A stretch of 50,584 nucleotides of DNA from IMG/VR virus record IMGVR_UViG_3300036859_000429, positions 1 through 50,584 of that record, one strand, 5' to 3'. The translations under genes and the position numbers were made by a program. A model generated the notes under the pieces. It had not been told where the DNA came from. It saw only the letters and a program-made list of their open reading frames with translations, and searched no databases. Shown here one piece after another: positions 1-50,584 of the stretch. Within the stretch, counting starts at the first letter, position 1. Every line of letters starts with the position of its first letter. This stretch comes from a virus.

Positions 1-127
1 TCCCTGCAACGGCTTCATCAGGAACGACCTTCCTGCGCACCTGGCCGAACAGAATTTCCGTGGTTTCGTCGGGCTCTCAGGGAGGGGCTCCAGACAGGCG
101 GGGCACAAGCCGACAAGGATTTTCGCG
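1..127. repeat. terminal direct repeat, left copy (identical to 50458..50584)
   Basis: Bases 1-127 recur base-for-base as the last 127 bases of the window. This is the signature of a circular or terminally redundant molecule with unique length 50457 bp. Confidence 0.95.
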
Positions 128-177
128 CGGCGATCCTGGTCGATGAGCGCCCGCAGCCAAGCCTTCGCTTCAGGCAT
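1..177 (-). CDS. junction-spanning small Zn-ribbon protein, N-terminal 59 codons (continues 50457..50422)
   Basis: ATG at 177. Reading through position 1 into 50457 gives 70 aa: MPEAKAWLRALIDQDRRAKILVGLCPACLEPLPESPTKPRKFCSARCAGRSFLMKPLQGRPADYLLGRCG. It has CPAC...CSARC cysteine pairs, and its stop overlaps the next start (ATGA). Confidence 0.55.
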   Translation of the reverse strand, partial: MPEAKAWLRALIDQDRRAKILVGLCPACLEPLPESPTKPRKFCSARCAGRSFLMKPLQG

Positions 178-218
178 CTCACGAAGAATGGCGAGCGCTT
201 CCTGTCGCTCTTGGTACG

Positions 219-422
219 TCACGACTTCTCCAATCTGCGCGTGAGATGAACCACCATCGTCTCAGCGTCGAGGGCACGCTTCCGCTCGCTTGCGATCAGT
301 TCCTGCTGCCGCTCAACCTCCGCGAGCAACTCCCGCGCCCACGGCCCCCACAAGTCGTTGTTTGGGTTCGCCAGGTGCGCGCGGATTGCTTCGAGCCGTT
401 CGGCACTCAGCGGGGCGGTCAC
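219..422 (-). CDS. hypothetical protein (67 aa)
   Basis: ORF track. The start overlaps the stop of 419..727 (ATGA). Helical, charged composition. Confidence 0.6.
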   Translation of the reverse strand: MTAPLSAERLEAIRAHLANPNNDLWGPWARELLAEVERQQELIASERKRALDAETMVVHLTRRLEKS

Positions 423-727
423 GCGCGCTCATCGTCCCGTGCTTGCAGCCTCTCCTGGCTATCGAGATAACGCATCTCCCAGTTCCGACTCAGCTTTCGC
501 AACTGGTCATTCGAACGCTTCAGTTCGTCCCGCTCCTCTTCGAGCGCCCGCAGCCACTGAGCCGGAACGCGAGGGATCATCGGAATCTGCGACTCCTCGC
601 GGCCCCGCACTTCCTCCAGCGCGCGATCGCGTTCGCGTCGCAGCTCGGCGGCTTGGTCAGGGTCGAGCCACCCAGCCTCGGTGAGCATCCGGTGCGTCTC
701 CCCTTGAACATGAACCGGGTCGGTCAA
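419..727 (-). CDS. hypothetical coiled-coil-like protein (102 aa)
   Basis: ORF track. ATGA overlap with 724..1359. E/R/L-rich heptad-like sequence. Confidence 0.65.
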   Translation of the reverse strand: MTDPVHVQGETHRMLTEAGWLDPDQAAELRRERDRALEEVRGREESQIPMIPRVPAQWLRALEEERDELKRSNDQLRKLSRNWEMRYLDSQERLQARDDERA

Positions 728-1359
728 GGAAGCCTCGACTGCAAGTAGAAGTGCTGGTTCGCGCGCCTCGCGGTCCAGGGCGCGTACTCACCGCCGACAA
801 TCGGGTTGATCGCCTGGTAGGGGCAGCCCCAGTCGACAAGATCCTTGACGACGTCGTGCGGGTCGTACGGGTTCATGCTCCCGTCGTACGCTTGCGGGAT
901 CAGTTCGAGGTTGGCGAGCACGGCAGGCGAAATCTGCACAGTGCCGACGAGCGAGTGCGTGTACGAGTAGGTCGTGCGGAACATCGGCCCAACCCAGCCA
1001 CCCTGGTAGCCCTCGAAGTTCCAAGACGTCCCACGGACCTGGTACATGCGCCGGTACCAGAACATGATCGCCATCATGTAGAGCGGGTCGTGGCGTTCGT
1101 TGTTGATCTGCACCGGCAGCGGCTGGCCATCCGAGAGCCGCCTGATCGCGTTCTGAATCAAGTCGCGGAAGTCCTTCGCCTCCGGGTAGCCGTACCACTG
1201 CGGGTTCGTGTAGATCCCCGCCTCGAAGCCGTTCGTGCGCGCATGCCGGATCTGGACGAGCGTTGCGTCGTTGGCGGCGAACCAGACGCGCTCGATCCGG
1301 TTCGCTTGCAGCTTCGCGATGTTTGCATCTTCCTTGTGCCAGGCGTAGACAGTCCTCAT
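724..1359 (-). CDS. hypothetical protein (211 aa), possibly glycoside-hydrolase-like
   Basis: ORF track. RBS GAGAGGAG lies 7 nt upstream of ATG 1359. W/Y-rich globular sequence. The fold suggestion is only an impression. Confidence 0.75.
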   Translation of the reverse strand: MRTVYAWHKEDANIAKLQANRIERVWFAANDATLVQIRHARTNGFEAGIYTNPQWYGYPEAKDFRDLIQNAIRRLSDGQPLPVQINNERHDPLYMMAIMFWYRRMYQVRGTSWNFEGYQGGWVGPMFRTTYSYTHSLVGTVQISPAVLANLELIPQAYDGSMNPYDPHDVVKDLVDWGCPYQAINPIVGGEYAPWTARRANQHFYLQSRLP

Positions 1360-1369
1360 GTGACTCCTC

Positions 1370-1768
1370 TCATGCGTAACCGCCGCAGAAGCGGCAGCGC
1401 TCGTTTTTCTTCAACCGCCAGTGCAAGTCCCTGCCCGTGCAGTTGGGCGCGAGCTTGCCCGTTCGCACCTCCGCGCGCTCAGGAATGGGGGCGGCGGGCA
1501 CCGGCACGTCTATCGCCAAGTCCGGTACCTGCCGTGATTCGGACGGACCGGACACCACCCCCTCATCCGGCGACCCCGAGGGTGTTGCGCTGCGGCTCAC
1601 AGTGCCCTCGGGGCCACCGCCGACAGCGTACTCTTCCGGCTCGACGCCAGCTGCCTCGTCGAGCGTAACGCGAATCCAGTCGGACAGGGTGCGCCGGGCA
1701 GCACTGGCAGCAGCACGCCAACGCTTCTTCTGCTCCGGCTTGACGCGCAACTGGAAGGACTCACCCAT
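1370..1768 (-). CDS. ribbon-helix-helix-like DNA-binding protein with C-terminal Cys cluster (132 aa)
   Basis: Internal ATG at 1768 overlaps the stop of 1768..1986 (TGATG). N-terminus MGESFQLRVKPEQKKRWRAAASAARRTLSDWIRVTLDEAA is RHH-like. The C-terminus has C..CRFCGG. Confidence 0.6.
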   Translation of the reverse strand: MGESFQLRVKPEQKKRWRAAASAARRTLSDWIRVTLDEAAGVEPEEYAVGGGPEGTVSRSATPSGSPDEGVVSGPSESRQVPDLAIDVPVPAAPIPERAEVRTGKLAPNCTGRDLHWRLKKNERCRFCGGYA

Positions 1769-1986
1769 CAGTTGCCCTGCCGATACGTACCAGGGAAGCA
1801 ATCACCGTCGAGGTGCCCACGCTCGCACTCGACCGAGACGTGTGGCCCGTAGTAACTCATCGGGTCATCAGACGCGTGGACGGTTAGCGTAAACGCGACG
1901 CGCTTGCGGCAATAGAAGCACCAGCGTTCGCCGTCGTCACGCTGCGAGACGACATGGGTCGGTACATGCAAGACATGTAAGCTCAT
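1768..1986 (-). CDS. hypothetical Cys/His-rich protein (72 aa)
   Basis: ORF track. ATGA overlap with the upstream gene. CFYC...C..H..C pattern. Preceded by the conserved junction box CGGCAGGAGG. Confidence 0.6.
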   Translation of the reverse strand: MSLHVLHVPTHVVSQRDDGERWCFYCRKRVAFTLTVHASDDPMSYYGPHVSVECERGHLDGDCFPGTYRQGN

Positions 1987-2237
1987 GCGTCGTCCTCCTG
2001 CCGCTCCCCGCCAGCCCGCTCGCGAAGAATGTCGAGCAGCCGATACGCCTCAACCCAGGGTCGCATCTTGAAATCACGACCATCGAGCAGACGCATATCG
2101 CGCTCTGCCCTGCGTAAGAGTCGTTCGAGTTTGTCCAATGCAGCCAGTCGTTCTTCGTCGGGAAGATCGGCCACGGTGAATCCGCGCTCGTGAAGGGTTG
2201 AGCGTGGCCCACAGCCACAAGGGCAACGCTCACTCAT
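1983..2237 (-). CDS. hypothetical protein (84 aa)
   Basis: Start moved to the internal ATG at 2237 (MSERCPCGCG...), 8-nt overlap with the upstream stop. GGAG in the conserved junction box upstream. C-terminal tail GGERQEDDA. Confidence 0.6.
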   Translation of the reverse strand: MSERCPCGCGPRSTLHERGFTVADLPDEERLAALDKLERLLRRAERDMRLLDGRDFKMRPWVEAYRLLDILRERAGGERQEDDA

Positions 2238-2559
2238 CAGCGTTCTCCTGCCGCTCCCCGCCCGCGTCATCCTCCCAGGCACTTTCGTAACGTGCTCGCC
2301 GCTGCAAGTAGGAGTTCTCATCGACTCGAAACTGTTCTTCCGGCGTCAGCGGCGGTGGACGTTCGGGTGGGTAGTCACCTGAAGGACTAGAGGCGATCAG
2401 GTCGTTAACGCGCTCCTCAAATGCTGTAAGACGCTCGATTTCGTCCAACACAACATCGAACGCCTCGCCCCGTTTGTAATCCTCTTGCGCGTAGCGAGCG
2501 ACATTCAGAGCCTCTTTTAACCAGTCGGGGAACCTGTACTTGCGAAGCCAGATTGTCAT
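2230..2559 (-). CDS. hypothetical protein (109 aa)
   Basis: Start at the internal ATG 2559 (MTIWLRKYRF...), ATGA overlap with the stop of 2556..3068. C-terminal tail GGERQENADE. Confidence 0.65.
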   Translation of the reverse strand: MTIWLRKYRFPDWLKEALNVARYAQEDYKRGEAFDVVLDEIERLTAFEERVNDLIASSPSGDYPPERPPPLTPEEQFRVDENSYLQRRARYESAWEDDAGGERQENADE

Positions 2560-3068
2560 GCGTCGCCCTCCTGCCGCTGCGCCGAACACTCCCCTTTGAA
2601 CGTGTGATACGTCGCTTCGTATCCCTCGCAACGCGGGCACCGTTCCTCCTGCCGCGCCCCGAGAGCCTCACGCGCTTCCTTGCGACACTCCGCGATCTGC
2701 CATGGCTCCCCTACCTGTTCCGCTACTTCGAGATTTCTAAGAGCCGCGAGATGCCGCGACACGGCTGCGCGCGCCTCCGTGTAGGCGTAGAACGCCTCGT
2801 CCTTAACGTACTGGCGTCCATAGCGATCAGCGAGCGCGTCGGCAAGCTTAAGCGCCTGCTCCGCTGCTGCTGCCCGCGCCTCCGCAGCGTTCCACTTCTG
2901 GGCGCGCTCATCTGACTCCAACGTCACTCCGCGCAGTTGACGTTCGACTTCGTCCACAGCGGCCTCGATGGCCTGCTCGTGCACAGCCGGGTTGTGAGAA
3001 GTGACTGATCGGCAGCCGCGCGCGATATGCGCGACGTGTTCGAGGATGGTCGCGAAAGGATCAGTCAT
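2556..3068 (-). CDS. hypothetical protein (170 aa)
   Basis: Start at ATG 3068 (MTDPF...) with RBS GAAGGAG 6 nt upstream. C-terminal CPRC motif and tail QRQEGDA. Confidence 0.65.
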   Translation of the reverse strand: MTDPFATILEHVAHIARGCRSVTSHNPAVHEQAIEAAVDEVERQLRGVTLESDERAQKWNAAEARAAAAEQALKLADALADRYGRQYVKDEAFYAYTEARAAVSRHLAALRNLEVAEQVGEPWQIAECRKEAREALGARQEERCPRCEGYEATYHTFKGECSAQRQEGDA

Positions 3069-3357
3069 CACGTCTCCTTCGATCACGAAGCACGGTGCGC
3101 AACCGGTTCGCCGCGTCGGCCACGACGGTCACGTCCGCCTGCGTCAACGGTTTGCCAACGTACTTCGCTGGTAGACAGCGGAGCCAGTTGTCGAGCAAGA
3201 TCACCACAGAGTGTGCGGTCTCCTCGATGCGCTTCTGGCGCGGGGTGCCCTTCGACCCGGCGCTCACAGCTTGCCGCCTCGGAGCAGCGCGAGCAGAAAC
3301 AGGAATGTCTCGCGGCTCACGAGCAGCTTTCGCGGAGCAGCTTCCGCAGGTCTTCAT
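3061..3357 (-). CDS. hypothetical protein, start uncertain
   Basis: ORF track. The N-terminal third looks non-coding and overlaps 3317..3508. An in-frame GTG at 3267 (68 aa) is an alternative start. Confidence 0.4.
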   Translation of the reverse strand: MKTCGSCSAKAAREPRDIPVSARAAPRRQAVSAGSKGTPRQKRIEETAHSVVILLDNWLRCLPAKYVGKPLTQADVTVVADAANRLRTVLRDRRRRDD

Positions 3358-3508
3358 GCCACTGTCGCCACTGGGCGACGTCCGCCGCCAGCGGGTGCTT
3401 CTCGGTCCACTCGTAGAGAGCGGCCATGAGAGCCCAGCCCTCGTCGCGCGTGAAGGTCATCACGATCTCGGGGGGCGGGGCCGAAAGCTGAAAACACTGG
3501 ATTTTCAT
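3317..3508 (-). CDS. hypothetical protein (63 aa)
   Basis: ORF track. ATGA overlap with the stop of 3505..3765. RBS AGGAG upstream. Confidence 0.55.
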   Translation of the reverse strand: MKIQCFQLSAPPPEIVMTFTRDEGWALMAALYEWTEKHPLAADVAQWRQWHEDLRKLLRESCS

Positions 3509-3765
3509 CGCTCTCCTTTGATCTCCCGGCTGAGAGTGCGGATGCGAACCAGGTGGTCGTCGAGAGCGACGACCTCGTTCACGATCGCATCCGCGAGCAG
3601 CCTGAGCGCCGCCCGTTCAGCTCGTACGTGGTCGGGAGGCGTCCCCTCGCTTTCGATCAGCTTCAGGATCTCGTCGCGTGTTACTGGGTCGAGCTGGAAT
3701 GTCTGGTCACGGTAGAGACGCTGGTGCGCGTAGAGCGCATCGAGCACATGATGGCGCAGTTTCAT
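3505..3765 (-). CDS. hypothetical protein (86 aa)
   Basis: Start at the internal ATG 3765 (MKLRHHVLDAL...), overlapping the stop of 3765..4193 by 1 nt (TGATG). Confidence 0.6.
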   Translation of the reverse strand: MKLRHHVLDALYAHQRLYRDQTFQLDPVTRDEILKLIESEGTPPDHVRAERAALRLLADAIVNEVVALDDHLVRIRTLSREIKGER

Positions 3766-4193
3766 CAGGCTGCCTGCCTTGCCCGCCAGGCGCGCTTCTC
3801 GATCGTGTTGCACGCCCGGCAGCGCGAATGCCGGAAACGGCGGTGCTCCTGCTTCTCAGAGCGATTGAACGGGAAGTCCTTGTCCGGCAGCCAGCGCTCA
3901 CAGCCGTTGCACCAAAGCGTCTTCTCGCGAACCGTGGTGATCCGTGTGCGTACGTGGCAGGCCCGGCAGTGCTTGCTGTACCTGACGATCCCCTGCTTCC
4001 CGCACGCGGCACAGTGTCCGCTCATCAACCAGCGGCGCGCATTAGCCTCCATGCGCTCGTAGCCTTGCCGGTTGCAAACCCGGTAGATGGCGGTCGACGA
4101 GACCCCGAACAGCTCCGCGATCTCGCGGTAGGTCCAGCCTCGTTTGCGCAGCTTTCTCGCCCGCTCGTAGCTGAACGTGCGCGGAGGGCTCAC
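3765..4193 (-). CDS. HTH DNA-binding protein with C-terminal multi-Cys zinc-finger region (142 aa)
   Basis: GTG start. N-terminus RKRGWTYREIAELFGVSSTAIYRV is a classic helix-turn-helix. The C-terminus has CAAC..C..C, CNGC and C..C pairs. Confidence 0.75.
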   Translation of the reverse strand: MSPPRTFSYERARKLRKRGWTYREIAELFGVSSTAIYRVCNRQGYERMEANARRWLMSGHCAACGKQGIVRYSKHCRACHVRTRITTVREKTLWCNGCERWLPDKDFPFNRSEKQEHRRFRHSRCRACNTIEKRAWRARQAA

Positions 4194-4351
4194 TCGCGAT
4201 CCTCGACCATCTGCGCGGCGAGCGCCGCCCCCAGCTGACGCTCAGCCTCACCGCCGTCATGGTCACCCTCGTGACCGGCGGGGAGCACGCAGAGCACGAC
4301 GCCCGTCCAATAGGACGCGCCCAGAGGCTCACCGCAGCGCTGGTCGCTCAC
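4190..4351 (-). CDS. small hypothetical protein (53 aa, not in ORF track)
   Basis: GTG at 4351 overlaps the stop of 4348..4599 (GTGA). Its TGA at 4192-4190 overlaps the GTG start of 3765..4193 (GTGA). Translation: VSDQRCGEPLGASYWTGVVLCVLPAGHEGDHDGGEAERQLGAALAAQMVEDRE. Confidence 0.4.
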   Translation of the reverse strand: MSDQRCGEPLGASYWTGVVLCVLPAGHEGDHDGGEAERQLGAALAAQMVEDRE

Positions 4352-4599
4352 GAGGCTCCGAAAACGAAGTCGGGGTCGATCCTGACCGTCAGCCGGTGCT
4401 CTCCGGCGCGGGTGAGAAGCGCGAACTCGCCGTCCAGCGGCACCATGATCTGGCCGGAATCAACCACCTCCAAGTCGAGCGCCGTGTAAGCGTCCACAAA
4501 GTCGACTCCCGCCGCCGACTCGGCCTGGACGTGCACGACACCCAAGCCGCGATCACGCTGAAGGGTCAAATCAAGGGACGACACACCTCCAGTGTACAT
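4348..4599 (-). CDS. hypothetical protein (83 aa; possibly leaderless from GTG 4584)
   Basis: ORF track. No SD before ATG 4599. The promoter-like TTGCAT-17-TACACT places a start site about at the in-frame GTG 4584. Confidence 0.6.
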   Translation of the reverse strand: MYTGGVSSLDLTLQRDRGLGVVHVQAESAAGVDFVDAYTALDLEVVDSGQIMVPLDGEFALLTRAGEHRLTVRIDPDFVFGAS

Positions 4600-4619
4600 A
4601 CAACGTCATGACAATGCAA
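4591..4619 (-). promoter_or_regulatory. putative sigma70/SigA-type promoter TTGCAT-17nt-TACACT
   Basis: The minus strand reads TTGCAT (4619-4614), a 17-nt spacer, then TACACT (4596-4591). GTG 4584 lies 6 nt downstream. Confidence 0.35.
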
Positions 4620-4693
4620 GGGCAGGAGGACGCCGCCGTGGAAGAGCGCCATGGAGAGCGGGACTGGGCCTCCCCACCGTGGGACCCAACAGT

Positions 4694-4711
4694 CCCCCGG
4701 CCTTTCGGGGG
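4694..4711 (-). terminator. GC hairpin after the TerS-like gene (weak terminator candidate)
   Basis: cccccgg/cctt/tcggggg stem-loop just downstream of stop codon 4719-4721. There is no strong U tract. Confidence 0.3.
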
Positions 4712-4718
4712 GGTACCC

Positions 4719-5543
4719 CTAGCCCGACTCGGCGTTGCCAGGCTCGACAACGGCCTCTAGCGGGCTCGACTCGGCATCAGCCTCCACGAGCCGCAAGCGC
4801 CTAGCCCTACCCTCAGCCACCAAGCGCTCCAAGGACGCAGTGTCCATCTGCTCCAAGTCCATGAGCGTCGAGGGTGCGCGCACCTCCACTCGCTCAGTCG
4901 GCTTGCCCAACGCCTGATCGAGCCACGGGATCAGAGCTTGCGCTGAGCGAACGTCTCCGGACGCGGCAGAACGGGCCAATACGCCTATCGCAGCGTCGAT
5001 TTCGACGGCGTGTTTGACTAGGGCTTCTGCGACGAGTTGCCTGGTGCCTAGCCGTCTGAGCGCTGCTACCTGGTCGATTCCTTCTCGTTTCGCTCTCTTA
5101 CTGGCGTGACTTGCCCTGGCTGCGAGTAGCGGGTCGGCGCGGCCGTCGTGGAAGGGGCAGAGCAGTCCGTCTGTGAGCGCTCGGCCGTTGCAGCGATGGC
5201 CGTCCCTGCGTGCCGCTATGCACCGTCGCTCGTCCCCGTTGAAGCCCTGAAAGCCGTCTTGTTGGGCTGGGTCTGGTGCTCCCAAGTCGACGTCCGGGTG
5301 GACCGTGGTGCTCTCGGGGATCAGGGGCCAGCGTGGAGCGCTGAGAGCGTCCAGCTCGTCGTCTGTCGGGCCCGCGGCTTCCTCCTCGGCCTCTGAGACA
5401 TCCGGGTACAGGTCCGGTTGCTGGGACGTCTCAGGGCTCCCACGGGGCGGCGAGGAGCGCCAGGCCCGCAGCCACGAGTGCGAGGCCGTCCACGAGCTGT
5501 ACAGCCTCCACGAAGAGGAGCACGGCGGCGACCGCGAAGGCAA
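4719..5543 (-). CDS. Zn-finger protein resembling actinophage small terminase subunits; start unresolved
   Basis: CIAARRDGHRCNGRALTDGLLCPFH motif followed by a helical region ending ...ALIPWLDQALGKPTERVE, as recalled for TerS-type proteins. The first ~40 codons look non-coding and overlap the 5431..5565 ORF. The first canonical in-frame start after that overlap is TTG 5285. Confidence 0.55.
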   Translation of the reverse strand: MPSRSPPCSSSWRLYSSWTASHSWLRAWRSSPPRGSPETSQQPDLYPDVSEAEEEAAGPTDDELDALSAPRWPLIPESTTVHPDVDLGAPDPAQQDGFQGFNGDERRCIAARRDGHRCNGRALTDGLLCPFHDGRADPLLAARASHASKRAKREGIDQVAALRRLGTRQLVAEALVKHAVEIDAAIGVLARSAASGDVRSAQALIPWLDQALGKPTERVEVRAPSTLMDLEQMDTASLERLVAEGRARRLRLVEADAESSPLEAVVEPGNAESG

Positions 5544-5565
5544 TCGAGGCGAGCCACCGCAGCAT
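5431..5565 (-). CDS. small membrane protein (44 aa, two hydrophobic helices)
   Basis: ATG 5565 with RBS GAGGGGG 5 nt upstream. MLRWLASIAFAVAAVLLFVEAVQLVDGLALVAAGLALLAAPWEP. GC3 counted by hand is ~89 percent. Confidence 0.55.
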   Translation of the reverse strand: MLRWLASIAFAVAAVLLFVEAVQLVDGLALVAAGLALLAAPWEP

Positions 5566-5656
5566 CAGAGCCCCCTCAGCCTGCGGTGGTCGGCGTACCA
5601 GACGCGCCACGGCTTCAACGAAGGGTCGCGACGCAACCAAGCGAGCAGCCAACGGA

Positions 5657-6073
5657 TCATTCGGCCCCCCAGAGCTGAGCGCCGACCGAGTAGGTGATCG
5701 AGTCAGCATCCCCGTGCACGGGTCGAACCCGCCAGCGCCTCGGCAGAACCGCGTTCGCTCCCACGTTCACGGTGACTGGCATCCCGGGACCGATCGTCAG
5801 CACCGTAGTCCCCACAGCCGTGATCGCCGCTGACGCAAGTAACAAATACCACTTGCCCGACAGATCATCGAAACCCTCGACGTTGAACACGACCGAAGGC
5901 GTGAGCGTGATTGCCGTCACATCAATGATCAGACGCACCCCGTCGAAACTGTCGTCAGCGAGTGGCTGGACAGTCGCGAGCGTCTCCGCGCGCCAGAATT
6001 CCTGAACCTCTACGGGCGTCGGCGAAGCCGTCCTAGCCAACGAGGCGTAAATCGTGCGCAGGGCCTTGAGCAC
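5657..6073 (-). CDS. hypothetical beta-rich protein (138 aa), first gene of leftward arm
   Basis: The C-terminal 138 codons of ORF 5657..6256 look coding. GTG 6073 sits 7 nt downstream of a TAGAAT -10 box, giving a leaderless configuration. Confidence 0.6.
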   Translation of the reverse strand: MLKALRTIYASLARTASPTPVEVQEFWRAETLATVQPLADDSFDGVRLIIDVTAITLTPSVVFNVEGFDDLSGKWYLLLASAAITAVGTTVLTIGPGMPVTVNVGANAVLPRRWRVRPVHGDADSITYSVGAQLWGAE

Positions 6074-6080
6074 GAGCCCA

Positions 6081-6086
6081 ATTCTA
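6081..6086 (-). promoter_or_regulatory. putative leftward -10 box TAGAAT (leaderless transcript starting at GTG 6073)
   Basis: The minus strand reads CACGTAGAATTGGGCTCGTG. The -10-like hexamer is 7 nt before the start codon. No good -35. Confidence 0.4.
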
Positions 6087-6196
6087 CGTGGTTCGGCGGA
6101 CGGCGGATGGTGACCCGGAACCCGCTTCCCCAGCCAACGTTTTCCAGAAAATTCGCAATTTGCGGGAAATACCTCAATACGAGCACCTGCGCACTC

Positions 6197-6225
6197 TTGC
6201 GAACAGACGCAACTAGGCGTACATT
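6197..6225 (+). promoter_or_regulatory. putative rightward early promoter TTGCGA-17nt-TACATT
   Basis: ttgcga 6197-6202, 17-nt spacer, tacatt 6220-6225. It would give a ~440-nt structured leader before the first gene (6673). Confidence 0.45.
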
Positions 6226-6615
6226 GTGTTCTCGCCCGCCGACTACCACCGCTCAACGTGGAGAGCGCAATGGGAAGGAACGGCGCTAGTACGCGGAGTC
6301 AGGTTCTGCGCGGAACGCACTAAGAGGCAGCCAGCCCCAGGGGCGAGCGACCGCGAATCCGAAATTCGTCGACACTCCGGGGGAGAGCCAATCGGACCGC
6401 AAAGCGTCCGAGGAGAAGGAATTTCCTGCAAGGCTGTGCCTGACTCTGACGACCACGACAGTGGGACCGCTTCGCGCGGTCGCTTCCGCCAGCTGAGCAT
6501 TTGCAGGAGGGGATAAGAGAAGCGAAACGACGGGACAATGCGTGCCCGGCACCAAAGCTCGTGCGGGATGCTGCACGAGCAACGCGCACCACCGCCATGG
6601 TCTGACTAGCCATGG

Positions 6616-6629
6616 CGTCAGTCCCCTCG
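6616..6629 (+). repeat. early-array box copy 1 (degenerate, orphan)
   Basis: cgtcagtcccctcg, preceded by hairpin gccatgg/ccatggc (6594-6616). No SD or gene follows. Confidence 0.7.
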
Positions 6630-6647
6630 CCCGGATTAGGCGGGGGG

Positions 6648-6661
6648 CGTCAGTCAACCCC
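6648..6661 (+). repeat. early-array box copy 2
   Basis: cgtcagtcaacccc, preceded by a 9-bp hairpin (6623-6647) and followed by gaaggag and ATG 6673. Confidence 0.9.
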
Positions 6662-6672
6662 GAAGGAGCATC

Positions 6673-7083
6673 ATGACCGATGCACAGACAGTCTCGCAGT
6701 ACCTGAACGGCCTCCCGCGCACGACTGCCGCTCCGGTGCTCGTCAAGATCGGCCGCACAGAGTACGTCGGCGCGATCTACTCGCAGGAGCGCGACACTCT
6801 CGAAGGTTCGCGCGCGTTCGAGGCAGGGGAGCGCACCTACGTACAACACGGCATCTACCTGTTGGGCGACCTGCCAGCGTCCTACCGGCGCTCGACTCGC
6901 ACAGCCTACGACCTTGACGGCAACCGCTACTACGTCGCAGGATACTTCCCGCAGGACGAGCCAAACGATTTTCATCCGTTCGGCCGCATGTTCCAGCTCT
7001 TTCCGGACGAGCATGGCGTGACGACTAACCCAGAGACGGACGAGCCCTATCCGGCAGTGCCCGCGAACATCGTCCACTGGTAG
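6673..7083 (+). CDS. hypothetical early protein (136 aa)
   Basis: ORF track. Box + GAAGGAG lie 4 nt upstream of the ATG. Confidence 0.8.
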   Translation: MTDAQTVSQYLNGLPRTTAAPVLVKIGRTEYVGAIYSQERDTLEGSRAFEAGERTYVQHGIYLLGDLPASYRRSTRTAYDLDGNRYYVAGYFPQDEPNDFHPFGRMFQLFPDEHGVTTNPETDEPYPAVPANIVHW

Positions 7084-7106
7084 CAAGTAACGACCGCGTG
7101 AGCGGT

Positions 7107-7120
7107 CGTCAGTCGAGCCC
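7107..7120 (+). repeat. early-array box copy 3 (variant, orphan)
   Basis: cgtcagtcgagccc, preceded by hairpin cgaccgc-gtga-gcggtcg (7091-7108). No SD or credible gene before 7258. Confidence 0.75.
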
Positions 7121-7231
7121 CAGCACCGTACCGATGCTCGTCGGTCCAGCGAAAAGTCCTCGCGTTCACTCCGGGGCGACTCATCAGCGCAGCACGGAAG
7201 GCGAGAGACGGAGAACCGTGCGCGGGCTCGA

Positions 7232-7245
7232 CGTCAGTCAACTCC
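7232..7245 (+). repeat. early-array box copy 4
   Basis: cgtcagtcaactcc followed by gaaggag and GTG 7258. Confidence 0.85.
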
Positions 7246-7257
7246 GAAGGAGAAACC

Positions 7258-7383
7258 GTGAAATGCCCTAACTGCAAAACCAAAATGACACCACGCCTTT
7301 CGCCTCGCGGCTGGCGCTCGAACGAATGCGCGCCTTGCAACATCGTTTACATCTGCTCACGCAAACAGAAGCGCGCCGCGTGA
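7258..7383 (+). CDS. small zinc-ribbon protein (41 aa, not in ORF track)
   Basis: GTG 7258 follows box + GAAGGAG. VKCPNCKTKMTPRLSPRGWRSNECAPCNIVYICSRKQKRAA has two CxxC pairs. Confidence 0.5.
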   Translation: MKCPNCKTKMTPRLSPRGWRSNECAPCNIVYICSRKQKRAA

Positions 7384-7389
7384 AAGCGG

Positions 7390-7403
7390 CGTCAGTCAAC
7401 CCC
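7390..7403 (+). repeat. early-array box copy 5
   Basis: cgtcagtcaacccc. The hairpin cgccgc-gtgaaa-gcggcg (7374-7391) has the upstream stop codon in its loop. Followed by gaaggag and ATG 7415. Confidence 0.9.
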
Positions 7404-7414
7404 GAAGGAGAACC

Positions 7415-7771
7415 ATGTACATCCGCTCCAACATCCTGACCACGCAGAACATCCTCGATTCGCTACAGCACGCTCGCAGCGAAGGCTTCGACATCTACCT
7501 CGACGTCGACGCCGGGATCCGCGAGTTCAGCCCGCGCAGGTTCGAGCGCGGATTCAAGCTGTACTGCGAATCCCTGAACGGCAAGCGTGCGCGCAACGGT
7601 CGCGTGGGCATGGCCGCGTCGTGGGACGCGTACGGCGTCGCAATGGCGTACCTGTACGCGCTCGATCCTGACGCCGAGATCGCGTGGTACAAAAACCGCG
7701 ACGACTTCTACGAAAAGACGAGCCTCTATGCCCATCGCATGGGCGAAGCGCCGTGGCTCACCATCGCCTAG
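7415..7771 (+). CDS. hypothetical early protein (118 aa)
   Basis: ORF track. Box + SD upstream. Confidence 0.8.
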   Translation: MYIRSNILTTQNILDSLQHARSEGFDIYLDVDAGIREFSPRRFERGFKLYCESLNGKRARNGRVGMAASWDAYGVAMAYLYALDPDAEIAWYKNRDDFYEKTSLYAHRMGEAPWLTIA

Positions 7772-7793
7772 CAACATCGCCCGCTCGTGCGGG

Positions 7794-7807
7794 CGTCAGT
7801 CAACCCC
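7794..7807 (+). repeat. early-array box copy 6
   Basis: cgtcagtcaacccc. Hairpin cgcccgc-tcgt-gcgggcg (7778-7795). Followed by gaaggag and ATG 7822. Confidence 0.9.
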
Positions 7808-7821
7808 GAAGGAGAAACATC

Positions 7822-7974
7822 ATGCACGAGGAATCTTGGCAGGTCTCTTGCGACGACTGCGGGGCGATCTTCACTGAGATTTACCCCGATGGTCTAGACG
7901 GCGACGAGTCCTACTCGGACCCGAACGACCCCAAACCCTGCGACTGCGATTCTCAATACACGCTGCTCGTCTAG
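7822..7974 (+). CDS. small acidic Cys-containing protein (50 aa)
   Basis: Internal ATG of ORF 7684..7974, placed after box + SD. MHEESWQVSCDDCGAIFTEIYPDG...PCDCDSQYTLLV. Confidence 0.65.
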   Translation: MHEESWQVSCDDCGAIFTEIYPDGLDGDESYSDPNDPKPCDCDSQYTLLV

Positions 7975-7998
7975 CTAGCACCGCCCGCAACTCGCGGG

Positions 7999-8012
7999 CG
8001 TCAGTCAACCCC
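7999..8012 (+). repeat. early-array box copy 7
   Basis: cgtcagtcaacccc. Hairpin cgcccgc-aactc-gcgggcg (7982-8000). Followed by aaggagg and ATG 8025. Confidence 0.9.
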
Positions 8013-8024
8013 CAAGGAGGAACC

Positions 8025-8291
8025 ATGTTTATCCGCTACGCAATCGTCCGCAACGCACGCTCACGCCGTGAGGCCGAGGCATACTTGCCTGACAACTACC
8101 GCGTGATCTACTCGCACATCGATCCCGACAAGCGCCGCACCATCCGCGAAGAATTCGTGATCGAGGGCAAGGACGTCGCAGGTTGGACACTCGACGGCTA
8201 CGTGATCCCGCGCTACGCGTCCGGTCTGATCCAGTGCGAGGAGATTGATCTCTCGCACCCGATCATGAAAAAGGTGCCCCTCAACGCTTGA
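8025..8291 (+). CDS. hypothetical early protein (88 aa)
   Basis: ORF track. Box + SD upstream. Confidence 0.8.
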   Translation: MFIRYAIVRNARSRREAEAYLPDNYRVIYSHIDPDKRRTIREEFVIEGKDVAGWTLDGYVIPRYASGLIQCEEIDLSHPIMKKVPLNA

Positions 8292-8297
8292 GGGGCA

Positions 8298-8310
8298 CGT
8301 CAGCCACCCC
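8298..8310 (+). repeat. early-array box copy 8 (degenerate, orphan)
   Basis: cgtcagccacccc, preceded by hairpin cccctcaa-cgc-ttgagggg spanning the 8291 stop. No gene follows. Confidence 0.55.
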
Positions 8311-8335
8311 CGCCCGTTCCCGCAGGCCGGGGTGG

Positions 8336-8347
8336 CGTTAGTCCCCC
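8336..8347 (+). repeat. early-array box copy 9 (degenerate, orphan)
   Basis: cgttagtccccc, preceded by the 8-bp hairpin ccaccccg...cggggtgg. No gene follows. Confidence 0.5.
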
Positions 8348-8426
8348 GAGTCGTTCACGAATATCGGCATGGCACCTGACGCCTAGTTGCCCTGTGCCGA
8401 GGCACGAGAACGGTCAGGCCGGGGGA

Positions 8427-8440
8427 CGTCAGTCACCCCC
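8427..8440 (+). repeat. early-array box copy 10
   Basis: cgtcagtcaccccc followed by atggagg (SD) and ATG 8462. Confidence 0.8.
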
Positions 8441-8461
8441 TGCACAATGGAGGCATCCCCA

Positions 8462-8683
8462 ATGACCGCTACGACCACACTCCTAGAGCGCAACACCGCA
8501 GGCTTCGAGGTCCAGGTCACATACCTGCCAATCACCGAAACACTCGTGCTGCACGCGCGATGCAACGGCGAAGAGGCCGCAGTCACGATCGATCCCGAGC
8601 GCGTGCTCGACGCGTTCGAGCATCCGACCATGTACCTGAACGCTGCTCAAGTCGAGCAGTTGTTCGCGCGCGCCGCCGAGTAG
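8462..8683 (+). CDS. hypothetical early protein (73 aa)
   Basis: ATG 8462 lies 7 nt after GGAGG, in frame within ORF 8387..8683. Confidence 0.7.
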   Translation: MTATTTLLERNTAGFEVQVTYLPITETLVLHARCNGEEAAVTIDPERVLDAFEHPTMYLNAAQVEQLFARAAE

Positions 8684-8688
8684 GCGCG

Positions 8689-8702
8689 CGTCAGTCAACC
8701 CC
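8689..8702 (+). repeat. early-array box copy 11
   Basis: cgtcagtcaacccc. The hairpin cgcgcgcc...ggcgcgcg (8667-8690) has stop codon 8681-8683 in its loop. Followed by gggagg. Confidence 0.9.
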
Positions 8703-8716
8703 GAATGGGAGGAATC

Positions 8717-8896
8717 TTGAACGACCTAGCACACCCATATCCGCCCGGCACCCGCTTCGAGCAGGCTTGGCCCGAAGGTACGAAGCTCTGCCCTCAGTGT
8801 GAACAACCCGACAACTGCGGCGACTGCGATCACAATCCGCTCACGGCGGAACAGGTCGAGACTCTCGGCGGATGGTTCGTACCCATCAACACGTAG
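8717..8896 (+). CDS. small Cys-rich protein (59 aa; alternative ATG 8705)
   Basis: TTG 8717 lies 4 nt after GGGAGGA. An ATG at 8705 is in frame but sits inside the SD. CPQCEQPDNCGDCDH motif. Confidence 0.65.
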   Translation: MNDLAHPYPPGTRFEQAWPEGTKLCPQCEQPDNCGDCDHNPLTAEQVETLGGWFVPINT

Positions 8897-8918
8897 CTCC
8901 CCAACGCGGCTTAGGCCG

Positions 8919-8932
8919 CGTCAGTCAACCCC
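8919..8932 (+). repeat. early-array box copy 12
   Basis: cgtcagtcaacccc. Hairpin cgcggc-ttag-gccgcg (8905-8920). Followed by aaggagag and ATG 8944. Confidence 0.9.
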
Positions 8933-8943
8933 AAGGAGAGATC

Positions 8944-9195
8944 ATGCAGGGCTACAAGTACCCCGTCGAAGTCGAAGGCAACTACACGCCTGAGCCGAAC
9001 GATGAGCAGTGCCGGACGTTGCTTCGCGCGCTCTGGCATTACGCCTCAGCGTACGCCGATCACGAGCCGAATGGCATTCGTGAGATGACGATCAATGACC
9101 TGATGTGTGACCTGATCGACTCCCAGTCCAACGGCTACGGCATGACCCGCGATGAGTGGGTCGAGATCGGTCGCGCGACCGGCATCCCGGTCTGA
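8944..9195 (+). CDS. hypothetical acidic early protein (83 aa)
   Basis: Internal ATG (M25) of ORF 8872..9195, after box + SD. Confidence 0.75.
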   Translation: MQGYKYPVEVEGNYTPEPNDEQCRTLLRALWHYASAYADHEPNGIREMTINDLMCDLIDSQSNGYGMTRDEWVEIGRATGIPV

Positions 9196-9214
9196 ACCAC
9201 CGCCCCGTAAGGGG

Positions 9215-9228
9215 CGTCAGTCAACCCC
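9215..9228 (+). repeat. early-array box copy 13 (orphan)
   Basis: cgtcagtcaacccc. Hairpin cgcccc-gtaa-ggggcg (9201-9216). No SD follows, and the next box is 60 nt downstream. Confidence 0.85.
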
Positions 9229-9287
9229 GCGGGAAGTACGGTCATATTCGAGCCGTCCGGGAGCGTGCGAGGCCGCTTCCCTTCCCG

Positions 9288-9301
9288 CGTCAGTCAACCC
9301 C
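9288..9301 (+). repeat. early-array box copy 14
   Basis: cgtcagtcaacccc followed by gaaggagg and ATG 9315. Confidence 0.9.
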
Positions 9302-9314
9302 GAAGGAGGAAGCA

Positions 9315-9470
9315 ATGGAGGACGAACAGACATACGAAATCGTGCGCTTTCGCTTCAAGGAGGAAAACGAAGTGCTCGCGACCGGCGTGACACTCGAAGA
9401 GGCGCAAGAACACTGCGAGCGCGAGGACACTCACGGCGACGGGTGGTTCGACGGATACCGGGCCGAGTAA
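9315..9470 (+). CDS. small highly acidic protein (51 aa)
   Basis: Internal ATG (M54) of ORF 9156..9470, after box + SD. MEDEQTYEIVRFRFKEENEVLATGVTLEEAQEHCEREDTHGDGWFDGYRAE. Confidence 0.65.
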   Translation: MEDEQTYEIVRFRFKEENEVLATGVTLEEAQEHCEREDTHGDGWFDGYRAE

Positions 9471-9488
9471 CAAACGCCGCGTAAGCGG

Positions 9489-9503
9489 CGTCAGTCATAC
9501 CCC
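9489..9503 (+). repeat. early-array box copy 15 (variant)
   Basis: cgtcagtcatacccc. Hairpin cgccgc-gtaa-gcggcg (9475-9490). Followed by aaaggagg and GTG 9526. Confidence 0.85.
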
Positions 9504-9525
9504 AAACCGAAAGGAGGCACCCAAA

Positions 9526-10500
9526 GTGCCTGCACTATTCGAAACCGGTTTCTTCGTTCGGGAACCCGCCTGGCACGGAGAAGGGCTCGTGCTGGCCGAG
9601 TACCCCGGCCGCGAAGAGGCAATGCGGTTCGCCGGTCACGACTTCGAAGTGATCAAGCGACCGATCCAGGTTGTCGGCAACCATACCGCGCTCGACGCCG
9701 AGGACTGGAAGGCGCTCGTTAAAAGCGGCTCGACAACGATCCTGAACATCGTCCGCAACTCATACGAGGTGATCCAGAATTCGGTCGCCTACGACATCGC
9801 TGAGATGCTTTTCAGCGAAGGCTTCGAGTATGAGACGGGCATCACGCTCGACGAAGGCCGCATCTGCGCGCTGACGTTGAAGTTGGACGAGCCGATCGTG
9901 CTTCCCGGCGACGACTCGCCCGTCCTGCCGTTCGGGTGCCTGTCATGGGCGCACGACGGGTCCGGGGCGCTCCGTGTTCGCAGCGGGGCGATCCGGCAAA
10001 TGTGCGCGAACACGGTGACCGCGTCGGAAGCCGAGGGCAGACGCCTCGGGACCGACTTCACCTTCCGCCACACGAAGAACGTGCACGAGCGGATCGCCGA
10101 CGCCAAAAAGGCAGTCAGCGGTACGCGCGAGCAGTTCGACATCTACCGCAAGGTGATGGAGGAGCTTGGCCGGATCACGGTCACGCCCCATCAGCGCGAC
10201 ATGTTCGTGTCCACGATCATCGGTGACCGTGGTGGCGTGCTCAGCAGGTCGGCGAGCACGAGCGAGCGCGTCAAGAACAACCTGGAAGCGGAGCGCGCGA
10301 AGATCAACGCTCTGTTCTTCGGACCGACGATCCCCGAGGATCACACGTTGACCGGCTACGGTCTGCATCTGGCCGGGGTTGAGTACTTCGACCACCTGCG
10401 GGCGTTCCGGTCGCGGGACTCGTACGTGAAGCGCACGTTGCTGGCCGAGAACCCGGCTAAGGCGTCGCTGACACGGACGATTCGTGACCTAGTCGCCTAG
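9526..10500 (+). CDS. DUF932-like phage/plasmid protein (324 aa)
   Basis: ORF track, GTG start. N-terminus FVREPAWHGEGLVL...EEAMRFAGHDFEVIKRPIQV matches my recollection of the DUF932 / TIGR03299 family signature. Confidence 0.8.
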   Translation: MPALFETGFFVREPAWHGEGLVLAEYPGREEAMRFAGHDFEVIKRPIQVVGNHTALDAEDWKALVKSGSTTILNIVRNSYEVIQNSVAYDIAEMLFSEGFEYETGITLDEGRICALTLKLDEPIVLPGDDSPVLPFGCLSWAHDGSGALRVRSGAIRQMCANTVTASEAEGRRLGTDFTFRHTKNVHERIADAKKAVSGTREQFDIYRKVMEELGRITVTPHQRDMFVSTIIGDRGGVLSRSASTSERVKNNLEAERAKINALFFGPTIPEDHTLTGYGLHLAGVEYFDHLRAFRSRDSYVKRTLLAENPAKASLTRTIRDLVA

Positions 10501-10509
10501 GCATGAAAC

Positions 10510-10539
10510 GAGGGGATCCCATTGCGGCGGGATCCCCTC
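10510..10539 (+). terminator. 11-bp perfect GC hairpin after DUF932 gene (terminator-like, no U tract)
   Basis: gaggggatccc-attgcggc-gggatcccctc, 10 nt after the stop at 10500. Confidence 0.4.
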
Positions 10540-10559
10540 TCCACCCCGAGCCGGTAAAG

Positions 10560-10572
10560 CGTCAGTCAACCC
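10560..10572 (+). repeat. early-array box copy 16
   Basis: cgtcagtcaaccc followed by tagaaggagg and ATG 10588. Confidence 0.85.
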
Positions 10573-10587
10573 TAGAAGGAGGACGAC

Positions 10588-10857
10588 ATGGCTAACTGGA
10601 GCAACCACGAATGGGCCTTCAGGAACGACCCCCAGGAACAAGCAAAGTTCTACGACCGCGTGCAAGACAAACTCGTAGACGACGAGGGACAGATCGCAGA
10701 CGACCCGCATCCCGGCGACATGTGGCTGATCGGGCGCAAAGACATAAGCGACCGCGAATTTCTCGCACCATTGCTCGACAACGAGCCAGCGTGCGGAATT
10801 TGCGGGTGCGAGCCGAACGAGCACGCCTATTCGTGTGACGCGCGGGGCGAGGAGTGA
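10588..10857 (+). CDS. hypothetical acidic protein with C-terminal Cys cluster (89 aa)
   Basis: ORF track. Box + SD upstream. CGICGC...C motif. Confidence 0.75.
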   Translation: MANWSNHEWAFRNDPQEQAKFYDRVQDKLVDDEGQIADDPHPGDMWLIGRKDISDREFLAPLLDNEPACGICGCEPNEHAYSCDARGEE

Positions 10858-10865
10858 TCCTCGTC

Positions 10866-10877
10866 CGTCAGTCCCCC
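10866..10877 (+). repeat. early-array box copy 17 (degenerate, orphan)
   Basis: cgtcagtccccc, 9 nt after the stop at 10857. No SD or gene follows. Confidence 0.55.
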
Positions 10878-10938
10878 GAAGAACAGCACGGACGACCGCC
10901 GGTCGCACCCGGTCGCGTCGTGCGAATCGTTCGGGGGG

Positions 10939-10950
10939 CGTCAGTCAACA
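10939..10950 (+). repeat. early-array box copy 18 (variant)
   Basis: cgtcagtcaaca followed by aacccaacagaaggagag and ATG 10973. Confidence 0.8.
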
Positions 10951-10972
10951 AACCCAACAGAAGGAGAGCACC

Positions 10973-11371
10973 ATGAAACACTTTGTAGCGCTGCTTGTCC
11001 TAGCAGCCTTTCTCGCCCCGGCCGCGAACGCGGTCTCGCAGGCTCGCGATCCGCGCGTGCCGACACTCCAGCGACGCGTCGCGAACGTCGAGCGTCACGT
11101 CTCGACTATCGAGCGTCACTCCACGGACGTGGACCTGCAGATCGGTGCAATGAGCCGGGATCTCGACACCGTTCGCGAGCAGGTCACATCACTCCAGACC
11201 GCAGCCGAGCAACTGCGAACCGGGATCAACTACGTGAACGACAAAGACACCTGCTCTACAGCGCTCACGTTCGACGTCTTTCGAGTACTGATCATGGGAC
11301 TCGGCGGCGGGGACATCGGCCGTCTCGACGACAAGGGCGCATGCTCGCGAGTGAGCGTCACGCGACCGTAA
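10973..11371 (+). CDS. secreted coiled-coil protein (132 aa)
   Basis: Internal ATG of ORF 10835..11371, after box + SD. Signal-peptide-like MKHFVALLVLAAFLAPAANA followed by heptad-like repeats. Confidence 0.75.
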   Translation: MKHFVALLVLAAFLAPAANAVSQARDPRVPTLQRRVANVERHVSTIERHSTDVDLQIGAMSRDLDTVREQVTSLQTAAEQLRTGINYVNDKDTCSTALTFDVFRVLIMGLGGGDIGRLDDKGACSRVSVTRP

Positions 11372-11393
11372 AAAGCGGCGGGCCTCGGCCCGT

Positions 11394-11407
11394 CGTCAGT
11401 CAACCCC
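11394..11407 (+). repeat. early-array box copy 19
   Basis: cgtcagtcaacccc, preceded by the cgggcc/ggcccg hairpin and followed by gaaggagg and ATG 11421. Confidence 0.9.
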
Positions 11408-11420
11408 GAAGGAGGAACAC

Positions 11421-11693
11421 ATGTACGCCAACATCACGCACATCATCAGCATCACGGACTGGAGCGAAAGGGTCGAGGTCGACCACGACGACTTAGGCCG
11501 TATTCATCTGCATCTACCCGAGGTCTACCTCTCATTCCAGCCGGACGAATGGGACGCGCTCGTGATCGAAGTCGCGCGCCTACGTGGCCTCACTAGCGAA
11601 CACCCGTTCACGGGCGATACACTCGTCTCGATCCCTGGTGACCCGCTCACCGGCCCCAACTACGGCGGGCAACAGCCCGAGGAGGCAACATGA
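11421..11693 (+). CDS. hypothetical acidic protein (90 aa)
   Basis: ORF track. Box + SD upstream. Stop overlaps the next start (ATGA). Confidence 0.75.
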   Translation: MYANITHIISITDWSERVEVDHDDLGRIHLHLPEVYLSFQPDEWDALVIEVARLRGLTSEHPFTGDTLVSIPGDPLTGPNYGGQQPEEAT

Positions 11694-11965
11694 CAAAGGC
11701 GCTCGTCGGCGCAGCCGAGATCGAAGAGAAATTCGGCCTCAACCGAATGCAGGTCTACCGCCTGCTCCGCGCAGGCGACTTCCCACAACCCACCGCCGAG
11801 CTAGCGCACGGGCGCGTGTGGGATGCAGACAAGGTCGCTCTGCGAGTGCAACTGCTGCGCGAAGTCGGCCGGATCAACGCAAGCAACATCGTGGTTCCGT
11901 GGCGCTTCCTCGACGGCGGGAACTACGCACAACGACGACGACTGAAGAAGAAAACGAGCGCCTAA
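11690..11965 (+). CDS. excisionase/AlpA-like (MerR-type) HTH DNA-binding protein (91 aa)
   Basis: ORF track. AEIEEKFGLNRMQVYRLLRAGDFPQP...GRVWDADKV matches the excisionase-family HTH pattern. This is the only gene of the array without its own box. Confidence 0.75.
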   Translation: MTKALVGAAEIEEKFGLNRMQVYRLLRAGDFPQPTAELAHGRVWDADKVALRVQLLREVGRINASNIVVPWRFLDGGNYAQRRRLKKKTSA

Positions 11966-11971
11966 CGCGCT

Positions 11972-11985
11972 CGTCAGTCAACCCC
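11972..11985 (+). repeat. early-array box copy 20
   Basis: cgtcagtcaacccc. The hairpin acgagcgc-ctaac-gcgctcgt (11954-11974) has stop codon 11963-11965 in its loop. Followed by aaggagg and ATG 12002. Confidence 0.9.
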
Positions 11986-12001
11986 AACAAGGAGGCACAA
12001 C

Positions 12002-12235
12002 ATGGAAATCACATCACCGCGATACGACGTCGAGGTCGAATTGATCGGCCGGGACGGCAACGCGATGGTCTTGCTCGGCGCAGTGACGCGCGAGTTGAAG
12101 CGCCACCTGCGCAACGACTTGGGCAAGAACCCGGAAGAGACAAGCACCATCGTCGGCGAGTTCATGGCAGAAGCCACGTCCGGCGACTACGACCACCTTC
12201 TCTTGACCTGCACGAGGTGGGTCAACGTCACGTAG
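12002..12235 (+). CDS. hypothetical protein (77 aa)
   Basis: ORF track. Box + SD upstream. The ...GNAMVLLGAV...EFMAEATSGDYDHLLLTC... motif recalls a small protein family common in phages (unverified). Confidence 0.75.
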   Translation: MEITSPRYDVEVELIGRDGNAMVLLGAVTRELKRHLRNDLGKNPEETSTIVGEFMAEATSGDYDHLLLTCTRWVNVT

Positions 12236-12243
12236 AAAGACGA

Positions 12244-12263
12244 GGGGGGCCTCACGGCCCCCC
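12244..12263 (+). terminator. 8-bp GC hairpin closing the early array (terminator-like)
   Basis: ggggggcc-tcac-ggcccccc, 9 nt after the stop at 12235. Confidence 0.4.
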
Positions 12264-12264
12264 A

Positions 12265-12276
12265 AGTCAGTCACCC
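12265..12276 (+). repeat. early-array box copy 21 (degenerate, orphan)
   Basis: agtcagtcaccc directly after hairpin 12244-12263. It overlaps the stop of the minus-strand HNH gene. Confidence 0.5.
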
Positions 12277-12582
12277 GTGATGTTCCAGCGCGTGGCAGTT
12301 CGCGCAAAGCACGTCGCACTTCGCGATCTCCGCGAGTAAACGAGGATTATCGGGTGAACCTGTCCACCGCGACACATTGAAGGCCTTTGTGCTCGGATCG
12401 CGGTGATGCCAGTGCAACTGCTGTGGCGTGACAGCCTCAAAGCCACACTGCATGCAGACGCGTCCTTTCAATTCTTGAATGCGTCCTCGGAGCGAGCGAT
12501 CCATCCTCGATCGCTTCGCTCGATTCTGCTCGTTCCAACGACGCCACTGCTCCCGGCGAGCAGCCGAATCGAGGTACGGCAT
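12271..12582 (-). CDS. HNH endonuclease (103 aa)
   Basis: ORF track. CMQCG...HWHHRD...N...CANCH is the HNH/zinc-finger signature. Strong RBS GGAGGAG lies 6 nt upstream of ATG 12582. Confidence 0.85.
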   Translation of the reverse strand: MPYLDSAARREQWRRWNEQNRAKRSRMDRSLRGRIQELKGRVCMQCGFEAVTPQQLHWHHRDPSTKAFNVSRWTGSPDNPRLLAEIAKCDVLCANCHALEHHG

Positions 12583-12632
12583 CGGTTTTCTCCTCCGGGG
12601 ATGACGTCGGTTGAACTAAACGTCAGCCGGAG

Positions 12633-12638
12633 ATTCTA
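12633..12638 (-). promoter_or_regulatory. putative -10 box TAGAAT for the HNH gene
   Basis: The minus strand reads GGGCGCTAGAATCTCC, ~50 nt upstream of ATG 12582. No clear -35. Confidence 0.3.
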
Positions 12639-12653
12639 GCGCCCGAGAAAGAC

Positions 12654-12685
12654 GGAGGGGAGAAGCCGAAGCCCCTCCCCTTTTC
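12654..12685. terminator. bidirectional terminator-like hairpin
   Basis: ggagggg-agaagccgaagc-cccctcc, followed by ccttttc on + and by gtctttctc on -. It lies between the two minus-strand genes. Confidence 0.45.
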
Positions 12686-12688
12686 AAC

Positions 12689-12702
12689 CGTCAGTCATCC
12701 CC
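12689..12702 (+). repeat. early-array box copy 22 (variant, orphan)
   Basis: cgtcagtcatcccc directly after hairpin 12654-12678. No plus-strand gene follows. Confidence 0.7.
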
Positions 12703-12726
12703 TACACGAGAGTCTAGCGTAGAGCG

Positions 12727-13170
12727 TCAGCTGACGCGAGCCGCGTAGGCTTTCGCGTCCGCCTCCTTCTCCTCCTCGGTCATCTCCGTGAGGTTCGGAT
12801 TTGACCAATGCCCCTTGCCCGTGTTCGCGGGATGGGTGGCCTGCTGCGAGGCCGTCACCTGCGAGAGCCGAGCCGCGTCGTCCGGCCGGACGCGCGTGCT
12901 GACTTCGTTACCGTCCGAATCGGTCACCGTGACCGACACGTCGGGCGGTCCCGCGATCTCGGTCGTCGAGTCCTCGATCTGAGCCGCTGTCGGCATCTCG
13001 GGACGCGCTTTGACGATCCGAGACTCGCCTGTCGCCGTCTGCGGCAAGCGCAGTTCGAGGTCGGCCGGGGACTGGCCCGCCTTCGCCAGTGCCTCGGTAT
13101 CAGCGGGAGAGATGCGCTCGGCCGCAACGGACGGCGTCGAGCCAGGCGTCTCTTTCTTCTTGTCTGCCAC
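12727..13170 (-). CDS. hypothetical low-complexity protein (147 aa)
   Basis: ORF track. GTG start with strong RBS AAGGAGG 7 nt upstream. T/S/A/E-rich sequence. Confidence 0.65.
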   Translation of the reverse strand: MADKKKETPGSTPSVAAERISPADTEALAKAGQSPADLELRLPQTATGESRIVKARPEMPTAAQIEDSTTEIAGPPDVSVTVTDSDGNEVSTRVRPDDAARLSQVTASQQATHPANTGKGHWSNPNLTEMTEEEKEADAKAYAARVS

Positions 13171-13301
13171 TGTGGCCCTCCTTCAATTCAAGAGAGGTCG
13201 GGTACCCGCAACGGAGGATACGCGATCCAACGGACGAGACGCGAAGGGCGCCGGGTGCCCCGACGCCCCTCAAACGCCTCTCGCCAGAGGCCGCTCTGGC
13301 C

Positions 13302-13330
13302 TTGCGGCGTCGAGCGATCAGGCGTAGAGT
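13302..13330 (+). promoter_or_regulatory. putative promoter TTGCGG-17nt-TAGAGT for the replication block
   Basis: ttgcgg 13302-13307, 17-nt spacer, tagagt 13325-13330. GTG 13344 lies 13 nt downstream. Confidence 0.45.
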
Positions 13331-13343
13331 TCCGTTCTCTCTC

Positions 13344-13667
13344 GTGAACGGTGAACCGGACACTACCCGTCACTCCCCGCCAGATCAACTTCGCGAGCAC
13401 ATATCGCGGGTGATCGGCATGGACATCGACGAGTACCTCGCGCTCGACGCCGAAGCGCACCGCCCGCCACCCCTGGACCACGAGGCAAACCGCGGCTGGA
13501 AAGCAGTGATGCTCGCGCCGACGATCGAGCTTTGCCAGGCGCTCCTGCGCGACGAGCGCGTCCCGTGGCGAGTGCTACGCCCCGACCAAGCCGAGCGCTT
13601 TGGACTCAGACGGCGTACAGCCGATGATCGTTACTCGCTCGACGACTTTAACGACGTTCGCAAGTGA
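13344..13667 (+). CDS. hypothetical protein (107 aa; alternative ATG 13419)
   Basis: The C-terminal part of ORF 13089..13667 looks coding. GTG 13344 follows the promoter-like element. Stop overlaps the next start (GTGA). Confidence 0.5.
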   Translation: MNGEPDTTRHSPPDQLREHISRVIGMDIDEYLALDAEAHRPPPLDHEANRGWKAVMLAPTIELCQALLRDERVPWRVLRPDQAERFGLRRRTADDRYSLDDFNDVRK

Positions 13668-15091
13668 CAGGCCCACCCGCCAGCTGGGGTGGCTACGAAG
13701 AGTCACCGAACGGGCAGCCGGGCTTCTACGACAAGCCGCTCGTGTACATGTCGACGATCGAGCCGATCGAGCCGAAGTTTGTCGAGTACCCGCTGCTGCA
13801 GGCGGCGATGTTCCACCTCGTCGCAGGCAAGCCTGGCGTCGGCAAGGGCGCGCTGTGCACACGCTGGATCGCGCGCTGCACGACCGGAGAGATGTACGGC
13901 ACGCCGAGGCGAGCGCTCTGGTTGTCGAGCGAGGAAGATGCTGCCCGCGACCTACGCCCGAGACTCGACGTTGCCGGAGCGGACATCACGAAGGTGGCGC
14001 TCGTCCCGAACGACTTTCGTCTGCCCCGAGACACGGACTGGTTGCACGATCGAATCAAGGCCGAGGGCAACGTCGGCCTCGTCGTGATCGACCCGATGTC
14101 GAACCACATCGAAAAGACAAACTCCTCGGTTGAGGAGGAGGTGCGAGAAGCGCTGCAGCCGCTCCTTCAGGTGGCCGCAGCTCTCGACGTACCGATGCTC
14201 GGAATCCGACACGTCTCGACGAAGGAGGGTCGCGGCAACTTCCTCGGCCGGATCCTCGGGGCGACCGGCTGGGTGGGTGTTTCGCGCGCGGTGCTCGGCG
14301 TCGCCCAGGACTTCGACGGCGTCGTGCACGTCCGCGCGATCAAGGGCAACCGCGTACCCCTAGCTGAGTCGGGTAGGCGCTTCAAGCTCGTCGGCGTCGA
14401 GTACAACGGCTGGAACGCCACCGTTGTGCGCGCAGTCGAGGCCGGGAATTCGCTGATCGACCTGGACGACCTGGTCACCATGATCGACCGCAAGACGTTC
14501 GACTCGAACAGCGAGATGGCCCGCGGGGAGATCCTGCGCATCCTGCGCGAGAGCGGCGGGATCTGCGAGTCGGACAAGCTCGACGCCGATGTCATCAGAG
14601 AGACCGGCTTGAAGCCGAAGACAATTCGGAACCTGCGGACGGAGATGAAAGACCGCGGCTGGCTGCGAGCGTTCCCCGAGAAGGACGAAGAGGGCAAGAT
14701 CGAGCGCTGGATGATCTCGCTCACGAACGCAGCGCCGTTTCACCTTGAAGCAGAGGACCCCTTACCTTTCACACCTCATAGCCCTCTAGACAACGCGCGC
14801 GCGCGTACACCAGACGGGATGACAGGATCTGGATATTTGCAGGGAGATTTGCTGGCCCAGTCGGGACCTGGTTTCGGGGAATCAGGACCTGGATCTAAGC
14901 AGTCGGGACCTGGACGGGACCTGGACAGTCGGGACCTGGATCCTGAGCAGTCGGGACCTGGGCCTGATCTGTCAGACGATGTCGTTACGGTCCTCGCCTC
15001 GTGCCCGGTCTGCGACTCGACGAACATCGGCGAAATCTCCGGCCGCTGCCACGCCTGCGGCTCGAAGGTGAACGAGATCAACGTCAACTGA
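13664..15091 (+). CDS. RecA-fold P-loop ATPase (RepA/DnaB-like replication protein) with C-terminal wHTH-like region, SGPG repeats and Zn ribbon (475 aa)
   Basis: ORF track. Walker A VAGKPGVGKG, Walker B GLVVIDPM. C-terminus CPVCDS...CHACG. Confidence 0.85.
   Translation: MTGPPASWGGYEESPNGQPGFYDKPLVYMSTIEPIEPKFVEYPLLQAAMFHLVAGKPGVGKGALCTRWIARCTTGEMYGTPRRALWLSSEEDAARDLRPRLDVAGADITKVALVPNDFRLPRDTDWLHDRIKAEGNVGLVVIDPMSNHIEKTNSSVEEEVREALQPLLQVAAALDVPMLGIRHVSTKEGRGNFLGRILGATGWVGVSRAVLGVAQDFDGVVHVRAIKGNRVPLAESGRRFKLVGVEYNGWNATVVRAVEAGNSLIDLDDLVTMIDRKTFDSNSEMARGEILRILRESGGICESDKLDADVIRETGLKPKTIRNLRTEMKDRGWLRAFPEKDEEGKIERWMISLTNAAPFHLEAEDPLPFTPHSPLDNARARTPDGMTGSGYLQGDLLAQSGPGFGESGPGSKQSGPGRDLDSRDLDPEQSGPGPDLSDDVVTVLASCPVCDSTNIGEISGRCHACGSKVNEINVN
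14858..14961 (+). repeat. iteron-like direct repeats (4 x CAGTCGGGACCTGG plus 2 partial GGACCTGG) inside the ATPase gene
   Basis: Full copies at 14858-14871, 14900-14913, 14926-14939 and 14948-14961. Partial copies at 14882-14892 and 14915-14924. Core spacing is 22, 20, 11, 15, 22 bp. Confidence 0.85.
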
Positions 15092-15106
15092 AAGGAGCGT
15101 TTTCCA

Positions 15107-15325
15107 TTGAAAACGATCTGTGCGTTCTGCGACCAGCCGATCGAACAGCCTGCGAAGGCCTACCGAGGCATCACCGGCTGGGTGAAGCCTCGCAAGAGCG
15201 GCGGCGCAAACGCGGTCGCGCTGAAGGAGGAGACAGGAGCGCTCGCTCACCCGCTCTGCGTCGAGGGCGGGAAGCTCGGCTGGATGACTGCCGACGTGAT
15301 CCCCGGTCAGCTGGTGATTTCGTGA
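15107..15325 (+). CDS. hypothetical protein (72 aa)
   Basis: ORF track. TTG start, AGGAG 9 nt upstream. CAFC motif. Confidence 0.7.
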   Translation: MKTICAFCDQPIEQPAKAYRGITGWVKPRKSGGANAVALKEETGALAHPLCVEGGKLGWMTADVIPGQLVIS

Positions 15326-15465
15326 ACCCCGAGGCGAGCCTCGCGCTCGGGCTGATCTTCGGCATCGTCGGGGGCACGATGATCCTGGCAACGCTCGGGC
15401 TCTGGGGTTTGCCGCTCGTGCTCCTCTGCACGCTGCTCGGGATCGTGGTGGGTGACCGGCTGTGA
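15322..15465 (+). CDS. small membrane protein (47 aa, not resolved in track)
   Basis: GTG 15322 overlaps the previous stop (GTGA). VNPEASLALGLIFGIVGGTMILATLGLWGLPLVLLCTLLGIVVGDRL has two hydrophobic helices. Confidence 0.55.
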   Translation: MNPEASLALGLIFGIVGGTMILATLGLWGLPLVLLCTLLGIVVGDRL

Positions 15466-15791
15466 TCATCCTCGGCGGCAGGCTGAAAGTCGAGCGCGAA
15501 GGGCAACATCTGCGTGTCTATGAGCGCTGGCACAAGACCGCCCGAATCGACGAAGGGCTGCGGATTGAGCGCTTCGGCGGTCTCGACTGTCCTCACGATC
15601 GCCCGTGCGTCGTCTGGACGCGTGCTGGGCTTCCTGTGAGCGCCTGGCGGCATCGTGACGGCGGCTTCGTGTTCCAGGTCTACGGTGGTACGTGGATCCT
15701 TGAGATCAGCTTGGCCGTCCGCCGCCGAGACAGATTCGGGGTCCGCAAGCCGTTCGCGGTGACTCTAACCACGGGGCTGACAGAAACATGA
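15462..15791 (+). CDS. hypothetical protein (109 aa)
   Basis: ORF track. GTGA overlap with the previous gene. Confidence 0.65.
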   Translation: MIILGGRLKVEREGQHLRVYERWHKTARIDEGLRIERFGGLDCPHDRPCVVWTRAGLPVSAWRHRDGGFVFQVYGGTWILEISLAVRRRDRFGVRKPFAVTLTTGLTET

Positions 15792-16063
15792 GACGTCGCA
15801 AGCTCACGCCGGACTCGACCCGCGACATCGACTGGCAGCGTGGCGAGTACGCGCGCCTGATGGGCGAGGAGAAGGCGCACGAGCAGGAGGTCGCCGGGCG
15901 GCTGGAACAGGGGCTCTGCATCTGCCCTCGCTTCAAGGGCACGACGATCAAGGACCGCGGTGTCTTTCGCACGATCCACCAGCGCGAGTGCCCGAAGTGG
16001 AAGCCGTGGATGGAGGAGTACGAGAACCGGCCGAAGCGCTGGCCCGCAGGCGAACCCAGTTGA
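15788..16063 (+). CDS. hypothetical protein (91 aa)
   Basis: ORF track. ATGA overlap with the previous gene. Confidence 0.7.
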   Translation: MRRRKLTPDSTRDIDWQRGEYARLMGEEKAHEQEVAGRLEQGLCICPRFKGTTIKDRGVFRTIHQRECPKWKPWMEEYENRPKRWPAGEPS

Positions 16064-16088
16064 TATCGTCCGAACGAACCGCTACGAT
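16060..16088 (+). promoter_or_regulatory. putative internal promoter TTGATA-17nt-TACGAT
   Basis: ttgata 16060-16065, 17-nt spacer, tacgat 16083-16088. It sits in the 65-nt gap before 16129. Confidence 0.45.
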
Positions 16089-16128
16089 GCGAACATCGTT
16101 CTGTTGATCGTTTGACCCAGGAGGAGAC

Positions 16129-16920
16129 ATGAGCTACCCGCAGCAGGGCTACCAAGCCCCGGCCGCGCCCGTCGACAGGGACGTGCACGGCATACTCATC
16201 GGCGTCGAGGCGCGCAACGCAGGCTGGATGCGGTTCCTGATTCAGGAGCAGGGCAGACAGTACCCGTACAAGGCGGACACGAAGAAGCCCGAGGTGATCC
16301 AGGCTGGGATGTCGCTGATGCAGCAGCCGGTCAGCGCGAACGTGCGCGAGCAAAACTCGGCTGAGATCAACCCGCACACGGGGCAGCCGTACCTGAACCG
16401 CTACCTGAACGCGATTGCTCCGCAGGGCTACGCGCCCGGCGTGCAGCCGTCGCCACAGCACATGGCGCAGAATCAGCCACCCGGCCCGGCGTACTCACAG
16501 CCTGCGCAACAACCGCAGCAAGCTGCACCGCCGACCCAAATGCTGAACGCTCCGCAGCCGGGGATCTCGGGCTACGAGAGGGACGTGAACATCATGCGTC
16601 AGTGCGCCTCCAAGTGCGCGACCATGATGCTCTCCGCGCTCCCCGAGGAGCAGCGGAATCCACAAGGTCTGATCGCTGCGGCCGAAACGTGGATGGCGTA
16701 CTACGTGTACGGGCCGCTGCGCTTCGGCGTGCAGCCGTTCTCGTCATCAGAAGGACAACCTCGCGTTCCGAATCTCCGTCCGCGCGACGACGCTCCAGTC
16801 CAGACGGCTCCCGGCACGCAGCCCGACGAGGCGAGGACGTGGGACGGCATCACCCCATGCCCGGACTGCGGCTTCAGCGGTCAGCACGCGATCGGGTGTC
16901 CGAGGGGTGACTACGCGTGA
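16129..16920 (+). CDS. hypothetical protein with Q/P-rich linker and C-terminal Cys pair (263 aa), possible DNA-binding protein
   Basis: ORF track. RBS AGGAGGAG 5 nt upstream. A low-complexity QPPGPAYSQPAQQPQQAAPP linker separates two globular parts. Confidence 0.85.
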   Translation: MSYPQQGYQAPAAPVDRDVHGILIGVEARNAGWMRFLIQEQGRQYPYKADTKKPEVIQAGMSLMQQPVSANVREQNSAEINPHTGQPYLNRYLNAIAPQGYAPGVQPSPQHMAQNQPPGPAYSQPAQQPQQAAPPTQMLNAPQPGISGYERDVNIMRQCASKCATMMLSALPEEQRNPQGLIAAAETWMAYYVYGPLRFGVQPFSSSEGQPRVPNLRPRDDAPVQTAPGTQPDEARTWDGITPCPDCGFSGQHAIGCPRGDYA

Positions 16921-17009
16921 TGGGGGGTCAGCGTCACGACTGGATCTTCGCTTTCGTCTGGATCGCAGGGCTTCTTGTCTGGGTAGTGCTGGCGATGATC
17001 TCGGCATGA
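16920..17009 (+). CDS. membrane mini-protein (29 aa, not in ORF track)
   Basis: The ATG overlaps the previous stop (TGATG) and its stop overlaps the next start (ATGA). MGGQRHDWIFAFVWIAGLLVWVVLAMISA. Confidence 0.4.
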   Translation: MGGQRHDWIFAFVWIAGLLVWVVLAMISA

Positions 17010-17224
17010 ACAGCGCACAAGAGGACACCGGTCGCGCTGAGTGGTACGTGTCCGGCGCGCACGCGCGTCGAGCGGTCGGCTACCTCAGCGCAGCGCTTGC
17101 CGAACGGGACGCCCTTCCCGAGAACTTTCCGTCCCCAGTTCTGCTCGACCTGTGGGGCGATGCGCTCCTAGCGACAGAGCTGGAGGACGACTACCCACCA
17201 TCTCCGATCGGGGTGCCGACATGA
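17006..17224 (+). CDS. hypothetical protein (72 aa)
   Basis: Internal ATG of ORF 16907..17224 (MNSAQEDTGRAEWYV...). Confidence 0.6.
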   Translation: MNSAQEDTGRAEWYVSGAHARRAVGYLSAALAERDALPENFPSPVLLDLWGDALLATELEDDYPPSPIGVPT

Positions 17225-17418
17225 GCGACGACGACATGACCGACTTCCAAGCTCTGATCACGGGCTTCGTCGTCGGCGCGCTGCTGAAAGCGCCCGAGTC
17301 CGGCTTCAACATCTACGCGGAGACTGTCGTCGACCAGGACGGCAACTATCGCCCGACCATACTTGTCAGCGGCCTCGGGACGGGCGAGAAGATCGTGATC
17401 ACGGTGGACCGGGCATGA
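17221..17418 (+). CDS. hypothetical protein (65 aa)
   Basis: ATG 17221 overlaps the previous stop (ATGA). It lies in the frame of ORF 17041..17418. Confidence 0.65.
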   Translation: MSDDDMTDFQALITGFVVGALLKAPESGFNIYAETVVDQDGNYRPTILVSGLGTGEKIVITVDRA

Positions 17419-17678
17419 CCGGCATCGACCCCGCCGAAGTCGGGCGCGAAGCGATGGCGCTCATGGACCAGCTGATGGTCAACCGGTTGCCGGAGGGTGC
17501 GCGCATCGAAGAGGTGATGGTGATCGCCGCGATCACATTCCCGACCGGCAACACGGAGGAGGCCGGGTCAGACCTGTACTACCGGTGCACGTCCGCGTTC
17601 CCGTGGGTTCAGAAGGGGATCGCCGCGCATCTGTTCGACGCGATCAGGCACAACTCGCAACCCTGGCGACCGGAATGA
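17415..17678 (+). CDS. hypothetical protein (87 aa)
   Basis: ORF track. ATGA overlap. Confidence 0.75.
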   Translation: MTGIDPAEVGREAMALMDQLMVNRLPEGARIEEVMVIAAITFPTGNTEEAGSDLYYRCTSAFPWVQKGIAAHLFDAIRHNSQPWRPE

Positions 17679-17682
17679 ACCC

Positions 17683-18000
17683 ATGACCGTGAAGCAGAGC
17701 AGGCTCGAAGTGCAAGGAATCGTAACGCTCGCAGGCGTGCCGATCGTGCAGTGCCGAATGCTCGGAGAGAACGGCGAGATCATCTCGAAGTGGCAATGCT
17801 CGCCGATGGAGGCGCGCGAGCACGCGCAGCTAATGGTCGAGGCGGCGATGAACGCAATCTACGACGCCGCGATCATGCTGTGGGCGAAGGAAACGTGGCC
17901 GAACGACAAGATGATGGGGCCGCGCATGCTCGCTCTCGTGCGCGACCACCGTGCCGATCACTGGGGACTACCCGACACCCCAGACGACTGGCGAACGTGA
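17683..18000 (+). CDS. hypothetical protein (105 aa)
   Basis: ORF track. Confidence 0.75.
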   Translation: MTVKQSRLEVQGIVTLAGVPIVQCRMLGENGEIISKWQCSPMEAREHAQLMVEAAMNAIYDAAIMLWAKETWPNDKMMGPRMLALVRDHRADHWGLPDTPDDWRT

Positions 18001-18200
18001 TGCCCACCAAAATCATCATGAAGACCGGTGCGGTGATCTACGTCGATGACTTCCGAAGCAACATCGTCGAGGCGTGGGAACAAGTATTGAACGGCGGGGC
18101 AGAGCTTCTCACTTGTAGGCAGCTGTACGCCGGGATTCCCTTGCCCGAGGTGACGATCGACATGCGCGAGATCGAGTGCGTGTTCGAGGAGCGACGCTGA
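18000..18200 (+). CDS. hypothetical protein (66 aa)
   Basis: ATG 18000 overlaps the previous stop (TGATG). MPTKIIMKTGAVIYVDDF... Confidence 0.7.
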   Translation: MPTKIIMKTGAVIYVDDFRSNIVEAWEQVLNGGAELLTCRQLYAGIPLPEVTIDMREIECVFEERR

Positions 18201-18415
18201 TGGGACATGATCGTCTACTGCAAATGAACCCCGACCCAATCCGGCTCGTGCCCGCGGCACAGCGTGATGTCTGGTTCAAATCGGTGTACCGTTGGCGCTG
18301 TCACTACGAGGACGGTCGAGGACAGTGTCGCTCTCGCGAAACGGTCGGTCGCTGGAATGCGGTCGAACATCGCGCCGAGTGGTACTGCGAACGACACCTG
18401 TCGGAGCAAGCCTGA
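18200..18415 (+). CDS. hypothetical Cys/His-containing protein (71 aa)
   Basis: ATG 18200 overlaps the previous stop (TGATG). MGHDRLLQMNPDP... Confidence 0.65.
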   Translation: MGHDRLLQMNPDPIRLVPAAQRDVWFKSVYRWRCHYEDGRGQCRSRETVGRWNAVEHRAEWYCERHLSEQA

Positions 18416-18813
18416 TGCCTCGCGAAGTTCCCGGCACTTGGGAGCACGGCCAGCCACCGACACCGATGCAGGTCAAGAACGACCCTCGCATCATGGCTGC
18501 ACTCGACCGCGACGCGGGCCTGGAGAACGTGCGCTCGTTCAAGACGTTCGTGATGGGCGAGTGCAAGATCCTGCTCGGGTACGAGCGCGCAGGCAAGAAT
18601 GGCGAGTGGCTCTGGCACCTCTCGATCTCGCACCCGGATCGTCATCCGACTTGGGACGAGATGAAGGCTGCGCGCTATTGGCTGCTCTCGAACGGTCTCT
18701 GCTTCGGGATCCTGCTGCCGCCGCCCGAGAACTACGTGAACGTCGAGGCGCAAGATCACGTCTTCCACCTGTGGGAAATCACTGACCCGAGGGAACCATG
18801 GACAGCGACATGA
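18415..18813 (+). CDS. hypothetical protein (132 aa)
   Basis: ATG 18415 overlaps the previous stop (TGATG). Conserved-looking WLWHLSISHPDRHPTWDEMK segment. Confidence 0.75.
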   Translation: MPREVPGTWEHGQPPTPMQVKNDPRIMAALDRDAGLENVRSFKTFVMGECKILLGYERAGKNGEWLWHLSISHPDRHPTWDEMKAARYWLLSNGLCFGILLPPPENYVNVEAQDHVFHLWEITDPREPWTAT

Positions 18814-19010
18814 GCAAGGCTCGCATGTGGGGCGCATCGAACGCGACACCATCGGGAGAATGGGAAACGTTCGAGGTGAAACCATTGCGCGCGGTCGGTA
18901 TGCGTGAGGTCATCCTCGACCGCGTGACATTTTTGTGGCCGTACCGTTACGACCCGCTCGGCCGCGCCTTTTTGCGCTACTACCTGCGCATGCGGAAGGT
19001 GGTTCCGTGA
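18810..19010 (+). CDS. hypothetical protein (66 aa; alternative ATG 18798)
   Basis: ATG 18810 gives an ATGA overlap with the previous stop. Confidence 0.6.
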   Translation: MSKARMWGASNATPSGEWETFEVKPLRAVGMREVILDRVTFLWPYRYDPLGRAFLRYYLRMRKVVP

Positions 19011-19216
19011 GTCGCTCTAAGCAACTGTTCGACATGGCACTCGCCGCTTACGAAAGTGCGCTCGCCGAGTCCCGTGTCGAGTTTGCTGTGTCCCAAACTC
19101 GGGTCGCGCGCCTGAAGCTGGCGTCCGAATTGGAGAAGCTCGGTCGCCACGACGAAGCGTCAGAGATCATCGCCGCCGTTCGCGAAGAACAACAGCAGGA
19201 GGAGCCAATCTCATGA
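19007..19216 (+). CDS. hypothetical helical protein (69 aa)
   Basis: GTG 19007 gives a GTGA overlap. It lies in the frame of ORF 18935..19216. Confidence 0.65.
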   Translation: MSRSKQLFDMALAAYESALAESRVEFAVSQTRVARLKLASELEKLGRHDEASEIIAAVREEQQQEEPIS

Positions 19217-19509
19217 ACACACCGATGTTGCGCTTCGTGTCCGACCTTTTCGAGAGCGGCATGTATCACTGCGGCTGGATAGGGCCGTGGCCCCCGCCGG
19301 AAGAGTTCGGCGTGTTCGTCGGCATGCAGACCGGTCTCGTCAAGGTCTACGAGCAAGGGCAGGTCGACGCGGACGTTCTGCGTGACGCCGAGTCCGTCGC
19401 CCATCACGCACTCTTCCGTCGCATCTCCTACTCGCAGCTGCCCGTCGTCGATGGTCTCGATCACGTCGTGCGCGGTGCCGAGTACCGACTCGAACAGAGG
19501 CTCACATGA
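19213..19509 (+). CDS. hypothetical protein (98 aa)
   Basis: ORF track. ATGA overlap. Confidence 0.75.
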   Translation: MNTPMLRFVSDLFESGMYHCGWIGPWPPPEEFGVFVGMQTGLVKVYEQGQVDADVLRDAESVAHHALFRRISYSQLPVVDGLDHVVRGAEYRLEQRLT

Positions 19510-19817
19510 GCGACGACACAACGCACTATCTCGTTGTGACGCTCAACGACGGCGAGAAGGACTGGGAGGTCGAACATCCTTCCTCTTGTCCCCGCGAACG
19601 CATCTCGTCGTTTCTCGGCGACGCGCGCGACGACTGGCGCGAAGAATTCACTTGCCACGTCGGTCGGATGCTCGCGGACGGCGGTGCTGATGCCATCGCC
19701 GGGGGAATTCCCGAGCCGGGCCACTACCCGTTGTCCTTCGAGTCGTCATATCAACCGTCAACGGTGTACGGACCAGCCGAATGGGACGCCTGGCTCGAAA
19801 TCGGTGATGCATTGTGA
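19506..19817 (+). CDS. hypothetical acidic protein (103 aa)
   Basis: ORF track. ATGA overlap. Confidence 0.75.
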   Translation: MSDDTTHYLVVTLNDGEKDWEVEHPSSCPRERISSFLGDARDDWREEFTCHVGRMLADGGADAIAGGIPEPGHYPLSFESSYQPSTVYGPAEWDAWLEIGDAL

Positions 19818-20782
19818 GCAACCAGCCCTTCGTCTTGCCGCCCGCACCTGAAGTCTGGAAGCCCGAGCCCGAGCCGGTGCAAGGCTGGGTCGATGGTTAC
19901 ATTCAGCACTTCAGCGCTTCTTCGATTCGCATGCTGCGCATTTGCCCCGAGCAGTACCGACAGCGCTACATCCTTGGTCGCAAGGAGCGTCCGGGTGAGG
20001 CGCTCACGCTCGGCTCCGCAGTGCACGCCGCGGTCGGCTTCTCGCACCAACAGAAAATCGAGTCACACGAGGACCTGCCGGTGCCGCAGGTGGTCGAGTA
20101 CTTCCACGACAAAGCTTGGCCCACCGCGGTCGAGAAGGACGGCGGTGTTGACGAGATCCGCTGGGACAAGAAGCCGGAAGAGGTGCGCCGCGACGGCGAG
20201 CGTGTCACGCAGGCGTACCACTCTGTCGTCTCGCCGCGCGTCCAGCCGATCGCGGTCGAGCGTCGCATTGAGATCGTGATCCCCGGCGTACCGGTGCCGT
20301 TCATCGGCTACGTGGATTGGGAGGAGGAGCTGAACGTCGATGACGTCAAGACCGGCAAGCAGGTGCAGCGCAAGCCGGACGCGAACTGGCGCTTTCAGGG
20401 GACGCTCTACACGTACGCGCTGCAGAAGCCGACGCACTTCCACTCGGTCTCGCGCGCGAAGACACCTTCGATTGCGACCCCGAAGGAGTCGCCGGACATG
20501 ATCGTCTCGCCGCACGAGGCGCAGCGCGAGCACGTCGAGAAGGTGCTGCGTGACTTCGCAGCGCAGGTCGAGTGGTACTTCCTCCGCTTCGGCCCGGACG
20601 AGCCCTGGCCGACGACGGGAACGTTCATGGACTACAAAGGTGGACCCGCGTGCAACTTTTGTGGCTTCCGCAAGTTCTGCGTCGCCTGGGCACATGAGCG
20701 CGAGATAGCGCAGCCTGTGCTTCTCGGGGTCGAAGAGGCGCGGCAATTGAAGGAGAGTTTCGGTGACAAGGCACCGTTCTGA
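19814..20782 (+). CDS. PD-(D/E)XK Cas4/RecB-like exonuclease (322 aa)
   Basis: ORF track, GTGA overlap. SASSIRMLRICPEQYRQRY N-terminal Cys, IGYVDWEE...VDDVKTGK core and C-terminal CNFCGFRKFC, which is the Cas4-type 4-Cys arrangement. Confidence 0.8.
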   Translation: MSNQPFVLPPAPEVWKPEPEPVQGWVDGYIQHFSASSIRMLRICPEQYRQRYILGRKERPGEALTLGSAVHAAVGFSHQQKIESHEDLPVPQVVEYFHDKAWPTAVEKDGGVDEIRWDKKPEEVRRDGERVTQAYHSVVSPRVQPIAVERRIEIVIPGVPVPFIGYVDWEEELNVDDVKTGKQVQRKPDANWRFQGTLYTYALQKPTHFHSVSRAKTPSIATPKESPDMIVSPHEAQREHVEKVLRDFAAQVEWYFLRFGPDEPWPTTGTFMDYKGGPACNFCGFRKFCVAWAHEREIAQPVLLGVEEARQLKESFGDKAPF

Positions 20783-20907
20783 TGTCACCGCTTGAAGCCA
20801 CGTATCGCTCGAAGTGCTCTGTTTGCGGCGAGTGGATCGAGGAAGGTGATTTGATCGCCACGAACGAGAACGGCGACTGGGTGCACGAGGAGTGTGCGGA
20901 TGAGTGA
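20782..20907 (+). CDS. small Zn-ribbon-like protein (41 aa, not in ORF track)
   Basis: The ATG overlaps the previous stop (TGATG). MSPLEATYRSKCSVCGEWIEEGDLIATNENGDWVHEECADE. Confidence 0.5.
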   Translation: MSPLEATYRSKCSVCGEWIEEGDLIATNENGDWVHEECADE

Positions 20908-21097
20908 CGGATTGACCGCAGGGCAAGTGCGCAGTCTCATCAGTCACGGTCTGTGGAATCCGCCAGGACACGATCTGCTCATCTACCAGCGCGAGCTTGC
21001 CTTCGCGAACCGCGGTCCGATCTTGACGCCGGAGCAGGTGGCGAAGGAGAAACGTGATCGTGGCTGGCCGGTCGACGTCGAGTGGAAGAACTACTGA
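20900..21097 (+). CDS. hypothetical protein (65 aa)
   Basis: ATG 20900 in the frame of ORF 20894..21097. 8-nt overlap with the previous ORF. Confidence 0.6.
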   Translation: MSDGLTAGQVRSLISHGLWNPPGHDLLIYQRELAFANRGPILTPEQVAKEKRDRGWPVDVEWKNY

Positions 21098-21276
21098 TGA
21101 AGCGCAAATACGCGAAGCTCACGCTCGAACAACTGGGGCAACTGCTCGACGCGGCGGACATTGCGTGCGCGGCGATCCAGTACGCCCGACGCAACGGTGG
21201 GAAGTACCGCTCGGTCGAGCGGATGTTCACGAAGATCAGCGAGTACGAGCAGTTGCGCAAGGCGCTAGGTCTGTGA
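21097..21276 (+). CDS. hypothetical helical protein (59 aa)
   Basis: ATG 21097 overlaps the previous stop (TGATG). MKRKYAKLTLEQLGQLLD... Confidence 0.6.
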   Translation: MKRKYAKLTLEQLGQLLDAADIACAAIQYARRNGGKYRSVERMFTKISEYEQLRKALGL

Positions 21277-21980
21277 CGCTGCTCCCCTCAGATGAGTTCG
21301 GAATCCGAGGCTACGAAGGCAAGCCGTATGACGTCGGTATGCGCTGTTGGGTGCCCGGTTGTAGGCTCGCAGCAATCCACGCGCATCACATGTGGCCGCG
21401 CTCGTTCCTGCGCAACCAGCCGCAGGACTGGGTGCAGCTGCCGGACGGCACGATCGTCGGCAACCGCTCCGGTCTCTGCTTCCAACATCACGATGATTGC
21501 TCGTCGCCGATCGGAGGACATAAGGCGCGCATTGTCTTCTCGGGTGGCGTCTTCTACTGGGAGGAGCGTATTCCCAGCACTCCCAACATTGCGGGTTACG
21601 AGACGAACGTCGAAGCAAACGTTTGGCACCGCGTCGGTCCGCTCGACCCGCAGCCGCCCGGTGCACAAGGTCACACGATCATCCCAACGACACCGGAGAT
21701 CCAGGAAATCTGCCCGACGTGCGGACACTCGAAGCGGAAGAAGACAACCATCCCGCCGGGTGAGGCGCGCAAGACGACCGAGTGGACACTGAAGGTTCCG
21801 GCGGATGCGGAGATCGGCGCAGACGTCCTCGACGGCTGGGCGGACGACCTCGCGATCATCCTCGGTTTCGAGGACGAGTCGAGCCGCCTGCGGCGCTACC
21901 ACGCGGTCGCCACTGGGCTCGCCTGGGTCATTCAAAACAGAGATGAGTTCGTTCAGGATCTGATGGCGGCGTCGAGGTGA
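21273..21980 (+). CDS. HNH-domain protein with extra C-terminal domain (235 aa)
   Basis: GTG 21273 (GTGA overlap), in the frame of ORF 21054..21980. CWVPGC...HAHHMWPRS...GLCFQHHD is HNH-like, with an internal CPTCGH. Confidence 0.75.
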   Translation: MTLLPSDEFGIRGYEGKPYDVGMRCWVPGCRLAAIHAHHMWPRSFLRNQPQDWVQLPDGTIVGNRSGLCFQHHDDCSSPIGGHKARIVFSGGVFYWEERIPSTPNIAGYETNVEANVWHRVGPLDPQPPGAQGHTIIPTTPEIQEICPTCGHSKRKKTTIPPGEARKTTEWTLKVPADAEIGADVLDGWADDLAIILGFEDESSRLRRYHAVATGLAWVIQNRDEFVQDLMAASR

Positions 21981-22114
21981 GGCGCGGGCTGTTTCACCGG
22001 CTGCTGCACGGCCACTGGCCGGACTGGGCTTGGTACGAGATTACGGACTGGCTCGACATGCGAGGTTGTCATATCTGTGAACAGAAAAAGAGTGCTCGCT
22101 ACCCGCGAGCGTAA
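21977..22114 (+). CDS. small W-rich protein (45 aa, not in ORF track)
   Basis: GTG 21977 gives a GTGA overlap. VRRGLFHRLLHGHWPDWAWYEITDWLDMRGCHICEQKKSARYPRA. Confidence 0.4.
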   Translation: MRRGLFHRLLHGHWPDWAWYEITDWLDMRGCHICEQKKSARYPRA

Positions 22115-22166
22115 GACACGCTAGAGACCGTGCTACCTTGCTGATCTCTGAGAGGGGGTGAACGAA

Positions 22167-22349
22167 TTGAGAAAGCGAATCGCGATTCTGCTTGCGACCA
22201 TGACGCTGGCTGGCGGTGTAGCACCCGCCGCGAGCGCCGAGTTCTGGGGGACGAGTGATCCGGTGAGTGCTCCAAGCGGATACTGGGGGACAAGTGATCC
22301 CGAGGGGTACTGGGGCACCGTCTCACCAGAGGAGTACTGGGGAACGTAA
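22167..22349 (+). CDS. secreted peptide precursor with four [FY]WGT repeats (60 aa; alternative GTG 22158)
   Basis: TTG 22167 lies 8 nt after GAGAGGGGG. Signal-peptide-like RKRIAILLATMTLAGGVAPAASA is followed by EFWGTSDPVSAPSGYWGTSDPEGYWGTVSPEEYWGT. Confidence 0.6.
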   Translation: MRKRIAILLATMTLAGGVAPAASAEFWGTSDPVSAPSGYWGTSDPEGYWGTVSPEEYWGT

Positions 22350-22394
22350 GGTCCGACCGAGCGCGCTAGACTTGTTGTTGTAGGTGGGTTAGGT

Positions 22395-22437
22395 GGAACG
22401 GCCCCGCTAGGATCGGGCCGCTAAGCGGGGCCGTTCC
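22395..22437. terminator. bidirectional intrinsic terminator between the convergent arms
   Basis: Perfect 14-bp stem ggaacggccccgct / agcggggccgttcc with a 15-nt loop, followed by tttat on the plus strand. It lies between stop 22349 (+) and stop 22439 (-). Confidence 0.75.
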
Positions 22438-22438
22438 T

Positions 22439-22819
22439 TTATCTAACGGACTGCTTCAAGCCGCGGAGCGCCGACACCGGAATGTCGAGCGCCTGCGCGA
22501 TCTCCTTCTGCGTGTAGTGCTTGCCGTTGTTCTTCGCGATGCTCTGCACCGTCTCGATGATGAGATCGGCGGTCGTCTCGTGGAAGACACGAAGCATCGA
22601 CAGAACGTGCATCGCGTCCCGCGCGACGTACGCTTGCCGTAGCGCCTCCCAGTGACCGTCCAGCCGGTCAAGCTCCGAGTACAGCCGCTCGTTCATCTGC
22701 AGCTGCTTCTGAGTTCGTTCGCAACTGAGCTTGTCTTTGCACACGTAGCCGCCGTTGTTGCGGACGCGTCGCATGTCCGCGGTCGCGAACGTACGCTCAC
22801 AGGTGTTGCACGTAGGCAT
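22439..22819 (-). CDS. Zn-ribbon + C-terminal HTH putative transcription regulator (126 aa)
   Basis: Internal ATG 22819 with strong RBS AGGAGG 7 nt upstream. N-terminus CNTC...C...C. C-terminus YTQKEIAQALDIPVSALRGLKQ is HTH-like. Confidence 0.75.
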   Translation of the reverse strand: MPTCNTCERTFATADMRRVRNNGGYVCKDKLSCERTQKQLQMNERLYSELDRLDGHWEALRQAYVARDAMHVLSMLRVFHETTADLIIETVQSIAKNNGKHYTQKEIAQALDIPVSALRGLKQSVR

Positions 22820-22877
22820 GGGATGACCTCCTTCTGTCCAGCGCGCTCGGTTGTCAAGGAACGTGTCGTGCACACAC

Positions 22878-22886
22878 ATTTTATCA
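22878..22886 (-). promoter_or_regulatory. putative extended -10 promoter TGATAAAAT for the regulator gene
   Basis: The minus strand reads GTTTGATAAAATGTG in the most AT-rich stretch of the late arm. Direct repeats ACGTGTnnnGCAC (22861-22873, 22888-22900) flank it. Confidence 0.4.
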
Positions 22887-22960
22887 AACGTGTTTCGCAC
22901 CGATCACGTTCGCTCGCTCGCGTGCAGGGTGTTTGCACACGAAGTCCCTGCAAAAACTTT

Positions 22961-23995
22961 TTACTTGACACGTCTCGTGCCGACGTGGATGTGATCGAAG
23001 TGATTGCCGCCCACGTCCGTCCGGTACAACACCTGGTAGCGGATCCCGCCGATCGTCTTCGTGAGCACAAGCGGCCCCCTGCCGTTGTACTTCACTCCGA
23101 GCCTGCGCGCGATCGCCATCGCTGCTCTGTCCATCGACGACACACTCCCGCCGAGGTCGTACGCGTAGGCGTCCTTCGAGCCCGTCCAGTGATCGCTCAC
23201 CCCGCCGGACGCGGTCGTCTTGCGGTCGCGTTTCTCCGAGGTTGCGGTCAGCCCGTGCTCGCGCCCGACGTTCGCCAGTACAGTCGCAGGGTCATACGTG
23301 CCACCCCAACCACCGCCGGGGTCAGCCACCTTCACCGCGCGCGTCACCTTCTTCCCTTGCGGGTCGACAAGCTCCACACCTGACGGCGCGGGCGTAGGCG
23401 CGGGCATGCGAGTTGCCATGACCAGCTCGGTGAGCATGTCGGTCGGCTTCTCGCCCGCCGCGATCCGGCCTAGGTTCGAGAGCGCCGTCGCGTGCACGCC
23501 CATGCCCGGCATGACGGGTGCACCGGTCAGGCTCGGCGTGCCCGGCGGCAGAGGGAGCGGCCCTGAGAGCGCGGGTGGCGGTTTCCCCGTCGCACCCGGC
23601 ACCTTCACCTTGCCCAGCGCGCCAAAGATGTTCTCCACGTAACGTTGCGTCTCCGCGAACGGTGGCACGCCCCCGTACTTCTGCACGCTCCCAGGTCCGG
23701 CGTTGTACGCGGCCACCGCCAGCCGCTTGTTGCCCTTGAACGTGCGCAACTGTTCGGCCAGGTAGTACGCGCCGCCGAGCAGATTCCCGAAGCGTGTGCT
23801 CGTGTCGATCTTGTACTTCTTCGCCAGGCTCGCAGCCGTGCCCGGCATCAGCTGCGCCGGACCGCTAGCGCCCATCGGTGAGGTTTGCCAGCCTTTGTGC
23901 GAGCGCTCGCCGCGTGTGATCAGCGCGATGAACAGACGCGGGTCGACGCCTGCCTGTCGTGCCGCTTTCGCCGCTTGCTGCTCGATCGTCGCCAC
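22961..23995 (-). CDS. virion-associated lysin: N-terminal lytic transglycosylase (SLT) + C-terminal LAS/M15-like metallopeptidase (344 aa)
   Basis: ORF track. ITRGERS...GPAQLMPGTA...AAYNAGPG is the SLT signature. C-terminus SDHWTG..AYD...NHFDHIHVG is the His/Asp metal triad pattern. Confidence 0.85.
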   Translation of the reverse strand: MATIEQQAAKAARQAGVDPRLFIALITRGERSHKGWQTSPMGASGPAQLMPGTAASLAKKYKIDTSTRFGNLLGGAYYLAEQLRTFKGNKRLAVAAYNAGPGSVQKYGGVPPFAETQRYVENIFGALGKVKVPGATGKPPPALSGPLPLPPGTPSLTGAPVMPGMGVHATALSNLGRIAAGEKPTDMLTELVMATRMPAPTPAPSGVELVDPQGKKVTRAVKVADPGGGWGGTYDPATVLANVGREHGLTATSEKRDRKTTASGGVSDHWTGSKDAYAYDLGGSVSSMDRAAMAIARRLGVKYNGRGPLVLTKTIGGIRYQVLYRTDVGGNHFDHIHVGTRRVK

Positions 23996-23996
23996 C

Positions 23997-26927
23997 TCAC
24001 CGCCCCTTCTTCCACTCCTCGAACTCGGTGTCGACCGACCGTTCCTTCTGCCACTCTTCGAATTCGGTCTTCTCCGCTCGTTCCCGTTCTGTCTTGGAGC
24101 GCTCGTACGTGCTCACGCTGACGCCGTAGAGTGCGAGCGGATAGGGCAGCAGTGTCTCTTTCGGGTAGCCGTTCCTGTGGAGGTCGATCAGGTCGGTTGC
24201 GAGGATCGGGATCATGCGCGTGTACGCCGTCCTGATCACGTTCACCGGCTCACCAACGAAGTCCTTACCCATTTGCGTGTCGACGATCGCCGATGGCATC
24301 GGCGCGAGCTTTGAGCGGATGAAGCGAAGGAACGTACTGCCTGGATCCTGCCAGTGCTCGTACTTCAGTTCCCAGTTTTCATCTCGCAGCTGCGCGATTG
24401 CCATCTTGTTCTGCCAGAAGATTTGCGAGGTGTAGCGCATCACCGGCTGGAAGCCGCCGAGGATGTCGATGCGTGTGTCGCCGATCTTGATCCTCGCGAA
24501 GTCAGAGTCGCGCGGGTCGATGCCGACACTCGCCCCGGCCATCTTCGCCGTGCCGAGTATGAACCCGAGCATCGCGGTCATCGCCCAGAATTGCTCGGCT
24601 GCCTCCCGCCGTGCGACTGGGTGAAGGCTCATGTACCAGAGCGGATTCATGAAGTCGAGCCGCGACTTGAGCAGACGTGGCGAAAAGAAGCTGTACTGCA
24701 AGAACTTCAGCGCCTCTTCGGTCGCCTTGTGCTTCGCGCCGCCACGACCGGTCGACGAGTTGACAAGCCTGCCCAAACTTTCCAGCGCGTGGTCGATGTC
24801 GGGGTAGTCGTCGATCGTGTAGCCCCGCTTATCGAGATAACGCTGCAGCCGGTCAAGACCCGCGCGCGCCAAGTCCCTGCGCTGCGTGTTGCCCATGCCC
24901 GTGTACGCCCGCGCCGACGCCCGGAACGGTGCTCCCAGCACGCCCGGCAGCTTCTCGGGGAGAGGCGAGATCACCTGCTCGTCGCGCATGATGATGTTGT
25001 CGCCGAGATCGGTGAACGCAATGCCCATTCTCTTGTACAACGGGTAGAGCGGGTCTTCGACGATCTCTCGCGCCGTCATCTCAAAGAAGCTCTGGCTTCC
25101 GAACTGCCTGTGCATTTTCATCCAGTTGCGAACGAACATGCGCGGGTGTCGCGGCATCGGTACGAGCGACTGCCGTGCGCCGAACGACAAGTCGAGTGTC
25201 GACATCATCGTGCGCGGCAGGTGGTACAACTGGATCCCGGCGCTGGCGAGTTTGCGCAGGTTGCTCCGCTCTTTACGTAATGAGTCGACGGTCTCTTTCC
25301 CGAACGCCCTGTTGAGCAGCGTGACCTCGTGCGGCTGCGGCACCTCACCCTTGATCATCTTCCTGAGTCCATCGTGCGCGTTGATTTTGTCGTACATGCC
25401 AGTGAGCCCCGGGTGCCCGGTGATGTGCTCGGCCATCAGCCGAAACGTCTCGTCGTCGAGGTCGCGCAGGCCCCCAAAGTAGACCTGCGGCATCTTCCCG
25501 CCCAGCGCCTTCTTCGCCGCGCGGATCGCCATCTCTCCTTCCAAGCCGAGCATCGCCTCCTCGCCCGCGGTGGCCCGGCGAGCCGCCTCCTCCAATCGCA
25601 TGTAGCGCTGCTGCTTCCGAGCCTCGGCTGAGCCACGCACAGCCTTCCTGACGATCGCGGCGGCGTCCTCGGGAGTCGGAGGTCGCGGCGGCTCTTCCGG
25701 GGCAGCAGGAGCCAACGGGGGCTCTCCGGGGGGCCTTGGCGGCGACTCGGCGGCTCCCAAGGACGGCTCGGGGGCGGCGCGCACGTCTTCGAGCAAGCCA
25801 CCGTAAGCCTCCCTGACAGCTCTCGCGCGCTCTCCGGCTGGAGTTGCCCTGGTCATCAGGTGGACGGTTGTGTCCAACCGATCCTTCGCCAGCTTCGCAA
25901 TCGCCTCGTCTTCCATGAGCGCGTCGACCGCCGCGTGTAGCTCGGCGCGCTCCGGCACGTTCAGCGCCTTGTTCTTACGAGCCTGCCGGATCAACTGTCC
26001 GAAGAACGTCGGGCCTTCCATCGTCTCGTCGAACGTACGCTTGAACACCGCTGCGCGCTCGGCTTCGGGCACGGATCGCGCTGCCAACTTCGAGGCGAGC
26101 AGAGCGCGTCCCGCCCGCACCGGCTTCCCGAACAGGAAGGGAAGCATCGCCATGTCGGCGACCAGCCACTTCTTGTCGAAGTCCTCCCCGCGCAGCGCGT
26201 TCGCAAGATCAGGACCGATGACGAAGTTGCGGCCCAGGCTGGCCAGCAGTCGCTGGCCCCGGCTCCCTTCGCCTTCGGCAAGCTCGAAGATACCCGTCTC
26301 TGCGAGCTTCGTTTCGAGCGCTCGCTCCGCAACCTCCTGCAGCTCCTTCTTCGTTTGCGCACGCGGAGTGAAGTCAACTCGGGTCAGCTGCCCGCCGCGG
26401 CGCTCGTGCCACTGCCGCATCTCCTCCCGCTGCTGCATTTCGAGGTACGAGCCGTACTCGAAGCCGTGCTCCTGCAGAAGCTCCTTCGAGTCGATCAGCT
26501 TTGGAGGCGGATCAGGGTCGACATACGGAAGCGGTGCTGACGTCGGGATCCCAGCTTTCCCGGCGGTCCGGCCGCGTGCGACCGGCCGACTTGGCTTCGG
26601 ACGCGGGGGAGGTGGTATGCGCACGCGTCGTTCAGCGGCCGTCTCCGTCTCGCGCAGCTTCAATCTCGCCGTCGCGGAGACAGGTGCAGCCTTCGCCAGT
26701 TCGAAGCGCTTCCGCTCAAGCTCGACCTCTCGCTTGTAGTGCTCTTGCGCGCTCGGGCGACCACCCGCCTTCGGCTTGGCGCGAGGCGGCGGTTTCACGA
26801 GTGCGGCCGGGACGAACGAGGACATGTTCGCGCCGAAGATCACCGCCTGCCGTTTCGCACGAGTGTCGGGCGGCGGCTTGACGCGCTTCTTTACGCGCTC
26901 ACGCTCACGCTCGCTCTTGAGCGCCAT
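23997..26927 (-). CDS. large internal-virion/ejection-like protein (976 aa)
   Basis: ORF track. Position between smaller internal-type proteins and the SLT lysin, as in T7-like core gene order. No enzymatic motif recognised. Confidence 0.8.
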   Translation of the reverse strand: MALKSERERERVKKRVKPPPDTRAKRQAVIFGANMSSFVPAALVKPPPRAKPKAGGRPSAQEHYKREVELERKRFELAKAAPVSATARLKLRETETAAERRVRIPPPPRPKPSRPVARGRTAGKAGIPTSAPLPYVDPDPPPKLIDSKELLQEHGFEYGSYLEMQQREEMRQWHERRGGQLTRVDFTPRAQTKKELQEVAERALETKLAETGIFELAEGEGSRGQRLLASLGRNFVIGPDLANALRGEDFDKKWLVADMAMLPFLFGKPVRAGRALLASKLAARSVPEAERAAVFKRTFDETMEGPTFFGQLIRQARKNKALNVPERAELHAAVDALMEDEAIAKLAKDRLDTTVHLMTRATPAGERARAVREAYGGLLEDVRAAPEPSLGAAESPPRPPGEPPLAPAAPEEPPRPPTPEDAAAIVRKAVRGSAEARKQQRYMRLEEAARRATAGEEAMLGLEGEMAIRAAKKALGGKMPQVYFGGLRDLDDETFRLMAEHITGHPGLTGMYDKINAHDGLRKMIKGEVPQPHEVTLLNRAFGKETVDSLRKERSNLRKLASAGIQLYHLPRTMMSTLDLSFGARQSLVPMPRHPRMFVRNWMKMHRQFGSQSFFEMTAREIVEDPLYPLYKRMGIAFTDLGDNIIMRDEQVISPLPEKLPGVLGAPFRASARAYTGMGNTQRRDLARAGLDRLQRYLDKRGYTIDDYPDIDHALESLGRLVNSSTGRGGAKHKATEEALKFLQYSFFSPRLLKSRLDFMNPLWYMSLHPVARREAAEQFWAMTAMLGFILGTAKMAGASVGIDPRDSDFARIKIGDTRIDILGGFQPVMRYTSQIFWQNKMAIAQLRDENWELKYEHWQDPGSTFLRFIRSKLAPMPSAIVDTQMGKDFVGEPVNVIRTAYTRMIPILATDLIDLHRNGYPKETLLPYPLALYGVSVSTYERSKTERERAEKTEFEEWQKERSVDTEFEEWKKGR

Positions 26928-28306
26928 TACTTACCCCAGTGATCGGCAGCCCACTGCCACTCGGCCCAGAACGGCGACTTGTTCAGTGGGTGGTTCTTCT
27001 GCTTGCGCGCGTTCGCGACCGCGTTCTTGATCACGCGAAACGCGATCGAGTAGGGGACACCCTCCTCCATCGCGCGAGAGATCACAGTCTTCGGCTCTTT
27101 CCCCTTTTCGATCGCGAAGCTCAGCCACAGCCTGGCCTTGCCCGTCCAGTCTTGCTTCTGCTTGTCCGTGAAGCCACCCTTGCCCTTGCCCTTCTTCAGC
27201 CGCGTCTCACGGTCGACGGCGATCTTCAGGTTCGCCGCGCTGATGTCGAGCCCCGCCTGCCGGAACGTGTTCGAGATCGCGTTCTGAGCGGTGATGCGCG
27301 CGTTCGTCGCCGCTGCACGCTCGGCCGCACCGGCTGCCGTCTGCGCCTTCGTGAACGCCTCCGAGCCGCTCGCGATCTCCTTCGTCCGCACCACCTTGCC
27401 CTTCTTGACAACGTGGATGTAGCCGGTCAGGTTCGTCATCGCCTCGGCCTGGTCGAACGCGGTCTTCGCGCGCGCCAGCTGAAGCTCTCCGACCTGCACC
27501 TGGAACGCGCGCTCCTGCAACGCCAACTCACGCTCCTCGCGCGACTCGCCACGCAATTCTGCAAGTGCCTTCTGCACCTGAGCCGGGCGCGTGTTCTCCA
27601 GGTCAAGACCGCGCATCCGAAGCTCCTCCGTCTCCTCGCGCGTCGCGCGCATCGAAGCGAGCGCCTCCTCCGCGAGCCGGGCACCACCGGCCGCGCGCAT
27701 CGTCGAGGCTTCCGCAAGCCGCGAGGCAGCCTCAGCGGCGAGGTTCGAGGCGGGCAGGAAGCCGCCCAGGTAGTTCGTCACGTTCGCGATAGCACCGCCC
27801 TCGCTCGGGACGGCACCCCCACCGGTAGGTCCGATCGAGGCGAGCGTCTGTCCGGCCTCCTGAGCAGCACTCGACGCAGCCTCGGCGAGCGCGCCGGTCA
27901 TTCCGCCCGCGTACCCCGCCGTCCGATCAGCCGCGCCCTGGTATGCCCGCTCGATCCCAGCCGGGATCCCCTGCGTGTAACGCCCCAGCGCCTCCGAGAC
28001 ACCCCTGAACGCTTCCCCGCGCGCAAGCTCCTGACGCTCCTTAGCAGCGATAGCACGCTGAATCGCAGCCGTCTGCGGGTCGAGCAGCCCCGCCGCGATC
28101 AGCTCGGCTTCTTTCTGCAAGTCGTTGTCCACCCCGGCGACAACCTCCGGCTTGCCCGTGCGTGGGTTGACACGGGTCGTTTGCGGCTGCTTCGCGCGCG
28201 CCGCGGCGGACAGCTTGGCGCGAAGCTGCTTCGCGTAGTCCGCCCCTCTCATCACCGTCAGCGCCGGAGTCGGCGACGGCGGCGGAATCGTCATCATGTA
28301 CGTCAT
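26927..28306 (-). CDS. internal-virion-like Ala-rich coiled-coil protein (459 aa)
   Basis: ORF track. The stop overlaps the next start (TAATG). Confidence 0.8.
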   Translation of the reverse strand: MTYMMTIPPPSPTPALTVMRGADYAKQLRAKLSAAARAKQPQTTRVNPRTGKPEVVAGVDNDLQKEAELIAAGLLDPQTAAIQRAIAAKERQELARGEAFRGVSEALGRYTQGIPAGIERAYQGAADRTAGYAGGMTGALAEAASSAAQEAGQTLASIGPTGGGAVPSEGGAIANVTNYLGGFLPASNLAAEAASRLAEASTMRAAGGARLAEEALASMRATREETEELRMRGLDLENTRPAQVQKALAELRGESREERELALQERAFQVQVGELQLARAKTAFDQAEAMTNLTGYIHVVKKGKVVRTKEIASGSEAFTKAQTAAGAAERAAATNARITAQNAISNTFRQAGLDISAANLKIAVDRETRLKKGKGKGGFTDKQKQDWTGKARLWLSFAIEKGKEPKTVISRAMEEGVPYSIAFRVIKNAVANARKQKNHPLNKSPFWAEWQWAADHWGK

Positions 28307-29158
28307 TTAGACCGCCCGCTGAAAGCCGCGACCGCGCTGAGCAATCGCAGCCTGCTCCGCGAGCCGACGCCGCTGTTCCGGGGTGAGAAACGGAGTCTGT
28401 ACCGGCGGCGGTGGCGGCTGGCCTCCCCATCCCGGAGCAGTATCGGTTCTACCACCGGGCGGCGGCGGCATCCCGCCCAACTCCTCCCACCACGGCAAGT
28501 AGGTGCCCATGACGCGACCCGCCGCGGACTCGCGCGCTTCCATCTCGGCGAGCGCAAGCTCGCGCTGCGCCTGCGCGAACGACGTCTCGTATCCGGCGAG
28601 CGCGTCGAGCAGCTGCTGTGTCGCCGTCCCGCGCCCGCGCTCGAAGCCCTGCTGGATCCGCTGTTCACCGCCGGTCAATGCGCCCGAGCTGAGCATTCCA
28701 CGCCCGGCGAGCACCGCAGCGAGATCCGCCCGACTGTGACCACGCGCCTCGTTCAGCTGGCGCACCGTCGAAAGCGGATTCTGAGCTGCGGCGAGCCGGG
28801 TCGCCTCGTCGATGTCCCCGACCGGAGCGCCACCCGGCACCTCGCCGAACTGGGTGACCGCCCGGCGAACAGCACCCGTCTTCTCGCGGCCCGCAGCTGA
28901 ACCGGAAGCGGCGATCTGCGCCATCGCCGACATCAGCGACGGGTCGCCCGAGAGCAGCGCGGCGTAGTCGGGTACGTTCCAGCGCCCTGCGCGACCCGGC
29001 GCTCCCGGAACCCCGGCGGGCGTGTCGGGGGCGGGCGGGGCTCCTCCGACAGCTCCCGACATACCCATCAGCCTGCGCCGAATGTCGGGCGTGAGCAGAG
29101 GGTTCGTTCTCGGGGCTGGCCCGAACAGCGATTTTGGGGGCCGGATGATGACGGCCAT
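28307..29158 (-). CDS. internal-virion-like Gly/Pro/Ala-rich protein (283 aa)
   Basis: ORF track. No SD seen upstream. Confidence 0.7.
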   Translation of the reverse strand: MAVIIRPPKSLFGPAPRTNPLLTPDIRRRLMGMSGAVGGAPPAPDTPAGVPGAPGRAGRWNVPDYAALLSGDPSLMSAMAQIAASGSAAGREKTGAVRRAVTQFGEVPGGAPVGDIDEATRLAAAQNPLSTVRQLNEARGHSRADLAAVLAGRGMLSSGALTGGEQRIQQGFERGRGTATQQLLDALAGYETSFAQAQRELALAEMEARESAAGRVMGTYLPWWEELGGMPPPPGGRTDTAPGWGGQPPPPPVQTPFLTPEQRRRLAEQAAIAQRGRGFQRAV

Positions 29159-29208
29159 CAGGCGAGAGTGTAGATCGAATGACGGACGATGTCAGGCATC
29201 AGTACCCC

Positions 29209-29928
29209 TTATCCGAGGTAGATGATCGCGTTCAAGACCATGTAGGGCTGAAGGTTCGTGTGGCTCCCCCCGCCGCCCTGCGCATCTGTAGGACCAGCGC
29301 TCATCGGCGGCTTGAAGAGAGTCACGTTGTCCCAGTTCGTGAATGTCAGGCACCAGTTGTTCGACCCTGGCGTCCCCTGAGCGGTCGGAATCTTCGGTCG
29401 CGGGTCGACCGCGTCCTGAAGAAGGTTGTGGGAATGCGGCGGGACCTGACTCAAGATGAGCGTGACATCCTCCAGCCCTCCTGTCTCGCCGATCGTGTCC
29501 ATCGGCACGTAAGCCGAATCGCGGTGCACCAGGACGCGGCGCTTGAAGTTCGGGAGCGTGAAGGTGGTCGAGCCGTCACCAGGACCGAAAGGTGCAGGGA
29601 ACCCGAGCGGGATCAGCTTGTCGGCCAAAGCCTTGTACGTGCCGAGCGTGCGCGACACCGCCTGCCCATCGCACATCGCCCAGTGCGTGTCCGGCGCGAT
29701 TGCGAACGGCCACCAGCGAACTTCGCCGACGATGAAGCCGGACGTGATCGCGCCGCCGAGCGCCGCCTGGCCGAGAATCGGGGGGTCGCTTTCCAGCTTT
29801 GCCTTCAAGCTGTTGAGCCACTCGGAAGGCACCTCCAAAAAGTCAGAGAACATCCGTTTCAACAGCTTGCGCTCGCGGTCAGTGAGCGGGTGCGGCGCTT
29901 CGTCGAACGACTCGAAGAATTCGCTCAC
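29209..29928 (-). CDS. tail fibre protein with phage tail-collar domain (239 aa)
   Basis: ORF track, GTGA overlap. WAMCDGQAVSRTLGTYKALADKLIPLGFPAPFGPGDGSTTFTLPNFKRRVLV...GGLEDVTLILSQVPPHSH...HTNLQPYMVLNAIIY fits the tail-collar family pattern. Confidence 0.85.
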   Translation of the reverse strand: MSEFFESFDEAPHPLTDRERKLLKRMFSDFLEVPSEWLNSLKAKLESDPPILGQAALGGAITSGFIVGEVRWWPFAIAPDTHWAMCDGQAVSRTLGTYKALADKLIPLGFPAPFGPGDGSTTFTLPNFKRRVLVHRDSAYVPMDTIGETGGLEDVTLILSQVPPHSHNLLQDAVDPRPKIPTAQGTPGSNNWCLTFTNWDNVTLFKPPMSAGPTDAQGGGGSHTNLQPYMVLNAIIYLG

Positions 29929-31397
29929 AGATGTGAGCTTTCTTCGGGGTACGCGCGCAGGGCAATGTCGTACAGACGCGTGTCTTTCGTCGGGACCAGC
30001 TGCGTCAACCGAAACGCGACACCCGGTAGGCGGCGGCCCACCCGCATCTTCTTACGCGCATACTTCGTCGTCGACTTGAACTCACCCAGCGTCTGATTGG
30101 CCCCATTGGGCGCGTTCACGTACGCAAGGCGAAGCACGTCCGGGTCACCCACACTCACATACGCCTCGTAGGAGAGATGCAGTTCTTCGATTCGCTTGAA
30201 ACCCGGTGCTTTCGAGAGCGGGTACCAGGCTGTCCCGATCACCGGCAACACGTCGACGCCGTTCGCGTCTGTCTGCAGAATCGTCGAATCCGGGTCGAAC
30301 ATCGGCGTGGCGTCTGTCACGCGTTTGGTAACGACGTCGATTCCGAACAACCGCTCGGTGGCGATCGACGCGTGCGCCCAACAGGTCGAGTCGCAATTCG
30401 TGAACATGTGCACGCGACGCGTTGGAAGGTTGACGACGAACGTGGTAGGCGTTTGCGCAGTGTGCCTGAGCGTGACGATGTAGTTGTCGTGGTGCACTGC
30501 CGCGCCAGCAGTCAATGGCGCTGCGCCCATTGGACGCTCCCAGTTGTCCATCCAGAGGTTCATCACTCCGGCCTGCGCGATCAGGTTGCGCACCGCCGCA
30601 CCATCGGTGAGATGAATGCCGCGCGAGTCGCAGAAGATCACGTTGTCTTTCCAGTATGCGATCGAGCGCGCGTCATAGCACCCGGCTCGCTCGTCGAGTG
30701 TGTCGCGAATCAGGTCGCCGGTCGGGTCGCTGAGTGTCGAGTCGGGGGGTGTCGTTCCACGCAAACGTTCGACCGAAGAATCGTGCAGCACGAGCACTTG
30801 GTTGCGCATGCGCGCGAGACCGGTCAGGTCGTCTTCGGTGTCCACGATTGAGATCGCGTCCCAGGCAGCGGTCGGGTCGCCTGGCTTCGAGTAGCCGACT
30901 CGGTACGGGAACGAGGCCGAACCTCCGACCACAACTCTGTCTTTCCAGACGGTCGCGTACTTCCCGGTCAAGGCTGACACGGGCGCGTCGGTGAGCGTGT
31001 AGATCGTGCCGTTCCAGGTGATGAAGCGCATCGCACTCGTCCCATTCGCAGCGGGCACGATCGCACGGTCACGATGAAAGACCGGGTTCTGCTTGGTGGC
31101 CGGAATCGTCCCGACTAGCGTTGCGCCGATCGAGTCTGTTGGGACGACGTGCAGGCTCGTGCCGTTAGCGACCAGCAATTTCGCACCCGCACGGTAAGTC
31201 GCGTACAGCTGACCGTCCGGAATGTTCGGGAGCGCAGTCGACTGCCACAACCACGCTCCGCGCATGCGCACACCGGCCTGCAAGACTTCGGGCACATAGT
31301 CGAGAAGCTCCCAGACCGACCCTTCGGGCAGCCGGTCACGAGAGCGGTCGGCGTACAGACCGCGAACGTCTTTCAGGAGCGAGATCAGCTCAGCCAC
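29925..31397 (-). CDS. tail tubular/nozzle-like protein (490 aa)
   Basis: Only the part of ORF 29925..31631 downstream of the neighbouring stop looks coding. GTG 31397 lies 1 nt after that stop. Beta-rich repeats. The function is positional inference. Confidence 0.7.
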   Translation of the reverse strand: MAELISLLKDVRGLYADRSRDRLPEGSVWELLDYVPEVLQAGVRMRGAWLWQSTALPNIPDGQLYATYRAGAKLLVANGTSLHVVPTDSIGATLVGTIPATKQNPVFHRDRAIVPAANGTSAMRFITWNGTIYTLTDAPVSALTGKYATVWKDRVVVGGSASFPYRVGYSKPGDPTAAWDAISIVDTEDDLTGLARMRNQVLVLHDSSVERLRGTTPPDSTLSDPTGDLIRDTLDERAGCYDARSIAYWKDNVIFCDSRGIHLTDGAAVRNLIAQAGVMNLWMDNWERPMGAAPLTAGAAVHHDNYIVTLRHTAQTPTTFVVNLPTRRVHMFTNCDSTCWAHASIATERLFGIDVVTKRVTDATPMFDPDSTILQTDANGVDVLPVIGTAWYPLSKAPGFKRIEELHLSYEAYVSVGDPDVLRLAYVNAPNGANQTLGEFKSTTKYARKKMRVGRRLPGVAFRLTQLVPTKDTRLYDIALRAYPEESSHL

Positions 31398-31398
31398 G

Positions 31399-32070
31399 TC
31401 ACCCGGTCCAATGTTGCGGGCGCGTGTCTGAGCGCAAAACCTCCCGATGACGGGTGACGCGGACAGCACCGCCGCGCATGTTCGTCGCGTACTTGATTCG
31501 ACCAAGATCCGAGTCGAGCGAACCCATGCCGTCCTTGCCCTCGTAGAGAACCCGGTAGCGCTCACCGCGCTGCGTCTGCTGATCGCCCGCCTTGTCGGAC
31601 GCGTGCCAGCACATGTAGTTGAGGAGCGCACGGTGGAACTGCACCGGAATCAGCCCGTACGTCACCACTGCCGGATCGTGAGCGTTGTCCGTCATTGGGG
31701 TCGGCAAAGGTACGTACCAGGCCAGCAGTGAGTCACCTGTGCCCGGAGCACCGAGGATGATCCGGTTGTGGCCGGGGAACGCGAACCCGTACTGGTCGAG
31801 ATCCTCCACGGACTGCTCCTGCAGCCAGTTGTCTCCACGCTTGAGCTTCCAGATGCGAAGCGCGGCTGCGTCAATGTCGAACTCGTCCTCGTCTGCCGCG
31901 AGCACGATTGTCGTGCGCCGAACATGAATGGCTGTGCGGGAGAGGACGTCGATCACTGCCTCGTTCGCAAGCTCGTCAAGGAGCGCGGCCTCCTCAGCCT
32001 CGTCGTCCGAGGTGCCGGTCGGCAACCCGGTGATGCGCGAGACGCGTGTCTTCAACTGTCCTCGGTTCAC
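31399..32070 (-). CDS. head-tail adaptor-like protein (223 aa)
   Basis: ORF track. N-terminus MNRGQLKTRVSRITGLP...EAALLDELANEAVIDVLSRT resembles connector/adaptor N-termini (recollection). Confidence 0.75.
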   Translation of the reverse strand: MNRGQLKTRVSRITGLPTGTSDDEAEEAALLDELANEAVIDVLSRTAIHVRRTTIVLAADEDEFDIDAAALRIWKLKRGDNWLQEQSVEDLDQYGFAFPGHNRIILGAPGTGDSLLAWYVPLPTPMTDNAHDPAVVTYGLIPVQFHRALLNYMCWHASDKAGDQQTQRGERYRVLYEGKDGMGSLDSDLGRIKYATNMRGGAVRVTRHREVLRSDTRPQHWTG

Positions 32071-32330
32071 AGTGTCACCTCTCGTGTGACCTCTTGTGGC
32101 AGCGGATTCGTGGGCGGTTCCTCGATGACGATGCGCTGACCGTCGAAACGCACTATGAAGCCGTTCTTCGTCGCCGCCGCCACGATCGCGGCCAGGTCGT
32201 CGGTGGGCTCCACGATCACGATCTCGATCTCCATCTCACCATTCGAAACGCGGGTGCGCCGCATCGTCAGCGGTTCCTCGATCGCGTCTATGAACTGGCG
32301 GGCCTTCTGCTTGTTCCTGATCAAAGGCAT
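32067..32330 (-). CDS. hypothetical structural-module protein (87 aa)
   Basis: ORF track. Overlap with the next start. Confidence 0.7.
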   Translation of the reverse strand: MPLIRNKQKARQFIDAIEEPLTMRRTRVSNGEMEIEIVIVEPTDDLAAIVAAATKNGFIVRFDGQRIVIEEPPTNPLPQEVTREVTL

Positions 32331-32367
32331 GGCTTTCCAATCGGGAATCTAACGGCTAGAGGGGACA

Positions 32368-33891
32368 TCAGTGGTTGTCCGTGGTCGCGGGAGTGGCGAG
32401 AATCGTCGTAGGGGCCTGCGGGCTCGCCCCAACATTGTCCGTGGTGGCGGGACCCCCGCCGAGCGTTCCTGCTACTTGCGCACTGGCGGTGACGCTGGCC
32501 GTGGTCGAGGGGGTTGCGGTGAGAGCGGTGGGAGCGTACGGGTCGAACCAGAAGACGTAGACGTCCATCGTGGTCGCGACCCCGGTGAGCGTAAATGCGC
32601 CCGCCGAGGCGACCAGCTGCCTCGTGGTGATCGTCCGCGCGACCGCCCCGGTCACCACGACCGATCCGAACTGAGCGTTGATCGCTCGCCCGCGCGTCAG
32701 CGTCGAGGCGAACCCGGTGACGACGTAGCTCACCGCCCCGGCGTTAAGAACGCGCCCGCGGAGCGTCCCAGCCTGCACGCCCGTGAAGGCGAACGCCCCC
32801 GGCGCAGCGCTGATCTGTCTGCCCGCGACAGCGGATGCGGCTGCCCCGGTGAGCGCGATCGACCCCGGCGCGGCGTCGAGCCTGAAGATCAGCCGGACAA
32901 GGAGCGTGACGTCGAGTCCGGTGAGCACGACGCTAGCGGGAGCAGCGTTTACCGCTCGCCCGGCAGACGTTGCAGCCAGCGAGCCTGTGAGCACGAACGC
33001 CCCTAGAGAACCGGTGATGACTCTGCCTGCGACGACTCCCGCCGGAGCGCCTGTGTGTGTGAACGCGCCCGGAGCGGCGTTCAACATTCGACCAGCAACG
33101 GCCGTCGCCGCAGCCCCGCTGACAACATGTGAGCCGGGGGCAGCAGCGACGGTGCGGCCCGCCACAATCGCTGCGACCTGCCCTGTGAGCACGAACACGC
33201 CAGGTGCGGCGACCATGACCTTCTCGCGCGTGAAGGTCGCCGCAACGCCAGTGACCACGACCGAACTCAGAGCGGCGTTGAGCGCTCGCCCTGCGAGCGC
33301 GCCCGCGGTCTGCCCGGTGACCGTGAACGTGCCGGGTGCGGCGTTCAGTGGTTTCTCGCGATTGAGTTGGACTAGGAAACCGGTGAAGACGTAGGCTCCC
33401 GAGCCAGCGTTGATCACGCGCCCCGCGACCGTGGCCGCACTCTGCCCAGCAACCGCGAACGCCCCGAGCGCAGCGTTGACAACCCGCCCCGCGACCGTCC
33501 CTGCTGTGCTCCCAGTTACGACGTAACTCTGAGGCGCAGCATTGAGCGTGAGTCCGTGCGTCAAGATAGAAGCGAACCCGGTGAGCGCGAACACACCGGG
33601 TTCGGAGTTGACGACTCGTCCTGCAACGAGAGCCGCCGAACTCCCGGTCACGACGTAGCTCGAAGAGGCGGCGTTGACGACCCGCCCGGCGACAATGCCA
33701 GCGACTGCACCCGTCAGCGTGAACGTGCCAGGAGCAGCGTTGCCGACTCGTCCGGCGACTACGCGCGCGACCTGACCGGTGAGCACGAACGAACCAGGGG
33801 CAGCATCGATCGAGAACGCCGCCGCCGCTTCGGAAGCGGCCCCTCGTCGGGCAACAGCGCGGATGGGGCGTTGTCTACCGAGTCGAGCCAT
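32368..33891 (-). CDS. fibre-like protein built of 19 tandem 22-aa repeats (507 aa)
   Basis: ORF track. Repeat consensus is roughly AAPGxFxLTGxxAxxVAGRxxN. Confidence 0.85.
   Translation of the reverse strand: MARLGRQRPIRAVARRGAASEAAAAFSIDAAPGSFVLTGQVARVVAGRVGNAAPGTFTLTGAVAGIVAGRVVNAASSSYVVTGSSAALVAGRVVNSEPGVFALTGFASILTHGLTLNAAPQSYVVTGSTAGTVAGRVVNAALGAFAVAGQSAATVAGRVINAGSGAYVFTGFLVQLNREKPLNAAPGTFTVTGQTAGALAGRALNAALSSVVVTGVAATFTREKVMVAAPGVFVLTGQVAAIVAGRTVAAAPGSHVVSGAAATAVAGRMLNAAPGAFTHTGAPAGVVAGRVITGSLGAFVLTGSLAATSAGRAVNAAPASVVLTGLDVTLLVRLIFRLDAAPGSIALTGAAASAVAGRQISAAPGAFAFTGVQAGTLRGRVLNAGAVSYVVTGFASTLTRGRAINAQFGSVVVTGAVARTITTRQLVASAGAFTLTGVATTMDVYVFWFDPYAPTALTATPSTTASVTASAQVAGTLGGGPATTDNVGASPQAPTTILATPATTDNH
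32556..33819 (-). repeat. in-frame 66-nt tandem repeat region (about 19 units)
   Basis: Counted from the translated protein. The boundaries are approximate. Confidence 0.8.
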
Positions 33892-34605
33892 TTACCACCT
33901 GGACGCGCGCTGCAGCGCGTCCGAGTAGATGATCGGTTGCGGTGCGCGGGGCGCGGGAGGAGGTTCGTCGAGCATCGCTGCGATGAATCGTGACATGGCA
34001 GGCATCGTTGCGTTATGGTCGTTAACGACGGTCCCCACTGCACCCGCGGTCACCCTGTTCTTATCGTGGAAGCTGCCGGTTGCGTCGGCCCCCGTGCCGA
34101 TCGTCGAAAAGTGTCGTTGTGTGTACGTCGCCGGATCAGTGCCAGTAACCGTGACCGAGACGGAAGCGTTGTCGGAGCCAATCCCGACTACGATGATCAG
34201 CTGATTCGCCAGCGTCGAGGAAATAGCAGCCGCGTTAGAGATCGGGTCGGTCAAATCGGACACAAGATTGCTGGCCGCGAACGGAGAACCCGTCTTGATC
34301 GCACCACGAACGCTGTGGACCTGCGCATACTTGTCTGCCGACGTCGCCGTCCAGTCGCAGAGCGGGTTCGGCGTGTTAGTGACAGTCGCTCGCCTGTAAA
34401 ACACGTACGTGCGCCAGCCGGTCGAGTCGATCGGGCCGTGCAGCAATGTCCAGGTAGACGGGGTGAGACAGGTGTTCGTGATCACTCGGTTCGCGGTGAT
34501 GCAAATCAGGATGTCGTCAACGGCATGAGCCGGGTTGACAGGCGTGACGTCCGCTGTGGTCAGTGCCCCGAGCAACACTCCGGATGCTTGCCAGGCAGCG
34601 GGCAT
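33892..34605 (-). CDS. tail fibre/receptor-binding-like protein (237 aa)
   Basis: ORF track. The start overlaps the upstream stop (TAATG). Beta-rich sequence. Confidence 0.8.
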   Translation of the reverse strand: MPAAWQASGVLLGALTTADVTPVNPAHAVDDILICITANRVITNTCLTPSTWTLLHGPIDSTGWRTYVFYRRATVTNTPNPLCDWTATSADKYAQVHSVRGAIKTGSPFAASNLVSDLTDPISNAAAISSTLANQLIIVVGIGSDNASVSVTVTGTDPATYTQRHFSTIGTGADATGSFHDKNRVTAGAVGTVVNDHNATMPAMSRFIAAMLDEPPPAPRAPQPIIYSDALQRASRW

Positions 34606-35243
34606 TAGCCGCTCCTCACCTGCGTCCCACCGGTTGTAGTGCTAAAGCCGGGCTCATCGGGGGCGAACGAGCCACCACCGAAGTCGTCTACCACCCAAGC
34701 CGTGTTCTGGAGTTCGAGCCCGATCACGGACCCCATTGGTTGCTCACTCTGCACGGCCGTCACCCGGTCGGCCCAGACGCCTCCCGAACGCTGCATGAGA
34801 CGGATGTCCGTACCGATGACGGAGAAGCCAACTCCATCACCAACAGCCAGATCATTCAGGCCCGTGCCACCACGTTGAATGAACGTCGTCGAGTTCGGCA
34901 TCTCGAAGATTTGCCACTCGTCCGCACCCGCCCGAATCGTCACTTGCCCTATCCATGCAGAAGCATCAGGTTCACCAGGATTTTGAATGCGAGCGTATAG
35001 AGCCAGCACGTCACCCACTGCACCAAGCGCAGCAATCGTGCAATACACCTCTTGGTCGTTGTTGAGGCCTATGTCGAAGAAGGCGTTGCCGAACGCAAGC
35101 TGCCCACACCTGCACTGGTTCCCGAAGATTTCAAGAAAGTCGTTCGAGCCTTGATAGATGTTCGCGGTCCACGAGCTGAGTGTCGGAAGTGGCGAGTCCG
35201 CCCGGTTGAAGTCGTCAAGGATTCCCGTGGTCGGAAAAGCCAT
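34605..35243 (-). CDS. tail fibre-like protein, jelly-roll/lectin-like (212 aa)
   Basis: ORF track, TAATG junction. N-terminus ILDDFNRADSPL..W is typical of actinophage minor tail proteins (recollection). C-terminal tail PGFSTTTGGTQV. Confidence 0.8.
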   Translation of the reverse strand: MAFPTTGILDDFNRADSPLPTLSSWTANIYQGSNDFLEIFGNQCRCGQLAFGNAFFDIGLNNDQEVYCTIAALGAVGDVLALYARIQNPGEPDASAWIGQVTIRAGADEWQIFEMPNSTTFIQRGGTGLNDLAVGDGVGFSVIGTDIRLMQRSGGVWADRVTAVQSEQPMGSVIGLELQNTAWVVDDFGGGSFAPDEPGFSTTTGGTQVRSG

Positions 35244-36004
35244 TAGGGACCCGCCACCTGCACACCACCCGTGCGTGTCGTGAAACCTGGCGGGGGCGGA
35301 GGCCCACCCGCCGCTTTGAATGCACGAATCGTGGAACCGAAATAGTGATCACTGATGTTCGCGAACGGGCCGCTAGACGTCGCTCCCGTGCTAGTCCAAG
35401 TTGCGCTTTGCGAATGTAGCCCCGTCAAGCCCCCGATAAGGAACGTGCCCCGCATCGTTCCCACCCATCCAGGGGGAGCAGAGTTAGCACTGGCACTTAG
35501 CACCTCATCGATGAGCCCGAACTCTATTCCGACATGACCGACCGCAATCCCAGCCGCGTCTGTCGGTGTAATCGACCCCGAGTCCAGGTTCGTGAACACG
35601 ACTGTACGTGGAAACGCATCGTCCTTTGCCGACGTCGCACCGTCGTTCGGTACCGAGTCTGTGCCAGAGAACTCCAGCACCTTCAACTTCTTCGCCGAGA
35701 ACGTGGCAGTAGAGAGAGTCACAGAAATCGTGTCGAACTGAACAAGCGCAGTCGTGGCGATAGCAAAAATCTCCGTGATCCGAAACGTATCCCCAGCCGC
35801 GACCTGTTGCGTCACACCGACCGTATACGTATTGCCAGGCGTGTCAGCAACCGAGAGGACAGTCTGAGTGTCAAGCTCGGAGATGACTGTAATCGAAAGC
35901 AGGTTGCCTGCTGCGACGCCAGCGGCAGGAATGGTGAGCGTTATTGAGTCGAGACTGTCACTTACCTCGACAGTACCGACTTCCTTGACAAACGCAATCG
36001 CCAT
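35243..36004 (-). CDS. tail fibre-like protein (253 aa)
   Basis: ORF track, TAATG junction. C-terminal tail PGFTTRTGGVQV. Confidence 0.8.
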   Translation of the reverse strand: MAIAFVKEVGTVEVSDSLDSITLTIPAAGVAAGNLLSITVISELDTQTVLSVADTPGNTYTVGVTQQVAAGDTFRITEIFAIATTALVQFDTISVTLSTATFSAKKLKVLEFSGTDSVPNDGATSAKDDAFPRTVVFTNLDSGSITPTDAAGIAVGHVGIEFGLIDEVLSASANSAPPGWVGTMRGTFLIGGLTGLHSQSATWTSTGATSSGPFANISDHYFGSTIRAFKAAGGPPPPPGFTTRTGGVQVAGP

Positions 36005-36405
36005 TAGACACTCGCCATCGACCAGCCATAACCGACAGGCGAACCCGCATCCTCGAATGCACGCAAGCGGTAGCGCTTCACCTCAACACCGTTCTCGGTC
36101 AACGCGAAGTCCCCCTGCACAGACGTTGGAGTCGTGATCACACTGGCCGGTTGCAACACGTAACCCCAAACAGTCGAAGCAATGTCGTTCGGAAGCGCGA
36201 CCAAAGCTGGTTTACTCGAAATGCCAGCGAAAAGATTTCCTCCCGATGTACGACCAGCCCTCACGATGATGAACCCGGCCACAGCGAGGGAAGTTGCTGG
36301 GTCAACCACCAGCTGCACCAGACCGTCCTTGATCACAGCGAACCAGTCCTCGACGCCATCGACGCGACGGATCGTGGTTACACGGGTTAGGCTCCAAGCG
36401 GCCAT
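36004..36405 (-). CDS. hypothetical structural protein (133 aa)
   Basis: ORF track. Confidence 0.75.
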   Translation of the reverse strand: MAAWSLTRVTTIRRVDGVEDWFAVIKDGLVQLVVDPATSLAVAGFIIVRAGRTSGGNLFAGISSKPALVALPNDIASTVWGYVLQPASVITTPTSVQGDFALTENGVEVKRYRLRAFEDAGSPVGYGWSMASV

Positions 36406-36415
36406 CCGACCGCGC

Positions 36416-36895
36416 TCAGCAGCGTTCCCACTTCAGCGTGGAACGAACGTTCACCGCTGCGGGCGCAATCACCAAGGTCAGGAAACCCTCCGAGAAGCCG
36501 CAGTCCGGCTCGTCGCCCAACGGGAAGTGCCACTTGAGCGTCCCTCCGTTCGGAGTCAACAAATCCTCGTCGAGCACGTTGATCACGGTCGGCTCGGCCG
36601 TCCAGTCGCGCATCGCCGCCACACCATGCGCAAGCACCCTGCCGTACTGCTGTTCAATATTCGCTGACACGTCCGTGTTGTTCGTGCCCGGCGTGCCGTT
36701 CGTCGCGAACGTGCAATGGCAGACCTGAACAACCACGGGCTCAGCGCCTGCGGCCACCCCGTCGAAGGAGACACCCGCGTATTTCAGTTTCAAGCCGAAC
36801 GCAGCCCCGGACTTGACTCCGAGCACGCTCTGCGCAGCGGCGACGTTGGCTGCAACGTCGGCCAGCGCTGAAACGGTGTAGCCGTTGGCTGCCAA
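36416..36895 (-). CDS. hypothetical structural protein (159 aa)
   Basis: ORF track. TTG start with GGAGGAG 5 nt upstream. Confidence 0.75.
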   Translation of the reverse strand: MAANGYTVSALADVAANVAAAQSVLGVKSGAAFGLKLKYAGVSFDGVAAGAEPVVVQVCHCTFATNGTPGTNNTDVSANIEQQYGRVLAHGVAAMRDWTAEPTVINVLDEDLLTPNGGTLKWHFPLGDEPDCGFSEGFLTLVIAPAAVNVRSTLKWERC

Positions 36896-36908
36896 TTACT
36901 CCTCCGTT

Positions 36909-37088
36909 CTAGAGCGGCTCGCCTTGCGCGCCAAGTTCGACTGGGTCGACTACAACTTCGAAGTGACGACAGTCGCAGATCGTGCAGTGCGTGATGACGA
37001 GATCCTCGCGCTCCCTCACTCCCTCCCAAACACCACGCGGTCCTGGGCCGGGAGCGCGGTTGTCCAGATCCTGACAACACTCCTTCAT
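36909..37088 (-). CDS. small Cys-rich protein (59 aa, not in ORF track)
   Basis: ATG 37088 lies 8 nt after AAGGAGA. MKECCQDLDNRAPGPGPRGVWEGVREREDLVITHCTICDCRHFEVVVDPVELGAQGEPL. Confidence 0.5.
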   Translation of the reverse strand: MKECCQDLDNRAPGPGPRGVWEGVREREDLVITHCTICDCRHFEVVVDPVELGAQGEPL

Positions 37089-37100
37089 GTGAATGTCTCC

Positions 37101-37532
37101 TTACGCGATCGTCAGAATCGTGCCGGTAGTTTCGCTGTTGTTGAACTTGACACTGAACGTCTCGCCGTCGAGCAGCGTCAATGCCGAGCCGTAGTCCCAC
37201 CATCCGATCAGCGGGTCGAGCGGTGCGACCGGCGTCGTGTTCTGAAGCACGACGTAACGGAACGGTCCGATCGAGCCGCCAGAAGCGGTGATCACGACCT
37301 TCGTGCCGGTCAGCGTGTACGTGCCCGCCGTCTCGGCACCCGTGTTCTGCGTGTCCTGCGGCCCTGTGTAGCCGAAGCCTGTGGCGATCTCGGCCAGGTC
37401 CGCCTTGACGAGGTCGAGCGCTGCGTCCGGCAACGTGTTCGAAAGGTAGACCTCGATCTGGTCGGCGCTCAGGCTGTGCACCTTCTCGGCGAGGTCTTGA
37501 ACGAACTGGTTGAACTTGTTGAACGCGACCAC
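37101..37532 (-). CDS. hypothetical structural protein (143 aa)
   Basis: ORF track. Confidence 0.8.
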   Translation of the reverse strand: MVAFNKFNQFVQDLAEKVHSLSADQIEVYLSNTLPDAALDLVKADLAEIATGFGYTGPQDTQNTGAETAGTYTLTGTKVVITASGGSIGPFRYVVLQNTTPVAPLDPLIGWWDYGSALTLLDGETFSVKFNNSETTGTILTIA

Positions 37533-37543
37533 TTCCTACCTCC

Positions 37544-37990
37544 TCACCGTCGCGGGTGCTCGATGATCTGATTCGGGAACTTCACATGATCCGGCAAGAT
37601 GATGCCGGTGCGTGACTCGAAAGCGTCCATCTCGCGCATCCGCTCGATCTCGTCGGCCCGGTTAATGCGCGAGCCGATGTGCACGTCCTTACTCGCGTTG
37701 TGCCGGTTCTCCAGATCGAGCAGCTGCCTCTCCCGAATCGGGTAGAAGCAGCCGACGACCTCATTCGTGCCGGGGATCTTCAACGCCTCGCAACGCTCCG
37801 GAAACGCCTCCTCCTGCGGCTCGAAGCAGTTGCCGCAGATGCGCCCCTCGCGGATCCGCTCGTACGTCTCCTTGTCGACCGCGACCTCGACGTCGACCAT
37901 CAGCTCCCCGGACGGCATCAGGATCAGCGCGTCGCCCTCGACGCAGTCGAGCGTGTTCGCCTCCTTCGCCCAGCGCCGACCGTCGTTCAT
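37544..37990 (-). CDS. hypothetical Cys-containing structural-module protein (148 aa)
   Basis: ATG 37990 has AGGTGGG 6 nt upstream. The track start GTG 38023 has no SD. Confidence 0.7.
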   Translation of the reverse strand: MNDGRRWAKEANTLDCVEGDALILMPSGELMVDVEVAVDKETYERIREGRICGNCFEPQEEAFPERCEALKIPGTNEVVGCFYPIRERQLLDLENRHNASKDVHIGSRINRADEIERMREMDAFESRTGIILPDHVKFPNQIIEHPRR

Positions 37991-38112
37991 GCGCGTCCCA
38001 CCTTGCGACGGCGCAAACGCCACGCGGCGAAACGAGCGCCGGTCTTCGTCATGCAGCAGCGCACGAGCACCGGGCCGACCTTCACCCAGTGCCCCTCAGC
38101 GCGATACCCCAT
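37987..38112 (-). CDS. small basic protein (41 aa, not in ORF track)
   Basis: ATG 38112 lies 7 nt after GAAGG. The stop overlaps ATG 37990 (ATGA). MGYRAEGHWVKVGPVLVRCCMTKTGARFAAWRLRRRKVGRA. Confidence 0.35.
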   Translation of the reverse strand: MGYRAEGHWVKVGPVLVRCCMTKTGARFAAWRLRRRKVGRA

Positions 38113-38132
38113 TTTCGGACCTTCGTAGCTGA

Positions 38133-38729
38133 TCATGCGGGCACCGTCGTCTCTTCCTGCGGCTCCGCAGTCATCGACGCCTCTTGCTCGACGAGCAGTT
38201 TCTCCAGCGCCTCGATCACCTGCGGGCGTTGGCCGGACTGACGCTCGAACGCAATCGCATGCCGCACGTCGTAGCCGTCCTCGACGATCTTCTTCAGCAG
38301 CTGCTCCAGCGTGCCGCGAAAGTCGAGGTAGGTCGGCCAGAGCGGCGGGATCGCCTCGACCGTGATCAGCCGAAAGTCGGGGTGGTTGACGGCGCGTTCG
38401 AGCAGTTTCTGCTCGACCTCTTCGCGGAACTCGGGCGACCAGCCCTCTTCCTCGGCGTGCTGCGCCGTATCGAAGACGGAGAGGCGCGAAGTCAACGGGG
38501 TCGGCGTGACCTCGTCCAGCAAGGTCGTACGCCCGTACAGCAAACCCTCTTTGACGAACACACTCTCGGCGAACTCGATGTCCGCTTGGGTCACGTCACC
38601 CGTCCGGAAGAACGCGACGTAGCCCTCGCGGTCAGTGACGCGGTCGCCGTACTGCGTGAGGTGCACACGCGGCTCGACGATCTGAACGTTGAACCCGCGA
38701 ATATGTGACAGAAATCTCGTTGAAATCAA
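38133..38729 (-). CDS. hypothetical head-module protein (198 aa), start uncertain
   Basis: ORF track. TTG 38729 lies only 1 nt after GGAAGGAG, so the real start may differ by a few codons. Confidence 0.7.
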   Translation of the reverse strand: MISTRFLSHIRGFNVQIVEPRVHLTQYGDRVTDREGYVAFFRTGDVTQADIEFAESVFVKEGLLYGRTTLLDEVTPTPLTSRLSVFDTAQHAEEEGWSPEFREEVEQKLLERAVNHPDFRLITVEAIPPLWPTYLDFRGTLEQLLKKIVEDGYDVRHAIAFERQSGQRPQVIEALEKLLVEQEASMTAEPQEETTVPA

Positions 38730-38754
38730 CTCCTTCCCGGCGTCCGGCTTGTTT

Positions 38755-38794
38755 CTCTGGGGGGCGACGAGCCGGGAGCCACCGCCCCCCAGAG
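38755..38794 (-). terminator. 12-bp perfect GC hairpin immediately after the capsid gene
   Basis: ctctggggggcg (38755-38766) pairs with cgccccccagag (38783-38794). It lies 10 nt downstream of the capsid stop. No U tract. Confidence 0.45.
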
Positions 38795-38804
38795 TGTTCC
38801 GTCC

Positions 38805-39977
38805 TTAGACGATGCCGTACAAGATGCTGTGATGGCGCTCGTTGCGGATCTCCCAGGTTGCCTCGGTCAGGTACTCCTCGGAAACGCGGTCCGCACCCGG
38901 ATGCTGACGCGCAGTCAGCAACTCGGTGTCCCCGCCCGTCAGCGGCTTGAACTCGACGTTCGAGTGGTCGACGATGAACAACCACCCGCCGAACTGCTTC
39001 AGCGTGGTCGGGAAGTCGTTCCAGTCCTTCTTGACCACGACCGGGATCTCGTAGCCGTAGACGCCGGACATGAAGGCGTCGACCTTCACTCCCGCGACAC
39101 GCTGCGGATCCGCGCGCCAAGCTGAACCCTGACCTCCGCGGTTGAACTTCGACATCTGCAGCGCGGCGAGCGGTGACGCGTAGATGACCGCGTCCCGTCC
39201 GGAGAACTGCAGCGCGCCCTTGAGGAAGTTGTCGACGTAGTCCACCGTCAATGAACCAGCCACGTCAGCGCGGTTCGAGACGATGTACTCCGTCATCCCT
39301 CCGGCGAAGCCGACCGGCTCACCCGTGTCTGGATCGGTGAGCAGGTCACGAGCACCCCAGAATCCGGAGTACTCGATCGCCCGCTTGTGCTCGACGCCCT
39401 TGACGGCCGACTCGTCTGCAGGCTCGCCCCGACCGTAGTACTCCACGCTGCGCGCCGTGCGGGAGAACGTGTACCCGTGGCGGAAAATCTGCGTGTAGTT
39501 GTAGCCGAGGGTCGCGAGCAAGATCGCCGTCTCGGGGAAGTCCGCCCCCTGCGGGGACGCGTTCGAGGTGATCAGGAGCGTGTCACCGACAGCCCCTGTC
39601 TGCGCGGCCTTGTCGCCGACGTCCCGAACGACCGTCAGCGTGTCGGTCGACACCGAACGGACGTAGAACGCGTCACCCATCGCCATGTTGCGGATGACGT
39701 CACCCTTGCGCACGCGCGCGCCGTGACCAGCGCTGAGTACGATCGTCGTAGCGACCGCCGTGTAGATCGCACCGACAGTCGCCAAGCGCGGGAAGTACTC
39801 CTTCTCGCGCCAGTTGACCTTCTCGCGCGTCGCCGTGCCCTTGCGCGTCTTCATCGTGAAGGTCGAGAACTGGGACTCATCCTCGTCGAGCATGGAGATT
39901 TCCTCTCGCATGTCGATCCGCATCGAGTCCTGTAGGACCTCCGTCGTCGAGACGGTGCCCTTCTGAATGGTGGCCAA
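38805..39977 (-). CDS. major capsid protein, HK97-fold type (390 aa)
   Basis: ORF track. TTG start with GGGAGGA 6 nt upstream. Size, its position after the scaffold gene, and a sequence reminiscent of DUF5309/SU10-type capsid proteins (recollection). Confidence 0.85.
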   Translation of the reverse strand: MATIQKGTVSTTEVLQDSMRIDMREEISMLDEDESQFSTFTMKTRKGTATREKVNWREKEYFPRLATVGAIYTAVATTIVLSAGHGARVRKGDVIRNMAMGDAFYVRSVSTDTLTVVRDVGDKAAQTGAVGDTLLITSNASPQGADFPETAILLATLGYNYTQIFRHGYTFSRTARSVEYYGRGEPADESAVKGVEHKRAIEYSGFWGARDLLTDPDTGEPVGFAGGMTEYIVSNRADVAGSLTVDYVDNFLKGALQFSGRDAVIYASPLAALQMSKFNRGGQGSAWRADPQRVAGVKVDAFMSGVYGYEIPVVVKKDWNDFPTTLKQFGGWLFIVDHSNVEFKPLTGGDTELLTARQHPGADRVSEEYLTEATWEIRNERHHSILYGIV

Positions 39978-40043
39978 AGCTTGTCCTCCCTTCCGAGACT
40001 TGTGCTGCGGTTCGGTTGTCTCGCTCGGGAGGGGGGTGCTGGG

Positions 40044-41207
40044 CTACTCCTCGGGGAGTGCTTCCAGGCCCCACCGTTCGCGCAACTCGTTCTTCTTCCG
40101 AATCACGGTCAACTCGGCCTCGCTGAGAGGGGTACGAGTCGGGGTCGCTTCGGATGACGACACCATCGCCTGGACTTTAGCGCGGTCACCGGATGCACGC
40201 CGCTGCTTGCGCTCGGCCTCCTGCGCCCGGCGACGGCTCGGAGCGTTCATCGCCTTCGCGGCCAGGTACAGGTAGTCCCAGGCCCGCATCTTCCCCTCGA
40301 TGCCGTCCTGGGCCAAATCGGCCAGCCACTGCTTCGTTTCCTCGGGCAGCAGACCCTCCTCCGTGGCGAGCCTGTCCATCGCCTCGGTGTACTGGTCGAA
40401 GTCCGGCCGGGTGGCAGCGGCACGCTGTTTGGCCAGTTCCGCTTCCTCTTTCGACGAGCGGTCAGGCTGCCGCTGCTCGGCTTGCAACGCCTGCTGAACA
40501 CGACGCTCCGCGAACACGCGCTGCACCTTGTTGTTGAACACGAGCGCCTGTGCGCGCTCCTCGGGATCGTCCGAGCGCGACCAGGCAGAGATGTAGATGT
40601 CGAAACCGTCCTCTCCGCCCGCTTCGAGAGCGGCCATCGCGCCCTGCACACCGCCACCGTTCTCGACGACCTCTTCGGCCCAGGACTGCCAGGCACCGTG
40701 ATCAAGCTCAGCCGGTTCCGCTTCCGCAGCCCGCTCGATCTTCAGGTTGCGTTCGTGAAGCTCGCGGTACAGCTGGTTGATCGTCGCGTCTTTTTCGTCC
40801 AGGCCCTTCTCGGTGCTTTCCTTGTCCCGGTAGCGACGGGCGTAGAACTCGCCCTCTTCCTCCTCGCCCTCTTCAAGATCGGCCTCGCCCTCCGGCGGCT
40901 CCTCACCCTCGACCTCTTCACCCTCGGCCTCTTCGACCTCGGGCGGCTCCTCCTCGACCGGAGGCGATTGGACCAGCTCGGCCTCGGCCTCGGGCTCTTT
41001 CTCCCCCTCGGGGAGCGGCGCATCCGGCTCGGGCGGTTTCACCCAGCCCGCAGCCTGTGCAGCCTCCTCGCGCTTCGCGGAGACGCGCGCGGCGAACTGG
41101 GTCGGAGTCAAACCGTCAGGACCCGGCTCCTCCCACGCCTCGTCAGGGAACTCTTCCGGCGCAGTCACCTGCGTCGGCTGATCACTTTCCTTAGTCCGCC
41201 CAGCCAT
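40044..41207 (-). CDS. scaffolding protein (387 aa)
   Basis: ORF track. Extremely acidic E/P/G run plus coiled-coil regions. Located between the portal and capsid genes. Confidence 0.75.
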   Translation of the reverse strand: MAGRTKESDQPTQVTAPEEFPDEAWEEPGPDGLTPTQFAARVSAKREEAAQAAGWVKPPEPDAPLPEGEKEPEAEAELVQSPPVEEEPPEVEEAEGEEVEGEEPPEGEADLEEGEEEEGEFYARRYRDKESTEKGLDEKDATINQLYRELHERNLKIERAAEAEPAELDHGAWQSWAEEVVENGGGVQGAMAALEAGGEDGFDIYISAWSRSDDPEERAQALVFNNKVQRVFAERRVQQALQAEQRQPDRSSKEEAELAKQRAAATRPDFDQYTEAMDRLATEEGLLPEETKQWLADLAQDGIEGKMRAWDYLYLAAKAMNAPSRRRAQEAERKQRRASGDRAKVQAMVSSSEATPTRTPLSEAELTVIRKKNELRERWGLEALPEE

Positions 41208-41517
41208 CCTTGTCCTCCTCCGGCTCTGTTACGGCAGCACCTGCTTCCCACTCCTGCACTCTTCTCACGGCGGCGTCCACGACCAGTTTGCCGTACACCG
41301 CCCCGGCGATGAAGCCGCGATCGTAGTCCGCCTGCCGTTGCATCGCGGCTACGTCCTCGCCGCCCATCAGCCGCGCAGTCAGCGACTCCCGCATCCGCAT
41401 GCGCTTCTTCTCGATCTCTTCGACCAGCAGCGTGAAACCCGGATGTGTTTGCAGGGATCCAAGACGCTCGGCGATTCGTCGCAGTTGTCGCTGCGCATCC
41501 ACTGTCATCGTGCTCAA
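41191..41517 (-). CDS. hypothetical head-module protein (108 aa)
   Basis: ORF track. Confidence 0.7.
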   Translation of the reverse strand: MSTMTVDAQRQLRRIAERLGSLQTHPGFTLLVEEIEKKRMRMRESLTARLMGGEDVAAMQRQADYDRGFIAGAVYGKLVVDAAVRRVQEWEAGAAVTEPEEDKDGWAD

Positions 41518-41536
41518 TAGATCCTCCTAAGCAACA

Positions 41537-41731
41537 TCATGCTTGTGCCTCGACGAACTCGATCGGAATTCCCACGGGTGGAACCGCCACGCGAATCTCT
41601 ACCGTGTATGCGTCCCTTTCGCGATGTTCGACCCAGATCGTCGCGTCATACCCGCGCGAGCGCAAGCCGATCGCGATCGGTTGCAGGACGAGAAGCGTCA
41701 TTTTCACCTCACGCTCAAGCCGCTCGTTCAC
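41537..41731 (-). CDS. hypothetical protein (64 aa)
   Basis: ORF track. ATGA-type overlap with the portal stop. Confidence 0.55.
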   Translation of the reverse strand: MNERLEREVKMTLLVLQPIAIGLRSRGYDATIWVEHRERDAYTVEIRVAVPPVGIPIEFVEAQA

Positions 41732-43650
41732 ACTGACCTGCCCGCCCCAGAGCGAGCGAGCGACTGTTGCATCGGTGCGGCCGGTGACATCGAGACGGGC
41801 GAGGACGGAGAGCTTGGCCCGGCGGCGAGTGCCTCGTTCGTGATCCCGCCCGCGGGCATGGAACCGTTCTGCAACTGCTGCAGGATCTCGTCCGCTTCTG
41901 GCGGCGTGCCCATTCCGCCCGCTGCCGCGCCCGGCGTCTCCGAGAAGTAGGTGGCCTTGTCGGTGATCCCGTACGAGTCGAGCAGACGCTCCCAGAAACG
42001 GCGCAAGTTGAGCGGCGTGCCGTTCGCGGACATCACCTCTGCAGCCTGGGTCGCCATCGTCACCAACGCTTGGTTCTCGGCGCGACGCTCCTGGCGCATC
42101 ATCGACTCTCCGGTGACCTCCAGCTCGACGTCGTACACACCCTGGATGTCGAGCGGATCGGCTTCGAAGTAGCGACGCGCACCCTCCTCGCCGAGCACCT
42201 CGACAAGACGCGTCTCGGTCAAAAACTGCTGGTCAAGTTCGAGGAACATCTGCCCGATCTTCCCGAACGCCTTCTGATACTGCAGCTTGCGCCGCGCGAG
42301 GATCGCCTGCGCGATGTTCGTGACGATCGAGACCCCGGTCGCCGTGTTCGACCCCGCAATCGTCTGGGACTCCGCACCCCCCGTGAACGGCAGCCCGCCC
42401 ATCACGTTCTGGATGTCGCCCCGCAACAGACCTTCCGATTCCAACGTTGCCGACGCGGCGGCAGCGACTCCGGTCATGTCCATCACTTTGACCGCGTTCG
42501 GATCAGGAACGATCCACTGCGCCTCGGGAGCCCACTCGTACTGCTCCGGGTTGTCCACGTCGCCGCGAATCATCGTGATCACATTCGCGGCGATCCGAGA
42601 TGCATCCAGACGCAAGTTGCTCAGCGTCCAGAGCATCTCCTGCATCTGTGCCAGCCCCTCGATCACGGAGACACCGGGGATCTGAAACAGATCAGGAATC
42701 GCACTGCAAACAACGAACGGCTTGCGGCCGTGCTCGAACGGGTTGCGCTCGTTGCGTAGCAGTACCGACTTGTTCGCGAGCGTGACCACCTTCTTGTCCG
42801 TCCACAGCTCGACGATCTCGACCAGCCCCGCTGTGCGATCGACGCCGCGCAACCGCTTCTCGCGCTCGCGCACCGCATCTGCGTCCGCTTGCGTGTCCCC
42901 GATCCGCGTCTCCTTCACGTACTTCGTGTTCTTGTAGACGCCAAGTTCTTCCATCCGCACGAGCGTCTGGTAGGTGATGTAGGTGCGGTCGATGATCCAG
43001 GGGGACTTGTCGATCGAAACGGCCGACTCGGGATACATCCAATCGCGAACGTCGCGCACCTCGAAGGTCGGATCGTCGCGAATCGTGACCGCATCCTCAA
43101 AGCGCTGCAACTTGTTCGCGATGTCGATCGTGCCGCCCGTCTCATCGTGGATCAACTCGGGCACCTCTTCGCGGCTGTAGCGCACCACGTCCTGCTTCAA
43201 CCAATGGATCTTCCCGACAGTCAACCCGGCGATCAAGTCCTGATGCGCGTACGGCCCCGCCTTCTCATCGAAGCCGTCGATCCGCATCTGATGCCCGAGC
43301 AAATAAGACCCGATGTCTGCACCCTCGGTGCGCTGCACAATCTCCTCAACAGTGACGCCGGGATAAACACGCGGCGTGATCGTCCAGGCCGGATTCGGAT
43401 CCTCCAGCGAAGAGAGCATCCCTTCGACGATGTTGATCAGGTACGGCGGGTGCTGATTGGAACGCCAGCCTTTCGGCTTCGTGTCCGTGTCCTGCAGACC
43501 GCGCCAAGCGTCGTAACGGCGCTCGACACGACGTGCGAAAGCGTTGTGCCACTTCTTCGCATACGAGATGCACTCGCGCACCTCTTCGATCGCGTCACGG
43601 TCGCGCTCGTTGGGGCGGTAATCGGGCGTCTCTTTTTGCTTACGCGCCAC
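41728..43650 (-). CDS. portal protein (640 aa)
   Basis: ORF track, GTG start. Size, position next to terminase, and an N-terminal region (...RRVERRYDAWRGLQ...W.SNQHPPYLINIVEGMLSSL) resembling head-to-tail connector (T7 gp8-like) portals by recollection. Confidence 0.85.
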   Translation of the reverse strand: MARKQKETPDYRPNERDRDAIEEVRECISYAKKWHNAFARRVERRYDAWRGLQDTDTKPKGWRSNQHPPYLINIVEGMLSSLEDPNPAWTITPRVYPGVTVEEIVQRTEGADIGSYLLGHQMRIDGFDEKAGPYAHQDLIAGLTVGKIHWLKQDVVRYSREEVPELIHDETGGTIDIANKLQRFEDAVTIRDDPTFEVRDVRDWMYPESAVSIDKSPWIIDRTYITYQTLVRMEELGVYKNTKYVKETRIGDTQADADAVREREKRLRGVDRTAGLVEIVELWTDKKVVTLANKSVLLRNERNPFEHGRKPFVVCSAIPDLFQIPGVSVIEGLAQMQEMLWTLSNLRLDASRIAANVITMIRGDVDNPEQYEWAPEAQWIVPDPNAVKVMDMTGVAAAASATLESEGLLRGDIQNVMGGLPFTGGAESQTIAGSNTATGVSIVTNIAQAILARRKLQYQKAFGKIGQMFLELDQQFLTETRLVEVLGEEGARRYFEADPLDIQGVYDVELEVTGESMMRQERRAENQALVTMATQAAEVMSANGTPLNLRRFWERLLDSYGITDKATYFSETPGAAAGGMGTPPEADEILQQLQNGSMPAGGITNEALAAGPSSPSSPVSMSPAAPMQQSLARSGAGRSV

Positions 43651-43888
43651 TCGCGTCCACCATCAGTACGGGGCCGCTCATGCCGACCACCTGCACACGA
43701 CCGAATGGACGACGTTGAAGCAACACCGTCTTGGCCCACGGCAACTCAGCAACTGACTCGTCGTAAAACGCCAGCGCGTTCGCCTTGCGAAAGAACGGGA
43801 TTGCTGGAAGATCCGGCCGACCTTCCAGCGCAACCGCGTATCGCCAGAACGGATTGAAGGCCGCAACGTAATACGCGTTACGGGCCAT
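43640..43888 (-). CDS. hypothetical protein (82 aa)
   Basis: ORF track. Confidence 0.65.
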   Translation of the reverse strand: MARNAYYVAAFNPFWRYAVALEGRPDLPAIPFFRKANALAFYDESVAELPWAKTVLLQRRPFGRVQVVGMSGPVLMVDASGA

Positions 43889-44013
43889 TTGAGTCCCGTC
43901 GACAGCGAAGACAGTAGAACGCCCAGAGCGTCACTCCGCTAGGCCACCGCTCCTGATAACGGTGACCACGCAGCCAGCACCAGGGACGCTTCCAACCGCC
44001 CCACCGCAGACCG

Positions 44014-44343
44014 TCAAACACCAACGGCTTTCCGAAGCGCAGGCGTCGAACCGCTGATCTCCTCAGCCATCTTCTCGTTGTCGGCCTTCAGCTGTTGCAC
44101 GTACGTCTTGCACTTCTCGATCGTCAGACGTTCCTTCTCGGTGACGGACGGAATCGCGATGTAAGCGTCGAGGGCCATGAGAATGTCGTCGAGCGCGTCC
44201 ACCTCGGAGCCGCCCTCAGCTGGGTTGTCGACGCCGGGTGTCGGCCCGCCAGCCCCGAGCAGTGCGGCGAGGTCAGAGCCTCCCCCGCCTGGGGCTCCCA
44301 TCATCTCCGGCGCTGCTGGGCCTGACAGGAGATCCATTGCCAC
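44014..44343 (-). CDS. hypothetical protein (109 aa)
   Basis: ORF track. GTG 44343 lies 6 nt after GGAAGGGAG and 3 nt after the terL stop. Confidence 0.7.
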   Translation of the reverse strand: MAMDLLSGPAAPEMMGAPGGGGSDLAALLGAGGPTPGVDNPAEGGSEVDALDDILMALDAYIAIPSVTEKERLTIEKCKTYVQQLKADNEKMAEEISGSTPALRKAVGV

Positions 44344-44346
44344 GGC

Positions 44347-46068
44347 TTACTCCCTTCCTCTTTCCCACATGTAGAGCGAATCCTTCCAGCGCGACCGGAC
44401 AGGCTTCGCCTTGCGCTTCTTCTCATGATGACCAAACTGCCTATAAAGCTCCAGTGATCCGGCTGCGGAGAAGACCCTGTCGTCATTGCAGCCTTCGAGC
44501 GCCCGCGGCGAAGGGCGGGTCGGCCGCTTCGAGAAGGTGCGCAGCTCGGCGTCCAGATCGGGCGTGATCCAGGGGCAGAGCCCGTCGCGGATCCACTGCT
44601 CCAGCTGATTGATCAGCAGGGGGCGGGTCGCTCCGTTGATCGGGTAACCGAAGTCGTCGCGCTCGCGCGGGTCGATCGTCTCCTCCGGCCCCTGCTTGTG
44701 CCGATACAACCGCAGGTACGGCTTGCGCCCCTTGATCCCGTCCCGCAGAGGAATGATCACCGCACGCCCGTAGCCACCCTGCACCTCGACCGCGATCATC
44801 GCGTCGTGCAGGCAACCACTGAACTTCCCGAACCACTTCCCCATGTAGTAGAGGTCCTTCGCAAACACGTCCTCACCGATCTTGGCATGGTACTCAGCCA
44901 CCCATTTGCCGTTCGTCAGGTCGATGACGTGCGCGGAGGAGAAGTCGTCCCCGGTGCCGGTCGCGACGTCGGCCGAGATCGCGTAGTCGTGCCCTGAAAT
45001 TGGCTCCTCGTACACGCGCCACTCGCCGAACTTGGCGATCTCGCGCTTCGCGGCCTTGTGCGTCTCCTGCCAGCTGAAGCGGTAAAGCATCTTCTGCTCG
45101 GAGGAGCGCCATTTCTCTCGATACTCGTTCAGCTTGTCGAGGTCGAACCAGCACTTGCCGGTCATGATGAAGCCCTCTTCCGGCGTGCGCGGGTACTGCT
45201 CGGCACGATCGGACGGGGGCAGGCGGCGAGCTTTCAGCCGGTACCACTCTTCGTTTCGGTCGGGGTGCGAGAAGACGCCCAGGAAGCGACGCACGATCCC
45301 CATCGACTCGGCGTTCGTCCACAGGTAGTGGAAGAAGTTGCCCTGCGCCTCGCCCTCCATGTCCTCGGTCGAGACGCCGTTCGCGGTCGAGACGATGATC
45401 GCCATGCCGCCACCGTCGATGATCGGGAAGGCCGCTTTCCAGGACTCGCGCGCGTAGTCCTGGCGCGCGTGCTCGTCGAGCAGCACGAGCATGGCCGTCT
45501 CGCCGTGACCGGCTTTCGGCGTCGAAGGAAGCGCAAGGATCGAAGACCGCCTGCCCTGGACGTCCGTCCACTCGATCTCCTGCGAAGGAGCGCCCCCACG
45601 CGCTGGTTTCGTCAGTCGCATGTGCTCGACGAAGTAGGACGGCAGCGACTGGTACATGCCCCAGATGCGCGAGATCACTTTCTGCGCCTCTTCGAGGTTG
45701 ATCGAGATGATCAGGAAACGCGCGCCCGGATGCGTGAGCACGAGCGTGAGCCCGAACGCAGCCGCGAGCCAGGTGATCCCGATCTGCCGCGACTTGTACT
45801 CCAGACAGACCTCGTTCGCGATCCAGTCGTCGAGCACACCACGATGGAAGAACCACTTGCCCGGCTCACCGCTCAGGTCGATCGAGGCGCGCTCCTCGGC
45901 GGTGAGCAGGTCGAAGTCGAACTCCTCGCCGGTCTTCGCGTCCACGCAGTGCATGAACTGCATCAGGAAAGCGGGGTGCTCGAAGGCCCGCTTCTTGCGC
46001 AGGGCTCGGACGGCGACGACGTGCTCAGCCTGGTCTTCGAGAACGGAGTGGTCGAGAGCGACGGCCAC
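44347..46068 (-). CDS. terL: terminase large subunit (573 aa)
   Basis: ORF track. Walker A-like KSRQIGITW, Walker B MLVLLDEH, and nuclease-domain acidic motifs ISADVATGTGDDFSSAHVIDL. The exact start (GTG 46068) is uncertain. Confidence 0.9.
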   Translation of the reverse strand: MAVALDHSVLEDQAEHVVAVRALRKKRAFEHPAFLMQFMHCVDAKTGEEFDFDLLTAEERASIDLSGEPGKWFFHRGVLDDWIANEVCLEYKSRQIGITWLAAAFGLTLVLTHPGARFLIISINLEEAQKVISRIWGMYQSLPSYFVEHMRLTKPARGGAPSQEIEWTDVQGRRSSILALPSTPKAGHGETAMLVLLDEHARQDYARESWKAAFPIIDGGGMAIIVSTANGVSTEDMEGEAQGNFFHYLWTNAESMGIVRRFLGVFSHPDRNEEWYRLKARRLPPSDRAEQYPRTPEEGFIMTGKCWFDLDKLNEYREKWRSSEQKMLYRFSWQETHKAAKREIAKFGEWRVYEEPISGHDYAISADVATGTGDDFSSAHVIDLTNGKWVAEYHAKIGEDVFAKDLYYMGKWFGKFSGCLHDAMIAVEVQGGYGRAVIIPLRDGIKGRKPYLRLYRHKQGPEETIDPRERDDFGYPINGATRPLLINQLEQWIRDGLCPWITPDLDAELRTFSKRPTRPSPRALEGCNDDRVFSAAGSLELYRQFGHHEKKRKAKPVRSRWKDSLYMWERGRE

Positions 46069-46107
46069 GATCGGCTAGAATAGAGGTTCCTCTTGGGTGT
46101 CCGAATT

Positions 46108-46131
46108 GAGGGGCGGCTTTGGTCGCCCCTC
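46108..46131. terminator. 8-bp GC hairpin in the terL upstream gap
   Basis: gaggggcg-gctttggt-cgcccctc. It is followed by ctgtgttat on the plus strand and by aattcgg on the minus strand. Confidence 0.4.
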
Positions 46132-46136
46132 CTGTG

Positions 46137-46265
46137 TTATCGCTTCCGGCGCTTGCTCGCCTGCGCGTTCGAGATTTTCGCTGCGCGCTCCTTCGACATG
46201 CCCTTGTCACGCAGCGCCTCATACACCTTCGGGTTCTTAATGCTCTTCATCTTCTTTCCGGGCAT
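46137..46265 (-). CDS. small basic protein (42 aa, not in ORF track)
   Basis: The ATG overlaps the upstream stop (TAATG). MPGKKMKSIKNPKVYEALRDKGMSKERAAKISNAQASKRRKR recalls a widespread small actinobacterial protein family (unverified). Confidence 0.55.
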   Translation of the reverse strand: MPGKKMKSIKNPKVYEALRDKGMSKERAAKISNAQASKRRKR

Positions 46266-46555
46266 TAGCTGATCGCCTCTCTCCTAACTGTCGTTGCGGG
46301 CGGTGAAGGAACCTGCACGTCGACCTTGTTCGTTCCCACGAATGGCTCGATCGGGGTGGTACCACCGAGCAGCGCGTACGCGAGCCCGCTGAAGGTCGCA
46401 CCGCCGAGCCCCCACAGCAGATTGATCGGCTCGAACTGGTCGACTGCGGTGGTGGTGAAGAAGGTTGCGAAGTAGCCGATTACGGCGACGACGACGACTC
46501 GCGTCCAGAAGCGCACGCCCGGCGACGCCTGAAACGCCCTGATGAATGCACTCAT
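46265..46555 (-). CDS. membrane protein, holin-like candidate (96 aa)
   Basis: ORF track. Two or three hydrophobic helices. Confidence 0.7.
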   Translation of the reverse strand: MSAFIRAFQASPGVRFWTRVVVVAVIGYFATFFTTTAVDQFEPINLLWGLGGATFSGLAYALLGGTTPIEPFVGTNKVDVQVPSPPATTVRREAIS

Positions 46556-46565
46556 TGCTGTCCTC

Positions 46566-46955
46566 CTAGTTCTCTCCGACGGTTTGCTTGCTGCACTTTT
46601 CCTTGAAACTGTCGACAGTGTCGTTGAACTTGTCTAGGTCGGCTTGCTGCTTCTTCGTTCGCGGCGGCGGCGGGAAGAAAGGGCGCAACACTTCGCGCAC
46701 ACTTTCGTACGTCTGTTTGCACGACGCGACTCGCATCGCTCGCACCGTCCTGTCCCGTTCGGCGTTCTCCGCGATGCGCTTCTCGTTCTCGCGAATCAAC
46801 GTCCTGTTGTCGTGCGCGATGACACTGAGCCAGTAGAATCCGGTCGCGCCTGCCGCAGTAAAGAGCACGATCCAGACAAGCAGCACATAACCCTGCTTGA
46901 TCTTGACGCGCGGGAAGCGCCTGCTGATGTATTCAAGAAGACGCGTCAGTGGCAT
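46566..46955 (-). CDS. N-terminally membrane-anchored coiled-coil protein (129 aa)
   Basis: ORF track. A TM helix GYVLLVWIVLFTAAGATGFYWLSVI is followed by a charged helical domain. Confidence 0.7.
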   Translation of the reverse strand: MPLTRLLEYISRRFPRVKIKQGYVLLVWIVLFTAAGATGFYWLSVIAHDNRTLIRENEKRIAENAERDRTVRAMRVASCKQTYESVREVLRPFFPPPPRTKKQQADLDKFNDTVDSFKEKCSKQTVGEN

Positions 46956-47107
46956 ACGAGCACCGTCACGAACCAGCCGATCATGTTCATGCCCGAGAAC
47001 CAGAAGATCGTGAACGCGTTATCATGCGCCCACACTTTAACCCGGCACGTCTGTGTGTTCGGCCGCACCGTGGGGTCAAGCAGGTAGTCCTTGACGCCAA
47101 GCTTCAT
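46946..47107 (-). CDS. small membrane protein (53 aa)
   Basis: Internal ATG 47107 (ATGA overlap with the upstream stop). C-terminal TM segment FTIFWFSGMNMIGWFVTVLV. Confidence 0.55.
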   Translation of the reverse strand: MKLGVKDYLLDPTVRPNTQTCRVKVWAHDNAFTIFWFSGMNMIGWFVTVLVCH

Positions 47108-47289
47108 CCTTTGTCCCCCCTCTGAGCGAGCGGAATGCCAGCGACGCCACCGCCTGCAAAGACGAGCGAAATCCCGAGCGCGTTCCCTTGGACTGTTGCT
47201 ACTGCCCCAGTAATAATCAACCCAATGCCGACCAAAAACAAGACATCGACTTTTCGCCACCGCCAGATGCGTCCCCCGTTCGTCTCCAC
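47104..47289 (-). CDS. two-TM holin-like protein (61 aa)
   Basis: ORF track. GTG start with AAGAGG 8 nt upstream. Lies directly downstream of the endolysin gene. Confidence 0.65.
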   Translation of the reverse strand: METNGGRIWRWRKVDVLFLVGIGLIITGAVATVQGNALGISLVFAGGGVAGIPLAQRGDKG

Positions 47290-47317
47290 TTTTAGACCTC
47301 TTCACTAGCAGTACCCA

Positions 47318-48085
47318 TCAGCGGCTGACATGGATGAAGATCGTCCGGCGCGGCACGTAGCGCCGATCACCTCGGGTCATTCGCTGGCCGCCATTCGAGT
47401 CGTTCCCTACCGCAGTATTACCTTCACGAGCCGTGAAGGTGCCCTTCAGTCGATCGTTCCACTTCACAAACAAGCCGGTGTGGTCGAAGACCCCGTCGCC
47501 GTTCCAGTCGTAGACGACGATGTCTCCCGGCTGGGGATTGGCGGTAATCGCGAACCCGCGCTCGCCACGCCTGGCGGCTCCAAGAATCCACGGCACGTAC
47601 GCCTCGAACTTGCCGCGCACGAACGCCTTGCTCCCCGCCTTGACGTAGAAGCGGGTGATGTCCATTGCGCACCAAGCGCCAATGAATCCGTACCAGCGTG
47701 TGGTCGAGCACTTGTTCGACTTGGGCGGGTTCTCCTTCTCGTCGGGGGCTCGCATCATCGCGTTCAACGCCTTGACGCGAAGCGGCGTTTTGAGGCGAGC
47801 GCGGAGTCGCGCTTTGCGCCGGGCGAGCTGGTCCTTGCGGAGCTTCCTCTTGCCGGTCAAGACGGGCACGAGCAGCGGCCCCGCCCTGCCGTCGATCGCG
47901 CGCTCCGCGTACCCGAGCCAGTACTTCGCCCGCTTGACCGCGCGCATCGTTTCCGGCCCGTACTCGCCGTCAGGATGACCTTGCAGGTAAATCTGCCCGA
48001 AGACGTTCGTCTGCAACGCGAACTGCAGCGCCCGCACATCATTGCCCTTCATGTGCGGACTGGTCAGCTGCAAGACACGCTTCAC
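47318..48085 (-). CDS. endolysin: N-terminal peptidoglycan-binding domain + C-terminal CHAP/NlpC-P60-type peptidase (255 aa)
   Basis: ORF track. GNDVRALQFALQ...PDGEYGPETMRAVKRAKYWLG is PG_binding_1-like. WCAMDITRFY...GDIVVYDWNGDGVFDHTGLF...EGNT is the CHAP Cys/His pattern. Confidence 0.85.
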   Translation of the reverse strand: MKRVLQLTSPHMKGNDVRALQFALQTNVFGQIYLQGHPDGEYGPETMRAVKRAKYWLGYAERAIDGRAGPLLVPVLTGKRKLRKDQLARRKARLRARLKTPLRVKALNAMMRAPDEKENPPKSNKCSTTRWYGFIGAWCAMDITRFYVKAGSKAFVRGKFEAYVPWILGAARRGERGFAITANPQPGDIVVYDWNGDGVFDHTGLFVKWNDRLKGTFTAREGNTAVGNDSNGGQRMTRGDRRYVPRRTIFIHVSR

Positions 48086-48092
48086 TGCGTCT

Positions 48093-48491
48093 CTAGTCTG
48101 GTGAAGGCGGCGGATGGACTCCCAATCCGAAATCGGCGAGCGTGAACTCCCGGATCCGCGGCTGCCAGCGCTCCGCTTTGCCGCCGCGCCTCAACTTCAC
48201 CTTCCGCCAGCCCCACAATTCCAGCACCGTGCCCGGCGTCGAGAGCCAGTCGATGCACTCCTGGGTCCGGTCTTCGAGCATCTTGCGCTCGTGGGCGGCG
48301 AAGTCGCTGCCGCAACATTGCACTCCGACAACACCGCGCTGCGGGTCTAGCGCGAGCACGTCGATGATCCCAAACAGGTCCTGGCGCACACCGTGCGGCC
48401 CGGCGAACTGGTTCCACTTCTCCACGATCGCACAGACGCGCCCCTGGTTGCGAAGCTCGCGGATCGTCCTTTGCGTGTTCGAGGTCGCCAT
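48093..48491 (-). CDS. PD-(D/E)XK Holliday-junction-resolvase-like nuclease (132 aa)
   Basis: Internal ATG 48491 with AAGAGGA upstream. RTIRELRNQGRVCAIVEKWN...DLFGIIDVLAL...GVQCC fits the resolvase-type E..D..K layout (recollection). Confidence 0.7.
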   Translation of the reverse strand: MATSNTQRTIRELRNQGRVCAIVEKWNQFAGPHGVRQDLFGIIDVLALDPQRGVVGVQCCGSDFAAHERKMLEDRTQECIDWLSTPGTVLELWGWRKVKLRRGGKAERWQPRIREFTLADFGLGVHPPPSPD

Positions 48492-48499
48492 CCTCTTGT

Positions 48500-49048
48500 T
48501 CACCTCGTGAGCGCTTGCCTTGTGCCGTCCGGGAGGACGGCATAAAGCCTGACTCTTCCCTTCGATAACGCGAGAATCAAGGTGATGTCGCCGAGAACCA
48601 GTCGGCCTTTGGCGTCGATCGCCACCGCCTTGCGCTCCCCCACATACCATTGCTGAAGATCCGCCGTCTGTCTTGTTGCACCGGCCACCTGCAGCGCGAC
48701 CACGTTCTGGTCGTCCTCGGGACCCGCCCCGAACCAAATCGGGATCCTCGTGCCCGAACCCGACTTGTACGCACTGAAGTGCGTTCTCGCCGGATTCTTG
48801 GCCTCGAACTCGTAATTCCCGTCCCTACTCTGATGCCTGACGTGATCGGCGAAAATGTTCAAGTCACCGTCACTGTGCAGGAACACGTCCTTGCTGCCCT
48901 GCACCTGTCCGATGCCGGTGCGCGGAGATCCGAGCAAGAACGTGTAGGCGTCGGAACCCATCGCGTAAGCAGCTCCGGTGCCAAGCAGCACGGAGAGGAA
49001 CACGGTCAGTAAGACTGTTGTGGTTCGCACAGTGCGATCCTTTCTCAT
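48500..49048 (-). CDS. secreted hypothetical protein (182 aa)
   Basis: Internal ATG 49048 (ATGA overlap). Signal-peptide-like MRKDRTVRTTTVLLTVFLSVLLGTGAAYA. Confidence 0.7.
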   Translation of the reverse strand: MRKDRTVRTTTVLLTVFLSVLLGTGAAYAMGSDAYTFLLGSPRTGIGQVQGSKDVFLHSDGDLNIFADHVRHQSRDGNYEFEAKNPARTHFSAYKSGSGTRIPIWFGAGPEDDQNVVALQVAGATRQTADLQQWYVGERKAVAIDAKGRLVLGDITLILALSKGRVRLYAVLPDGTRQALTR

Positions 49049-49614
49049 CGACGACAGACAGGTGCCCAGTGCGACCAGTCGTGCCCTCCTTTGGAGAGGA
49101 AGAGCGCGTAGCGCGCATTGGGCCAACGGCCGTGCAGGTTGTTGCGAACGAGAATCGAGCGCTGCCCCCAGTAGATCCGCCTGCCAATCCAGTCCGGGTG
49201 GATCTGGAAGATCCCGGACGTCCCGCTCGACTGGTTGCGCGCCCCGCGGTTGTAGCGGCCTCCGGTCTCGCAGCCGCTGACCCCGAACGCTCGCGCTGCG
49301 GTCCCGTAAGGGCCGAAGACGTGGCTGACCACACGCCAGGTTTTCGCCTTGTCGACCGCGACAGCCGCGTCGGCTCGCGCCGACCAGATGAGAGCGACGA
49401 TGATCGCGACGAGCGCCGGGACGAACATGAGCGCGAGCCAGCGGCGGGCGCGGTGCGAGTGGTCGCGCAGATTCCTACGGGCCGCGAGTGCAACGATCAC
49501 ACGTCTTTCTGCACCCAGCCGGGCCGCGGTGTATTGAGGATCATAACGATGCAACAGATAGTCCGCACCACGCTGCTGCGCCGCGCGAGTGACAAGGTCG
49601 AGATCATTGATCAT
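49045..49614 (-). CDS. membrane-anchored lytic-transglycosylase-like protein (189 aa)
   Basis: ORF track. A central TM helix WLALMFVPALVAIIVALIW is followed by GVSGCETGGRYN...GTSGIFQIHPDW, resembling the SLT/Rpf-type catalytic Glu and GxxQ motifs. Confidence 0.7.
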   Translation of the reverse strand: MINDLDLVTRAAQQRGADYLLHRYDPQYTAARLGAERRVIVALAARRNLRDHSHRARRWLALMFVPALVAIIVALIWSARADAAVAVDKAKTWRVVSHVFGPYGTAARAFGVSGCETGGRYNRGARNQSSGTSGIFQIHPDWIGRRIYWGQRSILVRNNLHGRWPNARYALFLSKGGHDWSHWAPVCRR

Positions 49615-49853
49615 TCCCGACCACCCCAGCCGGTGACGAGCCTCAGTTCGTCCATGAATCGCTTCCCGTTCACGATGACTCCTTCCGCTCGTTCGAGTGC
49701 CCCACCGGGACCGATGGGGATCTTGCCCGCAGCGTTCTTGGGTGGCATCGTGGCCCGTTGTCTCTCGATGATCTCACGCCTGGAGGCGCGCTCACGCTCG
49801 TTGTCCAGGTCGCGCTTGATCTTCTCGATCTCGGCTTGCGCGTCGAAGCTCAT
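49611..49853 (-). CDS. hypothetical protein (80 aa)
   Basis: ORF track. ATGA overlaps at both ends. Confidence 0.65.
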   Translation of the reverse strand: MSFDAQAEIEKIKRDLDNERERASRREIIERQRATMPPKNAAGKIPIGPGGALERAEGVIVNGKRFMDELRLVTGWGGRE

Positions 49854-50122
49854 GATCTCGATCTGACCGCCGCCTGCCGCCAGAGATCAACCGGTCCGGC
49901 AATCGGGCCGATCAGCGTGAAGGCATGCCGTTCGACCTGACGTCCACGCACGGCGTAGTCTCCCGGTGCGAAGACGTGCAGAAAACTCGGGTAGCCAAGT
50001 TCGAGTAGTTCGGCGCGCATGCGCTCGAACACCTCGATGATCCTTTCAACCTCCTTTTGTGACGGTGCAGGGCGGCTAGGGTCGTGCGGTAACTCAAGAA
50101 AGTCGCTGCCTTGCGCGCTCAC
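49850..50122 (-). CDS. hypothetical protein (90 aa)
   Basis: ORF track. GTGA overlap with the upstream stop. Confidence 0.65.
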   Translation of the reverse strand: MSAQGSDFLELPHDPSRPAPSQKEVERIIEVFERMRAELLELGYPSFLHVFAPGDYAVRGRQVERHAFTLIGPIAGPVDLWRQAAVRSRS

Positions 50123-50286
50123 CGTTCCTCCTCCTTGTCGGTGAGATCGAAGATTGGCGCGTCCGCGATCTCGTCCGCGTCATAGCCGTGCACCTCGGCG
50201 AGGTGAATGCCGATCATCGCAACGCTCGTTTCTTTCCCGCAGAGGTTGCAATAGACGGTGTCATCTCCCGTGCCTTGAGCGCTCAT
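50119..50286 (-). CDS. small Cys/His protein (55 aa)
   Basis: Internal ATG 50286 with GGAGAAGGAG upstream. YCNLCGK...H..EVH motif. Confidence 0.55.
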   Translation of the reverse strand: MSAQGTGDDTVYCNLCGKETSVAMIGIHLAEVHGYDADEIADAPIFDLTDKEEER

Positions 50287-50425
50287 CGTCCTCCTTCTCC
50301 TCGCACTCTTGACGTAACTGGTCGAGCGCGTCCATTGCCGTCGTCCCGCAGACAATGCACGGCGGAAGGATCAGACGACCTGACGGCTCCTGCTCCTCAA
50401 CGAACACGCACTCATGCGCGCTCAT
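50261..50425 (-). CDS. small Cys-containing protein (54 aa)
   Basis: Internal ATG 50425 with GGGAGG 5 nt upstream. ATGA overlap with the junction-spanning gene. Confidence 0.55.
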   Translation of the reverse strand: MSAHECVFVEEQEPSGRLILPPCIVCGTTAMDALDQLRQECEEKEDDERSRHGR

Positions 50426-50584
50426 CCGCACCTCCCGAGCAAGTAGTCCGCCGGACGTCCCTGCAACGGCTTCATCAGGAACGACCTTCCTGCGCACCTG
50501 GCCGAACAGAATTTCCGTGGTTTCGTCGGGCTCTCAGGGAGGGGCTCCAGACAGGCGGGGCACAAGCCGACAAGGATTTTCGCG
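50422..50584 (-). CDS. junction-spanning small Zn-ribbon protein, C-terminal part (50458..50584 duplicates 1..127)
   Basis: Same reading frame as 1..177 once the 127-bp overlap is collapsed. Stop TGA at 50424-50422. Confidence 0.55.
   Translation of the reverse strand, partial: AKILVGLCPACLEPLPESPTKPRKFCSARCAGRSFLMKPLQGRPADYLLGRCG
50458..50584. repeat. terminal direct repeat, right copy (identical to 1..127)
   Basis: Read directly. Exact 127/127 identity with the window start. Confidence 0.95.

Follow-up and report, generated by a model that had tools for sequence, protein, structure and literature searches.

The window, a 50,584-nt stretch of DNA from an uncultivated soil phage (positions 1 to 50,584 of the IMG/VR virus record IMGVR_UViG_3300036859_000429), carries on its + strand an array of 15 small genes separated by a repeated module of a hairpin, a conserved box, and usually a Shine-Dalgarno (SD) sequence. 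The features of the array are as follows.

6197..6225, + strand: candidate sigma-70-type promoter of the array, read from the sequence (TTGCGA, 17-nt spacer, TACATT)
6454..6601, + strand: conserved structured core of the 5' leader between promoter and first module, alignable in 8 phages
6593..6629, + strand: first module, made up of hairpin 6593-6617 (loop CTGACT) and degenerate box CGTCAGTCCCCTCG
6621..6672, + strand: second hairpin 6621-6648, box 6648-6661, SD GAAGGAG, ATG at 6673
7091..7120, + strand: 7 nt past the stop at 7083, hairpin 7091-7108 (loop GUGA) with degenerate box CGTCAGTCGAGCCC
7112..7257, + strand: closed domain 7112-7232 (z = -3.0), box 7232-7245, SD, GTG at 7258
7374..7414, + strand: hairpin 7374-7391 (TGA stop in loop), box 7390-7403, SD, ATG at 7415
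7778..7821, + strand: hairpin 7778-7795, box 7794-7807, SD, ATG at 7822
7982..8024, + strand: hairpin 7982-8000, box 7999-8012, SD, ATG at 8025
8274..8311, + strand: hairpin 8274-8298 (TGA stop in loop) and degenerate box CGTCAGCCACCCCC
8303..8461, + strand: hairpin 8303-8336, degenerate box 8337-8350, closed domain 8341-8426 (z = -3.4), box 8427-8440, SD, ATG at 8462
8667..8716, + strand: hairpin 8667-8690 (TAG stop in loop), box 8689-8702, SD GGGAGG, TTG at 8717
8905..8943, + strand: hairpin 8905-8920, box 8919-8932, SD, ATG at 8944; best covariance-model match (47.9 bits)
9201..9228, + strand: hairpin 9201-9216 (GUAA loop) and full box 9215-9228, without SD
9228..9314, + strand: closed domain 9228-9289 (z = -3.0), box 9288-9301, SD, ATG at 9315
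9475..9525, + strand: hairpin 9475-9490 (GUAA loop), box variant 9489-9502, A/C-rich spacer, SD, GTG at 9526 (DUF932 gene)
10510..10587, + strand: hairpin 10510-10539, 20-nt spacer, box 10560-10573, SD, ATG at 10588
10845..10879, + strand: hairpin 10845-10866 (TGA stop inside) and degenerate box CGTCAGTCCCCCGA
10871..10972, + strand: closed domain 10871-10939 (z = -5.4), box variant 10939-10952, A/C-rich spacer, SD, ATG at 10973
11376..11420, + strand: hairpin 11376-11395, box 11394-11407, SD, ATG at 11421
11955..12001, + strand: hairpin 11955-11973 (TAA stop in loop), box 11972-11985, SD, ATG at 12002
12244..12278, + strand: hairpin 12244-12263 and box-like AGTCAGTCACCCGT past the last array gene, without SD or following gene (z = -4.0)
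12271..12582, - strand: HNH-endonuclease-like gene between two box copies, called from the motif CxxC...HWHH...CANCH in its translation because no Pfam match was found for the product
12656..12702, + strand: hairpin 12656-12681 and a trailing TTTT, terminator-like in form; the last box, 12689-12702, comes next, with no + strand gene beyond it

The box is 13-14 bases long with a C/A-rich 3' half. Searching for CGTCAGTCAACCCC at up to 2 mismatches returned 18 matches, 17 of them on the + strand between 6648 and 12702, and the 18th, a 2-mismatch copy at 43215, lies outside the array. Together with the degenerate copies at 6616, 8298, 8337, 10866, 10939, and 12265, this reproduces the count of about 22 given in the initial annotation, with every array copy on the + strand within 6616-12702. 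The excess is real, as 0.54 matches are expected from shuffles against the 17 found and none of 100 shuffles reached 18. The core GTCAGTC likewise has 20 + strand copies within 6617-12696 and only 2 elsewhere. The box precedes 14 of the 15 array genes, as had been claimed, ending 11-23 nt before the start codon; the exception (11690) overlaps its neighbour by ATGA, and no box was found before any non-array gene. The hairpin and box also occur where no gene follows (9201-9228, 12244-12278, and 12689-12702). Across four phages, 51 of 56 array genes have a box within 50 nt upstream of the start, mostly ending 11-16 nt from a start codon that is ATG in 50 of the 56. The box is conserved among these phages, with 1.2-2.0 bits at positions 2-13 and nearly 2 bits at positions 2-8 (51 sites, four divergent phages).

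Analysis of the hairpins revealed perfect stems of 6-9 bp, each ending on the box G, at 6593-6617, 7091-7108, 7374-7391, 7778-7795, 7982-8000, 8667-8690, 8905-8920, 9201-9216, 9475-9490, 11376-11395, and 11955-11973. The hairpins listed in the initial annotation are thus real, and the hairpin lies directly against the box in only about two thirds of the copies. At junctions with two boxes (6616/6648, 7107/7232, 8298/8427, 9215/9288, and 10866/10939), the stretch between the copies is predicted to form a closed stem-loop domain extending up to the second box, which itself stays unpaired. Other relatives with this box likewise have a TGACT-bearing hairpin at their first module. In a covariance-model alignment of 58 copies, 99.6% of positions were paired, versus 76% after shuffling, with 48 double-change cells versus 13 (0 of 500 shuffles). 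Complementarity is kept although 65 hairpins have 55 distinct arms, and in an independent test stems of at least 7 bp ended at the box in 34% of 99 copies versus 1.4-2% at control positions. These values bear out the earlier argument that the compensatory changes reflect selection on structure. G:U outnumbers A:C (40 versus 9), and GNRA or UNCG loops make up 25 of 36 tetraloops, which assigns the structure to the + strand RNA; the hairpins are selected as + strand RNA. The variable stems are bounded by conserved closing pairs, CG...CG here and GGAGG...CCUCC in two more distant relatives (L089 and L091).

The hairpin is positioned at the stop codon of the upstream gene. The stop lies within the hairpin at 11 of 41 junctions and 0-10 nt before it at 26, giving 37 of 41, and the stops noted previously in the loops at 7381-7383, 8681-8683, and 11963-11965 can be read directly in the sequence. 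The absence of a U tract after the array hairpins was also borne out, so the hairpin is probably not a transcription terminator, and no + strand terminator-like site was found inside the array.

An equivalent gene array with the same module is present in at least nine related soil-metagenome phages (L087, L088, L090, L097, L098, L105, L112, L119, and L120), whose protein identity is only 34-64%. In L089 and L091 the architecture is retained with another box and two hairpins, in the order hairpin 1, CTCCAGGCCC, covarying hairpin 2, CACCCACGAAGGAGG. The arrays are mosaic, and a DUF932 gene, whose function is unassigned, is the sole gene common to all six arrays. Comparison of L097 and L087 (93.5% identical) revealed 97% identity as far as the end of one box, a drop to 26% beyond it, and a return of homology from the start of the next box. 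The joint is clean in this one close pair and is backed by patches in another, and cassette boundaries coincide with boxes. A recombination joint, one of four roles proposed initially, is therefore directly supported. All genes are separated by the same 13-22 bases, which would make the box the site where related phages recombine; counting against a box-mediated joint, 14 bp is short for homologous recombination. With hairpin, box, and ribosome-binding site (RBS) repeated between small early genes and genes swapped exactly at the box, the box has the look of a standard connector for plugging in new genes.

Upstream of the array, the promoter-like site at 6197-6225 has 8 of 12 matches and lies under the threshold of the detection tool, so it stays a candidate. 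A comparable hexamer pair precedes the leader in L087 (TTGCAA, 17 nt, TACAAC), and a less clean one in L090. The leader is about 440 nt long and structured; in its core, 11 of 25 predicted pairs have changed on both sides (matched by 0 of 500 shuffles), and no Rfam match was found for it. The promoter-like site, the structured leader, and the second box variant of the relatives are absent from the initial annotation.

We consider it about an even chance (roughly 0.5) that the module is an intercistronic RNA junction, comprising an insulating or stabilising hairpin, an open leader, and a strong RBS, which also provides the crossover point for cassette exchange. The array would be one operon, probably transcribed early, read from the sigma-70-like promoter near 6197-6225 through the leader and on through the hairpins, and the module would act in this + strand transcript. 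A very stable GC hairpin, starting at or just after the stop codon, would close each cistron and lock up its 3' end, perhaps shielding it from 3' exonucleases. The box and then a strong SD, usually followed by ATG, would give each small gene a standard open initiation region independent of its neighbours. The exchanged cassette would comprise SD, ORF, and hairpin, with the box as linker. A role in translation and mRNA stability fits the geometry and the predicted accessibility, which from -26 to +3 is 0.54 for array genes versus 0.41 for other genes (p = 5e-5). The accessibility of the array genes is only moderately higher.

A low-structure leader needs no near-invariant GTCAGTC, so its conservation and the discrete box switch in L089 and L091 point to sequence-specific recognition beyond the junction model; the strict conservation of this core suggests a sequence-specific reader. 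The box could be an address label for a trans-acting factor (an endoribonuclease, or an RNA-binding protein of the phage or the host) that recognises the foot of the hairpin and single-stranded GUCAGUC. Such a factor would cleave the polycistronic early transcript into units capped by hairpins, or shut off early translation at a later stage of infection, for which T4 RegA and RegB are analogues. This proposal, which we hold as tentative and less probable than the junction itself, is compatible with the junction explanation and would add to it. Consistent with a reader are the conserved closing pairs around variable stems, the copies of hairpin and box with no downstream gene, and the lack of a box at all other genes. 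GTCAGTC is also somewhat depleted outside the arrays (6 observed versus 11-20 expected), but this is not robust to model order (p 0.0002 to 0.075). No candidate factor was found, Pfam and PHROGs being empty for most proteins, and the only gene shared by all arrays is that for the DUF932 protein.

Terminator-promoter cassettes similar to T4 PeSLs (promoter-early stem-loops), in which the hairpin ends the upstream gene's transcript and a modified or other RNA polymerase uses the box as its promoter, would give one transcription unit per gene. The layout of stem-loop, conserved sequence, and small ORF with recombination at the conserved part recalls PeSLs (PMC4122927), and the hairpin and box stand at the 3' ends of genes. 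However, the box lacks -10 and -35 hexamers, no sigma-70-like site was found in it or elsewhere inside the array, and the adjoining stem leaves no conserved upstream promoter element. No U tract follows the hairpins, no RNA polymerase or sigma factor was detected, and a promoter-like site and long conserved leader precede the whole array, in relatives too. Moreover, a box-started transcript would have a leader of only ~11-16 nt, and gene 11690 has an ATGA overlap in place of a box, making this explanation improbable. The stop positions at 37 of 41 junctions and the short, regular stop-to-start spacing would also suit a termination-reinitiation tether, in which a ribosome melting the stop-codon hairpin is held by pairing of the box with 16S rRNA and reinitiates at the next SD, as in calicivirus TURBS. 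CGUCAGUC is complementary to positions 748-755 of the E. coli 16S rRNA, a reference that may differ from that of the host, and we take this stretch to be base-paired in helix 22. The full box pairs with E. coli 16S rRNA no better than shuffled boxes (z = +1.4), the L089 and L091 boxes show no 16S pairing, and the first gene of each array has a box with no upstream ORF. Since only two 16S bases lie 3' of the anti-SD, the box is unable to extend SD pairing, and we regard reinitiation as very unlikely. Least probable of all is a DNA-level operator array of the Cluster A stoperator kind, in which a phage repressor on the double-stranded box would block elongation: the sites are asymmetric, 13-14 bp, intergenic, and all oriented with transcription, but no repressor or integrase was detected in the window, a single scan of 185,579 species genomes, looking for the box together with an SD-like run of purines, yielded no prophage copy, the sites are limited to one operon, and their tight link to an RNA-type hairpin and SD would be unexpected.

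Among known systems, T7 RNase III sites, C(UUCG)G hairpins in T4 intercistronic regions, and REP/BIME elements are intercistronic stabilising or processing hairpins. Like the hairpins here, they are stable, lie between cistrons of polycistronic mRNA, shape segmental stability and expression, and commonly have UUCG or GNRA loops; none of them, however, has an invariant single-stranded box running straight into the SD of the following gene, as here. In addition, RNase III sites require a longer duplex, and REPs are conserved in sequence. Integron cassettes with attC are likewise small promoterless ORFs in one orientation, each followed by a hairpin element, with exchange at a short conserved site. 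By contrast, no integrase was found here, attC core sites are absent, and the hairpins have RNA signatures; exchange at the boxes looks like short-homology recombination and not site-specific recombination. Stoperators, which occur across both genome arms of temperate phages, are DNA sites bound by a repressor. Those of Cluster A mycobacteriophages (mentioned in PMC3203893) resemble the box in their many asymmetric 13-14 bp copies in short intergenic gaps along transcription, whereas the sites here lie in one operon, are tied to RNA hairpins and SD, and have no repressor found for them. T4-type PeSLs (PMC2839356, PMC4122927) share a short stem-loop and conserved-sequence motif flanking small variable early ORFs in plastic regions, with indel and cassette-swap boundaries between close relatives falling in the motif. 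In a PeSL, the conserved part is an early sigma-70 promoter and the stem-loop a terminator (PMC2839356, PMC4122927), whereas here the box without promoter hexamers lies directly against the SD, the stem has no U-tract, and the array as a whole appears to be served by one promoter-like site upstream of it. The start-associated sequences (SAS) and extended SAS (ESAS) of Cluster K mycobacteriophages (PMC3203893) are similarly asymmetric repeats of ~13 bases in one orientation at non-structural genes only, just upstream of starts with ATG favoured, conserved before unrelated genes and often with an upstream inverted repeat. The SAS GGGATAGGAGCCC contains the SD, 3-7 bp from the start codon, and the arms of the ESAS are 17 bp long and conserved in sequence, with deviations that lend no support to RNA pairing (PMC3203893); here, the box is 5' of a separate SD, ending 11-16 nt from the start codon, and the hairpin arms are unconserved and covarying. 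As the initial annotation rightly held, the module matches neither system; its nearest counterparts are T4 PeSLs and Cluster K SAS, and it belongs to neither.

The window is a tailed-phage genome with 63% GC, which encodes a portal, a terminase, a primase/helicase-like gene and an exonuclease. A tRNA-like element with a 4-base anticodon, called by ARAGORN at 47589-47682 on the - strand, lies inside the CHAP/PG-binding endolysin gene and is almost certainly spurious.

41728-43650, portal
44347-46068, terminase

Small + strand genes of unknown function make up the box array, a block that lies between - strand blocks as judged by GC3. Analysis of the window indicated that the 14-mer form of the box, CGTCAGTCAACCCC, has 18 matches with at most 2 mismatches, of which 17 are on the + strand at 6648-12702; dinucleotide shuffles, the control proposed in the initial annotation, lead to an expectation of 0.54. 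The core GTCAGTC is present in 20 + strand copies at 6617-12696 and in 2 copies elsewhere in the window, and the 22 boxes counted previously are recovered once the degenerate copies at 6616, 8298, 8337, 10866, 10939 and 12265 are added. All box copies fall within 6.1 kb of the 50.6-kb window, and none is found among the replication genes on the + strand at 13-22 kb. Outside 6590-12710, the core was observed 2 times on both strands of the window versus approximately 6-10 expected, and outside the arrays of four phages it was observed 6 times in sum versus 11-20 expected, depending on the Markov order; it is possibly avoided outside arrays, a depletion that is not robust. A box followed by an AGGAG-type Shine-Dalgarno (SD) sequence was confirmed before 14 of the 15 genes at 6673-12235, and gene 11690, the sole box-less array gene, overlaps its neighbour in ATGA. 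The spacers between box and SD are A-rich and T-poor. Across four phages, a box is found within 50 nt upstream of 51 of 56 array genes, usually ending 11-16 nt before the start codon, box positions 2-13 carry 1.2-2.0 bits, and ATG is the start codon of 50 of the 56 genes.

Megablast of the array against GenBank phages and tblastn searches for cultured relatives with the capsid and endolysin gave no match. The terminase is at most 30% identical to those of cultured phages, and a 33-nt query of box plus SD returned only single chance matches in Tsukamurella and Gordonia phages. These comparisons argue that close or even moderate relatives are absent among the cultured phages searched. An exact-match scan of IMG/VR identified three contigs with many box copies, the proteins of which are only 34-64% identical to those of the window, and further relatives were recovered from IMG/VR and soil metagenomes through a conserved gene beside the array.

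4719-5543, - strand, TerS-like 274-aa protein, divergent beside the array and conserved in all relatives

Copies of the GTCAGTC core in related phages with the hairpin-box-SD module on the array strand
L087, 13 copies
L088, 12 copies
L090, 18 copies
L097, 6 copies
L098, 2 copies
L105, 5 copies
L112, 9 copies
L119, 9 copies
L120, 5 copies

A scan for box plus SD, with one genome per species, gave one cellular match, at 3002-3022 of L086, a contig (JAXDHR010000064.1) of a Solirubrobacteraceae (actinobacterial) MAG with 74% GC. The exact box and SD, with TTGACT before them, lie upstream of a nitrilase-family gene; as a single copy, the match is probably due to chance and was rejected as a clue to the host or a prophage. 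In another related locus, L123, six small genes on the + strand (approximately 3.2-4.2 kb), the same strand as its TerS-like gene, begin with an identical 20 bases, ATGACAACGCACGCTAAGGC, which may represent a different kind of repeated gene-start cassette.

All hairpins listed in the initial annotation, together with three stop codons placed in their loops, were found. Of 99 unique box copies, 54.5% have a perfect stem of 5 bp or more that terminates on the box G, compared with 7-10% at control positions, and 34% have one of 7 bp or more, compared with 1.4-2% at controls; the enrichment is gone 2-3 nt downstream. Searching with a covariance model made from 10 seeds recovered 58 copies, in the alignment of which 99.6% of cells are paired (76% when shuffled) and 48 cells carry double changes (13 when shuffled), bearing out the earlier inference that compensatory changes in the arms reflect a selected structure. 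None of 500 shuffles reached the observed covariation score, and slid controls collapsed. Since this alignment was fitted to the model's own structure, more weight is given to the independent test of stem position. The 65 hairpins contain 55 distinct 5' arms, G:U pairs exceed A:C pairs by 40 to 9, and among 36 tetraloops 14 are GNRA and 11 are UNCG, with approximately 5% expected by chance according to our estimate. The pairing and covariation, the G:U excess and the GNRA/UNCG loops argue for hairpins formed in + strand RNA, and against a DNA cruciform or an inverted repeat bound by a protein. Of 41 junctions, 11 have the upstream stop codon inside the hairpin and 26 have it 0-10 nt ahead of the hairpin. 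Rfam covariance models, run on the window and five related loci, gave nothing at the gathering score and only one weak chance match (E = 1.8).

Two transcriptional explanations of the module were considered. As intrinsic (rho-independent) terminators the junction hairpins would require a U-tract; in agreement with the earlier description, CGTCAGTC comes directly 3' instead, and this explanation was rejected. No terminator-like sites were found on the + strand within the array, and a hairpin followed by a U-tract occurs only at 12656-12685 (hairpin 12656-12681 plus TTTT), beyond the last array gene. The box was also rejected as a promoter, as it contains no TANNNT or TTGACA-like hexamers, a promoter scan of 5500-13500 found no sigma-70-like site, and the proteins scanned contain no RNA polymerase or sigma factor domains. 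The region upstream of the array holds the following features, of which the promoter-like site is a candidate below the threshold of the scan tool (8/12 matches).

6154-6168, + strand, motif CGCAATTTGCGGGAA, just 5' of the promoter-like site
6197-6225, + strand, promoter-like TTGCGA-17-TACATT, upstream of the array, with counterparts in relatives
6230-6672, + strand, leader of about 440 nt that separates the promoter-like site from the first array gene

L087 and L088 have motifs resembling (G)CAATTTGCGGGAA at the equivalent place, L089 has an altered version, and the CGCAATTTGCGGGAA motif may be an operator. The leader core (6454-6601) is alignable in 8 phages, with motifs including GGGGAUAAGAG, CGAAACGRCGGGA and CCCGUCACCAAG. 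Changes on both sides were observed in 11 of its 25 predicted pairs, a result equalled in 0 of 500 shuffles, and the core has no match in Rfam; it is apparently a structured RNA and could serve as a regulatory or antitermination leader. Because the promoter-like site and the conserved leader lie upstream and the array lacks internal terminator or promoter sites, we infer that the array is one operon and that the modules are elements within its RNA.

Strong mosaicism is seen in the arrays, where the majority of genes occur in a single phage and shared genes occupy differing ranks, even between phages with different box types. Comparison of L097 and L087 revealed 93.5% identity up to a box, with 97% over the 100 nt that lead to the end of that box and 26% beyond, and homology returns (97.9%) precisely where the next box begins. 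Between these boxes, two genes in L087 take the place of one in L097, and in this exchange the hairpin stays with the gene before it and the SD with the gene after it. The patches of homology shared by L119 and L088 likewise begin or end at boxes. The box-bounded replacement supports the recombination joint that had been listed as a candidate role, and sequence analysis thus backs both the RNA structure of the module and recombination at it. At the end of the array, an HNH-endonuclease-like gene (12271-12582, - strand; CxxC...HWHH...CANCH, no Pfam match) sits on the opposite strand between boxes 12265 and 12689, and looks as if a mobile endonuclease had been inserted at a junction.

Two more distant relatives, L089 and L091, have no CGTCAGTC and carry another repeated junction at the same place.

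about 1600-9460, - strand, second-type junctions of L089
about 4480-9110, - strand, second-type junctions of L091

The order in these junctions is stop codon, hairpin 1, CTCCAGGCCC, hairpin 2, (U)CACCCACGAAGGAGG, 5-7 nt and ATG. Hairpin 1 has a GGAGGG...CCCUCC foot and often a UUCG loop. Hairpin 2 forms with 5 bp or more in 19 of the 20 modules, and its arms come in 13 different sequences. RNAalifold predicted that the invariant CUCC of the first box pairs with the GGAG of the SD, a modelled pairing that could act as an SD-sequestering switch. The two-hairpin layout is also seen in CGTCAGTC-box phages, namely at some junctions of L119 and in the first modules of L087 and L088. In the two-box junctions of the window, the spacer folds into a closed domain ending at the second box (z -3.0 to -5.4), with the exception of the 32-nt junction 6616/6648 (z = -1.3), and the box is unpaired in the predicted folds. 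The second-type layout and these two-hairpin or two-box junctions of CGTCAGTC phages point to a general plan consisting of hairpin 1, box part A, an optional hairpin 2, a C/A-rich box part B, and the SD. In the first modules of the window (6593-6623) and of L087, L088, L090, L092, L105, L112, L119 and L120, the hairpin loop or 3' part contains (C)TGACT, the complement of AGTCA(G) in the adjacent box, and two mutually exclusive pairings are possible.

We infer that the module is an RNA-level junction with a role in expression. A stable hairpin would close each cistron, perhaps protecting it, the box and SD would provide a standard open translation-initiation region, and the shared box sequence would double as a crossover site for cassette exchange. 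Open initiation is suggested by the unpaired box, the A-rich and T-poor spacer, the ATGA overlap of the box-less gene 11690 with its neighbour, and the predicted accessibility at -26 to +3 (0.54 for array genes versus 0.41 for other genes, p = 5e-5). This RNA-junction mechanism leaves the near-invariant GUCAGUC and the discrete second box type unexplained, and these two features suggest a sequence-specific reader. A bolder reading, which we consider rather unlikely, is that a dedicated, co-evolving trans-acting partner reads the 13-nt box as an address label throughout the operon. This partner could be a phage protein or possibly even the structured, conserved leader RNA that heads the same operon. 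If this were true, the two box types, CGUCAGUC... in the window and CUCCAGGCCC + CACCCAC in L089 and L091, would represent alternative specificities of a single system that controls all early cistrons together, by processing, activation or shut-off, and newly captured cassettes would gain the label automatically.

No candidate reader of the box was found. Among the candidates set aside is a DUF932 gene, for which both a solved structure and a known function are absent.

9526-10500, + strand, DUF932 gene, the one gene shared by all six early arrays (window, L087-L091)

The leader RNA was rejected as an antisense guide for the box, with duplex energies no better than those of shuffles except in L088. 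An apparent co-variation of UGACU/AGUCA versus AGCCU/AGGCU across the two box types did not hold in L105, and no extended reverse-complement copy of the box was found in the window. The 274-aa protein (4719-5543) has an RRC...C...C.H Cys/His motif and no Pfam or PHROG match; this motif and its position point to a probable first late gene of small-terminase-like type, and it was rejected as the partner of the box. The complementarity of the box to 16S rRNA, a check suggested in the initial annotation, was not borne out with E. coli 16S as a proxy that may not represent the host's (full box z = +1.4; only a 7-8 nt match at positions 748-755), nor did the L089 and L091 boxes show significant pairing with this proxy.

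If the junction works as proposed, the lineage would have a natural standard connector for genes: a gene dropped between boxes would be given a strong, insulated start of translation and protection of its 3' end, with no promoter of its own. Such a connector would ease gene exchange between relatives, would account for the rapid turnover of orphan early-gene arrays, and would offer a compact, context-independent part for operon expression in GC-rich bacteria. The near-invariant GUCAGUC and the unclassified leader are leads to a possible new RNA-recognition or early-gene control system.

Comparison with published phage repeats upheld the earlier remark that the module matches neither the Cluster K start-associated sequences (SAS) nor the T4-type motif, as the defining features of both fail here. 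In T4-type PeSLs, the conserved segment is a sigma-70-type early promoter and the stem-loop is a terminator (PMC4122927). Unlike these, the box of the module contains no promoter and its hairpin has no U-tract, although both elements flank small variable ORFs and have the swap or indel boundaries between close relatives within the motif. The SAS is a 13-bp GGGATAGGAGCCC-type sequence that includes the SD and lies 3-7 bp before the start codon (PMC3203893), whereas the box differs in sequence, lies 5' of a separate SD and ends 11-16 nt before the start; both share a single orientation, a restriction to non-structural genes and an ATG bias. The ESAS has conserved 17-bp inverted repeats with departures that do not support RNA pairing (PMC3203893), whereas the arms of the module are unconserved and covarying (55 distinct in 65 hairpins). 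Cluster A stoperators are bound by the phage repressor and are spread across both genome arms, and the module is very probably not such an array, its copies being confined to 6.1 kb and no repressor or integrase domain being found in the proteins scanned. Integron attC sites go with a tyrosine-recombinase integrase and have the core sites GTTRRRY / RYYYAAC; these are unlike the box, the stems of the module are unconserved, the proteins scanned yielded no integrase domain, and this assignment was rejected. By analogy, the module would function most like T4-type PeSLs (PMC4122927) and is placed like Cluster K SAS/ESAS (PMC3203893), extending mobile regulatory cassettes from promoter-based T4-like motifs to a putative RNA-level motif in an unrelated uncultivated lineage. 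On this evidence, the module is real and conserved within a lineage of uncultivated soil phages, and belongs with mobile regulatory cassettes or start-associated repeats.
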